Below, piece by piece: positions 1-60,261 of a DNA stretch of 60,261 nt. The notes below the pieces were generated by a model. The model saw nothing but the letters and a program-made list of their open reading frames with translations. It was not told where the DNA came from and did no database searches. Numbering within the stretch: position 1 is the stretch's first letter; every line of letters starts with the position of its first letter. The stretch is from Slackia heliotrinireducens (lineage in GTDB: Bacteria; Actinomycetota; Aquicultoria; DYIV01): contig DYIV01000001.1 of NCBI GenBank assembly GCA_020723435.1, positions 1 to 60,261 of the forward strand, given 5' to 3'. The position numbers were made by a program, and so were the translations under genes.

Positions 1-82
1 TCGGCAGGCGGGACATTATGCTGCTGGCGACGGTCAGTCCGCCCATGCCGGAATCGAAGATACCGATCGGAAGATTGTTCAA
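1..82 (-). CDS. murI: glutamate racemase, N-terminal fragment (gene runs off the window start)
   Basis: Minus-strand translation from TTG (80-82) gives (M)NNLPIGIFDSGMGGLTVASSIMSRLP. IGxFDSGxGGLTV is the conserved MurI N-terminus. It is absent from the ORF track because the window edge truncates it. Confidence 0.6.
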   Translation of the reverse strand, partial: MNNLPIGIFDSGMGGLTVASSIMSRLP

Positions 83-257
83 ATGCGACCCCTGTCTCGT
101 CCTGGTGAGTGAGTGTTAGTGTAGCCCGAGCGGTCGGCGCGGGCAATGCTCACTAGGCTCATGATCCACGGCGCTGATGACCATGAATCGACCGAGCGGG
201 CCTGAAGGACTCAGCGTGTTCTCGTGGGAGAATCCTCCAGGAAGAAGGAGGGACCCA

Positions 258-650
258 ATGACGAAGATGCTGCTGCAAAGACCACTGCGCGTTGTCGGGT
301 TGTGGCTGGTCGCGCTCGGCATCGGCCTACCGCTCGGCGCCGGTGTCTCCGCGCTGCAGCTCACCTTTGCGTCAGTCGTGCTCGCGCTGTTGTTCCTGTC
401 GATCGACGCGGCGCTCTTGCTCCTCTATCTGCGAACGTTGCCTGACACGCCTGCTCGTCCGATCGTCGAGGCGACCAAGGCGTCTTTCTTGTGGATGCCG
501 CTCTTCGCCGTGTTCGACCTCGTGCTCGAGGGACTAATACGAGGTAGTTTCGCCTACCTGCCCAGCTCGATACCCTTCTACGGAATAGCGCTGGGATCTG
601 GACCGATCGCGGGTCTGCTCGGCAAGAGACCATCCCGACAGAGACTGTAG
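258..650 (+). CDS. hypothetical integral membrane protein (about 130 aa, about 4 hydrophobic segments)
   Basis: ORF 177-650. The internal ATG at 258 lies 7 nt after a strong AAGGAGG. The product is dominated by hydrophobic helices (LWLVALGIGLPLGAG..., VVLALLFLSIDAALLLLYL...). No recognisable family. Confidence 0.5.
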   Translation: MTKMLLQRPLRVVGLWLVALGIGLPLGAGVSALQLTFASVVLALLFLSIDAALLLLYLRTLPDTPARPIVEATKASFLWMPLFAVFDLVLEGLIRGSFAYLPSSIPFYGIALGSGPIAGLLGKRPSRQRL

Positions 651-660
651 CGTCGCTCGC

Positions 661-1935
661 CTAGTGCACTGAGCAGGAGATGCAGGGGTCGTAGGCGCGC
701 ACCAACATCGAGCAGAGTAGTTCCATCTGCTCGTCGTTGGCCCCACGCTTCACGTATTCCTCGACCAGCGCGCCAAGATCGTGGTGGATGTTCGCGTTGT
801 TCTGCGTGGTGGGGATTATGCAGTTGGCGCGGACGATGCGCCCGCTCTCGTCGTACTCGTAGTCATGGAAGAGGATCCCGCGCGGCACTTCCGCCGCCCC
901 CACGCCACGTCCCGCCGACGCCTCCACGGGAGCCATCGTCTCGATGCCCTTCGGCTCATCGAGCAGCTCTTCGACGAGCCTGATGGCGTCCTCGGTGACG
1001 TGCACGCACTCCACAAGCTGCGCGATGTTGTTCATGAAGGGGTTGTGATTGACCGGAGTCAGGCCCAAGTCCCGCGCGACCTGCCGCGCCCGCTCCGTCA
1101 GCTTGTCGAAGTTGTTGTTGAGCCGGGCAAGAGCGCCGACCGCGTACGACTCCCGCGAAAGCTTTGTCCACTTCGACGTGTTGCCGTCGGTGCAGTATTC
1201 GTTCGTTGCCTGCAGGTAGTCGGCCTCGGCCAGGTCCACGCCGTCAGTGGAGACGATGCGCCCGCCGATCCAGGGATAGTCTTCGGTGCCGCCCAGCGAG
1301 ACGAACTCCGTCTCGCGGGCAAACTCGGGGATCTCAAGAGTCGCGAAGGTCTCAATCACCTTCTTCACGAGCTCCAGAGAGGCCTCCAGCTCAGCCTTTA
1401 TCTCGGCGAGCCTCGTTCGCTCCGGCATCTTCGCCACGCCGCCGACGAGCAGCGAGACGGGATGTGTCATGCGCCCCGCTGCAACCTCGCTGATCGTGTT
1501 GCCCAGCCGCTTCAGTCGCGCTGCTACGCCCACCAGCTCCGGATCGGCCTCGATGAGCGCTATGGCACTGGGCGCCCCAAGGAAGTCGGGGACCGCCAGG
1601 AAGAACAGGTGAAGATAGTGGCTCTGCAGCGTTTCGCCGTGCTTGGCAAGAAGACGCAGCTTGCGGGCCACACGCGGAATCTCAACCCCCAGCGCGTGCT
1701 CGGTGGCGCGAAGGCTCGCCAAGGTGTGGCCGATTGAGCAGATGCCGCAGATACGCGAGGTCAAGACGGCGGCACTCGTGTAGTGCTTGCCCTTGAGCAT
1801 GACCTCGAAGTAGCGGGGCGTCTCCACGATCTCCCAGCTGGCCTCTTTGAGCTTGCCGTCTTCGACGAGAACTCCGATGTCGCCGTGGCCCTCGACTCGA
1901 GTCAGCTTGTGTATGTCGACTCTGACCGTGCTCAT
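661..1935 (-). CDS. hydA: [NiFe]-hydrogenase large (alpha) subunit, group 3b-like (sulfhydrogenase / NAD(P)-coupled type)
   Basis: N-terminal RVEGHG and RICGICSIGH (RxCGxCxxxH) plus C-terminal DPCISCSVH Ni-binding motifs. Size is 424 aa. It is the last gene of a beta-gamma-delta-alpha operon and has an ATGA overlap with the small subunit. Confidence 0.9.
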   Translation of the reverse strand: MSTVRVDIHKLTRVEGHGDIGVLVEDGKLKEASWEIVETPRYFEVMLKGKHYTSAAVLTSRICGICSIGHTLASLRATEHALGVEIPRVARKLRLLAKHGETLQSHYLHLFFLAVPDFLGAPSAIALIEADPELVGVAARLKRLGNTISEVAAGRMTHPVSLLVGGVAKMPERTRLAEIKAELEASLELVKKVIETFATLEIPEFARETEFVSLGGTEDYPWIGGRIVSTDGVDLAEADYLQATNEYCTDGNTSKWTKLSRESYAVGALARLNNNFDKLTERARQVARDLGLTPVNHNPFMNNIAQLVECVHVTEDAIRLVEELLDEPKGIETMAPVEASAGRGVGAAEVPRGILFHDYEYDESGRIVRANCIIPTTQNNANIHHDLGALVEEYVKRGANDEQMELLCSMLVRAYDPCISCSVH

Positions 1936-2687
1936 CCAACCGCTCCCTCGAATGCGCCGAAGAAGCCGAGCCTCTCGCGGACCTCATCTTCCCCGAAGCC
2001 CTTCTCTTTCAGCGCCGACAGATACTCAGGAACATTGGCGTCGCGTGCCGGCCCCCGGCAGCCCCAGCAGCCCCGCCCGCCGGTCGGGCACGGCGCGTCG
2101 CAGCCCGCCTGCACGATGGGACCCAGACAGAGTTGGCCCCGATCGACCAGGCAGATGTTGAAGCGCTGCTTGCACTCGACGCAAACCGGATAGGCCGGGA
2201 AGGAGAAGGCGACATCCAGGACCACGTGCTGCACGATCCGCTCGACCTCCGCCTTGTTCACCGGGCATCCAGGGATGGCCAGATCGACCTCAACGACATC
2301 ACCGACCGCGCGGACCTCAGAGGTCTCCTTGGGCTTGTCGCCGTAGACCTCACGGTTCGCCTCACCGAGATCGAAGGTATTCTTGAGCCGATTGACGCCG
2401 CCGTAGCAGGCGCAGGTGCCCAGCGCGACGACCACACCAGCCCTGTCACGAATCTGCCGCAACAAAGCCTCCTCGTCGGCGCGACTGATCGCCCCTTCGA
2501 TCAGAGCGATCTCGTAGTCGTCGCCGGCGTCCGTCATCACCTCTCGAAAAGCGACGACCTCGACGGCGGCCAAGAAGTCGACCAGGGTCTCCTCCTTGTT
2601 GGCCAGCTGCAGCTCGCACCCCTCGCAGCCGGTGAAGTCGAAGACCGCGATCTTCGGGCGCTTCGGCTGTATTCCCAAATACTGCAC
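1932..2687 (-). CDS. hydD: [NiFe]-hydrogenase small (delta) subunit, group 3 type
   Basis: FDFTGCEGCELQ, GTCACYGG and GCP motifs plus a C-terminal Cys cluster (CVECKQRFNICL..CLGP..AGCDAPCP..GRGCWGC), typical of the short group 3 small subunit. Confidence 0.85.
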   Translation of the reverse strand: MQYLGIQPKRPKIAVFDFTGCEGCELQLANKEETLVDFLAAVEVVAFREVMTDAGDDYEIALIEGAISRADEEALLRQIRDRAGVVVALGTCACYGGVNRLKNTFDLGEANREVYGDKPKETSEVRAVGDVVEVDLAIPGCPVNKAEVERIVQHVVLDVAFSFPAYPVCVECKQRFNICLVDRGQLCLGPIVQAGCDAPCPTGGRGCWGCRGPARDANVPEYLSALKEKGFGEDEVRERLGFFGAFEGAVG

Positions 2688-2696
2688 GCGCTCCCC

Positions 2697-3605
2697 CTAG
2701 ATCGATTCTTTCAGATTCATGACCGTCCAGTAGTCGAAGACCGGGCCGCCTATGCACGTGTAGGTCGAGCCGATGTTGCAGCGGCAGCACTTGCCCATCC
2801 CACAGTGCATGCGCCTCTCCAGCGAGACATAGATGCGATGCATAGGCACGCCCATGTCGCTGAGCCTGTTGCAGATGAACTTGAACATCACCGGCGGGCC
2901 GCAGACAATCGCGTACGTGTCATCGGGATCGACATCGATCGCATCGAACAGCTTCGTGATCAAGCCGACCTGGCCCGTCCACCCGTCGTCCGGCCGCTCC
3001 ACGATGATCCGCAGATCGCAGCCGTAGATCCGCTCCCACTGCTTGTACTCGAAATCGAAGAGGAGCTGTCCGGGGTCGGCCGTGCCGTAGAGAATGTGCA
3101 CGTTGCGATAGTCCGGCCGGTTCTGGGTGACGTGAAAGATCGGAGCGCGCAGGGGCGCCAGGCCCAGGCCTCCCGCGATGAGCAGCACGTCGCTTCCGAC
3201 CATCTGATCCATCGGAAAGTGCGTTCCGAACGGACCGCGAATCCCGACCCGGGCGCCCGGCTGGGCGCTGTGGAGAACGCCGGTCACCGTCCCCGCCTTG
3301 CGGATGCACAGCTCGATATAGCCGCGGATCGACGGATCGCCGGCGATGGAGACGGGAATCTCGCCGAAGCCCGGCACCTCCAGCATCACGAACTGGCCGG
3401 GCAGGAAGGTAAACCGCTGCCGCTCGGCCGCATCGAGGATTCTGATGTGGAACAGCTTCTCCCGATCGGTCAGCGGCGTGATGTGCGCGATCTGGGCCTT
3501 GAAGTTCTTCTCCACCGGCATGAGGCGATTGCGCTGGTTGAAGTCGACCGGCGCGCGCATGTCGGCGAGCTTCTCGATGTCGAAAGGATGGATCGTCGTG
3601 TTCAC
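2697..3605 (-). CDS. hydG: hydrogenase gamma subunit, FAD/NAD(P)-binding oxidoreductase with C-terminal 2Fe-2S (AsrB/PyrK-like)
   Basis: PGQFVMLEVPGFGEIPVSI, GPFG, LLIAGGLGLAPL, CGPPVM and C-terminal CGMGKCCRCN. I place the start at GTG 3603-3605, preceded by GGAGGAG and overlapping the upstream stop as GTGA. The 419-aa track ORF has a spurious N-terminal extension. Confidence 0.85.
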   Translation of the reverse strand: MNTTIHPFDIEKLADMRAPVDFNQRNRLMPVEKNFKAQIAHITPLTDREKLFHIRILDAAERQRFTFLPGQFVMLEVPGFGEIPVSIAGDPSIRGYIELCIRKAGTVTGVLHSAQPGARVGIRGPFGTHFPMDQMVGSDVLLIAGGLGLAPLRAPIFHVTQNRPDYRNVHILYGTADPGQLLFDFEYKQWERIYGCDLRIIVERPDDGWTGQVGLITKLFDAIDVDPDDTYAIVCGPPVMFKFICNRLSDMGVPMHRIYVSLERRMHCGMGKCCRCNIGSTYTCIGGPVFDYWTVMNLKESI

Positions 3606-4645
3606 AGGCGCTCCTCCCTCTGAAGATCGCCGATGACCTCCGCCGGGTGTATCCCGACCAAGCAGGCGCGCCCGCAGCGGTTGCAGCCCACGCACTTGGG
3701 CTCGTCGTATGACTCGACGAAGCCGCGATGCTGGTGGTAGAAGCGGTACTTCAGCCGCGTCTTGCGGTCGGGCCGGAAGTTGCGCCCGCCGGAGACCTCC
3801 GCGAAATCGACGATGGTGCAGGCATAGAGCCGTTTCGACTTGCTCCCTGTCTTCCAGTCCATCGAGGCGCGTTCCTCGACGCCGTAGCAGTAGCAGGTCG
3901 GGCAGGACATCGCGCAACTGCCGCAGCTCAGACACTTCTCGCCCCACTTGGTCCACACTTCGGACTCGAACTCCATGTCCAGCAGGTTCGGCAGGTCCTG
4001 GATGTCCAGATCGGTAGTGAACTGCTCGGTGATGCGGTGGCGAACGGCCTTGAAGGCCTGCGTGTCGGCGTCGGAAACGTCTTGGGTCTTGACCTGGCCG
4101 AGCATGCTGTACCCGCGCGACGACTTGATCTCCACGAGATACGTCTCGCCCAGATCGGTCAGGAACAGATCGAAGCCGTGCGTCACCGTGTCGGCTCCGA
4201 CCGCGTGACAGAATCCGCCGTCACACGGCTCGTGGTCGATTCCGACGACGAACGTGTTCTGCCGGCGCGACACGTAGTACGGGCTCGGGAAGACATCCCG
4301 CGCCAGAACCTTGTCCAGCTTCAGCAGCCCGTTGATGTCACAGGCGTGCAGGCCGAGCAGGATGCGCGGCATGGCTCTGTAGCCGATCTCCTGCCCCCAG
4401 TCACCGGCCTCGAAGGTGTACGTCGATAGGTTCTCGCGATACGGCAGGAAGTAGGTCTTGGCGGAATGAGCGGTCGTTTCATAGTTGAGATCGATCTCGT
4501 CAAAGGACTCCACCGGGAGGTACTCATGGATCGGATCACCGTGTACGTCGGACTCGACGCGCGTCGGGGCGACCACTTCGTTCGACTCGAGCATGATCCC
4601 GACGAGCTTCTCGAATTCGTCTTTCGAAACGGTCTTGAACAGCAT
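3602..4645 (-). CDS. hydB: hydrogenase beta subunit, 4Fe-4S dicluster protein (AsrA-like)
   Basis: CLSCGSCAMSCPTCYC and CVGCNRCGRACLVG ferredoxin-type motifs. It is the first gene of the operon. The start is taken at ATG 4645 (MLFKTVSKDEFEKL...), not the upstream ATG of the track ORF. Confidence 0.8.
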   Translation of the reverse strand: MLFKTVSKDEFEKLVGIMLESNEVVAPTRVESDVHGDPIHEYLPVESFDEIDLNYETTAHSAKTYFLPYRENLSTYTFEAGDWGQEIGYRAMPRILLGLHACDINGLLKLDKVLARDVFPSPYYVSRRQNTFVVGIDHEPCDGGFCHAVGADTVTHGFDLFLTDLGETYLVEIKSSRGYSMLGQVKTQDVSDADTQAFKAVRHRITEQFTTDLDIQDLPNLLDMEFESEVWTKWGEKCLSCGSCAMSCPTCYCYGVEERASMDWKTGSKSKRLYACTIVDFAEVSGGRNFRPDRKTRLKYRFYHQHRGFVESYDEPKCVGCNRCGRACLVGIHPAEVIGDLQREERL

Positions 4646-4805
4646 ATCCTCAGCCCCATCTCGCGCGCCGGCGCGAGTTCCCCCAGGCAATGGACGCAGC
4701 GCACCATGCGGTGCGCCGCTTGTGAACGTGTGAATCGTCGGCCCTTTGTAACACGTCTTCGCATCGGGCCGCAACCCTACGCCGGATGCTTGCCGGGCGG
4801 ACCGA

Positions 4806-5549
4806 TTACCGTTGCTTACGCATCTGTGTCCAGATCGTGGCCGCGATCGCCCCGGCGGCGATCAGCGCGACGAAGATGAGTAGCGCTTTGTCGGTCAAAT
4901 CGGCGCCGGCCGCGGACTGCTCGCCGGCCTTGCCGGTCGCCTTTCCGGTGAAGGATATCTTGACCTGCAGCTTCTTGCCGACCGGCAACTCCATCGGATC
5001 GGTGACGTAGAAGCGGAGCTTGTCGCTATCGACGTTCGCGTGCTTCCAGGGCGGCGTCATCTTGACGACCGAATCGGCCGTCGGCGCTTTGAAGCCGAAG
5101 AGAACCTTCTCGGCGGGATAGGCTTGGACCCAGCCCAAGACGATGACGGTCTGATCCTTCTCCTTGCGCAGACCGTGCCAGTCGGCCTCGAGCTGCGCCG
5201 CGCGGGCCTTGGTGAGCGTGAAGGATACCTCGTCGTAGTCCTTCTTCGGAGTGACCACCGGCTTTGCCTGGATATCCTTGGAGGGATCGCCGCCGAAGAC
5301 CTCGCCGGCCCAAGATACCGTTGCGCCCTTGGGCATGACGAACTTCACGGTGATCGGCAGCGGCGTGTTCGGGGCGTACTCAGCCGACTCGAGGAAGAGC
5401 ATGTGGTCGCCCTCCTCCGGCGTCATCTGAACATTGAGCGCCTTGGGCACGGCCTCCGCCGCGAACGCAGCGGACGCCGACACGACAAGGATGAAGGCAC
5501 AAAGCATGGCGGCGACAAGAGCACCGGACGGGCGAAGCACTTTGGACAC
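4806..5549 (-). CDS. hypothetical secreted protein with C-terminal membrane anchor
   Basis: GTG start behind GGAAGGAG. It has a signal peptide (...VVSASAAFAAEA), a soluble domain of about 190 aa, a C-terminal TM helix (ALLIFVALIAAGAIAATIW) and a basic tail (TQMRKQR). Confidence 0.6.
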   Translation of the reverse strand: MSKVLRPSGALVAAMLCAFILVVSASAAFAAEAVPKALNVQMTPEEGDHMLFLESAEYAPNTPLPITVKFVMPKGATVSWAGEVFGGDPSKDIQAKPVVTPKKDYDEVSFTLTKARAAQLEADWHGLRKEKDQTVIVLGWVQAYPAEKVLFGFKAPTADSVVKMTPPWKHANVDSDKLRFYVTDPMELPVGKKLQVKISFTGKATGKAGEQSAAGADLTDKALLIFVALIAAGAIAATIWTQMRKQR

Positions 5550-5773
5550 GGTTGTCTCCTTCCTGGGCCAGGCTGCATCATCACATCAATCGCAGGCGGC
5601 CGCAACAGCGCTACCGCAACATCCGTACCATCTTGCGTGGCTCAGACGCATGATCGCGGCGCAGTCGAGTGTCTTCGCAGATCCAAGGGGACCATCGCGT
5701 CACACACCTCCCTGCTGACAGCGCCGGCGGCTCCCCCTAGAATCAGCAGACAGACACCCGCCGCCTATCGGGA

Positions 5774-6517
5774 ATGCGAGACCAGCACATGTGCGCGAAA
5801 GCCACGAGCATCATCATACCTGTCCACAACCAAGTGGCCCTGACCAGAGAGTGCGTGGAACGCATCTACGCCTGCACCTCGCCGGACCTCTTCGAACTCA
5901 TCGTCGTCGACAATGGATCGACCGACGAGACGCCGGCCTATCTGGCCTCCCTGAGTGACGTCAAGGCGATTCACAACGAGCGCAACGAGGGAGTCGCGCG
6001 GGCCTGGAACCAGGGTATCCGCGCCGCTACCGCTCCGACGCTGGCAATCATTAACAATGACATCCTCGTCACGGAACGCTGGCTGGACAAGCTGCTCGAT
6101 GGCCTGGCGCTCGATCCGGAGGTGGGGATTGTCTGTCCCCTCTTCACAAGCGGCAAGCTGCCTGACGACTTCGCGGCAAAAGCGGCGGAACTCGATACCA
6201 TCGAGCCCCGGCTGATCTATGAGAAGCCGCCCAACGCCCACCACCTGCTGCTTGGATTCTGCTTCTTGGCAAGGCGCTCGGTCTTTGACGCGGTGGGGCT
6301 CTTCGACGAGCAGTATGAGATGTGCCTCTTCGAAGACGTGGACTTTCAGAATCGCGTACTGCAGGGTGGGATGAAGATCGCCTACGTGCCCAGCGTGCTC
6401 ATTCATCACTATGAGTCGCAGACCATCTTCACCGTCGAAGGCTGGGACAAGCACATGTGGAAGAACCAAGAGCGCTACTTGAAGAAGTGGCCTCAGGCAC
6501 GAGGGCGGCAGCCGTGA
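5774..6517 (+). CDS. glycosyltransferase family 2
   Basis: SIIIPVHNQ....VVDNGSTDET...NEGVARAWNQG...NNDI is the GT-A fold signature with a DxD-type region. Confidence 0.8.
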   Translation: MRDQHMCAKATSIIIPVHNQVALTRECVERIYACTSPDLFELIVVDNGSTDETPAYLASLSDVKAIHNERNEGVARAWNQGIRAATAPTLAIINNDILVTERWLDKLLDGLALDPEVGIVCPLFTSGKLPDDFAAKAAELDTIEPRLIYEKPPNAHHLLLGFCFLARRSVFDAVGLFDEQYEMCLFEDVDFQNRVLQGGMKIAYVPSVLIHHYESQTIFTVEGWDKHMWKNQERYLKKWPQARGRQP

Positions 6518-7644
6518 GTGGCGCCGCCCCGGTCAGCGTCATCGTCCCCTGCTACAACTACGCCAACTACGTGCGCGAGGCGGTGGCCAGCGTCCGGCGA
6601 CAGACCCTGCCGCCCGCGGAGCTGATTCTCGTCGACGACGGGTCCACCGATGGCTCGCTTGACGTCATGCGCGCGCTTGCGGATGAGATCGATGGCATCG
6701 CGGTCAAAGTGCTTCACCAGGACAATCGGGGAGTCGCCGCCGCCCGCAATCGCGGTGCCGAGGTAGCGCGGAGCGAACTGCTCCTCTTCCTTGACGCGGA
6801 CGACCTGTTGCTCCCGCGCATGATCGAGACAACAACGGCGGCGCTCGCGCAACACCCCGAAGCGGCGATTGCCTACGGCTCCGCGATCTTCCACTACGAC
6901 GGCATGGACCCCACTGCCGCCGGACCACGCGAGGGCGAGGTGGCCGAGGCGCTGGACTACTCCTTCGATCACCTCCTGGAGGACAACTTCATCTTCATGG
7001 AATCGCTGCTCCGTCGTGAAGCGTTCGAGCAGGCCGAGGGGTTCGATTCACGGATGCACGTCGCCGAAGACTGGGAACTCTGGATCGACGTATGCAAACA
7101 CGGCTGGACCGCGGTATGTGTTTCCGAGCCGGTCTTCGTCTATAGACTGCACAAGGGTTCAAGGCGCAACGTCACGGAAAGGACGCTCTTCGAAGGAATG
7201 GCCGAGATACAGGCCATTCACCCGGAGCTCTACAAGCCCGAGCGCCGGCAGTGGCTCCTTGTTGCGGCACGTGGACAGGAGGTGCGAGATGCACAGGACG
7301 CCGTGCTGTCTCGCTTGACCAACGAGAGGGCGCTCGTCGAGGCGGAGCTGGATGCCGGGATTGCCGAAGCGCGTCGTGTCATGGACCAGTGGAGACGGCT
7401 GGTGCAAGCGATCGAGAGTTCCCGGGTGAGGACCGTTGCACTGCGGCTGGTTGACGCCTTCGACCGGCGGGGCAAGGCAATCGAGGCCATGGAAGTCGCA
7501 CCGGCGGAGCTGCTTGGCCGCGCGCGAGAGCAGGTCACCGACGCGGAGCGCCAGGCTGCGGGGGCCTTTCGCAGCTTCTTGGACCTCGGTGTCGAGCTGG
7601 GAGAACTGACGGAGGCTTCAAGCGCTAAGACCAAGAAGCTGTAG
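6514..7644 (+). CDS. glycosyltransferase family 2 with C-terminal coiled-coil-like extension
   Basis: VSVIVPCYNYANYVREAVASVRRQT...LVDDGSTDGS...LDADD. The start is taken at GTG 6514, which overlaps the upstream TGA (GTGA). The C-terminal 130 aa or so are Ala/Glu/Arg-rich and helical. Confidence 0.8.
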   Translation: MSGAAPVSVIVPCYNYANYVREAVASVRRQTLPPAELILVDDGSTDGSLDVMRALADEIDGIAVKVLHQDNRGVAAARNRGAEVARSELLLFLDADDLLLPRMIETTTAALAQHPEAAIAYGSAIFHYDGMDPTAAGPREGEVAEALDYSFDHLLEDNFIFMESLLRREAFEQAEGFDSRMHVAEDWELWIDVCKHGWTAVCVSEPVFVYRLHKGSRRNVTERTLFEGMAEIQAIHPELYKPERRQWLLVAARGQEVRDAQDAVLSRLTNERALVEAELDAGIAEARRVMDQWRRLVQAIESSRVRTVALRLVDAFDRRGKAIEAMEVAPAELLGRAREQVTDAERQAAGAFRSFLDLGVELGELTEASSAKTKKL

Positions 7645-7700
7645 CGGCAGACCCCCAAGCGGCACCTCGCACCCCTGGAGCAGGATGCTAGACGACGCGG

Positions 7701-8057
7701 CTACACCACCGCGATCTCTTTGACGTGGAATCCGTGCATCTCGCGGATGCTGCGTCCCACGATCGAGCGAATGCACATCTCGCACTTGTCGGGACTGGCG
7801 GTGCAGCAGGCGACGGCGCGGGGCACGTCAGACGTGCAATCCGGCTTCCTGCACGTAGCCATCATCGAGACGCCGAACTGCCTCGATCCGTTTCCGGTCG
7901 TTATCGCCGAGACCTTGAAGTTGTCGAACTTCCTCACGCTCTGGCCGACGAAAAGCTCCAGGCAACGATCGCACTTCCCCTCCTCGGGAATGCAGGGCGA
8001 CTTCTTGCAGCTTACGATGAACGATACGGCAAACCGTTTCTCTGTTGACTGATACAT
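7701..8057 (-). CDS. small Cys-rich protein made of two homologous half-domains (unknown family)
   Basis: 118 aa. The halves FAVSFIVSCKKSPC..GKCDRCLELFVGQSVRKF and FGVSMMATCRKPDC..DKCEMCIRSIVGRSIREM align clearly. There are 11 Cys in total. GGGAGG lies 12 nt upstream of the ATG. Confidence 0.6.
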   Translation of the reverse strand: MYQSTEKRFAVSFIVSCKKSPCIPEEGKCDRCLELFVGQSVRKFDNFKVSAITTGNGSRQFGVSMMATCRKPDCTSDVPRAVACCTASPDKCEMCIRSIVGRSIREMHGFHVKEIAVV

Positions 8058-8146
8058 CTTGTGCGATACCTCCCTGTCGCTTGCCGATGGGGCCTTCCGC
8101 CTGCCGATGGGCCCGTATTGGCCTTACGTACCCACGTATTGCGAGA

Positions 8147-8175
8147 AGTATCGGCTCGCTTGTGAAACCGGTCAA
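8147..8175 (-). promoter_or_regulatory. candidate sigma70-type promoter for the Cys-rich gene
   Basis: The minus sense reads TTGACC, a 17-nt spacer, then GATACT. This would give a leader of about 90-95 nt. Pattern match only. Confidence 0.25.
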
Positions 8176-8309
8176 CGTACCGGCGACCGGTCTTGAACTG
8201 GTACTTGTGAACACAGGGATTGTTAAGGAGAGAGGCTTTCACAAGGATGGCTGTGGCGGCTATCTGGCGCTTCGAGGTTGCGAGACGCTAATGAACCGCT
8301 AACAATCGG

Positions 8310-8460
8310 TCATTGCGGCCCGAGCCGGCGCAAGTACTCCTCGAGACGGTCGTAGCTCTGTGCCCACCCGTCCATCATCCCGGTCGCGATGATGTCTTCA
8401 CGGATGTCCTTCGATGGGTATTCGACGACCGCGGGCGGACGGCGTGAAGACGATTCTCAC
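8310..8460 (-). pseudogene. truncated/frameshifted gene remnant (SRPBCC/Aha1-like C-terminus, or decayed ParE-type toxin)
   Basis: A GTG 1 nt after the antitoxin stop opens VRIVFTPSARGRRIPIEGHP*. Shifting one frame continues as VVEYPSKDIREDIIATGMMDGWAQSYDRLEEYLRRLGPQ*. The ...GWxxxxDRLxxYL ending resembles SRPBCC-family C-termini. No intact ORF exists. Confidence 0.35.
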
Positions 8461-8461
8461 G

Positions 8462-8737
8462 CTAGGCTTCGTCGAGAAGCTTGCGGGCCTCGGCGAAGAC
8501 CTCGTCCATGTCGTGCCCAACACCGGCTTCGATCTCGGTCTCGCCGCGAGCGAGTAGACGCAAGATCTCAAGCTCATGCTGCGTGTGGTCGTACACTTGC
8601 GCACTGACCATCACGGCGGTAGCCCTGCCCCGTTGCGTGATGAAGACGGGCTCGCGACTTCCAGCCGCGCGCTTGATGACGCCGGCAGCATCTTGACGCA
8701 AGTCGGAGATTGGCACGATCTCGGGGACTGCACTCAT
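8462..8737 (-). CDS. type II antitoxin, Phd/YefM family (no intact toxin partner)
   Basis: 91 aa reading MSAVPEIVPISDLRQDAAGVIKRAAGSREPVFITQRGRATAVMVS..., the typical Phd/YefM N-terminal fold signature. The ATG at 8737 follows GGAGG. The longer track ORF (to 8998) overlaps the upstream gene and is rejected. Confidence 0.75.
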   Translation of the reverse strand: MSAVPEIVPISDLRQDAAGVIKRAAGSREPVFITQRGRATAVMVSAQVYDHTQHELEILRLLARGETEIEAGVGHDMDEVFAEARKLLDEA

Positions 8738-8846
8738 TGGTAGTACCTCCTCTTGTAGCGTTACTGGTATCACCAATGGGTCTGTAGGGCCAGCGGCGAC
8801 TGACGTGCGAGATGCGTCAGGATGGCGAGTGACACTCCATCCAACG

Positions 8847-9626
8847 TTACCCCTCACGGGGCCGGTAGATGCGACCCGCGGCCCAGTCGAAGATCGCGCC
8901 GGCGACCTTCTTGAACGGACCGAGGCGCGTCGGATAGTAGTGGTCCGAGTCGAACCAGCCATGGTCGCGGTAGTACACGTAGTCGCGCTTGTCCTCACCG
9001 AGCTGCTGCTTGATGCCGGTCCGGCCCATCCTGAACGCCATGAGCTGGAATAGCGACGGCGTCGCGTCGGTCGGTCTCAGCAGCCGGGCATGGAATCGCC
9101 GGCTCAGCTTGGCGAGCTTCTTCTCCATCTTGGCCAAGGCCTCGTCGGTCATCGGCTCGAGTGTGTTGATGGCGCAGCCCTTCACGACGTTGAATCCCAG
9201 GCCTCCGCCACAGAAGTCCAGGTACTTCACGATCTTGCTTCCGCCGTAGATCCCGTAGACCGAGATCGACGTGGCCGTCTTGCCGTAGAAGCACGGCCGA
9301 TGGAACAGGAATCCCAGCCGGTCAAGGAAGATCTTCATGACCGCGGAAACCTGGAACGAGTAGTTCGGCGACGCGAATACGACTCCGTCCGAGTTAGTGA
9401 TCTTGGCGATCAGCGCGTCGCGGTCGTCCTTGAGCGGGCAGCGCTCCTCGCCTCGCTCGAAACAGACCTTGCAGCCACGACAGACGCCAATGCCGTAGTC
9501 GCTCAAGACCACTATCTCGCCCTCAACATCGCCGAACGACTCGAGATCGTCGAGGAACTTGCGCGCCGCCCTGTGCGTGGCGCCGCCCTTGTGCGGGCTC
9601 CCCATGAACACTGTGACTCCCTTCAT
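8847..9626 (-). CDS. NAD(P)H-dependent FMN reductase / flavodoxin-like (iron-sulfur flavoprotein-like) oxidoreductase
   Basis: VFMGSPHKGGATH...CRGCKVCF...CPLKDD...DGVVFASPNYSFQVSAVMKIFLDR is the flavodoxin-like fold signature with a compact Cys motif. The start is at ATG 9626 behind AAGGTGG. Confidence 0.75.
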   Translation of the reverse strand: MKGVTVFMGSPHKGGATHRAARKFLDDLESFGDVEGEIVVLSDYGIGVCRGCKVCFERGEERCPLKDDRDALIAKITNSDGVVFASPNYSFQVSAVMKIFLDRLGFLFHRPCFYGKTATSISVYGIYGGSKIVKYLDFCGGGLGFNVVKGCAINTLEPMTDEALAKMEKKLAKLSRRFHARLLRPTDATPSLFQLMAFRMGRTGIKQQLGEDKRDYVYYRDHGWFDSDHYYPTRLGPFKKVAGAIFDWAAGRIYRPREG

Positions 9627-9657
9627 CACACCCACCTTCCCCATTGGGGGCCGGCCC

Positions 9658-9864
9658 CTACGAGCCGAACCCCCACGGGAAGCCCGCGTACCTTCCCCAC
9701 ATCGCGAAACCGAGGAATCCGAAACCGGCGATGGCCATGAGCGCGGCGAGGATGCCCAGCAGCCAGCCTACCCAACCTCCCCAGCGAATCGCGAAGACCG
9801 CGCCGACGAGCGCAAGCGCGCCGATCACTCCGAAGCCCCCCACCATGCAGTTCGGCACGGCCAT
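9658..9864 (-). CDS. hypothetical small membrane protein (two Gly/Ala/Trp-rich TM helices)
   Basis: 68 aa, almost entirely hydrophobic (GGFGVIGALALVGAVFAI...GWLLGILAALMAIAGFGFLGFAMW). It sits co-directionally between two genes of the TetR-divergent operon. The RBS is weak. Confidence 0.45.
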   Translation of the reverse strand: MAVPNCMVGGFGVIGALALVGAVFAIRWGGWVGWLLGILAALMAIAGFGFLGFAMWGRYAGFPWGFGS

Positions 9865-9927
9865 GAGCCCGACCGGGACCTGCTGTGTCGTTCCTGAGGC
9901 GCCACGCGCCTCCAGCTTGAGGTCGCT

Positions 9928-10137
9928 TCAGTAGAACAGGGGGCCCGCCACGTCGACGGCGACGTCGGCCTCGACTCCGTCACCGACGCGTCGCATGTCA
10001 GTGATACGGACCTTGAGCCCGTCCTCACACTCCTTAGGCACGACCAACTCGGTTGCGCCGTTCGCCTTGACGGCGTAGTTGAGGGTCGTTCCCTCCCAGC
10101 CAAAACGCGAGGCCGGACGTGTCGTAGTCTTCATCAT
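9928..10137 (-). CDS. hypothetical small soluble protein (69 aa), first gene divergent from tetR
   Basis: The start is at ATGATG 10132-10137 behind GGGAGAGGA. The 254-aa track ORF upstream of this is antisense to tetR and is rejected. Confidence 0.5.
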   Translation of the reverse strand: MMKTTTRPASRFGWEGTTLNYAVKANGATELVVPKECEDGLKVRITDMRRVGDGVEADVAVDVAGPLFY

Positions 10138-10180
10138 CTTGATCCTCTCCCTTCCCCCGCGATAGCTTGACCGCGGAACC

Positions 10181-10230
10181 TTTACGGCGTATACTTTACG
10201 CCGTAAGTCTATACCCTTACACCGTAAAGT
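10181..10230. promoter_or_regulatory. putative TetR operator(s) in the divergent intergenic region
   Basis: TTACGGCGTA-TACTT-TACGCCGTAA is a perfect 10-bp inverted repeat. A third related half-site, CTTACACCGTAAAG, follows about 10 nt downstream. The site lies between tetR and the divergent small-protein operon. Confidence 0.45.
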
Positions 10231-10263
10231 CAAGCCCCTCTTTGAAGGAAAGGTCGAAAGAAG

Positions 10264-10923
10264 ATGACACCGCATCAGAGCAAGTCGGGCCGCGAGCCGC
10301 TGACCCGGGAGAAGATCGTTGAGAAAGCCATCGAGCTGCTCGACGCCGAGGGCGTGGAAGGAATCAGCATGCGTCACTTGGGTGAGGCGCTGGGGGTCGA
10401 GGCGATGGCGCTGTATCATCACTTCCCCAACAAGGACGCGATACTGGACGCTGTGGTCACCAGGATCATCGAGGAGACGGCGCCCGAGCCGATTGGTGAT
10501 CTGGGAAGCGCATTGGCGGAGGGGGACTGGAAGTCGGTGATGCTTTCCGGGCCCGCCGGCGCCGGTCGCGTGCTGGAGGCCCATCCAAAGGCCGGCTGGC
10601 TCTTCCTGGGGCGGCAATACAGCACCGCGCAGTCGCTGGGGATGCTCGAGGCGCCGCTTCAGATCCTGCACTCCGTCGGCTTTCGCGGGCAAGAGCTAGT
10701 GGACGCGGCGCACGCGGTCTTCGCCTACGTCGCTGGGTGGTACGTTCTCACCTCGGGCCAAGGGGGCTCGTGGAGCGGGCCCGAGGAGGATGCCATCGCG
10801 GCCGCGCCGGAGGCCGCACCTCTGGCTGCGTCGCTCGCGGGCGAGCTGCGCGACTGGAGCCGCGGAATGGAGGACGGGCTGATGGCGCTGCTCGACGGGC
10901 TGGAGGCACGACGCGGAAAGTAG
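10264..10923 (+). CDS. TetR/AcrR family transcriptional regulator
   Basis: N-terminal HTH region REKIVEKAIELLDAEGVEGISMRHLGEALGVEAMALYHHFPNKDAILDAV. Confidence 0.85.
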   Translation: MTPHQSKSGREPLTREKIVEKAIELLDAEGVEGISMRHLGEALGVEAMALYHHFPNKDAILDAVVTRIIEETAPEPIGDLGSALAEGDWKSVMLSGPAGAGRVLEAHPKAGWLFLGRQYSTAQSLGMLEAPLQILHSVGFRGQELVDAAHAVFAYVAGWYVLTSGQGGSWSGPEEDAIAAAPEAAPLAASLAGELRDWSRGMEDGLMALLDGLEARRGK

Positions 10924-10960
10924 GCGGCGGGGGTCGGTGCTCCCGCGTCACAAAGACGCC

Positions 10961-11374
10961 TCACTGGGACTCCGCCCACGACTCCACCTGGAGTCCCGGG
11001 ACTCGCTCAAAGTCCCTGACGTTGGCAGTAATCATGGTCAGCCCGTGCGCGATGCACGTCGCCGCCAACCACAAGTCGTTCGGTCCGATCAGCGCGCCGG
11101 CCGCAGCCAGCTCAGCCCACACCTGGGCGTGCGCACGCGCGGTAGGCAAGTCGATTGGCAGTATCGGGAAGCGTTCGAGTATGCCTTCAACGAATGCGGA
11201 TCGTCGTGCCCGCTGTCGTGCCTGGGTGGCACGATGAACCCCATGAAGCAGCTCGCTGGCGGTAACAACAGACAAGAACGAATCCTCGTCCTGTCGGCTG
11301 GCCACGTGTCGTTCCAGATCGAGTTGCCCTCTTTCGGCCTCGATCAGGATGCTGGCGTCGACTAGGACCGCCAC
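10961..11374 (-). CDS. vapC: type II toxin VapC (PIN-domain ribonuclease)
   Basis: MAVLVDASILIEAERG...SVVTASELLHG...GPNDLWLAATCIAHGLTMITANVRDF carries the PIN acidic residues and the usual C-terminal T.N..DF motif. Confidence 0.85.
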   Translation of the reverse strand: MAVLVDASILIEAERGQLDLERHVASRQDEDSFLSVVTASELLHGVHRATQARQRARRSAFVEGILERFPILPIDLPTARAHAQVWAELAAAGALIGPNDLWLAATCIAHGLTMITANVRDFERVPGLQVESWAESQ

Positions 11375-11640
11375 GGATCACGAACCTCCGTGCGAGCCAG
11401 CTCCTCACGTGCGGAATCGATGTCAGCCGCAAGTTCTCCGGCTTCATCGGTAGACAGGTGGGGCAGCGACGCAAACAGCCCCGGCAACTCAGACAGCCGT
11501 CGACCGGTGGGAAGAGGTCGAAGTTCTGCGATAGCCTTCTTGCCTCGCACGAGTACAAATGATTCTCTCCGATAGGCAACTCGGTTCACATACTCAGCGA
11601 AGTGACGAACCACCTCAGTCACGGTGAGCGTCTCAGCCAT
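11362..11640 (-). CDS. type II antitoxin (Phd/YefM-like) paired with VapC
   Basis: 92 aa reading TLTVTEVVRHFAEYVNRVAYRRESFVLVRGKKAIAELRP. It overlaps vapC by 13 nt. Confidence 0.8.
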   Translation of the reverse strand: MAETLTVTEVVRHFAEYVNRVAYRRESFVLVRGKKAIAELRPLPTGRRLSELPGLFASLPHLSTDEAGELAADIDSAREELARTEVRDPWRS

Positions 11641-11666
11641 CCGCTTCTCCTTTCCGGTCTGATAAT

Positions 11667-11685
11667 CATATTACATGATAATATG
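11667..11685. promoter_or_regulatory. AT-rich palindrome upstream of the antitoxin-vapC operon (likely autoregulatory operator/promoter)
   Basis: CATATTA-CATGA-TAATATG is a perfect 7-bp inverted repeat embedded in TGATAAT...TGATAAT, about 27 nt upstream of the antitoxin start. It is the only AT-rich patch in this neighbourhood. Confidence 0.4.
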
Positions 11686-11769
11686 TGAAACCGCCAGGAC
11701 CTCCTCGTCGCCAGGATGCCAAAGGAAGTACTCGCAGTAGCGCTCGGACGTGATGGGCGGCACCCGCGG

Positions 11770-11900
11770 CTACTTCGAATCAGCCTGCGCCGCCGGAAGA
11801 AGTTCGCTGGGGCTGAAGACCGGGAGCTGCGAGCGTGCGAGGCCCTTGGCATCGCGAGTCACGATCGCCGTCGCCCCGTCTCTGCGTGCCGCCTCGTTCC
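11770..11900 (-). pseudogene. possible C-terminal remnant of a PIN_3-type (TIGR00305-like) toxin
   Basis: The minus-strand frame ends ...EAARRDGATAIVTRDAKGLARSQLPVFSPSELL..., resembling the A..lVT.D.dl......v.i.sP.efl ending of PIN_3 proteins. The upstream part of the frame shows no PIN features. Confidence 0.3.
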
Positions 11901-12071
11901 TCGGGGGTGGCGTGCTTGCTCGATCAAGTCCGCCGAACGACCCCTGTCCGGGCGCACGAGGCAAGCGGTTCGATTATGCCACAGAGTTAGGACACGTCCG
12001 GTCGGCACGGCTGGGCGATTCTGGACCGACACTGCAGGACACACCCTCGACCTCGGCGATCCTATAGCCCA

Positions 12072-12112
12072 ACCACAAAGCAGGACCGAGGCGTGTCCTC
12101 GATCCTGCTCGT
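12072..12112 (-). terminator. intrinsic terminator downstream of ssrA
   Basis: The minus sense reads AGCAGGATCGAGG-ACACG-CCTCGGTCCTGCT followed by TTTGTGGTT. Confidence 0.5.
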
Positions 12113-12117
12113 CTCAT

Positions 12118-12472
12118 TGGTGGAGGCGGGGGGAATCGAACCCCCGTCCGCAGGTACATCCGCGGAAGCATCTACAGGCTTAGCCGACGTATTGGCATCT
12201 CGCGATCGGGTCGCCCATCGGCGGGCTTTCCTTCTCGCCAGCCCTGTAAGGTTTCCCGAGCGCCTTACGGGCGTGGGGTGCTCGGTAGCCCACTCGCGAC
12301 GCCGCATCCGAGGCCGTGGGCGTTCCCCGGGCGACGCGCTGCGCTAATTAGGCAGCGAGTGCGTATTCAGAATCTGCGCTTAGATTTAGCGCTCCGCCGT
12401 TTTATCGAGCGAGCGGAAATCCTCGGCCTGCTTCTTCCGTATCAACTACCCCCGTCGAAGCCTGACGCCCCC
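12118..12472 (-). ncRNA. ssrA: tmRNA (transfer-messenger RNA)
   Basis: The 5' end is GGGGGCGUCAGGCUUCGACGGGGG. The 3' end is ...GGACGGGGGUUCGAUUCCCCCCGCCUCCACCA, i.e. tRNA-Ala-like acceptor/T-arm. The internal tag frame is ...LNLSADSEYALAA-TAA. It sits immediately downstream of smpB. Confidence 0.9.
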
Positions 12473-12509
12473 TCGTGTCTCGGGGGACATGATGCAACCG
12501 TGTCCCCGT

Positions 12510-12968
12510 CTACTTCTGCCGTTCACGCAAAGCTCTGTCTATGTCTCTTTTCGCGTCACGATCGGCGATGGCGCGGCGTTTGTCGTATCTTGCCTTGCCC
12601 CGCGCCAGTGCCAGCTCGACTTTGGCCACGTTGCCTTTGAAGTAGATGCGCAGCGGCACGAGAGTGAGTCCTCGCTCCGCGACTTTGCCCATCAGGCGCT
12701 TGATCTCCGCCTTGTGCAGCAGGAGCTTGCGTATCCGTCTCGGCTCGTGGTTGGCGATGTTGCCATGGCTGTACGGACTGATATGGGTGTTGTGAAGGTA
12801 CAACTCGTCGCCCTTGACGCGCGCGAAGCTGTCTCTCAGATTCGCGCGACCGACCCGCAGCGACTTGACCTCAGTCCCCTGCAGGACGATTCCCGCCTCG
12901 TAGACCTCCTCGATCTCGTAGTCGTGGTAGGCCTTGCGATTGGTGGCGACGACCTTTTCATCAGGCAT
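12510..12968 (-). CDS. smpB: SsrA-binding protein SmpB
   Basis: NRKAYHDYEIEE..EAGIVLQGTEVKSLR...LYLHN.HISPY...RKLLLHK.EI are canonical SmpB blocks. Confidence 0.95.
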   Translation of the reverse strand: MPDEKVVATNRKAYHDYEIEEVYEAGIVLQGTEVKSLRVGRANLRDSFARVKGDELYLHNTHISPYSHGNIANHEPRRIRKLLLHKAEIKRLMGKVAERGLTLVPLRIYFKGNVAKVELALARGKARYDKRRAIADRDAKRDIDRALRERQK

Positions 12969-12986
12969 TACTCATCTACCATTCTA

Positions 12987-15197
12987 TCACGTCCGGCAGG
13001 CCCTCCGGCCGCCGCGATCCGGCTCGATGCCCTCAATGAGCAGATCGAGCCGGCGCTCGCCGACAACCACGTTCACCAGCTTGACGCGCAGCTGCTGACC
13101 CAAGCGGTAGACTCTACCGCTTCGCTCCCCTCGGAGCAAGAACCGCTCCGGCTCGTGCTGGTAGTAGTCATCGGTCAGGTCGCGGATGTGAACCAGGCCC
13201 TCGACGGTATTTGGAAGCTGCACGAAGAGGCCGAAGCTGACGACCCCGGTTACGATGCCGTCGAAGGTCTCGCCGAGGTGGCCCTGCATCAGCTCGCAGA
13301 TCTTGACCGTCTCCGACTCCCGCTCCGCCTCATCGGCCTCGCGTTCGGCCAGAGAGCTGAGCTCGGCCACGCCTTCAAGATCGTCGAAGAGCTCACCCGG
13401 CGCCTGCTTGCCGTGCGCCAGCAGCGCCTTGAGCAGGTGATGGACGACCAGATCGGGATAGCGGCGGATCGGCGAGGTGAAATGCGTGTAACAGGCCGAA
13501 GCCAGGCCGAAGTGCGGCGACAGCGCCGGGCAATACACCGCCTGCTTCATGCTTCGAAGCAGTAACTGGTTGATGAGCAGCTTCTCCGGCCTCTTGTGGG
13601 CAAAGCGGATGACGGCCTGATAGACACGCGGATCGCCCCCGGCCAGGCTCTTGACCGGGTAGTTGAGCTCATCGAGGATGACGCCCAGCTCGGCGATGGT
13701 CTCGGCATCAGGCTCGTCGTGAATCCGGTAGATCATCGGCGAGCGATGCTCGTGCATGAAGCCGGCGATCGTCTCGTTCGTCAGGATCATCGCCTCTTCG
13801 ATGATCTTGGTGGCCGGTGTCGGCACGCGCAGCTTGACGTCGAGCGGACGACCGTCCTCATCGAGGATGACCTGCGGCTCGACCGTCTCGAACTCCAGAC
13901 TCCCCCGCTCCAGGCGCCTGCGATCCAGCACGTGCATCAGATCGAGCAGATCGGTGATGTAGGTTCGAAGCGTCTCGTCGGGGTAGGCGTCCTTCTCGAT
14001 CCACTCGTCGACCTCTTCGTAGGTCAAGCGCCGATCGCTTCGGATGATGGAAGGGCCGATCTCGAGGTGCTCGGCTTGGCCGCCCCCTGCGCCGTCACGC
14101 TTGGCACCGCCGTGGTCGGCGCTTCCCCCGGCCCAGACGATCATCCTCACCGAGACGGCGAGCCGGTCGACACCGGGCTTGAGGCTGCAGATGCCGTTGG
14201 ACAGCCGTTCAGGCAACATCGGTAGCACGCGATCTACCAGGTAGACGCTGGTGCCGCGCACGGCCGCTTCTTGCTGGATCGGACCACGTAGCGGCGTGTA
14301 GTGAGAGACATCGGCGATGTGAACCGTGAGCACGAACTTGTCGCCGTCACGCTCGATGGAGATGGCGTCGTCGAAGTCCTTGGCGTCGGCGCCGTCGATG
14401 GTGCAGGTCAATAGGTCGCGGTAGTCGCGCCTGCCGTCCGCAACAGCGTCGGTCTCGATCACGTCGGTCGGAATGGCCGCCGCCGCCTCGAGCACCTCCG
14501 GCGGAAACTCCGTGCGCAGCCCGTGGTTGCGGACGATCACCTCAATCTCGATGTTCGGATCGGACTCATGGCCTATGACTTGAACGATCTCGCCGGCCGG
14601 ATCGCGGCGGCCGTCCGGGAAGCGGTCGATGCGCACGACGACCATGTCGCCGGTGCGGGCGCCGGAGCGCATATGCCTCCCCACCACGACGCAGTAGTTG
14701 ATCCGAGCGTCGGCCGGCACCACCTGGCCGATCTTGCCGAGCTTCTCGTAGCGCCCGACGAGCGTTTCGTGGGCACGCTCGAGGACGTGCACAACCTCGC
14801 CGGAGTCGCCTCCCCAGCGCGAGGTGCGCAGCAGCCGCGCCTCCACAGTGTCGCCGTGCATCGCGCCGGCCATTCGCTGCGCCGAGACGTACACGTCGGG
14901 ACCGTCGGGGCGCGCCACGAATCCGAAGCCCCGCCGAGTGACGGAGATTCTGCCGGTGACCGTCCCCTCCGGCCGCGCCAGGCGGTACGCGCCTTTGCGC
15001 GTGCGCTCAACGCGTCCGGTGAAGACGAGATCGTCCAGCGTGCGCCGGATGTCGCCGGGCTCTAGGCCGTGTTGTCCCACGGACCTGAGAACCTGCTCCT
15101 CTGTCCGAGGTCGGGCGCCCTGGGTCGCAAGCAGATCGACTATGTGTGCGGCCATTCTTTCGTCCATGGCATCAATATTGACAGTGTTATAATGCAC
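12987..15197 (-). CDS. rnr: ribonuclease R
   Basis: 736 aa. It has an RNB catalytic region (TIDGADAKDFDDAISIE), N-terminal cold-shock-like domains (RGFGFV) and a C-terminal S1 domain (GIVTGVVSFGLFVQL). It follows the usual smpB-rnr neighbourhood. Confidence 0.9.
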   Translation of the reverse strand: MHYNTVNIDAMDERMAAHIVDLLATQGARPRTEEQVLRSVGQHGLEPGDIRRTLDDLVFTGRVERTRKGAYRLARPEGTVTGRISVTRRGFGFVARPDGPDVYVSAQRMAGAMHGDTVEARLLRTSRWGGDSGEVVHVLERAHETLVGRYEKLGKIGQVVPADARINYCVVVGRHMRSGARTGDMVVVRIDRFPDGRRDPAGEIVQVIGHESDPNIEIEVIVRNHGLRTEFPPEVLEAAAAIPTDVIETDAVADGRRDYRDLLTCTIDGADAKDFDDAISIERDGDKFVLTVHIADVSHYTPLRGPIQQEAAVRGTSVYLVDRVLPMLPERLSNGICSLKPGVDRLAVSVRMIVWAGGSADHGGAKRDGAGGGQAEHLEIGPSIIRSDRRLTYEEVDEWIEKDAYPDETLRTYITDLLDLMHVLDRRRLERGSLEFETVEPQVILDEDGRPLDVKLRVPTPATKIIEEAMILTNETIAGFMHEHRSPMIYRIHDEPDAETIAELGVILDELNYPVKSLAGGDPRVYQAVIRFAHKRPEKLLINQLLLRSMKQAVYCPALSPHFGLASACYTHFTSPIRRYPDLVVHHLLKALLAHGKQAPGELFDDLEGVAELSSLAEREADEAERESETVKICELMQGHLGETFDGIVTGVVSFGLFVQLPNTVEGLVHIRDLTDDYYQHEPERFLLRGERSGRVYRLGQQLRVKLVNVVVGERRLDLLIEGIEPDRGGRRACRT

Positions 15198-15231
15198 GTG
15201 TCGATGAGAGCCAGTCTCGAAGGAGCCTCAG

Positions 15232-15663
15232 ATGAGTGAACGCAGGCCGAAGTCCACTCCCCCCTGCATAATCAACGAGGGTACGGTCTTTCGCAAGAAG
15301 GACATGCTGCGTGCGCTGGAGACGTTGGACACCGTTCGGTTCGAGCAGATCGTAGACGGCCGAATGATCTCCTGCGGCCGCGCCGTGATCGCCGGCATCT
15401 TCGCCAGCCGCAGTTCCGCGACGCTGCTGGTCAATTCCTACGTGTATCTGAACATCAACAGCTTCGACTACCTGAGGTTCTACATCAGCCGAGGCGGAGA
15501 GACGGTCGTGGAGCTCACGAGCGATTCCATGCTGCTGAGGCTGACTGCCGTCGAGTCCGAGGCCACACCGCCGTGCAAGCTGGAGCGCCGCATGTACGGT
15601 GAGGAGCGCTACGACGAGGAGACCTACGTCCTGCTCGACGAAGAGTCGGAGGACGAGGAGTGA
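15232..15663 (+). CDS. hypothetical protein with acidic C-terminal tail (no recognisable family)
   Basis: 143 aa. AAGGAG lies 7 nt upstream of the ATG. It ends ...EERYDEETYVLLDEESEDEE. It is one of very few plus-strand genes in the window. Confidence 0.55.
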   Translation: MSERRPKSTPPCIINEGTVFRKKDMLRALETLDTVRFEQIVDGRMISCGRAVIAGIFASRSSATLLVNSYVYLNINSFDYLRFYISRGGETVVELTSDSMLLRLTAVESEATPPCKLERRMYGEERYDEETYVLLDEESEDEE

Positions 15664-15754
15664 AATAGGGGGACACCACACCTATTTCGGAGACGGGCCC
15701 ACGCGGGCAAGTCGGGAGGCACGTGACGAAATAGGTGTGGTGTCCCCCTATTTC
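15662..15754. repeat. perfect 28-bp inverted repeat (arms 15662-15689 and 15727-15754, 37-nt spacer) built from the dispersed GGGGACACCACACCTATT motif
   Basis: The left arm is GAAATAGGGGGACACCACACCTATTTCG and the right arm is its exact reverse complement. Each arm is also internally self-complementary (GAAATAGG...CCTATTTC). It lies between convergent genes and covers the ctpA stop codon. Confidence 0.9.
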
Positions 15755-16941
15755 ACCAGCTTGCGCAGAATCTCGATCGCCCGCTTGCGCTGCGCGTCCT
15801 TGGCGGTCCCGAACGTCATCGGATCGGCCGGACCTTTGTCGACTACGTCCGGCTTGATGCCGCTCTTTGCGATCAGACGCCCCTTAGGCGTGTAGTAATG
15901 CGCCGTGGTGATCTTGATCGCGCCGCCGTTCTCCAGGTCCTCAATCGTCTGGACGCTCGCCTTGCCGAACGTCTTCGTCCCGACGACAAGACCACGCTTG
16001 TTGTCCTGGACGGCGCCGGCGAAGATCTCGGAGGCGCTGGCGCTGTTGCCGTTGACGAGAACGACGAGCTTCATCTTCGAGTGATACTCGTTGTCGATCG
16101 CGCTCATCGTCTCGGACCGGCCGTCGCGGCCCTTGATGCTGACGACTGTTCCTCTGGGGATGAAGACCGACGCCACCTCGACCGCGGCCTCGACCAGCCC
16201 GCCCGGGTTGTCACGAAGGTCGACGATCACTCCCTTGACGTGCTTCTTGCGCTCAAGGTCCATGATCGCCTTCTCGAAGTCGACCCCTGTCGCCGGTGAG
16301 AAGCTGCGCAGGGACACATAGCCCAGACCAGGTCCGACGACCGATGAGGTGATTGTCGGCACGCTGATGGTGGCCCGCACGATTGAGTAGACCTTCGGCT
16401 TCGCCAGACCCGTGCGGCTGATCCCCAGGCGCACAGTCGTCCCCTTGGGACCTCTGATCTTCTCGGACGCGGCGGCCAGAGACATTCTCGCCGTCGGCGT
16501 GCCGTCGATACTGACGATGAGATCGCCCGGGCGAAGTCCGGCCCTGGCCGCGGGCGTCTTGGGTATCGGCCGAACGACCGTGACCTTTCCTTTGCGCATG
16601 CCGAGCGTGATACCCACGCCGGAGAATTCGCCCAGCATGTGCGCTCTAAAGGCGGTCATCTTGCTTGGCGCTACGTATTCGCTGTAGGGGTCTTTCAGCG
16701 ACTCGACCATGCCGTCCAGCGCGCCGTCGGTCAGCTTGGCGTCGCTGACCTTGTCGACGTACTGCTGCATGATGATGTTGCGCGCCTCTTCAAGGACCTG
16801 CAGGCCTTTGGGCGTGCCGATGATCGGGATCGCCCCGGCCTTGCCCACCGTATGGCCGTAGACAAAGCCGCCGACAAACGCCCCGGCGATCAGGGCGAGC
16901 ACGACGAGAGACGTGAGAGCGTACGCTATCTTCCTGGACAT
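15748..16941 (-). CDS. ctpA: carboxyl-terminal processing protease (S41 family)
   Basis: It has an N-terminal TM helix, a PDZ region (GDLIVSIDG) and S41 catalytic blocks (RDNPGGL...; NGNSASASEIFAGA..D...G.L.G..TFGKAS). Confidence 0.9.
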   Translation of the reverse strand: MSRKIAYALTSLVVLALIAGAFVGGFVYGHTVGKAGAIPIIGTPKGLQVLEEARNIIMQQYVDKVSDAKLTDGALDGMVESLKDPYSEYVAPSKMTAFRAHMLGEFSGVGITLGMRKGKVTVVRPIPKTPAARAGLRPGDLIVSIDGTPTARMSLAAASEKIRGPKGTTVRLGISRTGLAKPKVYSIVRATISVPTITSSVVGPGLGYVSLRSFSPATGVDFEKAIMDLERKKHVKGVIVDLRDNPGGLVEAAVEVASVFIPRGTVVSIKGRDGRSETMSAIDNEYHSKMKLVVLVNGNSASASEIFAGAVQDNKRGLVVGTKTFGKASVQTIEDLENGGAIKITTAHYYTPKGRLIAKSGIKPDVVDKGPADPMTFGTAKDAQRKRAIEILRKLVK

Positions 16942-16962
16942 GAGACTCCTAGCGACGGTGAT

Positions 16963-17868
16963 CTAGACCTTGAGGAATCGCCTCAGCGCAACTCCGCTGC
17001 CGGCCAGGCCGACGATAGTGCCGGCCGCGGCCAGGACCGCCACGAGGCGAATGAAGGCCGTTTGCGTAAACGCGATGGGCAAGAACCGCAGGACTTCCTT
17101 GAGCTGCGGGAAGACTACCGACCTGCCGACAGCCAGAAGTGTCACGGCCAGCGCGGCGCCGATCAATCCTTGCAGGATTCCCTCGAGCATGAAGGGCCAA
17201 CGAATGAACCAGTTCGACGCGCCGACCAGCCGCATGATGGCGATCTCCTTGCGCCTGGCGAAGATGGCGAGCCTGATGGTGTTGGCGATAAGAACCAGCG
17301 AGGCGAATCCGAGCAGGCCGAGCATCACGATGATTGAGGCGTTCATGATCTGACGGATCGCGATGAGCTTGTCCAACACGTCCTTGCCCGATTTGATGTC
17401 CTTGTCGGTGTCGGCAACGAGCGTCGACAGATTCTGCTCCTTCTTGATCCTGGTGACGACGACGCTGACGTGGCGCGGATCCTTCACCCAGATCTCCAGC
17501 GAGGCCGGCAAGGGATTGCCCGTTATCTGCTTGAGCATCTCCGGATCGTCCTTCAGGTCCTCCTTGAGCCGATCCAGCGCCTCCTGCTTCGAGACGTAGT
17601 GCAGCTCCCGAACCTCCGACCATCCAATGATGGCGTCCTGCAACACCTTGATGTCGGCGGGCGGAGCGGTGTCCTTGAGGAAGACGTCGATCTTCACCTT
17701 CGACTCGACGCTTCTCATCATGTCGTTGACGACCGACGCCCCAATAGTCGAGACACCCAGAAGGAAGAGCGATATTGCGATCGTGGAGATGGCCGCCAGG
17801 CTCATCACCCAGTTCTTGCGGAAGCTGTCGAGCGCCTCGCGCGAGTAGTAGACCAGGTTAATCCTCAT
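16963..17868 (-). CDS. ftsX: cell-division ABC transporter permease FtsX
   Basis: 301 aa with four TM segments and the typical large first periplasmic loop. It overlaps ftsE by 11 nt. Confidence 0.9.
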
Positions 17869-18544
17869 AGCCGTACACCCCTCGCTGCTGGTCGCGCACG
17901 ACCTTGCCGGTTTCCAGAGCGATGACGCGCTTGCGCATCGAGTCGACCATCTCGCGGTCGTGCGTCGCGACCAGGACCGTCGTGCCGGTGCGGTTGATCC
18001 TGTTCAGAAGAGACATGATGCCCAGGGACGTGCCGGGATCGAGGTTTCCGGTGGGCTCGTCAGCCAGCAGTAGCGGCGGCCGATTGACGAAGGCCCTGGC
18101 GATCGATACACGCTGCTGCTCACCGCCGGAGAGCTCGTCCGGGTAGCTGTTGAACTTGTCTCCCAGACCGACCAGACGCAGCACCTCGGGCACCTGTGTC
18201 TCGATGACGTGGCGCGAGCGGCCGATGACCTCCAGCGCGAAGGCGACGTTCTCGTAGGACGTCTTGTTCGGCAGGAGCTTGAAGTCCTGGAAGACGCATC
18301 CGATGTTGCGACGCAGATGCGGAACTTTCCAGCTTCGCAGGTGGACGACATCCTTGCCCGCGACGAAGATGTCCCCCCGAGTGGGAAGAAGCTCTCTTAG
18401 CAGCAGACGGATGAATGTCGACTTGCCGGAGCCGGACGGTCCGACGAGAAAAACGAACTCTCCCTTTTCGATGGCCACATTGACGTCTTTGAGCGCTGGT
18501 TTATCTTGAGCGTAGATTTTTGTGACGTGTGTCATTTTGACCAT
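17858..18544 (-). CDS. ftsE: cell-division ATP-binding protein FtsE
   Basis: Walker [10 protein letters not shown], signature LSGGEQQRV, Walker [13 protein letters not shown]. The start is taken at ATG 18544 behind GGGAGTGGTG. Confidence 0.9.
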
Positions 18545-18633
18545 GTTGTGCACCACTCCCAAAGATGGGATGTTATCAGATGCTTCTGTGCCGGGCAAAG
18601 ACTGGCCGCGTGCCCTGCAGGGCAAGCCGCGGG

Positions 18634-19569
18634 CTAATCCAGCAACTTCCGCGCCGCTTCGGCGATGTTGGCCGGAGTCAGGCCGTACTCGATCAGCAAT
18701 TCGTCGGCCGGCCCCGAGGTCCCGAACATGTCGCGGACTCCGACCCGTAGCATCGGCGTTGGCAGCTGCTCCGACAGCACTTCGGCGATCGCTCCTCCGA
18801 GCCCTCCCTGGATGGTGTGCTCCTCGGCCGTCACGACGTGCCCGGTCTTGGCAGCCGAGGCCACGAGCGCCTCCGCATCGATCGGCTTGACGCTGGAAAC
18901 GTTGATGACTTCGGCGCTGACGCCGTCCGCGGCGAGGAGGTCGCGGGCCCGAAGCGCCACCTCGACCATGATGCCGCAGGCCGCGATGGTGACGTCGCCG
19001 CCCTCGGCCACGACGTCGGCCTTGCCGAGATCGAAGGTGTGTGACTCGTCGTAGACGACCGGCACGGCGGCTCTGCCCAGCCGCACGAAGACGGGACCAT
19101 CGATGTCAGCCGCGGCGCGCAGCGCCGCCGCCGCCTCGTAGTAGTCGGCCGGCACGATCACGCGCATGTTCGGCAGCGACCGCATCAGCGCGATGTCCTC
19201 CAGAGCCTGATGGGACGCCCCGTCGGGGCCGACGGTCAGTCCCGCGTGAGTGGGACATATCTTCACGTTCAGGTTGCCGTAGCAGACGGTGTTGCGAATC
19301 TGATCGAAGGCCCGGCCGGTCGCGAAGACCGCGAACGAACCCGTGTAGGCGATCTTTCCGCTGGCCGCCAGCCCCGCCGCAACGCCGATCATGTTCTGCT
19401 CGGCGACGCCGACGTTGAAGAAGCGATCGGGGAACTCCGCACCGAACTTGGCGGTTGTCGTGGAGGAGGCGAGGTCGGCGTCGAGCGCCACGACGTCGCG
19501 GCCGGCCTTCGCCAGCTCGATCAGGACCGCGCCGTATGCTTCTCTGGTTGCTCGCTTCTCAGCCATCAA
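18634..19569 (-). CDS. transketolase, C-terminal (pyrimidine-binding) subunit
   Basis: 311 aa. REAYG..L.ELA....VV.LDADL..ST....F...[22 protein letters not shown] is the split-type Tkt subunit B. Confidence 0.9.
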
Positions 19570-19572
19570 TAC

Positions 19573-19590
19573 GGGGACACCACACCTATT
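19573..19590 (-). repeat. copy of the dispersed motif GGGGACACCACACCTATT (functional sense likely minus: AATAGGTGTGGTGTCCCC)
   Basis: Exact 18-nt match to the arms at 15669-15686 and 15730-15747 and to 54187-54204. It lies in the 29-nt spacer between the two transketolase subunit genes. Confidence 0.8.
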
Positions 19591-19598
19591 CCGTCGTC

Positions 19599-20450
19599 TT
19601 ATTCCGTCGCCAGCTCCTCGAGAGCCTGCTTCATCTGCTCCTCGCTTGGCGCCTTGCCGTGAAAGCCGACCTGGTTCTCCATGAACGAGACGCCCTTGCC
19701 CTTGACGGTCCGGGCGACGATCATCGTCGGCTTGTTCTTCGTCCTCTTCGCCTCATCGAAGGCGGCAAGTATCTGCACGAAGTCGTGTCCGTCTATCTTC
19801 ACCACGTGCCAGCCGAAGGAGCGCCACTTCTCGCTGGGGCAGTCGATCGACATGACATCCTCCAGGCGTCCGTCGATCTGCAGGCCGTTGAAGTCGAGCA
19901 CGCAGGTGAGATTGTCGAGCTTGTAGTGGGCGGCGAACATCGAAGCCTCCCAAATCTCGCCCTCCTGCGCTTCGCCGTCGCCGATCATCGCGTAGACCCG
20001 CCACGGAGCGCGGTCCATGCGACCGGCAAGCGCCATTCCGCACGCGGCGGCCAAGCCTTGCCCCAGACTGCCCGAGCAAATCTCGACGCCGGGCGTCTTG
20101 CACATGTCCGGATGGCCTTGGAGGATACTGCCCAGCTGTCTGAGCGTCCCGAGCGCCTCAACCGGGTAGTAACCTGACTCGGCGAGCGCGGCGTACAGGA
20201 CGGGGGCCGCGTGTCCCTTGCTCAGCACGAATCGGTCGCGGTCGGGCCAGGATGGTTCCTGGGGCCTGTGCTTCATCACGGAGAAGTACAGCGCGGTCAC
20301 GATGTCGGCCGCCGACAGTGAACCTCCCGGATGGCCGGAGCCGGCGATACCTGTCATCTCGATGATGTGGCGCCTGATGCGCCTTGCCTGCGCTTCGAGC
20401 TGGGCAATATCGGTAGTTGTCTGCAAAATGCGGAGTACCCTCACTGCCAA
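19599..20450 (-). CDS. transketolase, N-terminal (TPP-binding) subunit
   Basis: 283 aa with SGHPGGSLS, SKGHAAPVLYA, GSLGQGL and GDGE.QEG.IWEA motifs. Confidence 0.9.
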   Translation of the reverse strand: MAVRVLRILQTTTDIAQLEAQARRIRRHIIEMTGIAGSGHPGGSLSAADIVTALYFSVMKHRPQEPSWPDRDRFVLSKGHAAPVLYAALAESGYYPVEALGTLRQLGSILQGHPDMCKTPGVEICSGSLGQGLAAACGMALAGRMDRAPWRVYAMIGDGEAQEGEIWEASMFAAHYKLDNLTCVLDFNGLQIDGRLEDVMSIDCPSEKWRSFGWHVVKIDGHDFVQILAAFDEAKRTKNKPTMIVARTVKGKGVSFMENQVGFHGKAPSEEQMKQALEELATE

Positions 20451-20558
20451 CGGACCGGTGAATGCTCGCTTATTGTAACCGTTGCCACACTGTCTTCAAG
20501 TGGGCTTCACTGGATTCGCACATTCGCCGAGGCATCACGCGGTCTGTCGGCTGCGCCG

Positions 20559-21233
20559 CTACAGCAGGCTCATTGAGACCAGAATCAGACCGATGCCGAA
20601 GGAGAGGCTGTTGGCTATGACTGAGGTGGCAAGCGCTCGGCGACTGGTCCATCCAAGCGTCCACATGAAGACCCGCCATTCAACGGCCGTCACAGTGGCC
20701 TCAAGCAGCAGAATGAGCGCGATCCTCGAAGGCGAATCCCAGGGTGGCCCAGCACCTGACAGCAAGTAGTCGATCAGTCCAAGTCCTGCTCCGGCCGCGA
20801 GGACAAGGGGCGGATTGGTCAGTGTATTGACGAGTATCCCGGCCAGAGCGGAGCGACCGGGGGATGCCCGTCCGGCGATCGCCACGACGGGCACCTCGAT
20901 GAGGATGGTCAGAATGAGCGGGATGGCGAAGGCAAGCGCCATCGGGAAGACCCAAGATGTCAGCGGCACTTGCCTGAGAAGAGTCTCGGCGGCCTTCGTC
21001 GACCTCTCCTCTTCGGCCTGCCTCGCCTTCGCAATCTCCTTTGCACGCAGCAGCCCCCTGCTCCGACTGGCGTCTCGGGTGGTATCGACACGAGGCGGAG
21101 GCGAAGGCATGACGTCCGCGGCCGCGACCGACGGCGCAAGCACGTATGCGCTTCCGAGTACAGCCAGAAGACCGGCCGTGACCAGCATCCTACGAATCAT
21201 CGCCTGGTCCCTCCTTCGGCTGACCGTCCTCAT
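20559..21233 (-). CDS. hypothetical membrane protein (signal peptide, charged linker, about 4 TM segments)
   Basis: ORF with a signal-like N-terminus (LLAVLGSAYVLAPSVAAADVMPSPPP), a Lys/Glu/Arg-rich linker and a hydrophobic C-terminal half. The real start may be the internal ATG near 21200. Confidence 0.55.
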   Translation of the reverse strand: MRTVSRRRDQAMIRRMLVTAGLLAVLGSAYVLAPSVAAADVMPSPPPRVDTTRDASRSRGLLRAKEIAKARQAEEERSTKAAETLLRQVPLTSWVFPMALAFAIPLILTILIEVPVVAIAGRASPGRSALAGILVNTLTNPPLVLAAGAGLGLIDYLLSGAGPPWDSPSRIALILLLEATVTAVEWRVFMWTLGWTSRRALATSVIANSLSFGIGLILVSMSLL

Positions 21234-21459
21234 CCGCAGCCTGAGCCTGCTTGTGCTCCCGCTTCCGAGCGGCGGCCATGCGTGACAGGGCCCACAGCGA
21301 CAAGCCTGAGACCAGTCCGATCATGATGAAGGCTCCCAGGACGATCCGCGGATCGCCAAGTCCGGGCGCCGGAGACGGATCGACATCGGCGACCGCCGCG
21401 GCCGGCCAGGCAAGCACAAGGAGAATTGAGATTGCACCTATCATCATCGTCCGCTTCAT
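21190..21459 (-). CDS. hypothetical small bitopic protein
   Basis: MKRTMMIGAISILLVLAWPAAAVADVDPSPAPG..., then a TM helix (IVLGAFIMIGLVSGLSLWAL), then a charged tail. The N-terminus is paralogous to that of the downstream gene. Confidence 0.45.
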   Translation of the reverse strand: MKRTMMIGAISILLVLAWPAAAVADVDPSPAPGLGDPRIVLGAFIMIGLVSGLSLWALSRMAAARKREHKQAQAADEDGQPKEGPGDDS

Positions 21460-21510
21460 GGGCTCGCTCCCTTTCGTCGGTCGAATGGCACCCAACAAGT
21501 ACCGCATCAT

Positions 21511-22608
21511 CTATGCCTGCTGTTCCGTTAGTGCCGGAACGTCGCGTGAAGGTTCCCTGGGCCCCGGACGAAGACCGAGCCAAAGAAGCGCGGCCGACGC
21601 ACTCACGCAGATCGCGAGAGAGGTCGCGGAAAGCGGCTGAGTGAGACTCAGCAGCGGTGGCAGGGCGCCCGTCATGAGCGCGAGGCACGTCAGACCGAAT
21701 GCAAACCCCGGGCGTTCGTCCAGGGTGTCTGCCACGGCCACCAGAGTGACCGGCATGGTCATGTTGAAGAGGAGCATGCCTGCCACGCCCGCCGCCGGCG
21801 ACCGCGTGGCGAAGAACAGGAGCGGCAGAGAAGCCACCAGAGCACCGACACCCACGAAGATTCGTCCGTAGCGGTCCGCGAGCACTCCGCCCGCGGCCTT
21901 ACCAAGCACCAGAGCCGTCGTCAATCCCACAAGCAGCCACGGTTGTGTCTTCCATGGCAGCGCAAGCGCGGATCAGACGAACGAGCGCAGCCCGATCACC
22001 GCCAGCACGATCAGAACCACGCCGACCGTTCGGCTGAAACGCGTTTCGTCCGCCGGTTTCACCTGGGGAGTAGGCCCACCCGAGGGAAGCAGTGCGAGCA
22101 CCCCAATGCAGATCGTCAGAACCACAGCGGGCAGCCACGCCAAAGACACCGCGCTACCCAGGGCAATCCCAATCGCAAGCCCTGCCGCTCCCGGTGCCAC
22201 GAAGAAACCCGGCGGTCCAGCCTTTCCCGGTCGAAGACGAAGCGCGACCACGCCTCCGCCGACGTGGAAGGCCGAGTTTGCGACGCCGGCCACCACAATG
22301 GCTGGCCAGAGGCCGCCAGGGAGGAGCACCAGGAGAATCGCGGCCGCCGTCGCGCTGGCGCCGGCAAGAGCGACTCGTTTTCCCACCGCGGCGTCGGTGA
22401 CCGGCCATCCGATCAAGGGCTGAATGGCGAAGGCAGCCAAGTTGTACAGGACTACGGCAGTGAGGGCCAAGGACGCCGGAAGTCGATCAGTCGCCGCCGC
22501 GGCAAAGATGACCGCGGCGCATGAAGCATCGACTGCTGCGTGGGTCAGGCCATACACAGAGATGATCAGCAGATACGAATCGCCAGCGGGAACGCGTGGC
22601 GTCTTCAT
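21511..22608 (-). pseudogene. polytopic (MFS-like) membrane protein interrupted by one in-frame TGA at 21973-21975
   Basis: Track ORFs 21973-22608 and 21511-21930 are in the same frame. Reading through gives ...GLRSFV*SALALPWKTQPWLLVGLTTALVLGKAAGGVLADRYGR..., where G.xxGGxLADRxGR is an MFS motif A-like loop. The whole product is hydrophobic. Confidence 0.55.
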
Positions 22609-22667
22609 ACGTCAAGCGTAGCACGAAGAGGCAGCTCGGTTGGCTGTCTTCATGAGAATCGCACAAC

Positions 22668-23778
22668 CTACTCCCCATCCTTCCCCGCGGCCCACTGGTG
22701 GTAGGCTATGACGAACTCGTCCAGGTCGCCGTCGAGGACGCCCTGCACGTTCCCCTTCTCCCTATCGGTTCGGTGGTCCTTCACCATCTGATAGGGATGC
22801 ATGACGTAGGAGCGAATCTGAGAGCCGAAGCCGATCTGGCTCTTCGTTCCCCGGATCTTCTCCAGCTTCTCCGTCTGCTCTTCCTGCATCCGCTCATAGA
22901 GCCGCGCCCGCAGTATCTCCATCGCCGTCGCCTTGTTCTGCAGCTGCGAACGCTCGTTTTGACACTGCGCGACGATGCCGGTGGGCAGATGCGTGATGCG
23001 CACCGCCGAGTCGGTCACATTGACATGCTGGCCGCCTGCACTGGACGACCTGTACGTGTCGATCCGCAGGTCTTTCGGATCGATCTCGACCTCAACCGTG
23101 TCGCCAAGGATGGGGATGACGTCGACCGAGGCGAATGACGTGTGCCGCCGTTTCTGGAAGTCATAGGGCGAGATGCGCACGAGTCGATGGACTCCCTTCT
23201 CGGCACGCAGGTAGCCGTAGGCGTTCTTGCCGTGCACCGTGAAGACGGCGTTCTTGATGCCCGCCTCCTCCTCCGCCGTGACGTCGTTGAGGTCGGTCTT
23301 CCAGCCACGGCGCTCGCACCAGCGCAAATACATTCGCAGCAGCATCTCGGCCCAGTCCTGCGACTCGAGACCTCCGGCGCCGGGATGGATCGACACGATC
23401 GCGTCGTGCGAGTCGAGCGGATCGGAGAACCACGTGGCGACCTCGAGCGCGTCGGCACGATTCGTCAGATCGGAGAGAGACTCGGCGACCTCACGGTTGA
23501 ATTCCTCGTCCCGCTCGGAGAGGGAGAGCTCGTGGAGAACCTGGACCTCCTCGATGTCCTCGAGGAGCTTTTCGCATGCGGAGATTTCGTCCGTCAGCTC
23601 GCTGATGTTGGCCATAGCCTTCTGAGCGACGAGCTGATCGTCCCAGAAGTCCGGCTTGCCGGCGGCCGCCTGCACCTTGGCCAGCTCGGCTCTCTTGCCG
23701 GCTAAGTCAAAGATAGTCGCAGATCTGATGGATCCGCGCCGATAGTCGCTTGACGTCCTCGCTGTAGTCTTCGATCAA
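22668..23778 (-). CDS. prfB: peptide chain release factor 2, requires programmed +1 frameshift
   Basis: Frame 0 runs from TTG 23776-23778 and encodes (M)IEDYSEDVKRLSARIHQICDYL, then TGA. The +1 frame continues DLAGKRAELAKVQAAAGKPDFWDDQ... through the SPF and GGQ (SAGGQHVN) motifs. Confidence 0.9.
23706..23712 (-). other. prfB: RF2 autoregulatory +1 frameshift site CTT TGA C
   Basis: The minus sense reads GAC TAT CTT TGA CTT AGC at codon 23-24 of prfB, identical to the canonical slippery site. Confidence 0.85.
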
Positions 23779-23812
23779 TCCGCTGTCCCCTCGGCCTGGT
23801 GGCTTTGCCGCC

Positions 23813-26623
<2,811 letters not shown>

Positions 26624-26840
26624 ATCGAAAAGACTACCTTCCTCTCGTGGGAGTAGCGCGGGCAAGCCCGCAGCCGCCAGATGATTCTAGCACGGGACAT
26701 GCCAGGGCGCAGAGGCCAAGGTGCTGCTTTCTCCAGGTAAGTCAAGAATCAGCGGCTGGCCAAGACCCGATCTCCATACTCCGCCCGATGCCCTGCACAG
26801 CGCAGTGTGATGCACGTCGCTACGGGAGGATAGCCGCTTC

Positions 26841-27105
26841 GTGAACACTCGCAAGCTGCTCCAGAAGGCCCTCACGGGTTCAGCAAACGTGCGTTTCAGC
26901 GATGCGACCGTGCTTGCGGAGGCCTTTGGGCTCCGCCTGAGTAGGGTGGCAGGCAGCCATCACATCATGGCCCTCCGCAGATTCCCGAACTGGTCAATCT
27001 GCAGGAGGTGGAGCGAAAGGCAAAGCCTATCAGCTCCGACAGTTGCTCCGGCTTGCTGCGCGGTATGATCTGCAATTACGCGACGACTCGAATCCCAGGC
27101 GATAG
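26841..27105 (+). pseudogene. decayed HicA/YcfA-like toxin gene (at least 2 frameshifts)
   Basis: (V)NTRKLLQKALTGSANVRFSDATVLAEAFGLRLSRVAGSHHIMA is intact. The conserved continuation is split over two other frames (QIPELVNLQEVERKAKP, then YQLRQLLRLAARYDLQLRDD). Confidence 0.5.
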
Positions 27106-27108
27106 GCT

Positions 27109-27297
27109 ATGAAGGACTACCACATCAACGTCTTCTATGGCGACAAGGACGGCAGATACATCGCCGACTCCCCGACCTTGAGGCCTGCTCGGCATTCGGC
27201 GACACGTATGCTGAGGCTCTTGCACACGTTGAGGCGGCCAAGGAGGCGTGGCTAGGGGCTGCCCGCGCGGAGGGCAAGCCGATCCCCGAGCCCGACC
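27109..27297 (+). pseudogene. decayed HicB-like antitoxin gene (single-base frameshift, no proper stop)
   Basis: MKDYHINVFYGDKDGRYIADSP is in frame 1. The conserved DLEACSAFGDTYAEALAHVEAAKEAWLGAARAEGKPIPEP is in frame +1, so one base is apparently lost in the CCCCG run near 27170-27180. Confidence 0.5.
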
Positions 27298-28452
27298 CTA
27301 CGCCGACTCGGTATCCTCACCGTCGGCGGCCCGCACCGGCCCGTCGTCCTCACCGTTCGAGACACGGCCGTTCATCCGCAGCGTCTTGCGAAGACCCTCG
27401 AAGATGCCCATGGCGTTGAGCATGAGGAAGCTCAGAACCGCCAGAATCGCCAGGATCGCGTATTTCAGCGTCGCAGGGGCGAACTTCAAGCTCCATCCGG
27501 CGGCCGCCAGCAGCGCGCTCCAGATGTAGATGACGATGACCGTCTGCGTGTGGGAGAAGCCCTTGTGCAGGAGACGATGATGGATATGGCCCTGGTCGGC
27601 GTGGGTGATGGGCTTGCGGTTCTTGGCGCGCCGCACGATGGCGAAGGCAGCGTCGAAGATGGGAACGCCCATGATGAGGATGGGCACCAGCAGCGCGATG
27701 GCCGCGATCGACTTCATCACGCCCTGAATGGCGATCGCCCCGAGCATGAAACCGAGGAACATGCTGCCCGAGTCGCCCATGAAGATCTTGGCCGGATGGA
27801 AGTTGTGCTTCAGGAAGCCAATGCAGACGGCGACGAAGATCGCGCACAGGGTGGCGGCGGTCGTCTGACCGGTCTGAAGCGCGAAGATGAAGAACGTGAT
27901 CCCGCTGATGGCGCATACCCCGGCGGCCAGGCCGTCGAGGCCATCAATGAAATTGACCGTGTTGGTGAAGCCCAAGACCCAGAAGAGCGTTACCGGAATC
28001 GCCCATATTCCCAGATAGAGGAGGCCGCCCCCGAATGGATTGCCGGCAAACTCCACGCTGACCCCGGAGGCGATCAGCACGGCTCCCGCCGCCAGTTGTC
28101 CCGCCGCCTTGACGATCGGAGCAAGGTTCCACAAGTCGTCGAGAACGCCCACGATGAAGATGATGGTGGCGCCGCCGATGATACCGAGCAATTCCGTGTC
28201 ACGGGTGAGAATGCCCGACTGGACGTGGAGCCAACGCTCGGCCGCGCACTGAAAGGCGAGCGCCGCGGCAAAGCCCGCGAACATCGCGACGCCGCCGAGG
28301 GACGGGACGGGCTGCTCATGCACCTTGCGCTGGTCGGGACGGTCAACCGCGCCGAGGCGCGACGCCACTCGTTCGACGAGGGGAGTCACGAGATAGGTCA
28401 CGGTGATCGCGACCGCGAAGAGGACGACGTACTTGAAGTACGGGCTCATCAC
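27298..28452 (-). CDS. MraY/WecA-family polyprenyl-phosphate N-acetylhexosamine-1-phosphate transferase
   Basis: 384 aa with about 10-11 TM segments. Motifs are DDLW ([10 protein letters not shown]), [10 protein letters not shown] and the FMGDSGS loop, typical of WecA/TagO-like enzymes. Confidence 0.85.
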
Positions 28453-28949
28453 GGCGCCTCGACATCGGCGCTCGCGGCGGCTTCGACGGCCGCCGGGCGC
28501 TCCAGCTGCTCCATGCGAACTCCGGCTTCGGCCATCATCTCCTGCGCCAACTCATCAGGGTAGCTATCTCGGTAGACGGCCCGCTTCACACCGGCATTGA
28601 TCAGCATCTTCGCGCAGAGCACGCACGGCTGATGTGTCGTGTAGACCGTGGCGCCTTCGATCTGCACACCGTAGAGCGCTGCTTGAAGGATGGCGTTCTG
28701 CTCGGCGTGCAGGCCCCTGCACAGCTCGTGGCTGGCGCCGGAGGAGATGGCGCGCTGCTCGCGCAGGCAGCCTACCTCATCGCAGTGGGCCAGGCCCTTC
28801 GGCGCGCCGTTGTAGCCCGTGGCCAGGATGCGCTTGTCGCGAACGATGACGGCGCCGATGTGCCGCCTCAAGCAGGTGGAACGCTGCGAGACGTAGTCGG
28901 TGATGGTCAGGAAGTACTCGTCCCAGGAAGGGCGTTTCGACTCAGAGAT
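28449..28949 (-). CDS. comEB: dCMP deaminase (ComEB/CMP-dCMP deaminase zinc-binding family)
   Basis: HAEQNA and [13 protein letters not shown] zinc motifs. The conserved N-terminal [22 protein letters not shown] lies in frame upstream of the TTG used by the ORF track. I extend to ATC 28947-28949, which lies 5 nt after GGAGG (non-canonical start, see findings). Confidence 0.8.
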
Positions 28950-29025
28950 GACGGCCTCCAGCTCGCGCAGGTCCGCTGGCTTTCTTGGGGCCGAGTATAC
29001 CAGAGGGGAAAAACCGGCAGAGTGC

Positions 29026-29682
29026 CTAGTCGTTTCCCTGCCACGTCGGGGAGACGGTGCCGAACAGCCGGTCGCCGACGTCGCCGAGGCCGGGCATGAT
29101 GAGCCCGTGTGAATCGAGCGACTCGTCGATCGCGGCCGTGTAAATATCTACGTCGTCGAACTCCTCGACGATCCGGTGGATGCCCTCGGGGGCCGCCACG
29201 ACGCATATCAGGGACAGCGCCCCCGCGCCGCGCTCCTTGAGCAGCCCCAGCGTGGCGATAGCCGAGCCTCCGGTCGCCAGCATCGGATCGAGCACTATGG
29301 TCTCTCGATGGTTGATGTCATCGGGAAGCTGGCAGAAGTACCTGCGCGCCTGAAGGGTGTCCGGATCGCGGTACATGCCGACGTGGCCCACCTTGGCGTT
29401 GGGAATCAGCTCCAGTATGCCGTCGACCATTCCCAGGCCGGCCCGCAGCACCGCGACGACGGCGACCTTCTTCCCGGCCAGGCGAAACGTCTTGCCCCGG
29501 CCCAGCGGCGTGTCGATCTCACACTCCTCCAATGAGAAGTGCTTCGTCGCCTCGTAGCCCATCAGCAGCGACAGCTCGTGTATCACTTCGCGGAACTTCT
29601 TCGTGCCGATGTCGCGGTCACGCGCGATCGTCAGCTTATGCTGAATCAGCGGATGGTCCAGAACGTGAATCCGGTTGCTCAC
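29026..29682 (-). CDS. upp: uracil phosphoribosyltransferase
   Basis: [15 protein letters not shown]....FR....E...LLGYE and [10 protein letters not shown]. The GTG start at 29680-29682 overlaps the glyA stop (GTGA). Confidence 0.95.
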
Positions 29683-30950
29683 AGGCAGACACCTTCCGTC
29701 AGGTCGGGATAGAGCGGGAACGCCTCGCACAGCCTCAGAACCTCATGGTTCGTCTCGGTGGCGACATGCTCGTCCTGCGGATTGAGCAGCGCTCTGGCGA
29801 TGAGCCCGCCAATCGTCTCCATCTCGGCCTCGCCCATGCCGCGCGTCGTGACCGCGGGCGTCCCGATTCGAATACCGCTGGTAACGAAGGCGCTCTGTGT
29901 GTCGAACGGGATCGTGTTCTTGTTGACCGTGATGCCGATCTCGTCCAGCAGCTCCTCGGCGTCACGACCGCTGAGTCCCTGCTTGGAGACATCGATCAGC
30001 ATCAGGTGCGTATCGGTGCCGCCGGAGACGACTCGAAAACCGGCCGAGCCCAGCGTGGAAGCAAGCACCTTCGCGTTGGACACCACGCGCCGCTGGTACT
30101 GGGCGAACTCCGGTGTCGAGGCCTGCTTGAGCGCGACGGCCTTTGCCGCGATGACATGCATCAGCGGTCCGCCCTGCATGCCCGGAAAGACCGCCTTGTC
30201 CACCTGCGTCGCGTACTCCTTTCGACACAGAATCATGCCCGCCCGAGGGCCTCGCAGCGTCTTGTGTGTCGTGCTCGTGACGATGTCGGCGTGGGGCACG
30301 GGACTGGGGTGCAGCCCCGCCGCCACCAGACCCGCGATGTGTGCCATGTCGACGACGAGCATTGCGCCGACCGAGTCGGCAATCCGTCGGAACGCCGCGA
30401 AATCGATCGTCCTCGGATAGGCGGTCGCCCCGGCGACGATCATCTTTGGCTGTTCCTTCTTGGTCAGCTCGAGGATGGAGTCGTAGTCGAGCTGCTCCGT
30501 GTCGCGATCGACGCCGTAGGGCACGAAGTTGTAGAGCTTGCCGGACGCGTTGACCGGGCTGCCATGCGTCAGATGGCCGCCGTGCGCCAGGTCAAGACCG
30601 AGGACCTTGTCGCCGGGCTCGAGCACCGCCATATACGCAGCCATGTTCGCTTGGGCGCCCGAGTGAGGCTGCACGTTGGCATGCTCGGCGTCGAACAGTT
30701 CTCTGGCACGGCTTCGCGCCAGGTCCTCCACCACGTCGACCATCTCGCAGCCGCCGTAGTAGCGGCGAGATGGGTAGCCTTCCGCGTACTTGTTCGTCAG
30801 AACCGACCCCTGCGCCGTGAGCACCGCCACGGAGGTGAAGTTCTCCGAGGCGATTAACTCGAGCGTGTTGCGCTGCCGGTCGAGCTCCTCTTTGATGGCG
30901 GCGGCTAGGTCCGGATCGATCTGGGCGAGCTTGCTCTTCAACTCTGACAA
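29679..30950 (-). CDS. glyA: serine hydroxymethyltransferase
   Basis: [25 protein letters not shown] and the PLP-lysine block [12 protein letters not shown]. The start is taken at TTG 30948-30950 behind GAGGAGAA. Confidence 0.95.
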
Positions 30951-31393
30951 CGTAGGTTCTCCTCGATTTCCGATATCTTCCGCACCCTTCGCGCGTGTCG
31001 TCCTCCCTCGAACTCGGTGGACAACCACGCGTCGACGATCTCCTTGGCCGCGTCGGCGTCTACGATCCGCGCCGCGAGGACCAGCACGTTCGCGTCATTG
31101 TGCGCGCGGCTCATCTTCGCGGAGTAGACGTCCGGCGCCACCCCGGCGCGCACGCCCGGGAACTTGTTGGCCACCATCGCCATGCCGATACCGGCGCCGC
31201 AGATCAGTATCCCCTGGTCGCAACGGCCGGCGGAAATCTCGCGTCCGACCTTGGCGCCGATGTCGGGGTAGTCGACGGGTTCCGGCGATGACGTGCCGCA
31301 GTCCTCGACCAGCAGGCCCTGGGCGGCCAGATGACCGCGAATCGTCTCCTTGAGTTCGAAACCGGCGTGATCCGCGCCGATGCACAGCTTCAC
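30938..31393 (-). CDS. rpiB: ribose-5-phosphate isomerase B
   Basis: (V)[15 protein letters not shown]...[23 protein letters not shown]...[10 protein letters not shown]. The GTG at 31391-31393 follows GGGGAGGAAGG. The upstream part of the 347-aa track ORF is antisense noise to the neighbouring gene. Confidence 0.9.
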
Positions 31394-31488
31394 GTAACGC
31401 CTTCCTCCCCGCGTGCGGACAGCTGCCGCACGCCACGCATGATAACCGTTAGGGGCGGCCGAATGCCAGTACGCGCGATTCGGGGAGG

Positions 31489-34400
31489 CTATCGTACGAC
31501 AAAGTATCGGATCGGACTCCACGTTCCCAGGTGACAGGCACCGCCATGATAAGCTCTCACGTACCACCTGCCGGCGTACGGAAGACGGTAGCGGAGCCGG
31601 TACCTGGCGTAGCCATAGTAGTTGTAGTTGGTCGCGTATCTGATCGCGTAGCGCTTCCAGAGGTAGCGGCCGCGGTAGCGAATCCTTCGATAGAAATACA
31701 GCCTTGTGTAGCCGGAATGCCACGGCTTCAGATAGCCGTAGACGTAGAAGTTGCGCCCTCGGACGGGACTGGACGAGGCGGTCCACGGTCTGCCCAGGTA
31801 GGCGCGACAGCTCACAGTGGCCGTGGATGAGATCGACGGACCGTACGCCGGAGTGCCGGTGAAGCGAAGCTGAAGAAGGGTCCTCGCCGCTATCGTAACC
31901 GTCGTTTCGTATCGTGTGGTTGCCGGGTTGTAGGTCGCGGTGGCCTCGCGAGTCCAGCTCGACCCGTCGGGACTTCTCCACAGAGTCACGTCCTGATCCG
32001 CGAGAGTCTCCTCGACCGACCTTGGTCCGCGCGGGCTGATGGGAGACCCGCTCCCGACGGACTTGAGCGTGCCGACCACGGGCACCTTGTCTCCGTAGTT
32101 CCAGTTGCGGTTGCCGCCGACATCGATAGTGAGCGTCGTCGGGCCCGAAGGCGTCGCGGTCGCCGTCATCGGGAGACTGCTGTTGGCGGCGGAGTCCATA
32201 ACGAAGATGGTGTAATGGTACTTCTTGCCGTTGACCACAGACGCGTCAATCGTCGCTTCGTCGGCATCCTCGTAGATGCGGATCTGGTCGCCGCTGGGAA
32301 CGGGCGAGACGGCGAAGGTGGTATCGGAGCGAAGAATCCTTACCGACGAAAAGTCGATGGGCGGATTGCTCCAAGATAGATCGACCCGTTCATCTCCTGC
32401 GATTGCGGAGAAACCGCTGACCGGCTCGGGCGGGGTGGAGTCAGCGAGAAGAACCGCGACCTGGGCATTCGAGAAGCCTCTGGTCGCCACGACCAGATCC
32501 GGCCGGCCGTCGATGTTAAGGTCGCTGGCGACGACGTTCCCCGTGTACCACGTGTTGGCGGGCCAGGTAGTCTCGCTGCTGAAGTCGCCGGCGCCATCGC
32601 CGAGCAGGACGCTGACATATGCGGGCTCGGTATCGCTGGGAACGACGAGATCGTCACTGCCGTCGCGATTGAGATCGGCAACGGTGACAGCCGAAGCCGA
32701 TTCTCCGGCAGTGAGCGTTGCCGGATCGCTGAAGGCTCCCGTCCCGTCTCCGATGAGCACGAAGACTCTGCCGGCGGTGTGCTGTGCCACGGCCAAGTCC
32801 TTGTTGCCGTCGCGATTGAAGTCGCCCACTGCGACGTCACAAAGGTAGTCTTCCCTGACCTCGAAGGCGGTGGGAGCGCCGAACCCACCGCTTCCATCGC
32901 CCAGAAGAACAGCGACACTCTGGCCGGTATAGTTCGCCGCAACCAAGTCAGTCTTCCCGTCGTCGTTGAGGTCGGCCGCCTTCAAGCCGTAGGGCTCGTA
33001 GATGGCGGAGAACCTGTTGGGGGCGCCGAAGCCCCCCATCCCGTCACCCAGAAGGACGGAGATGTCCCACGAGTAGGAGTTGCCGGTCGCCAAATCAGGC
33101 AAGCCGTCTCGGTCGAAATCAGCGATGACGACGCTCTTGGGACCGGTCGAGCCTGCTCCGATGGTGAAGTTCGCCGCAGCGCCGAAGCCGCCCGACCCAT
33201 TGCCAAGGAGCACGGACACGTTGTTAGAGTCCCGGTTGGCGACGGCCAGGTCCTGTGCTCCGTCGCGATTGACATCGCCGACCGCCACGGCTGCGGCCCA
33301 GTCCCCTGTCCCGAAGGTAGTCCCCGCTGCAAGGCCGCCACTCCCGTCGCCGAGAAGGACGGACACGTTGTCGGCCATGCTGTTGGATACGGCAAGATCA
33401 GGCCTGCCATCTCTATTGAAATCGCCCTCGGCAATGGAATCGGCGCTCGCGTTGGCGCCGTCCGGGTAGTTGACCGCAGCCTCGTAGCCCGCGCCCTGAG
33501 CCAGACTCGTCGTGTTCATCAGCACCGAGATGCTGTCCGAGCCGCGATTGGCGACCGCGGCGTCCGGCTTGCCGTCGCCGTTGACGTCCCCCAGCGCGAT
33601 GCCCGCCGGAATCCCTCCCGGTGTGGTAGCGAAGTACGAGGGAGCCGAGAACCCGCCCACGCCGTCGCCGACCAGCACAGCCATGTTCGACGTCGAGCCG
33701 TCGGCGGCAACCAGGTCTTGGTTGCCGTCACGGTTGAGGTCGCCAACGGCCACGCTGTTGGGATTGGTGCCCGCTCCCGCACTGAAGGATACCGCCGCCG
33801 AGAAGGAGCCTGAGCCGTCGCCGAGCAGCACTGACAGGTCGCTCGAGTTTACGTTCGCCGTGCCAACGTCGATCTTGGCGTCCCCATTGAAGTCTCCCAG
33901 CGCTACAGAGTGAGGATTCACGCCGACGGTGAACGTCGTAGGAGCCGAGAAAGCGCCCGCGCCGTCTCCGAGCAGAACACAGATGCGGTTGCCCCAATAG
34001 TCCGACGCGACGATATCCTGCTTCCCGTCACGGTTGATGTCCCCGGCCGCCAGTGAAGACTGGCCGCCGTCGGCCGTATGGCTCGTCGGTGCGGAGAAAC
34101 CACCGGCGCCATCGCCCAGGAAGACAACGACCTTGTCAGAGGCGTTTGCGACCGCAAGATCGGTCTTTCCGTCGCGATTGAAATCGGCTGTGTCGACGCC
34201 GGCTGCATCGGCGCCAACATCAAGGTTTGCAGGAGCGCCGAAACCCCCGGCGCCGTCTCCCGAGAGGACGGAGACGGTCCGCGACGTGAGGTTGGATACG
34301 GCAAGATCGGTCTTTCCGTCGCGATCGAAGTCGCCCGGAGCTACGCAGTAGGCTCCGGCCTGCGCCTCTGCGGTGGATGTTGCGGAGAAGCCGCCGGACC

Positions 34401-34665
34401 CGTCACCCAGCAGAATGGAGACATCACCCGACGTGGCGTTGGGAACCGCAATGTCCGGCCTGCCGTCCGAGTTCAGATCCGAAATCGCCGGAGTCCTTGG
34501 GCTCTGGCCGACGGAGAGGGTGGCCTCCGGAGCGAATGCCGGTGCCTGTTGGGCTCCTGCTCCGCCCGATCGTGCCAGGACGACAACCAGGATAAGCAGC
34601 GTCGTCATGAGAAAGAGCGAAACCCACCTTGGATTCGCGCGATTGGAGAGAGCTGACCGCGTCAC
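31489..34665 (-). CDS. large secreted FG-GAP/VCBS-repeat protein (14 repeats) with FN3-like domain and Arg/Tyr-rich C-terminal domain
   Basis: It has a signal anchor, then 14 occurrences of the [GAS]D[FLVI][ND]x[DG][GA]xxD[LIV] calcium-loop motif, each followed by V(L/F)LGDG(S/A)GGF. That is enough for two 7-bladed propellers. The C-terminus is described in the findings. Confidence 0.85.
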   Translation of the reverse strand: MTRSALSNRANPRWVSLFLMTTLLILVVVLARSGGAGAQQAPAFAPEATLSVGQSPRTPAISDLNSDGRPDIAVPNATSGDVSILLGDGSGGFSATSTAEAQAGAYCVAPGDFDRDGKTDLAVSNLTSRTVSVLSGDGAGGFGAPANLDVGADAAGVDTADFNRDGKTDLAVANASDKVVVFLGDGAGGFSAPTSHTADGGQSSLAAGDINRDGKQDIVASDYWGNRICVLLGDGAGAFSAPTTFTVGVNPHSVALGDFNGDAKIDVGTANVNSSDLSVLLGDGSGSFSAAVSFSAGAGTNPNSVAVGDLNRDGNQDLVAADGSTSNMAVLVGDGVGGFSAPSYFATTPGGIPAGIALGDVNGDGKPDAAVANRGSDSISVLMNTTSLAQGAGYEAAVNYPDGANASADSIAEGDFNRDGRPDLAVSNSMADNVSVLLGDGSGGLAAGTTFGTGDWAAAVAVGDVNRDGAQDLAVANRDSNNVSVLLGNGSGGFGAAANFTIGAGSTGPKSVVIADFDRDGLPDLATGNSYSWDISVLLGDGMGGFGAPNRFSAIYEPYGLKAADLNDDGKTDLVAANYTGQSVAVLLGDGSGGFGAPTAFEVREDYLCDVAVGDFNRDGNKDLAVAQHTAGRVFVLIGDGTGAFSDPATLTAGESASAVTVADLNRDGSDDLVVPSDTEPAYVSVLLGDGAGDFSSETTWPANTWYTGNVVASDLNIDGRPDLVVATRGFSNAQVAVLLADSTPPEPVSGFSAIAGDERVDLSWSNPPIDFSSVRILRSDTTFAVSPVPSGDQIRIYEDADEATIDASVVNGKKYHYTIFVMDSAANSSLPMTATATPSGPTTLTIDVGGNRNWNYGDKVPVVGTLKSVGSGSPISPRGPRSVEETLADQDVTLWRSPDGSSWTREATATYNPATTRYETTVTIAARTLLQLRFTGTPAYGPSISSTATVSCRAYLGRPWTASSSPVRGRNFYVYGYLKPWHSGYTRLYFYRRIRYRGRYLWKRYAIRYATNYNYYGYARYRLRYRLPYAGRWYVRAYHGGACHLGTWSPIRYFVVR

Positions 34666-34738
34666 CTACAACACCCCCGACACTACGTCAGCTTATCACC
34701 GCCAGCCTGCGATTGAAAGCAGCAGGTCGTCGGTCTGA

Positions 34739-35380
34739 TTACTTCTCGACGCGGATGCCGGCCGCACGCTCCATCATCCTGGCGGTCACAGTGCCTTCGC
34801 GCAGCAGCCGAGGAGCCGAGCCGGTCAGATCGAGTACGGAGGAGGCCACGCCGATGCGCGTCCGGCCCGCGTCCAGCACGAGGTCTACGTGCTTGAGAAG
34901 CCGCGGGTCAAGCTCATCGGGCGACTTGGCCGCGTTCTCTCCCGAGTAGTTGGCGCTCGTGCAGGCCAGAGGACCTACTCGCCTCGCCAGACTCGTCGCT
35001 ATCGGATGATCGGGCAGGCGAACGCCCACGCATCCGCGCGCGGCGGTGACGATCAGAGGCACGTCAGGGTGGGCATCCATGACCAACGTGAGCGGTCCCG
35101 GCCAGAACCGGCGCATCAGCGGACGGGCGACCACAGGCACGTGGCGGACTAGGCGAGCCAGATGAGTCCTGGCCGCCACGAGCACGGGCAATGGATTGCC
35201 CTTGCGTCGCCCCTTCGCCTTGAAGACCCTCTCCGCCGCCGCTTCGTTGAAGGCGTCGCAGGCGATGCCGTAGACGGTCTCAGTCGGCAAGACGACCACA
35301 CCGCCTTCGGCGAGAACCTTTGCCGCCGCCTCGAGCGCCGATCGCCGCGGCTTCTTGGGATTGACCGCTATCCGTCTCAT
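34739..35380 (-). CDS. tsaC: L-threonylcarbamoyladenylate synthase (YrdC/YwlC-type TsaC)
   Basis: VVVLPTETVYGIACDAFN...KAKGRRKGNPLPVLV...WPGPLTLV...SANYSGE. Confidence 0.85.
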   Translation of the reverse strand: MRRIAVNPKKPRRSALEAAAKVLAEGGVVVLPTETVYGIACDAFNEAAAERVFKAKGRRKGNPLPVLVAARTHLARLVRHVPVVARPLMRRFWPGPLTLVMDAHPDVPLIVTAARGCVGVRLPDHPIATSLARRVGPLACTSANYSGENAAKSPDELDPRLLKHVDLVLDAGRTRIGVASSVLDLTGSAPRLLREGTVTARMMERAAGIRVEK

Positions 35381-35425
35381 AGCCCCTCCATCACCACACC
35401 CGTCACGGCCCTGTCATCAGACCCA

Positions 35426-36343
35426 TCACGGTCTTGCCACTACGCCCGTCACGACCCGATCGAGTCCGGCAAGGTCCCGCAGAACCGTAATCTGATCGAA
35501 TCGGTCCTTCATCATCGTGCTGACTGCATCGGCCTGCGCCTCGCCGATCTCAAGAGCGAGTAGTCCGCCGGGACGCAGGAAGTCCGGCGCGGCGTCAATG
35601 ATTCGTCGCAGGACGGAAAGCCCATCCGCACCGCCGTCCAGAGCTCCTCGCGGCTCGTAACGGCTGATCTCAGCAGGCAGCGCGTCGATCTCGGCCGTCG
35701 GTATGTAGGGAGGATTGGAGACGACGACGTCAAGCGTGCCCGCGATGCCGGGCGCTTCCGCGATGTCGGGCACTCGCGCGATGCCGGACGCCAACGGTTC
35801 CAGCAGATCGCCTTGAAGGAAGTCAATCCTGTCCGAGACGCCGGCCGCCTTCGCGTTCTCACTTGCCAGACCGAGCGCCTCTTCCGACACATCGGTTGCG
35901 TAGACGCGCGCGCCGTCGATCTCTCTCGCGACGGAAACGGCGACGGCGCCGCTCCCGGTGCCGATGTCGGCCGCAACCAATCCCCCTCGATCGCCGGCCG
36001 CAAACGCCAGCACCGCCTCGACAAGCAGTTCAGTCTCCGGGCGTGGGATGAGCACGGCGGGCGACACGGCGAGCGTCAGATAGCGGAAGGCCTTGCGTTC
36101 GAGAATGTAGGCGACCGGCTCTCCATCCAGGCGTCTCTGAATGAGACCTCGATAGCGCGCGCGCTCTTCGACGCCGAGAGACCTGTCGGGATTGGCGTAG
36201 AGGTCCACCCGATCGCAGCCGAGCGCCTCAGCGAGCAGCAGCTCCGCGTCGAGCCGAGGTTGTTCGATGGCCGCGCCGGTGAATCGAGAGACGGTCCAAG
36301 CCAAGGCCTCGGCGCTCGTCCAGACCTTGTCGGCCAAGGTCAC
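35426..36343 (-). CDS. prmC: release-factor glutamine N5-methyltransferase PrmC (HemK)
   Basis: PVAYI.....F......V...VLIPRPETE, the SAM motif [11 protein letters not shown] and the catalytic NPPY (VVSNPPYIP). It has a 4-nt overlap with prfA. Confidence 0.9.
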
Positions 36344-37410
36344 ACCACCTGCTCGAGCTGAGCAGCCCTATCCGCCGTGGCGAGCGCATCGATCAGGTCG
36401 TCTATCTGTCCCTCGAGCACGCCGGCGAGACTGTGGATCGAGAGTCCGATTCTATGATCGGTAACCCGGTTCTGCGGGAAGTTGTAGGTACGGATGCGCT
36501 CCGAGCGATCCCCGGTCCCGACCTGGCTGCGCCTGGCCGCCGACAGCTCCGCGTCCTGTTCGGCCTGCGCCTTCTCGTAGAGCCGCGCCCGCAGGATCTT
36601 CAGCGCCCGCTCCTTATTCTGCAGCTGCGACTTCTCGTCCTGGCAGCTGACGACCATTCCGGTCGGCAGATGCGTAACGCGCACGGCCGAGTCGGTCGTG
36701 TTCACCGACTGGCCTCCCGGCCCGGAAGAGCGGAAGATGTCGATGCGCAGATCGTTCGGGTTCATCTCGACCTCCACGTCCTCCGCCTCCGGCAGCACCG
36801 CGACGGTCGCTGTGGATGTGTGAATGCGCCCGCCCGACTCGGTCACCGGGATGCGCTGCACGCGATGAACGCCGGATTCATACTTGAGCTTCGAGAAGGC
36901 GCCCTTTCCTTTGACCTCAAAGATGATCTCGCGAAAACCACCGACGTCGCTGGGCGAGGCGCTCATCGCCTGGGTCTTCCAGCCCTGAGTGTCCGCGTAG
37001 CGGGTGTACATCCGAAATAGGTCCCCCGCGAAAAGATTCGCCTCATCGCCGCCGGCTCCGCCGCGAATCTCCATGATGACGTCCTTCTCATCTCTGGGAT
37101 CCTTCGGCAGCATAAGGAGGCGGATCTCCTCTTCGAGCAGGGCGATCTTCTCCTTGAGAGAGGACTTCTCGCCATGGAGGAACTCGACCATCTCCTGGTC
37201 GGTCTCGCCCTTCTCCAGCTCCATCGCGTCGTCGAGCGCCGCCGTCGTGCGCCGGTACTCCCCGATCTTCTCCACCAGCGGAGCCAGATCGGCATGGGCC
37301 TTGGCGAGCTTGGCGTAGGCGTCACGATCCGAGAGCACGTCCGGGTCGCCCAGCTTGCGCTCGATCTCTTCGTAGTCCCTCGCGATTACGTCGAACTTGT
37401 CGGTCAGCAT
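36340..37410 (-). CDS. prfA: peptide chain release factor 1
   Basis: 356 aa with the PVT-type tripeptide region ([14 protein letters not shown]) and the GGQ motif ([16 protein letters not shown]). Confidence 0.95.
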
Positions 37411-37533
37411 TCCGTCATTCCTCGATGGGCCGGAGTGGTCTCTGCCTTCTCTCTAATCATACAACGCAACGTGGGTCCGCACGTCCCATCCACGGCAGCC
37501 GAAAGCACTAGAGTGGGGGCAAGACCGCGCGTG

Positions 37534-38481
37534 CTACGGGCCGTCGTCGGCGACCGTGCTCGCCGCCTCTCCCACCGCCTCAGCCACGTTGCCAGCCGGC
37601 GCGAGACCCTCAAGCCGCATCAGCCGGCCCAGCGCGTCGATCGCCACCTCGATTTGGCTGTCGTCGGGCTCGCGCGTCGTCATCCGCTGCAGGAGCATAC
37701 CCGGCCAGGCCACCACACGCACGATCGGCGAATTCTCGAACCTAGCCGTGAGCTTCAACACCTCATAAGAGATTCCGGCGATCAGCGGCACCGCCACGAT
37801 GCGAACGGCAATGCGCATCAGAATCGACGTCTGCGGAAGAAACGAGAAGACCACGATCGCCGTGATCATTACCCACAGCAGGAAGCTCGTGCCGCAGCGC
37901 AGGTGCGCCGTCGTGTGCGGCCGGACGTTCTCGACCGTCAACTCCTGTCCCGCCTCGTAGGCATGGATCGATTTGTGCTCGGCGCCGTGGTACTGGAAGA
38001 CCCTCGCCACATCTCTGATCCGAGAGACCAAGTAGATGTAGGCGAAGAAGATGGCGATGCGAAAGATCCCGTCGACGATGTTCCAGCCGAACCGTCCGGG
38101 CAAGTAGCGATTGAAGACGTTGGTGATCAGCGCCGGCGCCACGACGAAGAGCGCGATCGCCACGACCAGACCGACCGTCATGGTGAGGCTCATTTCGCCC
38201 TTAGTCAGCTGCACGTCCTCGTCACCGGCCTGCATGGCCGAGAAACTGAACGCCTGCAGCGCCAGGGAGATAGAGTCGTACAGCGCGATGACGCCGCGCA
38301 CGACCGGCACCTTGGCCAGGGTCTTGTGGCGGCTCACGCGCGAGAGCTTCTTTTCCTGGGAGACTATCGAGCCGTCGTGGCGACGACAGGAGACTGCCCA
38401 GTGCTTCGGGCCGCGCATCATGACACCCTCGATGACCGCCTGGCCGCCGAGCGTCGGCTTACCGGCCGTCTCAGCCGTCAC
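37534..38481 (-). CDS. DUF1385 (YqhQ-like) membrane protein
   Basis: GGQAVIEGVMMRG...YHGAEHK...LRCGTSFLL blocks characteristic of DUF1385. Confidence 0.8.
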   Translation of the reverse strand: MTAETAGKPTLGGQAVIEGVMMRGPKHWAVSCRRHDGSIVSQEKKLSRVSRHKTLAKVPVVRGVIALYDSISLALQAFSFSAMQAGDEDVQLTKGEMSLTMTVGLVVAIALFVVAPALITNVFNRYLPGRFGWNIVDGIFRIAIFFAYIYLVSRIRDVARVFQYHGAEHKSIHAYEAGQELTVENVRPHTTAHLRCGTSFLLWVMITAIVVFSFLPQTSILMRIAVRIVAVPLIAGISYEVLKLTARFENSPIVRVVAWPGMLLQRMTTREPDDSQIEVAIDALGRLMRLEGLAPAGNVAEAVGEAASTVADDGP

Positions 38482-39166
38482 CGGCAGTCCCCGCTCTCTT
38501 GCGCTTCGGGTACGGATCGCCGCAGGTCATCTTGCCTTCAGGACACGGGCCCCGCGCGCAGTTCGGCCCGGCCTCGTAGAAAATCGTCGGACATGTCTCG
38601 CGCGCCAGATCGAGCATCTTCCATGCCATCGCCCGGATCTCCCACTGCGCGCGGTTGCAGCAGCGCAGCGTAAAGAAGTGGAGCAGCTCGCGGCAGTTCA
38701 TCGTCACGACTATCTTCGTCTCGACGCCCTGCGCGAGCACGTAGCGGGCATCTTCAGCCTCGACGCCCATCTCGAGCAGATCGCGATAGGCGTCGTTGGT
38801 GGCGCCAACGATCTTCTCGAACTTGGCCTCGGCCTCGGGATTGTCCGCGATCGCGGGCGGTATGATGAACTGGACGGTATCGTACTTCACGTACCGCTGG
38901 GACTGCTGGTTGTAGGATGCCAGACGATGTCTGACCAGCTGGTGCGAGCACGCCCGAGAGATGCCGTCGATGGCAAAGGTCAAAGAGGCGTGTTCCAGCG
39001 CGCTGTGGTGGCCGGAGCCCAGGATGGTATCGAGAACCTTGGCGACCTGCTCGTCGGTCATCTTGGCAAAAAGGTCGGCGGCGCCTAGCGGCGCATAACA
39101 CAATCGAGCCGCGGCGGCTATCGTCCGCTCCGGCTCGGGGCTGTGCTCAAGGAGCCTAACCTGCAC
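38471..39166 (-). CDS. thyX: flavin-dependent thymidylate synthase ThyX
   Basis: ThyX signature RHRLASYNQQSQRY, plus HHSALEH and the RACSHQLVRH context. The start is taken at GTG 39164-39166, just after the rpmE stop. The N-terminal Arg-rich extension of the track ORF overlaps rpmE. Confidence 0.9.
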   Translation of the reverse strand: MQVRLLEHSPEPERTIAAAARLCYAPLGAADLFAKMTDEQVAKVLDTILGSGHHSALEHASLTFAIDGISRACSHQLVRHRLASYNQQSQRYVKYDTVQFIIPPAIADNPEAEAKFEKIVGATNDAYRDLLEMGVEAEDARYVLAQGVETKIVVTMNCRELLHFFTLRCCNRAQWEIRAMAWKMLDLARETCPTIFYEAGPNCARGPCPEGKMTCGDPYPKRKRAGTAGDG

Positions 39167-39170
39167 GATC

Positions 39171-39434
39171 TTAGCTTTGCTCGCTTTGCCCTGCCTGCTG
39201 TGCCGGCTCCGCCTTCTCGGCGGGCTGCGCCTTCTGCCGGCGGCCATACTTCTTCTCGAAACGCTCGACGCGTCCGCCGCTGTCGACCAGCTTCTGCTTG
39301 CCGGAGTAGAAGGGGTGGCACTTGGAGCAGAGCTCTATGTGCAGATTGGCCTTGGTCGACCGCGTCTTGAACTTCTCACCGCACGAGCAGACGACCGTGG
39401 CCTCGACATATTCGGGATGGATGTCCTTCTTCAT
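39171..39434 (-). CDS. rpmE: 50S ribosomal protein L31 (Zn-ribbon type A)
   Basis: MKKDIHPEY.....C.CG.......T......[12 protein letters not shown] with both CxxC-like pairs present. It has a Lys/Ala/Gln-rich C-terminal tail. Confidence 0.95.
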
Positions 39435-39469
39435 GGCTTGCTGATTCACCTCCGCGAAAAACCTGCGCT

Positions 39470-39499
39470 AGTCTAACACAGGCCCGCAGGGCATTTCAA
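39470..39499 (-). promoter_or_regulatory. candidate sigma70-type promoter for rpmE-thyX...
   Basis: The minus sense reads TTGAAA, an 18-nt spacer, then TAGACT, about 35 nt upstream of the rpmE ATG. Pattern match only. Confidence 0.3.
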
Positions 39500-39537
39500 A
39501 ACTGAATCAGCGCGCGACGCGGTGGGTCGTCGCCGGA

Positions 39538-42174
39538 CTACCACACTGTCAGACGGTTGTAGCCGAGGCGTCGCTGACCGTTTCCGGCCAGATCGACGGC
39601 GTAGACGAAGAATCGATAGGTTCCCCGTCGCAGGCCGCACTTGAACCGGGTTGAGAGCCACCTGTTGGTCAGGCGGCCGGGGAGATACAGGGTCTTCACC
39701 AATCGGCCCCGGAGTGTCTTGATCTTGATCCTGACCGTGGCCTTGGGACTCAAGGCGTCGGTCACCTTGTACCTGAGCGTCGCCCAGCGGAATCTGCGCA
39801 CGCTCGATCTGTACGGTGCCCAAGTCTTCGGCCCGCTTCTGTCGAGCACGATCGTGTCCGACGCATCGAGCGTCTCTCCGTCCCAGTTCTGGTACTGCGC
39901 GTACACGGTCTTCGTGCCGTCGGGTATGCCGTAGCCGGCGTCACCGTACCACAACTGGTAGGCCATGGCCGGCTGGTACGCGAGCCAGGAGTGGAGCGGC
40001 AACTCCGCCTGGTCCTCGGACAGCCGCATCCACTGCGCGTCCGCGACGTTGGAGTTGACGATGATATCTATCGACCGGGTGTAGACCGCACCGCCGTTGA
40101 GCGCGAGCGTCCCCGTCGGCGTGGGCGTATCCGAGGGAATGGTCAGAGAGTAGACGCCCTTGGGCCAAGTTCCGGCGAACAAGGTCCGGTCAGTCGCGTA
40201 TGCCGGGCTCACCGCGACGCATCCCACGCTCTCGCCGGCGATATTCCCCGAGATTTCACGGTACGAGTCTTCACCGGCGGCGCGGCGGAAGACGCCGGAG
40301 CCCCAGTAGTCGGAGGAGAGACCGCCGAACATCGTGGAGTCGCTTGCGTAGTCTGGCGAGAAGGCGACGCTGAACGGCGCCATTTGAGCGTAGCTGCCCC
40401 ACGTCGTTCCCCCGTCGGTCGACATGGCCCAATCGGCGACGACGGTCTGGTCGGCCGCGTAGTTCGGTGACACGGCGATGGAGTTGAATCCCTGGGAGTA
40501 GGAGTGCACCGTGTCCCAGTCCCCTCCGCCGTTGGTGGTTCTTACGATATCGTCCCCGGCGATGGCGAAGAGGGTCTGGTCCGAAGCGAAGTTGGGAGAG
40601 ATCGCGAGGTCATCCGCCCACTGGCCCCTCGGGAACCACGAGCCGCCGCCGTCTGTCGACCTGTAGATCCAGCCCTGGGAATACCCCTTCGACGCGCTGA
40701 CACAAAAGAGCGTCGTGTCGCTGGGGTAGTTGGGCGAGATGACGAGGCTGTTGACGGCGTCGTACAGACCGTTGTTGACCGGGCTCCATCCGCCTCCCCC
40801 GTCCGTCGACTTGAACGCCCCATCGCTCCACGTGCCGACGAACACCGTGTGGTCGCTGCCGAACGCCGGCGAGACGGCGATCGCCTGAACGCTGGAGCTC
40901 ACGACGTCCGACCCGACCAACTGCCAGGAAGACGCGCCGTCAGCCGATCTGAACAGACCGGCCTCCGTGCCGGCGAAGAGCGTGCTGTCCGAGCCAAAAC
41001 CGGGAGACGCGGCCAGGACGCCTACGCCCATCTTGGCCACACCCGCGTTCGCTTCCGTCCAGGAGCCGGCTCCGTCTTGCGTCCTGAAGATGCCGGCCAT
41101 AGTCCCGGCGAGAACGGTCTGGTCGGAGGCGAAGGCGGGAGAGGGCGCCAGCGCCGAGACGTTGCCGCTCTTCAGGCCGGTGCTCGCCGCCGACCAGTTG
41201 TCCCCTCCGTCGGTGGATAGACTCACACCTCGGCGCCATCCACCCGCCAGGACGGTTTGGTCGGAGGCGAAGGCGGGAGATACTGCGACCGAGGACATGT
41301 CATCCTCGGGCAAGGTGGTCGTCATTTCGGTCCACGTGTCGCCCCAGTTCGTGGAGCGGTAGAGGCAGGAGATCTCATCGGGGCCCTCCCAACGCACCAA
41401 CACCACGAATGCGGTGCCGTCGTCGCGGAAATCCGGTGACAGGGCCAATCCGCCCGCGCAGTAGTATTCGAATCCGAGATCGATGGGGCTCCAGCTCGTG
41501 CCGGCGTTCGTCGACTTGAACAGCACACCGTTGGTGGCGGCCAGAACCGTGCGGTCCGTCGTGAACCCGCCGGAGACGCCTATCGACCACACCGACACGC
41601 CTTCGTCCATGCCGCTGTTGATCTCGGTCCAGCTCGCGCCGCCGTTGGTCGACCTGAACATCCCCGCGTCGGTGCCGGCGAAGATCGTCCTGTCGACGGC
41701 GAAGGCGGGCGAGATGCCCATCGCATAGACGCTTCTCAGCGGCGTGAGCCCGGCGCCTACGGCGATCCAGGTGGTTCCTCCGTTGACTGACTTGAGTATG
41801 CTGCCCTCACTACCCCACACGCCCGCGAAGATCGTGTGGTCCACCGCGAAGTTCGGCGAGACGGCGATGCACTGGGGACCCCCCAAGCCGACGGGACTGC
41901 CGGGAGCGCCCACGGCCAGCTCGGTCCAAGAGGCTCCGTCGTCGGTGGATTTGTACAAGCCGTAGCACATGGCAAAGGCCGTGTGATCAGCAGCGAAGTT
42001 GGGGGAGATCGCAATGGACTTGACCCATCCGCCGGAAGGCCCTCCCGACGTCCAGGTGCCCACGCCGGCGAGAGCGACGGCCGGAAACGCCGTCGTCAGG
42101 AGGGCCGCCGCAGCGGCGAGCAAGGTTGCCCGGACCCGCCATGAAGCCTTCCGCACCTCGAGCCGCCTCCTCAT
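39538..42174 (-). CDS. large secreted BNR/Asp-box (sialidase-like, Ycf48-like) beta-propeller repeat protein with C-terminal Ig-like domains
   Basis: It has about 12 S-x-[DN]-G-G-x-[ST]-W Asp-boxes, interleaved with about 14 copies of SP.F..D.T.FAG. It has a signal peptide (ATLLAAAAALLTTAFPAVALA). The C-terminus has the FlgD-Ig-like pattern (TVRIKIKTLRGRLVKTLYL...GTYRFFVYAVDLAGN). The start is uncertain (ATG 42174 versus TTG 42252). Confidence 0.8.
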   Translation of the reverse strand: MRRRLEVRKASWRVRATLLAAAAALLTTAFPAVALAGVGTWTSGGPSGGWVKSIAISPNFAADHTAFAMCYGLYKSTDDGASWTELAVGAPGSPVGLGGPQCIAVSPNFAVDHTIFAGVWGSEGSILKSVNGGTTWIAVGAGLTPLRSVYAMGISPAFAVDRTIFAGTDAGMFRSTNGGASWTEINSGMDEGVSVWSIGVSGGFTTDRTVLAATNGVLFKSTNAGTSWSPIDLGFEYYCAGGLALSPDFRDDGTAFVVLVRWEGPDEISCLYRSTNWGDTWTEMTTTLPEDDMSSVAVSPAFASDQTVLAGGWRRGVSLSTDGGDNWSAASTGLKSGNVSALAPSPAFASDQTVLAGTMAGIFRTQDGAGSWTEANAGVAKMGVGVLAASPGFGSDSTLFAGTEAGLFRSADGASSWQLVGSDVVSSSVQAIAVSPAFGSDHTVFVGTWSDGAFKSTDGGGGWSPVNNGLYDAVNSLVISPNYPSDTTLFCVSASKGYSQGWIYRSTDGGGSWFPRGQWADDLAISPNFASDQTLFAIAGDDIVRTTNGGGDWDTVHSYSQGFNSIAVSPNYAADQTVVADWAMSTDGGTTWGSYAQMAPFSVAFSPDYASDSTMFGGLSSDYWGSGVFRRAAGEDSYREISGNIAGESVGCVAVSPAYATDRTLFAGTWPKGVYSLTIPSDTPTPTGTLALNGGAVYTRSIDIIVNSNVADAQWMRLSEDQAELPLHSWLAYQPAMAYQLWYGDAGYGIPDGTKTVYAQYQNWDGETLDASDTIVLDRSGPKTWAPYRSSVRRFRWATLRYKVTDALSPKATVRIKIKTLRGRLVKTLYLPGRLTNRWLSTRFKCGLRRGTYRFFVYAVDLAGNGQRRLGYNRLTVW

Positions 42175-42381
42175 CGCGCACGCCGTGGCCGGAACTCGTC
42201 TCGCGATCACTTCAACCACTATTAGTATACGGCGTCGGTGCGGCGATGGCAACGCCAGAATGCCTGTTCAGAACGTATGTAGGCCGGTTGCCGCTCGCTC
42301 GTCACCTCATGCGTCCGGCTTCAGGCCTTCAGTATTCGCCTGCCTCCGGCCTGCCCCGGCGTGCCCCCGGCCGGCCGCGCT

Positions 42382-45300
42382 CTACCTCGCGCGGAAGTAG
42401 CGAATCGAGCTGTACTTGGCCGAGTGATCGTAGCAGTAGTGGTAAGCCCGGGCGTAATAATAGCCGGCGTACCTCACCCGGTATGAGAGCTTGTAGGACG
42501 TGACCCCGGCGGCTAGCACGACATTCCTGTATCCGTACCGCACCCACCGCCGCCGCACCTTGCGATAGAAGTAGACGCGAACGGTGGACGCGCCCCAATG
42601 CGCGGGAACGACCGAGCCTCTCACGGTGAAGTGCCGGTTGCGCCTGACTATGCTGGGCGTGCTCGGACGTCCAACCGTCGCGGAGATCAGGCGGGGATAA
42701 GCCGCCGTGGTGGCTACGGTGCTCCAGGTCCCGTGGCTGTTGCGCGCGAACGCGCTGAAGTACTGGACGACGTTGTTCGGCAGACTGGTTGCCAACAGCG
42801 ACCCGCCCACACCTTCGTAGACCTGTGTCCCGTCCGACGGCGACGTCGCGTAGCCCGCCATCGAGCGAAGGATTCTCGTCGTGGCGAAATCGCCGGTCGG
42901 GTTGGTCCATGTCAGCCACGCCCGCGCGTTGCCACGCGTCGCTCGGAAGTTCGTGACCGGGCTGCAGGGCGGAGGCGGCACATAGCTGGCCTTCCAGTGG
43001 AGCGCGACGGTTCCCGTGGCGCCGTCGGACCCGTCCACCGCGACGCGGTAGGTCTGGGTCGGCGAGACGGTGATCTCAATCGCGCTCTGCGCGACCGACT
43101 GCGTGTCGTCGTTGCTTGCGACCTCGCTCAGGCTCCCGACGGCCGAACCGGTGTAGACGCCGAGCAGCGTGTTGAAGTCGCTGCCCATGGTGTCGACGGT
43201 GAGTGTCCCGTCGCCCGACGGAGTGAAGCGGTACCACAGAGACCTGCCGCCGGCGTTGCCCGCGTGGTTCGGCTCGCCCGGTTCCTTGGTCGCGTCGGCG
43301 TTGGTGCCGGTCACCGTTCCTTCGGCGCCAAGAAGCGACCGGGCATCCGAGAAGCCGTCATTGTCGGCGCCCAGCTCCGACCAATCCCAGTTGAGCACCA
43401 ACCCACCGGCGGCGCCTCCGACGCCATCGACCGCGATCACGTACGTCTGCCCGGCGGCCACGCGACAGACCGCGGCGCTCTGCAGACTCGTGCCTGCGTT
43501 GTCGTTGCTCGTCCGGCGGGTGAGGTCATCGACCTCCGTGCCCGTGTAGACGCCGAGCAGGGTGTTGAACTCGCTGCCGAACGTGTCGATCGACAGCGTA
43601 CCGTCCGCCGGCGCGGTCCAGGCGTACCAAACCGACGCGCCGCCACTTTGCTCGGCATGATCCGGCTCGTCCTCCTCCTTGGTGGCACCCACGCTCGAGC
43701 CGGAGACCGAACCCGCCGTCTCCGTCAGGACCCGGGCGCTCGAGAAGTCGTCGTTTGGTGGGGCGGCTCCCCCACTCGACCAGTGCAGGACGACGTCCCC
43801 GAAATCGTCGACCCAGTAGCCGTCGACCGCGATGTGGTAGGTCGTTCCGGCTGTCGCCGAGAACGTCACCTGGCTGGACACGCCCGCGCCGCTGTCGTCG
43901 TCGCTGGTGACTTCGGCGAGCGCGCCGACGCTTGAGCCGGTGTAGACCCCAAGAACCGTATCGAAGTCGCTTCCCTGGGTGTCGAACGTCACATCCCTGC
44001 TGGTCGTGGGCGTCCAGACGTACCACACGGATGCCTGGCCGTCCTGTTGGTTGTGGTATGGCTCCAGCGGTTCCTTCGTGGCGCCGATCGTCGACCCCGT
44101 GACGGTTCCGCCGCCCTCGGCGAGCAGTTGGGCGTCGACGAAATCATCGTTCGCGGGCCGGTCCGGGACGCGCCAGTGCAGCGCCACGTCCCCGGTCTGG
44201 CCTCGGTTTCCGTCGATGGCGATCTTGTACGCAGTTCCGGCCTGGGCGGAGAAGACCGCCTTGCTCTGCAGCCTGCCGCCTGAGTCGTTGTCGTCTGTCA
44301 CATACTCCAAAGAGCCAAAGCTGGTTCCCGTGTAGACCCCGAGCAAAGTATCGAAGTCGCTTCCGTAGGTGTCGATGATCACCTGGCAATCGCTCGCGGG
44401 CGTCCACGAGTACCACAAGGACGACCGGCCGCGCTCTCCGGCGTGCTCGGGCTCCGATGCCTCCCTGCTGGCGCCGACGTTGCTGGCGGTCACCGTGCCG
44501 GCCGCTCCGGGCATGGCCTGCGCGTTCGCGAAGTCGTCGTTGCCGGGCCCGCCCGGGTCGGCATGGAAGGCCCACCTGATCGTAGCGTCGCCGCGCGCTC
44601 CGTTCTTGCCGTCGACCGCTATGCGATACGTCGATCCGGCCGTCGTCCGCAGTGTCACGCGGCTCTGACCGGAGTCGTTTGCGTCGTCGTTGCTGGCCAC
44701 TCGCACGAGCGCCTCGACGCTCAAGCCTCGATAGACTCCGAGCACGGTGTCGAGCCCGCTTTCCAGCGTGTCGATCAAGAGAGAGCCGTCGGCCGGCGTC
44801 GTCCAGACGTACCACATCGAGCCACCACCTGCATTGCCGGCGTGCGCGGGCTCCGACTCCTCCTTGGTCATCTCGGTGTTTGAACCGGTCGAGACCCCGG
44901 TCGCTCCGTCCAGCCCTTCGGCGTCCGCGAACATGTCATTCGCGACCGGCGACGCGAGGTGCCAGCCGAGGACGACGCTGCCGGACTCGGCGCTCCAGTA
45001 GCCCCACCGCTTGTCGACCGCGATCATGTAGGTCTGTCCCGCCTGCGCCGGCAGACGAATGCGAGCCGGGCTGGCGAGACCGGTGCCGAGTGCCCTGCCG
45101 ACCAGAGTCAGGCCGCTGAGACTGGTGCCCTTGTAGATGCAGAGCGCCGCGGCGAAATCGGTTCCCGCGGTATCCAGCTCGACAACACCGCTCGACGGGG
45201 CGGTCCACGAGTACCACACCGAGCTCGTGGCCGGGCCGTAGCCGGAGTGCGCCGGCTCCGATGTCTCAACGGTCGCGCCCAGATTGCTCCCGGTGACCGT

Positions 45301-48300
45301 GCCCTCATCCCCAGAAACCAGCTGGGCCGAGGCGAAGTTGTCGTTGGGCGGCGGGGTCCGAGCGTGCCAATGGAGCGCCACGTTGCCGACGAGCCCGCCG
45401 CGTCCATCCACCGCGATCTGGTAGGTCTGGCCCAGCGTCACTTGCATGACCGCCCGGCTTTGGAGAGTGCCAAGGGCGTCCTGGTTATTCGCCACCTGTG
45501 TCAGAGCGTTCACGGCGGAGCCGGTGTACACGCCGATCTGGGTGTCGAAGTCGCTCCCGAACGTGTCGATTACGAGATATCCACTGCTGAGCGCCGTCCA
45601 CTTGTACCAGATCGAGGCGCCGCCCGTGTTGCCCGCGTGGTTCGGCTCGCCCGATTCCTTCGACCCTCCGACGTTGGAGCCGGTCACGGTGCCGTCGTTG
45701 CCCGTCAGTTCGGTGCGGGCGGAGAGATCATCGTTTGCCGGCGGACCGCCCGCCGTAAGCCTCCAGCGCAGGGTCGACCGGCCGCGCCGCCCGTTCCAGC
45801 CGTCGACGGCGATCCGGTACGCCTGCCCGGACGTGACGCGGAAGCTCACTCTGCTCCAACCGCTGCCGGCAGCGTCGTCATCGCCGGCCAGAGTCGCAAG
45901 CGAGTTGACCGCCGTGCCGGCATACGCCCCGAGCAGCGTGTCGAAGTCGCTGCCGACGGTGTCGAAGGTGACCGTGCCGTTGGCCGGAGCCGTCCAGTTG
46001 TACCAGATGGAGGCGCCTCCGGCGTTTCCGGCGTGATTCGGCTCGCCGGCCTCCTTGGTCGCCGTGAAGTTGGAGCCGGTCTCCGTGCCCTCCGAGCCTG
46101 CGATCGCAGTGGCCACCGAGAAGTTGTCGTTGGTGATGCGAGGCAGGAGACTCCAGTGCAGGCCGACCTGGCCGGCCTGCCCGTCCCGCCCGTCGATGGC
46201 AACGCGATACGTCACGCCGCTGGTGACCTCGACCGCCACCAGACTCTGGTCGCCCTCGAAGTCGTCGTTCGCGCCCACCTCGGTGAGTCCCCCAACGGTC
46301 GAGCCGGTGTAGACACCCAGGAGCGTGTCGAAGTCGCTGTCGTATGTGTCGATGACGAGCAGGCCGTTGCTCGGGGCAGTGAACCTGTACCACAGAGAAG
46401 ATCCGCCTGTGTTTGCGGCGTGGTCCGGTTCGCCCGCCTCCTTGGTGGCGCCGACGCTGGACGCGCCTGTCGTGCCCTCGGCGCCACCCAGCACCTCCGC
46501 CGCCCCAAAGTCGTCGTTGAGCGCGGCGGGGCCGGTATTCCAGTGCAGGAAGATGTCTCCGACGCTCTCGTCGTAACCATCCACCGCCACCTTGTAGACG
46601 ACGCCCGGACTGGCCCTGAACCGCACGAGACTCGTGGAGTCACCGCCGCCCTCGTCGTCACTTGCCACCTCAGTGAGGCTGTCGACGGCCGTGCCGGTGT
46701 AGACGCCGAGCATGGTGTCGAAGTTGGAGCCGATGGTGTCGATGGTGACGACCTTGGTCGCATCGGAGGTGAAAGTGAACCACAGTGAGGTGTCACCATG
46801 GTATCCCGCGTGATACGGCTCGCCGTTTTCTCTGGTCGCGCCCTCATTCGAGCCGGTCCAGCTTCCGGAGTCGCCGGGGAGGGCCTCAGCGTTGGCCATG
46901 TCGTCGTTGGCGGGAGAGCTCTTCCACTCGAGTCCAAAGGCGCCACACCCTCCGTCGTAGCCGTCGACGGCCACGTAGTAGGTGACGCCGGCCGTCGCGT
47001 CAAAGCCGGCCGAGATACTATCGCCGGCTATCTTGGTCAGCGAGCCGACATCGGACCCGACGAAGACGCCTACCAGGCAGTCGAATTCATCCGACCACGT
47101 GCCCAAGGAGACGTTGCAGGTGTCCGGAGCCGTCCAGGAGTACCACACGGAGGAATTCCCGGGATCCCAGGCGACGATCTCGGGCTCCGACGGCTCCTTG
47201 CCCGCCCCCATGGTCGAGCCTTCGATCGACCCGTAGCGCCCGACCAGAGGCCGCGCGTCGGCGAAGTAGTCATTGTCCGGACACGGATAGGTCCTGTAGT
47301 GCAAGGCGAGAAGACTACCCATGTCTCCGGCGTAACCGTCTACGGCGATCCTGTACGTCGTCCCCGCGGTCGCGTGCACGATCACGCGCTCGTAGTCATC
47401 GTACGAGTAGTTATCGTTGGCCTGACCTATCAGTGTCAGGGCGTCGACCGAGTCCCCCGTGTAGACGCCGAGCACCGTGTCGAAGTAGCTTCCGTCGGTG
47501 TCGAAGGCGACCACCGTGTCGGTCGTGGCCGTCCACGAGTACCAGACTGAGGCCCCTCCCGAGCTCCACCCATGGTCGGGCTCGCCCGTCTCCTTGGTCG
47601 CTCCCATGTTGTTGCTGGTAACGGTCCCCTCGTCGCCCGAGAGCACCTCGGCCAGATCGAAGTTGTCGTTTGAGGGGACGGCGCTCGAGAAGCGCCAGTG
47701 CAGCTCGACGTTGCCCATCTCCCCGTACTTGCCGTCGACGGCGACTCGGTAGGTGGTACCGCTGGTGGCGTGAAAGGCGAAGCGGCAGGCCGTCGTCTCC
47801 TCGAAGGCGTCGCTGTTCTCCGCGACCGTAGAAAGCTCTCCGTAGGCTGACCCGGTGTAGGCGCTCATCAGCGTGTCGAAATCGCTGCCGAAAGTGTCGA
47901 ACATGACGGCGCCGTCGGCCGGGGCGGTCCAGTAGTACCAGACCGATGCCGATCCGTAGCCCCAGTACTCGCCGTGCAGAGGCTCGTTCACCTCACGCGT
48001 GCCGCCGAGCGTCGTGCCCGTGACGGTCCCTTCGTTGCCGGAGAGCATCTGCGCGTCGGCGAGGTTGTCGTTGTCCGGCTTGAAGAAGTGCCAGTGGAGC
48101 AGGGCGGTGCCGGCGTCGCCGCTGCCTCCATCCACGCCGATGTGATAGGTCGTGCCCGACGTCACTCTCGAGACGATGCGGCTCTGCCTGACGCCCTCGG
48201 CGTCGTCGTTCGCGTCGAGCTCGTCGAGCGTGTCGACCGTCGAGCCGGTGCACAAGTCGATCAGCGTGTCGTAGTTGCTGCCAAACGTGTCGACGACGAG

Positions 48301-49353
48301 CGCGCCGCCGGAAGGCGCGGTCCAGGAGTACCAGATCGATCTTTCAGGTCCCCACGCGCCGAAGACGGGCTCTCCGGCCTCGCGGGTAGCGCCGAGGTTG
48401 GAGGTGGTCAGCGTGCCGTCGAGCGTGCCGAGCGCGATTCGATTGGCGAAGTTGTCGTTGGCCGGGGTGACGGCGAAGCGCCAGTGGAGGGCCACGTTGC
48501 CCATCTCGCCGTCCTTCCCGTCTACGGCAATCCTGTAGGTGGTTCCGGCGACGGCCGTGAAGGCCACCCGGCTCTGGTAGTTGCCGGCCTCCCAATCGTA
48601 GTCGCCGCTGGCCCCGTCCTGGACCGCCGAGAGGGCGGAGACGCTCGTCCCCGTGTACACCCCCAGCACGGTGTCGAAGTCGCTGCCGAACGTGTCGACG
48701 GCGATGCCGCCATTGCTGGGAGCGGTGAAGCGGTACCAGACCGAGGATCCTCCCGCATTCCAGCCGTGGTTGGGCTCCCCGGTCTCCTTGGTGGCTCCGA
48801 CATTGTGGCCGGTGATGGTCCCCTCGTTCGTGGCGAGCGCCGTGGCCGCGGAGAAGACGTCGTTGCCGGGCGCCACGGTCAGACTCCAATGGAGGAGCAC
48901 CTGGCCAACGTCGGCGTCGGATTGATCGGCGTAGCCGTCCACCGCCACCCGGTAGGTCTGGCCGGCGACGACCTTGACCCCGACGCGGCTCTGGCACGTC
49001 CCGTCTGCCTGATCGTTGGTGTCGAGGACGGTCAGAGCGCCCACGCTCGTGCCGGTGTAGACCCCAAGCACAGTGTCGAAGTTGCTGCCGAACGTGTCGA
49101 CGACCAGAAGCCCGCTCGCCGGTGCCGTCCAGCTGTACCACACCGAGGCGCCCCCTGAGTTGCCGTTGTGATCCGGCTCCCCCGCCTCCTCGGTGGCGAG
49201 CACGTTCGTGCCGGTCGCGAAGCCCGCGGCGCCGCTGATCACCTCGGCCGACGAGAAGTTGTCGTTTGCCGGAGCGGCCCAGGCTGAGGAGGCACCCACA
49301 GCCAAGCCGAAGAGACACAGAAAGATGACGATGGCGAAGGCCCGACGAAGCAT
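42382..49353 (-). CDS. giant secreted protein (2,323 aa from ATG 49353): 16 tandem PPC-like modules, an FN3-like domain and an Arg/Tyr-rich C-terminal domain
   Basis: Signal peptide MLRRAFAIVIFLCLFGLAVGASSAWA|AP. It has 16 modules with the consensus P.ND.F..A..L.G..G...G.N.GATKE.GEP.H.....G.SVWY.WTAP..G....DT.GS.FDT.LGVYTG..V..L......D.....QS.V.F....G.TY.IAVDG..G..G...LHW. Confidence 0.85.
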   Translation of the reverse strand: MLRRAFAIVIFLCLFGLAVGASSAWAAPANDNFSSAEVISGAAGFATGTNVLATEEAGEPDHNGNSGGASVWYSWTAPASGLLVVDTFGSNFDTVLGVYTGTSVGALTVLDTNDQADGTCQSRVGVKVVAGQTYRVAVDGYADQSDADVGQVLLHWSLTVAPGNDVFSAATALATNEGTITGHNVGATKETGEPNHGWNAGGSSVWYRFTAPSNGGIAVDTFGSDFDTVLGVYTGTSVSALSAVQDGASGDYDWEAGNYQSRVAFTAVAGTTYRIAVDGKDGEMGNVALHWRFAVTPANDNFANRIALGTLDGTLTTSNLGATREAGEPVFGAWGPERSIWYSWTAPSGGALVVDTFGSNYDTLIDLCTGSTVDTLDELDANDDAEGVRQSRIVSRVTSGTTYHIGVDGGSGDAGTALLHWHFFKPDNDNLADAQMLSGNEGTVTGTTLGGTREVNEPLHGEYWGYGSASVWYYWTAPADGAVMFDTFGSDFDTLMSAYTGSAYGELSTVAENSDAFEETTACRFAFHATSGTTYRVAVDGKYGEMGNVELHWRFSSAVPSNDNFDLAEVLSGDEGTVTSNNMGATKETGEPDHGWSSGGASVWYSWTATTDTVVAFDTDGSYFDTVLGVYTGDSVDALTLIGQANDNYSYDDYERVIVHATAGTTYRIAVDGYAGDMGSLLALHYRTYPCPDNDYFADARPLVGRYGSIEGSTMGAGKEPSEPEIVAWDPGNSSVWYSWTAPDTCNVSLGTWSDEFDCLVGVFVGSDVGSLTKIAGDSISAGFDATAGVTYYVAVDGYDGGCGAFGLEWKSSPANDDMANAEALPGDSGSWTGSNEGATRENGEPYHAGYHGDTSLWFTFTSDATKVVTIDTIGSNFDTMLGVYTGTAVDSLTEVASDDEGGGDSTSLVRFRASPGVVYKVAVDGYDESVGDIFLHWNTGPAALNDDFGAAEVLGGAEGTTGASSVGATKEAGEPDHAANTGGSSLWYRFTAPSNGLLVIDTYDSDFDTLLGVYTGSTVGGLTEVGANDDFEGDQSLVAVEVTSGVTYRVAIDGRDGQAGQVGLHWSLLPRITNDNFSVATAIAGSEGTETGSNFTATKEAGEPNHAGNAGGASIWYNWTAPANGTVTFDTVGSDFDTLLGAYAGTAVNSLATLAGDDDAAGSGWSRVSFRVTSGQAYRIAVDGWNGRRGRSTLRWRLTAGGPPANDDLSARTELTGNDGTVTGSNVGGSKESGEPNHAGNTGGASIWYKWTALSSGYLVIDTFGSDFDTQIGVYTGSAVNALTQVANNQDALGTLQSRAVMQVTLGQTYQIAVDGRGGLVGNVALHWHARTPPPNDNFASAQLVSGDEGTVTGSNLGATVETSEPAHSGYGPATSSVWYSWTAPSSGVVELDTAGTDFAAALCIYKGTSLSGLTLVGRALGTGLASPARIRLPAQAGQTYMIAVDKRWGYWSAESGSVVLGWHLASPVANDMFADAEGLDGATGVSTGSNTEMTKEESEPAHAGNAGGGSMWYVWTTPADGSLLIDTLESGLDTVLGVYRGLSVEALVRVASNDDANDSGQSRVTLRTTAGSTYRIAVDGKNGARGDATIRWAFHADPGGPGNDDFANAQAMPGAAGTVTASNVGASREASEPEHAGERGRSSLWYSWTPASDCQVIIDTYGSDFDTLLGVYTGTSFGSLEYVTDDNDSGGRLQSKAVFSAQAGTAYKIAIDGNRGQTGDVALHWRVPDRPANDDFVDAQLLAEGGGTVTGSTIGATKEPLEPYHNQQDGQASVWYVWTPTTSRDVTFDTQGSDFDTVLGVYTGSSVGALAEVTSDDDSGAGVSSQVTFSATAGTTYHIAVDGYWVDDFGDVVLHWSSGGAAPPNDDFSSARVLTETAGSVSGSSVGATKEEDEPDHAEQSGGASVWYAWTAPADGTLSIDTFGSEFNTLLGVYTGTEVDDLTRRTSNDNAGTSLQSAAVCRVAAGQTYVIAVDGVGGAAGGLVLNWDWSELGADNDGFSDARSLLGAEGTVTGTNADATKEPGEPNHAGNAGGRSLWYRFTPSGDGTLTVDTMGSDFNTLLGVYTGSAVGSLSEVASNDDTQSVAQSAIEITVSPTQTYRVAVDGSDGATGTVALHWKASYVPPPPCSPVTNFRATRGNARAWLTWTNPTGDFATTRILRSMAGYATSPSDGTQVYEGVGGSLLATSLPNNVVQYFSAFARNSHGTWSTVATTAAYPRLISATVGRPSTPSIVRRNRHFTVRGSVVPAHWGASTVRVYFYRKVRRRWVRYGYRNVVLAAGVTSYKLSYRVRYAGYYYARAYHYCYDHSAKYSSIRYFRAR
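42985..49275 (-). repeat. 16 diverged tandem coding repeats of about 393 nt (about 131 aa) inside the giant gene
   Basis: Counted from the 16 N-D-x-F/L/M module starts in the translation. 6,291 nt divided by 16 gives about 393 nt. The repeats are diverged at the protein level, so they are not recent duplications. Confidence 0.85.
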
Positions 49354-49465
49354 CTCTACCACTCCCCTGCTCGCTCTCGCGGAGACCCCTCGAGTTCCCA
49401 TGCCCCCCTCCGCGGACACCCCCGGGTACCAGTGCTCGCTTCTACGGACACCCACGCATTCTGTG

Positions 49466-49510
49466 GGCAACAAAGAGACAAAGCCGACCGCACCTGGTGC
49501 GAATCGGCTT
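49466..49510 (-). terminator. intrinsic terminator downstream of rho
   Basis: The minus sense reads AAGCCGA-TTC-GCACC-A-GGTGC-GG-TCGGCTT followed by TGTCTCTTTGTT. Confidence 0.5.
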
Positions 49511-49639
49511 CAACACTTGCAGTTTATCACAGAGCGGGCGGGGATTCAGGCGTGCTTGATGTGCTTGTGTGGCCCATTCCTAGCGAAGCCGCAGTGAGAG
49601 GACGCGGCGGGACCGGATGGGGATGAAGCGACCGGCTAT

Positions 49640-50899
49640 CTAGTAGCTGGCCATGTTCGTCTTGGAGATCTGCGAGAGGAACTCGCGATTCGACTTGGTC
49701 TTCTTCATCTTGTCGATGAGAAGCTCGATCGCGGCGCTCGGATCGAGCGCGTGGAGCACCCGGCGCAGCTTCCAGATCTGCTCCGCCTCGTCACGTTCGT
49801 AGAGCAGCTCTTCCTTCCTCGTGCCGGAGAGTTCGATCTCAATCGCTGGAAAGACACGCTTGTCGGCGAGCTTGCGGTCGAGGCGAAGCTCCATGTTGCC
49901 GGTGCCTTTGAACTCCTCGAAGATGACGTCGTCCATGCGGCTGCCGGTATCCACAAGCGCCGTGGCAAGAATCGTCAGGCTACCGCCATGCTCGATGTTG
50001 CGCGCCGCGCCGAAGAACCGCTTCGGCGGGAATAGCGCTGTCGAGTCGACTCCACCCGAGAGGATTCTTCCGCTGGTCGGTGCGTTGAGGTTATACGCGC
50101 GAGCCAGGCGTGTGACGGAGTCGAGCAGCACGACGACGTCCTTGCCGTGTTCCACGAGCCGCTTCGCGCGCTCGAGCACGAGCTCGGCGACCTGCACGTG
50201 ATTCTCGCTCGGCTGGTCGAACGTCGAAGAGACGACGACACCTTCGACCGAACGCTCCATGTCGGTGACTTCCTCGGGACGCTCGTCGACGAGGAGCACG
50301 AGCAGTAGAGCCTCAGGATTGTTGGCGGTGATCGAATTGGCGATTTCCTTGAGGATGGTCGTCTTGCCCGCCTTCGGCGGAGAGACGATGAGTCCGCGCT
50401 GACCCTTGCCGATCGGGGCGATCAGGTCGATGATGCGCGGTGTCGCGGTCCCGCCGGCATGCTCCAAGCGGAAGCGGTCCTGAGGATAGATCGGCGTGAG
50501 CTGCTCGAAGGTCGAGCGCTTCCTCGCCACTTCGGGATTCTCCGTGTTGACCGCTTCGATTCTCAGAAGCGCGTTGTACTTCTCGTTGTCCTTGGGCGGC
50601 CGGACCTGTCCCGCCACCTCATCGCCGCGACGCAGGTCGAAACGGCGGATTTGTGACATGGAGACGTAGATGTCGTTGTCTCCGGGCAGGAAGCCCTTCG
50701 TCCGCAGGAAGCCATAGCCTTCGCCCAGGATATCCAGGACGCCCTTTCGGAAGAGGAGACCCTCTTCCTTGGTCCGGCCCTCGACGATGGCCATCACGAG
50801 TTCCTGCTTCTTCATCTTGTTGGCGTTCGGGATGCCCAGCTCCGCGGCGATCGGCTGAAGCTCACTCAGTTTCTTCTCTTCAAGCTCGGCTCTGTCCAA
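49640..50899 (-). CDS. rho: transcription termination factor Rho
   Basis: Rho N-terminal domain ([13 protein letters not shown].....MKKQELV.AI), RNA-binding OB ([14 protein letters not shown]), Walker A (PPKAGKTT) and the R-loop/Q-loop regions. The start is at TTG 50897-50899 behind AAGGAAGGAG. Confidence 0.95.
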
Positions 50900-51096
50900 C
50901 GACTGCTCCTTCCTTGACAGTGAGTATGCCTCACGACCGCGTCGCCTCGGCCGACACGTTCGGCCGACCTGCGAGCCAAGTAGCAATAATGGGGTTCGAA
51001 AAGACTAAGCTTGGACTTCTACGCGCGTGGGCTGCGAGCTGCTTGGGGCTCATTATGCCCCAACGTGGGGGCAAAGTAAACGCCCAGTGCCGCTCG

Positions 51097-51744
51097 CTAC
51101 TTCGATACCTTCTCCCAGTCGGCCAGAAAGGTCTCGATGCCCCTCTCCGTCAGCGGATGCTTCACCATCATCTTGAAGACCTTGAACGGTATCGTCGCGA
51201 TGTCGGCGCCGGCCAGCGCCGACTGCGTAACGTGCAGTGGATGTCTGATGCTTGCCGCTACGACCTTAGTGGCGACGTCGAAGCGCTCGTAGATCTCGCA
51301 GATGTCGGAGAGCGCGGCGATTCCGTCCTCGCCGATATCGTCGAGTCTTCCGAGGAAGGGACTGACGAAGCTGGCGCCCGCGGCCGCGGCGAGGAGCGCC
51401 TGGTTCGGCGTGAAGGCGAGCGTCATGTTGACCCTGATGCCTTCAGCGGCCAGCTCCTTGGTGGCCGCCAGGCCCTCGGGCATGCAGGGGATCTTCACCA
51501 CGACGTTAGGAGCGATCTTGGCCAGCCGGCGCGCCTCCGCAACGATCTCGTCACGTTTCATGCTAATGGCCTCGGCGCTGACGGGACTGGGATCGACGAT
51601 CGCGCAGACCGTCTTGACCATCTCCAAGAAGGAGAGATTCTGCTTGGCGCACAAGGATGGATTGGTTGTGACGCCGCTGATGACTCCCCAGGCGTAGCCT
51701 TCCCGAATCTCGTCACAGTCCGCCGTATCAAGCCACAGTTCCAT
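51097..51744 (-). CDS. fructose-6-phosphate aldolase / short-type transaldolase
   Basis: 215 aa with MELWLDTAD..EI......G.ISGVTTNPSL and the Schiff-base lysine context VVVKIP. Confidence 0.9.
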   Translation of the reverse strand: MELWLDTADCDEIREGYAWGVISGVTTNPSLCAKQNLSFLEMVKTVCAIVDPSPVSAEAISMKRDEIVAEARRLAKIAPNVVVKIPCMPEGLAATKELAAEGIRVNMTLAFTPNQALLAAAAGASFVSPFLGRLDDIGEDGIAALSDICEIYERFDVATKVVAASIRHPLHVTQSALAGADIATIPFKVFKMMVKHPLTERGIETFLADWEKVSK

Positions 51745-51749
51745 GCCCC

Positions 51750-52790
51750 CTACTTCCCCTTTCGTCTGCCCTTGGATGACTTGTCCGTCTCCGCCTGCAC
51801 TTCGGCGATAACCTTGTTGATGATCGACTCGAGCACCGTCGTGATAGTCGCGTCAAGCTCGTGGCTCTCAAGCAGCGGAATGTGGTGCTCCCGCGCCAGC
51901 CACTCGATATAGTCGCCGATGAGGCGGATGTTGTCGAAATTGGCCCGGTAGCGCTCGAAGGGCCGCTTGCCGTCGGTCTGCAGCTCGCGAATGTAGAAGT
52001 GGCTGCGGTGTAGGTCTTCGTCTTCGACGTGGATGATCAACGGCGCTATGAATACGCGCTCCCTGAAGCGATCGAAATCGAGGAAGCCCGGAACGATGTG
52101 GATTCCCTCGACCACGAGATTGACTCCCTCGGTGATGGCGCGGTCGATGATCGCCTTGACGCCGACGGCCACCGCCGCGGTCTGCTCGCGGAAGCCGATG
52201 GCCACCGGATCGGCGGGCGGGGGTACGGGCACGCGCAGCGCCTTCCAGGCGTCGAAGGACGAGTCGTAGAGCGCGGGCATCAGATCCTCAGAGAAGACCG
52301 CGCGCATCACCTCGCGGATTGAGTCGGTCGAGACGATGCGCGTGATGCCGAGCCGGTGCGCCACTTCAGTGGCGATCGTCGACTTGCCGACACCGGTCGT
52401 CCCACCGATGAGGACGACCAGCGGCTTGTCCAACTTGGCCAGCGACTGCCACTTCAGATAGCGGGCGGCAAACTCCTCCCCGACCGTGGTGAGCAGCGTG
52501 TGCGACGTCAGCTGGCGCAGCTCCTGGATCGTGACAGAGAGCTTGCCCTCCTCGACCAGGGTGTCCTGCACGAGCTGCGCCGTCTCGTAGGAGCTCATCG
52601 GCGAGAGGCCGGTCGTCATGATCGAGCGCGCGAGCAGGCCCTTCGAGAAGGGCAGCCCGTGCTTCTCGTCGCGGATCGTGATTCGCGGAGCGTGGCGCCG
52701 ATCGAGAGGCGTGCCCAGTTTGCCGCCGGCGCCGGCGGTCGGCCGCTTCTTCGACGCCTTGGTCTTCGGTGCTTTTCCAGTCGGGCTCAC
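51750..52790 (-). CDS. 2-phosphoglycerate kinase (ATP-cone + P-loop; COG2074-type)
   Basis: LPFSKGLLARS......Y..A..V...L, then P-loop LIGGTTGVGKSTIATEVAHRLGI..IVSTDSIREVMR and ...SSFDAW. These blocks match the methanogen 2PGK I recall. It is adjacent to cpgS. Confidence 0.8.
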   Translation of the reverse strand: MSPTGKAPKTKASKKRPTAGAGGKLGTPLDRRHAPRITIRDEKHGLPFSKGLLARSIMTTGLSPMSSYETAQLVQDTLVEEGKLSVTIQELRQLTSHTLLTTVGEEFAARYLKWQSLAKLDKPLVVLIGGTTGVGKSTIATEVAHRLGITRIVSTDSIREVMRAVFSEDLMPALYDSSFDAWKALRVPVPPPADPVAIGFREQTAAVAVGVKAIIDRAITEGVNLVVEGIHIVPGFLDFDRFRERVFIAPLIIHVEDEDLHRSHFYIRELQTDGKRPFERYRANFDNIRLIGDYIEWLAREHHIPLLESHELDATITTVLESIINKVIAEVQAETDKSSKGRRKGK

Positions 52791-52831
52791 GAGGCGTGCC
52801 TGCCTTTGCGTCTCGCTGTCTCTCCTACGGC

Positions 52832-54169
52832 CTATTCCTTGCCCGCCGTGACGGCGTTCGCCAGAGCGAGCGCCGCCTCACGCAGCGCCTCCGGCTTCTC
52901 GCCGATTACGACCGGCTCATTATCGCAGTAGACGACGCGCTTGCCCATCTGTCGCGCGACATCGGTGGCGACATCGACCGAAGCCGCTTTGAGCTCGGTG
53001 AGCATGCAGTCAAAGTCCGGGGCGCCGTCGATGTCGGCTCGCAGCAGCCGCCTATTCGAAAGGTGCGGTGACGCGCCGACAACGGCGCACCCCGTCTCCT
53101 CTTCCAGAAATCGCGACAGCCTCTCCATCATCTCGGAAGGGGCCGTGGAGGCGAAGAAGACTCTCTGCGACGCTATCGGCTCCAGCGGCCTCGGTCTGAA
53201 GACGGCCCGCACGAGCCTGACCTCAGGCCGGATTCGGGCAATGCCGTCGGCCATCGCGGCCACGGCGTCCGCACCGGCCATGGGCTCTTCACACATCGTC
53301 AAGACGATGAGGTCCGCCAGGAGGAGGCGATAGGTGCCGAAGTAGCCGCAGACATGTTCGAGAGGCTGATGCGCTCCGGCGACCAGAATCGACGCGTCGA
53401 CTTTGACCGGCGGCAATGCCGCTCCGCTTCCTTCGAAGATGAGAATGCGAGCGTCGAGCTTCTCGGCGAGCCCGGCGCCCTCTACAACGTTGGAGTAGAA
53501 CGGCTCCCCGGCCATGCCTCCGCCACAGCGCCGGCACCCGACCGTCATCACGCGGCTCATCACCGCGTCCTCGTAGTTGTCGCTGGCTGCGTGGCGGCCC
53601 TGGCGCATGAATCCCAGGAGATCGTCCGCGCTCAAGCGCACCTCGTCGCCGCGCAAGAGCTCGGGTTCGGGCGGTCCGCCACGGCCCATCGCGACAACGC
53701 ACGGGTTGAGGCCGGAGGACTTCAGCTCCCGCGCGAGGTAGGCGGAGACCGCCGTCTTGCCGACGCGCTTGCCGGTTCCGATGATCGACAGCGACGGCTT
53801 CGTCACGACGTCGGCGAAGTCGGGCGGGCGGAAATCGAAATCGGCGCCGCTGTAGGCCACGCCGGCCGCAAGAGCGTATGACGCCAGGCGCATGCGGTCG
53901 GCGTATGACACGACAGGTTCGTCGCTCAGATCGACCACGCGATCCGGCCGGTACTTGTGAATCGCCTCGAGCATGGTCTTCACGGGATCGTCGCCGAAGA
54001 TGACGGGGACGCCCAGCGGCGAGTAGTCGGCGTCGTCGGTTACCTTCTCGGTTCCGCCGAGAAAGACAGCGGCGGTGATGCTGCTCGACTTTGACAGCTC
54101 GGCCATGCCGGCGGCGACGACCGGCAGGTAGTGTTCACCGTCGATGAGAACGATGGCTTTCTCAGGCAC
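52832..54169 (-). CDS. cpgS: cyclic 2,3-diphosphoglycerate synthetase
   Basis: LIDGEHYLPV, FLGGTEK, DLSDEPV, GTGKRVGKTAVSAY, CVVAMGRGGPPEPE, HAASDNYEDA, TVGCRRCGGGM, EGSGAALPPVK, MCEEPMA, HLSNRRLL, LTELKAASVDVAT and VVYCDNEPVVI match the Methanothermus/Methanopyrus CpgS sequence as I recall it, at the same length of about 450 aa. The start is taken at GTG 54167-54169. Confidence 0.85.
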   Translation of the reverse strand: MPEKAIVLIDGEHYLPVVAAGMAELSKSSSITAAVFLGGTEKVTDDADYSPLGVPVIFGDDPVKTMLEAIHKYRPDRVVDLSDEPVVSYADRMRLASYALAAGVAYSGADFDFRPPDFADVVTKPSLSIIGTGKRVGKTAVSAYLARELKSSGLNPCVVAMGRGGPPEPELLRGDEVRLSADDLLGFMRQGRHAASDNYEDAVMSRVMTVGCRRCGGGMAGEPFYSNVVEGAGLAEKLDARILIFEGSGAALPPVKVDASILVAGAHQPLEHVCGYFGTYRLLLADLIVLTMCEEPMAGADAVAAMADGIARIRPEVRLVRAVFRPRPLEPIASQRVFFASTAPSEMMERLSRFLEEETGCAVVGASPHLSNRRLLRADIDGAPDFDCMLTELKAASVDVATDVARQMGKRVVYCDNEPVVIGEKPEALREAALALANAVTAGKE

Positions 54170-54186
54170 GCGGTTGCTCCTATTGC

Positions 54187-54204
54187 GGGGACACCACACC
54201 TATT
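54187..54204 (-). repeat. copy of the dispersed motif GGGGACACCACACCTATT
   Basis: Exact 18-nt match. It spans the TAG stop of the metallophosphoesterase gene (54200-54202) and the short spacer before cpgS. Confidence 0.8.
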
Positions 54205-55015
54205 TCTCGAGTTCGCAGAAGCGCTTGCCCGCCAGCTCGAAATCGGCGATCAGCTCCTGGGCCCCGAACGGATACTTGCGGTAGATCCGCGCGCGGCTCC
54301 TGTCCAAGACGATCAGGTTGTAGCACGGCTTGCTCCGGCCGCGCAGCCGCATGCAGCTGACCGTGCCGCCGGTAATGAGCATGAGGCTCTCGAGGCGCCA
54401 CACGTGCGGGACGTGCTTGTGCCCGCACAAGACCATGTCGACGCCACTTCGCAGCAGAACCTCGAGGAAGTCGCCGGCATCGTAGCAGACGTTTCGCTCC
54501 CGGCCGGTTCCCGGCACCGGAATGAGGTGGTGGTGGAGCACGACGATGTTGACGTCGCTCGGCTCAACGAAGCGCGTTTCGATCGTCTTGTAGCGCTCGC
54601 GACCGATTCGCCCGCTGTCCAGATCGGGCTCGCTCGAGTCGATCCCGATGATGTTGAGCCCAGGCAGCGCCAGGTCGCTGTTGCGCGCACCGATCAGTTC
54701 CTCGAAGTGAATGTGGCCCACGTTCTTGGAGTCGTGGTTGCCCGGAACTATCACACGCTGCCGGCAGGCGAGCCGGTCAAGGAAGATCCGCACCGTCTTG
54801 AACTCTTGCCTGAACCCCATGTCCGTGAGATCGCCGGTCACGACGACCGCGTCGGGCTGGAGCTCGTTGAGCTCATCGATGGTGCGCCCGATGAGATTGG
54901 GGATGAAGTAGCTCGACCCGGCATGAAGGTCGGAGATATGGGCGATCGTGATCGAGCGATCCGCCGCCGGGCCGGCCTGCGCCGCCTGGTTGTCCCGCGC
55001 CGACTCGGCCGTCAC
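54200..55015 (-). CDS. metallophosphoesterase (calcineurin-like superfamily), substrate unknown
   Basis: ISDLHAG, VTGDLTD, GNHD, HHH..P and GHKH motifs are present in the canonical order. The GTG start overlaps the upstream small-ORF stop (GTGA). Confidence 0.8.
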   Translation of the reverse strand: MTAESARDNQAAQAGPAADRSITIAHISDLHAGSSYFIPNLIGRTIDELNELQPDAVVVTGDLTDMGFRQEFKTVRIFLDRLACRQRVIVPGNHDSKNVGHIHFEELIGARNSDLALPGLNIIGIDSSEPDLDSGRIGRERYKTIETRFVEPSDVNIVVLHHHLIPVPGTGRERNVCYDAGDFLEVLLRSGVDMVLCGHKHVPHVWRLESLMLITGGTVSCMRLRGRSKPCYNLIVLDRSRARIYRKYPFGAQELIADFELAGKRFCELEK

Positions 55016-55173
55016 CCGCGCTCCTCCTCGTCATCGGCCGGCTGCGGAAAGAGCACCATGTCGACAACGGCCACTACGAGCGCCGTGCCCGCCGAAATCA
55101 GCACCGTCCGCAGCAGCCGCTTCCACAAGGGTCCGTGCGGCGCGTGCTTTGCCTTCTTGCCTCCGAGTCTCAC
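55012..55173 (-). CDS. unannotated 53-aa single-pass membrane ORF (below the ORF-track length cutoff)
   Basis: (V)RLGGKKAKHAPHGPLWKRLLRTVLISAGTALVVAVVDMVLFPQPADDEEERG*. Its GTG overlaps the sppA stop as GTGA, and its TGA overlaps the next gene's GTG as GTGA, so it exactly fills a gap that is otherwise 154 nt. Confidence 0.5.
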   Translation of the reverse strand: MRLGGKKAKHAPHGPLWKRLLRTVLISAGTALVVAVVDMVLFPQPADDEEERG

Positions 55174-56090
55174 TGCCTCACCGGCTTTCGCAGAGTCGAA
55201 TCGTCCAAGCCGAAAGCGCGTGTCGCCGCCGCCTTCGCCGACGATTCGGCCAATTGATTGATGACATCGACCAAGGATGGGGTTTCGTACTGCACGAGAT
55301 TGGGACGCCCCTTGATTCTACCCAGGCGAGCTGCAAGGTCAACGGCGTCCTGGAAGTTGCCGACCTCGTCGACGAGGCCGATTTCCACCGCACCCGATCC
55401 CGTCCACGTGCGTCCGGTCGCCAGCTCGCGCACCTTCGCGACGGGCAGGCCGCGCGCCTTGGCGACCTGCTCGACGAACTGATCGTAGGTTATCTTCGCG
55501 TCGGCCTGAAGCAGCCTCTTCTCCGCGGGGGTCAACGAACGGAACGGGTTGCCCATGTCCTTGTACTTGCCCTCTTTGATGACGGTCATTCCGACGCCGT
55601 ACTTGTCGGCGAGCTTCGAGATGTCCGGCACCTCCATGATGACACCGATGCTACCCACGTCGGAGGCGGGCGCGGCGACTATCTTGTCCGCTTCGGCGGC
55701 GATCATGTAGGCCCCTGAGGCGCCGACGTCGGCGATGGAGACGACAACGGGCTTCTTGACGCGCGCCAGCTCCATCGCGATCTCCTGGCTGGCCGCCGCC
55801 GTTCCTCCCGGGCTGTTGACGCGCAGCAGTATCGCCTTGACGGTCCGGTCCTGGTCCGCGCGGCGCAGATCGCTGATCATTCGCTCCGGGTCCGTCGAGG
55901 TGATCCCATCGCCGGATGTGGCCGCGATGACACCGGTCAGATGGATCAGCGCGATTCGATTGCTCAAGCCCAGCCCGCTGCTGTCGCTGCTCATCGAGAC
56001 GAGAACGAGGCCCCCACAGCAGCCGAAGACGAGCAGGAGCGCGAGGATGCTGCTTACGATGATGAGGACGCGCTTGTTCTTCAAAGCCAT
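55170..56090 (-). CDS. sppA: signal peptide peptidase SppA, 36K type
   Basis: It has an N-terminal TM helix and the blocks VKAILLRVNSPGGTAAAS, ASGAYMIA and GSIGV, followed by the catalytic Lys region (G.YKD). Confidence 0.9.
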   Translation of the reverse strand: MALKNKRVLIIVSSILALLLVFGCCGGLVLVSMSSDSSGLGLSNRIALIHLTGVIAATSGDGITSTDPERMISDLRRADQDRTVKAILLRVNSPGGTAAASQEIAMELARVKKPVVVSIADVGASGAYMIAAEADKIVAAPASDVGSIGVIMEVPDISKLADKYGVGMTVIKEGKYKDMGNPFRSLTPAEKRLLQADAKITYDQFVEQVAKARGLPVAKVRELATGRTWTGSGAVEIGLVDEVGNFQDAVDLAARLGRIKGRPNLVQYETPSLVDVINQLAESSAKAAATRAFGLDDSTLRKPVRQ

Positions 56091-58346
56091 CTACTCCTCC
56101 ATGATGATTTTGAGATTGCCTTCCTTTCGCATGACTGTGAAACTGGTCACGCCGTGCTCACGATTGAAGGAGATGTCCAGCCTGGCCGGTCCGATCGGCA
56201 GGTTCTTCACTGAGACCGAGTTGAGCCACGGCGGCAGTGTCGGCTGGTTGATGTAGAGGGTCGAGTTCGGCGCGTCCGGACTCAAACCCAGCATCGTCTG
56301 GAAGATCATGAACATGGTCCCGGCGGCCCACGCCTGGGGACTGCAGGCCACCGGGTAAGAGACGGGCCAGTTGGCGCCGCGCCGCGTGAATCCACAGAAC
56401 AGCTCGGGCAGGCGCGCGTAGGCGTGATGCGTTGCCGTGTCGAAGAGCGCTCCAGCCACCACGTTGGCCTGCTCCGGGAAGCCGTAGCGCTTGATGCCCC
56501 TGACGATGAGTGAGTTGTCGTGCGGCCAGACGCTGCCGTTGTGGTAGCTCATGGGGTTGTAACCCTTGGCGCTCTTGCTCATCGTGCGAATTCCTCGCCC
56601 CGAGAACATGTCGGGCTGCAGCAAACGCGCGACGACCCGTGGCGCCTTGTTGTCGTCGACGACACCCGTGAACAGACACTGGCCGGGGTTGGACGTGATC
56701 GTTCGGACCTGGTTGCCCTCGCCGTCGAGCGCCATGCAGAAGAAGCCCTCGTCCTCCATCCAGAACTTCTCGTTGAATCTCTCCTTGAGCACGGCGGCCT
56801 GCAGGCGAAGGTTGGCCGCCCTCTTATGGTCCCCGAGCATCTCGTACAGATCGGCGGAGCGTCGCTTGGCGTAGTAGACGTAGCCCTGAACCTCGGCTAA
56901 GGCTATTGGAGGCTCGGCCAGCTTGCCGTTGGTGTGCATCACCGCGTTGAACGAGTCTTTCCACCCTTGATTGATCAGACCGCGCTTCGACTTCTTCTCG
57001 TACTGAAGGAAGCCCTCGTACATGCCGTACTTGTCGATCCAGTCCAGAGCGGCCGCCAGATTCGACTCGAGTTCGTGGAGCATCACGGTGTCGTTGGTCC
57101 ACTTGATGTATTCAGACAGCGCGATGATGAATAGCGGCGTCGAGTCGACCGAGCCGTAGTAGGGCGTGTGCGGGATCTCGCGCAGATTCGCCAGCTCGCC
57201 GCGGCGGATCTCGTGGAGGATCTTGCCCGGTTCCTCATCACGCCACTGGTCTTCCTCTGTTCCCTGAAGCCTGGCGAGCGTGCGCAGCGTTTCGGCGGCC
57301 GGGTACGTCGTTAGTGGTAGCGCCTGAAACGCTGAGATGAGACCGTCGCGACCGAACGGAGCGACGTACCAGGGGATGCCGCCGTCGATAATCGATCCAT
57401 GCTCGGTCTTCGTCAGCAGAGCCCGCAGGTCGCTCTTGCCTCGCTCCAGGACCGTGTCGAAGAGCCGGTTGTCCGTCACGAACTTGGTGCACTTTTTCTC
57501 CCACACCTCGTACTCTTGACGCAGCTCGCTCACCGCGCTGTTGAAGTTGACCGACACGTCGTCGGCCGTTCCCACCACGGGCTGAACGAAGAATTGCAGC
57601 AGATGACGGCCGTGAGACTGGATTTCGATGTCGAAGCGCACGGTCGCGCCGTGCATCGTCGTGGCGAATTCATTCGGTACCTGCGAGAACTCCACCTTGG
57701 TCTGGCGGAACACGTCATCCTGGCCGTGGTAGGCGAGAACCAGCGTGCGATCGCTGAGCTTGGGCTTGAGCAGCGTGCCGCGTGCCTGCCGGCGCATGCC
57801 GCGCACTTCGAACATGTCGGCGAAGTCAGCGCCGAACGATAGCTCTATGCTGACTGTGACCGGAAATGGATTGTAGTTCTTGACACGTAGCCGCTCGAAG
57901 AAGCCGTCCTTGACCACGCGAAGTCGCCGGATGTTGAGAGTCTCCTGCGGCACCAGAATGCGGCTTCCCTCGTGGATGTCGGCATTGGTCAGCTCGATGT
58001 GCGACATGTAGTCCCGCTCGGCCGTCGAGGTCAGAAGAACCGGATCGCGGCCGTTGAGCCGCATCTCAAACAGAGACAGGAATCGCGTGTCCCGATCGAA
58101 GAAGCCCAGGCCGCCGGTGTTTTCGGCGGGTATGTTGCCGTCGATGGCCGTGAACAGAAAGTGCGGCCCCTCCTTGACGGAGAGGCGGCGCTCCTTGATG
58201 TCGACTATGATGAAGGGCAGGCCCTCATTGAGGATTCGAGTGTTGGCGTCTACCTCAACTTCGAATTCCTCGCCCTCAGGGCTCGTTATCTTCTGCAACT
58301 CTGACTGCCCCCGCGCCGGGTTCGTGTCGCTCGATGATCGATTCAT
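56091..58346 (-). CDS. glycogen debranching enzyme family protein (amylo-alpha-1,6-glucosidase, archaeal/bacterial GDE type)
   Basis: 751 aa with an N-terminal GDE_N-like region and a C-terminal (alpha/alpha)6 region (GIPWY.APFGRD..I......L, GKILHE, NQGWKDS, YHNGSVWPHDN). The start is uncertain. The first ATG gives a 71-nt overlap with the upstream gene, while TTG near 58293 would reduce this to about 18 nt. Confidence 0.85.
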   Translation of the reverse strand: MNRSSSDTNPARGQSELQKITSPEGEEFEVEVDANTRILNEGLPFIIVDIKERRLSVKEGPHFLFTAIDGNIPAENTGGLGFFDRDTRFLSLFEMRLNGRDPVLLTSTAERDYMSHIELTNADIHEGSRILVPQETLNIRRLRVVKDGFFERLRVKNYNPFPVTVSIELSFGADFADMFEVRGMRRQARGTLLKPKLSDRTLVLAYHGQDDVFRQTKVEFSQVPNEFATTMHGATVRFDIEIQSHGRHLLQFFVQPVVGTADDVSVNFNSAVSELRQEYEVWEKKCTKFVTDNRLFDTVLERGKSDLRALLTKTEHGSIIDGGIPWYVAPFGRDGLISAFQALPLTTYPAAETLRTLARLQGTEEDQWRDEEPGKILHEIRRGELANLREIPHTPYYGSVDSTPLFIIALSEYIKWTNDTVMLHELESNLAAALDWIDKYGMYEGFLQYEKKSKRGLINQGWKDSFNAVMHTNGKLAEPPIALAEVQGYVYYAKRRSADLYEMLGDHKRAANLRLQAAVLKERFNEKFWMEDEGFFCMALDGEGNQVRTITSNPGQCLFTGVVDDNKAPRVVARLLQPDMFSGRGIRTMSKSAKGYNPMSYHNGSVWPHDNSLIVRGIKRYGFPEQANVVAGALFDTATHHAYARLPELFCGFTRRGANWPVSYPVACSPQAWAAGTMFMIFQTMLGLSPDAPNSTLYINQPTLPPWLNSVSVKNLPIGPARLDISFNREHGVTSFTVMRKEGNLKIIMEE

Positions 58347-59340
58347 ACAGCTGTAAGTAGTTATTCGTCATTCGCTTGACGCCGAAACGCGACTCGACGT
58401 GGCGGCGGCAGACCGCGGCGTCGAGCGTCTCAAGCCTCTTCACCTTTTCGACCATTTCGTCGACGTTGTTGACCAGAAATCCGGTCTGCCCGTCGACGAT
58501 GAGCTCAGGCACCGAGCCGTACGGGAACGCGATGACAGGCGTCCCGGTGACCATCGCCTCGATCATGACCAGCCCGAAGGGCTCCGCCCACTGCAGGGGA
58601 AAGATGAATCCGCGCGCGCCGCACAACAGATCCGCCTTCTCCTCCGGCGACACTTCGCCTTTGAAGACGACTTGCTCTCCGTCGATCAGCGGCGCGACCT
58701 TCTCGTCGAAGAAGACCTGGTCGCAAGCGTCGATCTTGCCGGCCATCATGAGCTTGACGCCTGCCCTCCCGGCGACCTCCGCCGCCAGGTCGGCCCCCTT
58801 CAAGTGCGACATGCGACCGATGAAGACGTAGTAGTCCTGCTTCTTGTCTGAGAACGGCCACTTCGGCACGTCAATGGCGTTGTATACCGTGCCGACGTAG
58901 TTGAGTTCGGGGAACCCACGGCGCTGTTCGTCGCTGATCGAATTGTAGTAACAGGCGTTCTTCACCGAGCTGAAGAAGGGGCGGTTGTGATCGGTGAAGA
59001 TGCCGTGGAGTGTGGTCAGAACGGGTGTATCGACGAAGGCCGCCAGCGTCATGCCGCCGTAGCCGCCGTGGTTGTGGATGATGTCGAACTCCCCGGCGCG
59101 CAAGAACGCCTGCATGACGTGGTTGAGATCGACGCATTCGACGCCGATCAGTTCGCGCTGGGGCACATGGTAAACGGAGGACAGCTCTCCCGCCGTGACC
59201 GAGTCGCCGCTGGCAAAAAGCGTGACGTCGTGGCCGCGCGCGACGAGCTCTTCGGTCAGCAGCGAGACGATGAGTTCAATGCCGCCGTAGCGTGCCGGCG
59301 GGACGCGCTCCCATATCGGCGCTACCATACCTATCTTCAT
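58276..59340 (-). CDS. glycosyltransferase family 4
   Basis: [37 protein letters not shown] and the C-terminal E....EPFGLV.IEAM..GTPVIA motif (GT-B, EX7E). Confidence 0.85.
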
Positions 59341-60261
59341 AGCCCGATGGCCCTCTCCACGTCTTCCGTAGTTGGCTCGACTTCGGCGATCTCCGGAGCT
59401 GAGCCGATCGCGATGTCGGGGTCCTTCAGGCCGTGGCCGGTCAGCACGCAGACCACACGGCTGCCTGCCTCGATACGCCCGGCCGTCGCGGCTTTGCGCA
59501 GCCCGGCGACGCTCGCCGCCGACGCCGGCTCGCAGAAGATACCCTCCCGGCCCGCAAGCAGACGATAGGCCTCCAGGATCTCGTCGTCGGTGACCATGTC
59601 GATCTTGCCGCCCGATTCGTCGGCTGCGGCCTGCGCTTCCTTCCAGCGCGCCGGATTGCCGATGCGAATCGCCGTGGCTATCGTCTCCGGCCTCTCGACC
59701 GGGTGGCCCAGAACGATCGGCGCCGCCCCGGCGGCCTGAAAGCCCTGCATCTTCGGCAGCTTCGATGAAAGACCAAGCTCGCGGTATTCGCGATAGCCCT
59801 TCCAGTAACTCGTGATGTTGCCGGCGTTGCCGACCGGAATGCAGTGGTGGTCGGGCGCGTTACCTAGAACGTCGCAGATTTCGAATGAGCCGGTCTTCTG
59901 ACCCTCGATACGATAGTCGTTGAGTGAATTGACCAGCTCGATGGGGTGCTTCTTGGTCAGATCGACCGCGATGCGAAGACCGTCGTCGAAGTTGCCGCGG
60001 ATCGCCAGGACCGTCGCACCGTGCACGAGCGCTTGCGCCAGCTTGCCCCGTGCGATCTTGCCGCCGGGCACGAGCACGATGCATTTCATCTGCGCGCGCG
60101 CCGCGTAGGCGGCCGCCGACGCCGATGTGTTTCCGGTCGAAGCACACATGACCGCCTTCGCGCCGGCCTCAGCCGCCTTGGAGATCGCCATCGTCATGCC
60201 GCGATCCTTGAAGCTGCCGGTCGGATTCAGTCCCTCGAACTTGAAGTAGAGGTCGAGGTTA
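59337..60261 (-). CDS. thrC: threonine synthase, C-terminal about 308 aa (gene runs off the window end)
   Basis: The frame is open to the window edge. Its N-terminal part reads [29 protein letters not shown] (PLP-lysine motif). Further motifs are [14 protein letters not shown] and NAGN. Confidence 0.9.

Follow-up and report, generated by a model that had tools for sequence, protein, structure and literature searches.

The two giant proteins encoded in the window (the whole stretch of DNA analyzed here, 60,261 nucleotides in length), which we call A and B and which are otherwise unrelated, end in the same strongly cationic, Tyr- and Arg-rich Ig-like domain, a member of a large family that lies almost invariably at the very C-terminus of diverse extracellular-type proteins. 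We propose that this terminal domain of about 105 aa may function as a C-terminal surface-retention module, holding its carriers non-covalently to an anionic polymer of the cell envelope, a reading that we regard as evenly poised between right and wrong. As part of the same reading, and with our confidence again standing about midway, we see it as having arisen by specialization from the Big_3_5-like Ig domain usually found just upstream.

Protein A (1058 aa; 31489..34665, minus strand) is encoded by one long ORF. It displays, in order, a signal-like N-terminus, about 13 FG-GAP repeats (FG-GAP_3 in Pfam, E=1.7e-97), an FN3-like segment (aa 745-839; 32149..32433, minus strand), a near-neutral Big_3_5-like Ig domain that spans aa 840-949 (some 110 aa; 31819..32148, minus strand), itself homologous to the terminal domain family, and finally copy A of the cationic domain (aa 950-1058; 31492..31818, minus strand), as delineated by composition, an independent HMM and AF2. 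Protein B (2363 aa; 42382..49473, minus strand), likewise a single long ORF, has a putative signal peptide followed by 16 PPC/galactose-binding-like modules, each some 131 aa long (Pfam matches to PPC, E=7.5e-18, and GBD_T9SS_assoc, E=1.9e-19), an FN3-like segment (42688..42978, minus strand) and, directly downstream of the latter, copy B (aa 2263-2363; 42385..42687, minus strand), recognized by composition, the independent HMM and its 42% identity to copy A. The proteins end in WSPIRYFVVR and YSSIRYFRAR, respectively, with the stop codon immediately after YFVVR in the former and YFRAR in the latter. The database gene calls start further downstream, at Met20 (34608) for protein A (P0027) and at Met41 (49353) for protein B (P0029), and are identical to our translations from those residues onwards. 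The translations point to a putative Sec signal peptide in protein A (34552..34665, minus strand), with a basic n-region, the hydrophobic stretch WVSLFLMTTLLILVVVLA and then a break between AGA and QQ, and to a putative signal peptide in protein B (49276..49353, minus strand), consisting of MLRRAFAIVIFLCLFGLAVGASSAWA, with AP after the break.

The first-pass annotation had noticed that both proteins end in the same Arg/Tyr-rich domain, and our analysis bears this out: the two copies are coded on the minus strand by the last codons of two long ORFs, and the sequences that it quoted are exact. Its hand count of roughly one-fifth Arg and one-fifth Tyr for copy A agrees with the measured 18.8% and 19.8%, and its span for that copy, 31492-31794, covers the domain with the exception of the first strand. 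Copy A (counted over 101 aa) has a net charge of +21, and copy B (96 aa) combines 15.6% Tyr and 18.8% Arg with a net charge of +20; elsewhere in the two proteins, Arg stands at about 4% and Tyr at 2-4%. The copies are 42% identical over 106 aa (E=9e-8 in a composition-adjusted BLASTP comparison). Further, a family HMM made from database sequences alone, with no sequence from the window, recovers copy A (E=2e-32) and copy B (E=3e-24), and nothing else, from the six-frame translation of the window. Since this database-only HMM matches both strongly, their similarity goes far beyond chance or composition. The GC3 values of the terminal domains (0.74 and 0.82) match those of the rest of each gene; hence, the reading frame is real.

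The passengers of the two tails are acidic, with a net charge of -59 in protein A and -167 in protein B. Such an extreme intramolecular asymmetry, set against tails of +21 and +20, would fit a role in self-assembly, in which the cationic tail binds the acidic passengers of neighboring molecules or a separate acidic S-layer to form, by charge complementarity, a protein coat or matrix; the family-wide mean of -3 per 100 aa for the passengers is in line with this. However, the passengers are too diverse to offer one shared docking surface and no lattice-forming features were found; we consider such assembly improbable.

An exhaustive profile search, with clusters defined at the 50% identity level, recovered 1,880 cluster representatives at E<=1e-3, a number that drops to 990 at the stricter E<=1e-10. 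This overturned the picture left by word-indexed searches, in which copy A alone retrieved two matches and a four-sequence profile 23, all of them short fragments, and which had made the family look small and its members short. The family is characterized by the motifs G-Y-L-K-P-R-H and W-R-x-R-A-Y-H-x-D-x-x-H, a terminal R/K and a conserved junction motif, R-A-Y-L-x-x-P-x-A-P, upstream of the domain. The domain corresponds to no characterized family: it has no match in Pfam, NCBIfam or PDB sequences, the two copies and 18 relatives have none in Pfam even at E<=10, and a literature search for GYLKPRH returned nothing. Genomic loci were retrieved with seven closer members of the family as queries and the sample is therefore skewed towards the GYLKPRH and NYSSYTK subtypes. 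Their matches come almost entirely from metagenome-assembled genomes (MAGs) of uncultured Actinomycetota, and the names of the source MAGs point to soil, sediment and groundwater.

In a sample of 167 relatives (the 150 best matches and 17 additional ones from word searches), 163 have a domain that ends no more than 5 residues short of the C-terminus; likewise, among 49 genomic ORFs there are 47 in which it ends 0-4 aa ahead of the stop codon. Tandem copies, 2-8 per protein, occur in 25 of the sampled proteins, and genomic loci often have runs of 2-6 consecutive genes that all encode the domain. The carriers possess 62 Pfam families in 79 proteins, the 25 commonest all being of the extracellular type, with modules such as FG-GAP, BNR, NHL, subtilase, β-helix and cadherin-like domains, and, by a crude rule, a hydrophobic signal-like region was scored at the N-terminus of 89 of the 117 long members. 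Thus, the placement of the domain at the extreme C-terminus of otherwise unrelated exoproteins, as the first-pass annotation envisaged it, holds across the sampled family, the copies being nearly all C-terminal on secreted-type proteins.

Such a set of carriers might also be expected if the domain were directed at external anionic material rather than the wall of its own cell, for instance extracellular DNA, acidic polysaccharides, humic matter or minerals in soil and groundwater, in the manner of a carbohydrate-binding or adhesion module. Adhesion to glycans, nucleic acids and surfaces typically involves cationic and aromatic residues, the carriers include proteases as well as putative adhesin-like repeats, and the MAG names suggest an origin in soil, sediment and groundwater. 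Nevertheless, substrate-binding modules are not normally restricted to the extreme C-terminus, where this domain lies in about 98% of cases. Moreover, one tag is found on very many unrelated passengers, several per genome, and a localization device hence fits better than substrate specificity. We therefore deem an external target unlikely.

The β-sandwich surmised in the first-pass annotation is recovered by structure prediction: AF2 models the terminal domain as a seven-strand β-sandwich with a pLDDT of 91.8. Foldseek searches against the PDB returned generic Ig-like neighbors (E>1e-3, TM 0.4-0.59), and a specific structural assignment was dropped on that account. Arg/Lys/Tyr positions and invariant hydrophobic core positions follow one another in turn along the strands; the Arg, Lys and Tyr residues accordingly face the surface of the domain. 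The C-termini of proteins A and B both run out inside a β-strand with no hydrophobic segment; the absence of LPXTG, PEP-CTERM, GlyGly-CTERM and a terminal helix noted previously thus holds for both proteins.

The upstream Ig domain is homologous to the terminal domain family (hhalign probability 97.8%, E=9e-13), and a Big_3_5-like Ig domain is the usual upstream neighbor, being found in 114 of 127 proteins. The relatives of this upstream domain score 32.5 bits (E=1.3e-7) and 22.9 bits against PF16640, below its gathering score of 35.5 bits; the terminal domain likewise fails to reach the gathering score, with no match to this model at E<=10 for copies A and B and 18 relatives. The FN3-like segments of the two proteins are related to each other (33% identity, E=2e-14) and have weak Pfam matches only, to fn3_SORL1 (E=0.2) in protein B, and to NDNF-FN3 (E=0.24) and DUF4998 (E=0.09) in protein A. 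The first-pass annotation had viewed the FN3-like segment and the terminal domain as a two-domain cassette shared by both proteins, and the two do adjoin in protein B; in protein A, however, the Ig-like domain of aa 840-949 intervenes. Its further claim that the domain always follows an FN3-like segment fails: such segments are present in merely 12-15 or so of the 167 relatives, as counted from iterations 1-2 of a search started with the protein B segment, iterations 3-4 having drifted into the Big_3_5-like domain.

The charge of these domains depends on where they stand. Terminal copies have a mean net charge of +16 and 12% Tyr, with 152 of 165 at +10 or more and about 8% weakly charged, below +10. 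In contrast, where copies of this family occur internally in tandem, their mean is +2.9 with 6% Tyr, and values run from -5 to +3 in long arrays; the homologous upstream Ig domain has a mean of +5. Arg ranges from 1-23% and Lys from 0-18% among the members with a sum of about 16%; as the two interchange, the conserved feature is charge rather than Arg itself. An ordinary Ig-like spacer, with an Arg/Tyr bias stemming from lineage composition or drift and no specific role, would be compatible with apparent membership in the generic Ig-like repeat superfamily and with the long arrays formed by internal copies, as in other Big-type spacers. Yet the bias depends on position even among copies of one family in one and the same protein (+16 for terminal and +3 for internal ones), persists with either Arg or Lys as the basic residue and goes with an extreme C-terminal position kept in about 98% of cases; we accordingly consider a mere spacer very improbable. 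Rather, the confinement of high charge to the terminal position favors a role in sorting or attachment.

As to sorting, the domain might be a C-terminal secretion signal, read and then removed by dedicated machinery, as is the β-sandwich C-terminal domain of the substrates of the type IX secretion system (T9SS). It resembles the Por_Secre_tail of that system in its predicted fold, an Ig-like β-sandwich, in its length of about 100 aa and in capping numerous unrelated exoproteins within one genome, always at their far C-terminal end, and the conserved R-A-Y-L-x-x-P-x-A-P junction upstream of it would suit such a mode of action. It differs from that tail in its tandem copies, which are unusual for a sorting signal, and in its hosts, labelled Actinomycetota, with no sign of T9SS genes; T9SS is not known to have been described in that phylum. 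The T9SS counterpart acts as an export signal that is cleaved off, not as a charged binding module. No T9SS model (Por_Secre_tail or the type-B C-terminal domain, in Pfam and NCBIfam) matched the two copies or 20 relatives, no such domain is among the Foldseek neighbors, and the GBD_T9SS_assoc match falls in the passenger modules of protein B, outside the tail. Further, in 32 other loci and the window, the neighborhood of the domain genes lacks a conserved gene for processing or transport, and the carriers already bear putative N-terminal signal peptides. Taken with these points, a removable sorting signal has in our view a slim chance of being correct.

The surface-retention reading instead places the domain in a general class that is already known, wall-binding modules that act non-covalently, and extends rather than overturns current ideas. 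Basic C-terminal modules, often in tandem, keep exported proteins non-covalently attached to anionic teichoic or lipoteichoic acids (PMC5817068). The proposed working principle is that of the GW modules (SH3-8, PF13457; Listeria InlB/Ami) and the SLAP/C-terminal regions of Lactobacillus S-layer proteins; the GW modules differ in having an SH3-like rather than an Ig-like fold, with no sequence match and in another phylum. The WxL domain lies within the final 120-190 residues of a variety of extracellular proteins and binds the wall non-covalently (PMC5817068). Like WxL (PF13731; Lactobacillales and Bacillales), the family presented here is a C-terminal domain on diverse extracellular proteins with, in our proposal, a putative binding role; unlike it, the terminal domain has no WxL motif or Pfam match and differs in size, composition and taxa. 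Its tandem copies and gene clusters recall known wall-binding repeats and WxL clusters (PMC5817068). SLH and CWB2 domains also attach a range of exoproteins and S-layer proteins non-covalently to secondary wall polymers, usually by way of repeated modules, but those are α-helical or Rossmann-like three-module units, N- or C-terminal, with no match here. With Big_3_5 (PF16640) and related Ig-like repeats the terminal domain would share, on the AF2 model, an all-β Ig-like sandwich of about 100 aa, and it likewise occurs in tandem on surface proteins; it is set apart from them by its lack of a Pfam match, C-terminal placement, strong positive charge, Tyr-richness and motifs of its own. Drawing on the monoderm wall-attachment domains in Table 1 of PMC5817068, we found LPXTG PF00746, LysM, WxL PF13731, SH3b including GW PF13457, SLH, CWB1, CWB2, SPOR and SLAP to be absent from full-length A and B at E<=1; at that threshold, the Pfam matches of the two proteins are to FG-GAP, PPC and GBD families, together with chance-level ones. 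Likewise, none of them ranks among the 25 commonest families in 79 relatives.

Briefly, we advance the following mechanism. The carriers would be exported by Sec via their N-terminal signal peptides, with the acidic passenger (β-propellers, proteases, adhesin-like repeats) pointing outward. The terminal domain, its surface coated with Arg/Lys and Tyr for a net charge of about +16 to +21, would leave the translocon last and might then bind an anionic component of the envelope non-covalently, through charge and the stacking of Tyr on sugars. The likeliest ligand would be a phosphate- or uronate-containing wall glycopolymer, with an anionic lipoglycan or membrane head groups as alternatives. Tandem copies and the many paralogs per genome would fit a general display system in uncultured Actinomycetota. 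Against the anchor model speak the weakly charged minority of terminal copies, the lack of a conserved partner or polymer-synthesis gene linked to the domain genes, and the charge of +20, which does not make for an obviously easy Sec substrate.

More speculatively, and with doubt outweighing belief, the domain could be the address tag of an undescribed surface-display system of uncultured, mostly anaerobic Actinomycetota, in which a neutral Big_3_5-like repeat, solely where it comes last, was recoded so as to bind an anionic wall polymer through a coat of Tyr and Arg. Such a tag would sit on at least ten unrelated exoproteins per genome in place of sortase/LPXTG, SLH or WxL, with a conserved cluster at one tip (K31/R33/H34, Y67/Y70 and H91/D93/H96) as a candidate ligand or metal site. 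Were the domain an envelope anchor, it would be the chief means by which a wide range of uncultured Actinomycetota of soil, sediment and groundwater display proteins on their surface; its profile would predict the surface proteomes of those lineages and signal the presence of an anionic wall polymer, and the domain, compact and well folded at about 105 aa, could serve as a tag in surface display or in probes for wall polymers. In evolutionary terms, the terminal and internal copies offer a clean natural case of one fold recoded for a position-specific job.

The first-pass annotation had also drawn support from WecA/TagO-like and glycosyltransferase (GT) genes in the neighborhood. The wecA-like gene lies in a housekeeping run (rho, prfA, prmC, sua5, glyA, upp, wecA), a gene order conserved in actinobacteria; given this setting we reject the linkage as unspecific, and no partner gene recurs in the 32 other loci. 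Neighborhood clustering of these loci and the window yielded no conserved partner or polymer-synthesis gene within about 6 kb: the groups that did recur consisted of generic ABC ATPases and of artefacts read out of frame across the domain itself, and a conserved partner was rejected on these grounds.

Between the genes for A and B lies that of a third large secreted protein (BNR/sortilin-like; gene 39538-42252), the last 100 aa of which (39541..39840, minus strand) form another cationic tail with a net charge of +23. This tail is unrelated to the terminal domain family (hhalign probability <1%) and has no homologues in word searches. A single-sequence AF2 model, with a mean pLDDT of 47, is all-β over the last 80 aa at low to moderate confidence (pLDDT 55-83). 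The presence of an unrelated +23 tail on a third secreted protein hints that the source organism makes general use of charge to retain proteins by their C-termini.

Protein A, an FG-GAP protein (31489-34665, minus strand; 1058 aa, about 13 FG-GAP repeats, FG-GAP_3 E=1.7e-97), and protein B, built of 16 PPC/galactose-binding-like modules of about 131 aa (42382-49473, minus strand; 2363 aa), are otherwise different giant proteins that end in a homologous domain, as the first-pass annotation had proposed. The homology is real both by composition-adjusted BLASTP (42% identity, E=9e-8) and by an independent profile from database relatives alone, which matches the two tails at E=2e-32 (copy A) and 3e-24 (copy B) and nothing further in the window's six-frame translation. 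The peptides quoted earlier are exact and immediately precede the stop codons of both ORFs; likewise, the hand count of about one-fifth Arg and one-fifth Tyr for copy A agrees with the measured 18.8% and 19.8% (101 aa, net charge +21), while copy B (96 aa, net charge +20) has 18.8% Arg and 15.6% Tyr. The passengers, i.e., the rest of each carrier protein, are acidic (net charge -59 in A and -167 in B), and the GC3 of each tail equals that of the remainder of its gene. The FN3-like segments are also homologous (33% identity, E=2e-14, composition-adjusted BLASTP); thus, both parts of the shared ending stand, but in protein A they are not adjacent, aa 840-949 forming an additional Ig-like domain, about 110 aa long, between them. 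The public gene calls start protein A at Met20 (34608; database protein P0027) and protein B at Met41 (49353; P0029). In the longer, GTG-start form of A, the signal peptide has a basic n-region and is more conventional, and the Met41 start of B gives a classical signal (MLRRAF...AWA/AP) with an RR pair.

When 1.84 billion cluster representatives were searched exhaustively with a profile, 1,880 proteins matched at E<=1e-3, 990 of them at E<=1e-10; P0027 and P0029 were themselves among the matches. The two tails and 18 relatives had no match in Pfam-A or NCBIfam, even with the cut-off relaxed to E<=10; a profile search with the domain found no match among PDB sequences, and the motif GYLKPRH did not occur in the literature searched. 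On this sequence evidence, the terminal-domain family is large, undescribed and absent from the domain libraries searched. Its rough consensus is aYLs.P.aPs...R.r.ftVyGYLKPRH..G...VriY.YR...g.W......A...nYs.YTKY.....LPyaGkWRvRAYH.D..Haat.S.yryvtVR. Across 79 full-length carriers, 62 Pfam families are represented, and the 25 commonest are of extracellular type; FG-GAP, BNR/YCF48, NHL, subtilase S8, SGL, β-helix, cadherin-like, InlB B-repeat, caspase-like and PPC are among the frequent ones. By a crude rule, 89 of the 117 long members possess an N-terminal hydrophobic signal-like region, and many of the remainder appear to be truncated gene calls. A genome scan places the family almost wholly in uncultured Actinomycetota MAGs, with labels including Coriobacteriia, Thermoleophilia, Rubrobacter, HGW-Actinobacteria-7 and MFD... 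bins (which we take to be from the Microflora Danica survey) and a few bins otherwise labelled; despite its narrow search pattern, it detected at least 6-10 copies within single genomes.

The AlphaFold2 model from a 20-sequence alignment is confident and has seven β-strands (pLDDT 91.8, pTM 0.83). Its neighbours in a Foldseek comparison with the PDB are generic Ig-like folds alone, all at E>1e-3 and TM 0.4-0.59, including the FnIII-like C-terminal domain of GH3 enzymes, antibody V domains, TapA and BslA. The additional Ig-like domain of protein A is of a type that directly precedes the tail in 114 of the 127 relatives with enough sequence. Since hhalign shows this upstream domain and the tail to be homologous (97.8%, E=9e-13) and relatives of the upstream domain give sub-threshold matches to Big_3_5 (PF16640), the tail is probably a derived member of a Big_3_5-like Ig repeat superfamily. 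An FN3-like module is present in only about 12-15 of 167 proteins, contrary to the earlier suggestion that the domain always follows one.

The domain ends within five residues of the C-terminus in 163 of 167 retrieved proteins, 25 of which carry 2-8 tandem copies; further, in 47 of the 49 domain-bearing ORFs in 32 loci fetched from other MAGs, 0-4 codons separate its end from the stop. Hence, a C-terminal location is the rule, though not without exception. The domain-bearing genes often occur in runs, with six in locus L025, five in L011 and two or three elsewhere: the L025 array (627-12068) comprises six consecutive genes each ending in the domain, and that in L011 four genes in succession and a fifth on the opposite strand (1354-7857 and 10783-11598). 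The exceptions include an ORF piece in L031 (9030-10997, plus strand) that begins with the domain and continues for another 554 residues, and several pieces of 108-224 aa, from long contigs, in which the domain stands alone or behind just a short stretch (L001 7743-8414, L002 7956-8339, L018 6001-6324 and L030 5899-6285), one in L001 following a GSDH gene. Frameshifts, pseudogenes or stand-alone domains could account for these exceptional pieces. Terminal placement would also be expected of a cleaved sorting signal of the T9SS type, which would in addition have to accommodate the tandem copies; we consider this quite unlikely.

Strong positive charge is a property of the terminal position. Terminal copies (n=165) have a mean net charge of +16, with 152 at +10 or above, and 12% Tyr, as against +2.9 and 6% in internal tandem copies (n=36), +5 and 5% in the upstream homologous Ig domain (n=113), and -3 per 100 aa and 4% in passengers (n=118). 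Within 7-8-copy arrays, the internal copies carry -5 to +3 net and 1-4% Tyr. Arg (1-23%) and Lys (0-18%) exchange with each other across members, and their sum stays at about 16%. A functionless spacer might share the Ig-like scaffold and would need to have kept this position-bound charge, making it a highly improbable alternative. Self-assembly driven by the opposite charges of tail and passenger would draw on the same values; it too strikes us as improbable.

A non-covalent C-terminal envelope-retention module fits the strictly terminal position and the charge tied to it, the tandem copies and paralogue clusters, and the large number of unrelated passengers; we therefore propose it as the best-supported reading, at roughly even chances of being correct. 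Briefly, Sec would export the carrier, whose acidic passenger would face away from the cell; the domain that comes out last, its surface covered by basic and aromatic residues, would then bind an anionic envelope polymer. In these respects, the domain resembles known wall-binding modules of monoderms, such as GW, SLAP-type basic regions, WxL, SLH and CWB2 (PMC5817068). It is best classed, from its sequence features, as a putative non-covalent surface-anchoring module on an Ig-like repeat, i.e., a new family in an already known anchoring class. Thus, the original idea of a shared cationic attachment or sorting module on exoproteins gains support from the family-wide distribution, the binding itself being a prediction. 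The same basic surface could instead target proteins to external anionic material, which we regard as rather unlikely.

The third large secreted protein of the window, protein C (39538-42252, minus strand; 904 aa), combines an acidic passenger of BNR/sortilin-like β-propeller repeats with a tail of about 100 aa (39541-39840, minus strand; 18 Arg and 7 Lys, net charge +23). This tail, all-β by AF2 at low to moderate confidence, has no detectable homology to the Arg/Tyr domain family and no Pfam family match. That an unrelated tail is also strongly positive suggests that charge matters more than the particular domain family.

The window is core chromosome (63.8% GC) encoding NiFe-hydrogenase subunits, RNase R, FtsEX, a split transketolase, PrfB, SecA, a WecA-like GT4, a deaminase, Upp, GlyA, Sua5, PrmC, PrfA, DUF1385, ThyX and Rho, among others. 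The order on the minus strand of 27298-50986 is rho, B, C, thyX, DUF1385, prfA, prmC, sua5, A, glyA, upp, deaminase, wecA, the three surface-protein genes sitting as insertions in a housekeeping run. The WecA/GT neighbourhood had been offered as functional support; however, the order rho ... prfA, prmC, sua5, glyA ... wecA is presumably conserved in actinobacteria (e.g., M. tuberculosis Rv1297-Rv1302), and the proximity of the wecA-like gene is hence explained by synteny and is not evidence of a functional link. Across the 32 loci compared, no neighbour gene recurs except domain-bearing paralogues. The adjacent genes for NiFe-hydrogenase large, small and FAD/NAD-binding iron-sulfur subunits (661-3956, minus strand) point to an anaerobic or hydrogen-metabolising host.

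Along the strand regions of the domain, invariant hydrophobic positions (L40, W54, A62, Y73, W85, V87, A89) alternate with Arg/Lys/Tyr-rich ones, a pattern that would leave Arg, Lys and Tyr exposed on the outside of both sheets. The near-invariant K31, R33, H34, Y67, Y70, H91, D93 and H96 (numbered as copy A in the family alignment; window about 31531-31728) fall in the B-C, D-E and F-G loops. As these loops probably share one tip of the sandwich, going by Ig-like topology, the residues may form a candidate ligand, metal or phosphate site; the internal copies have the same residues and, hence, the cluster may instead be structural. D93 is lost in both window copies, being Gly in A and Cys in B, and both have a Cys in the F-G loop.
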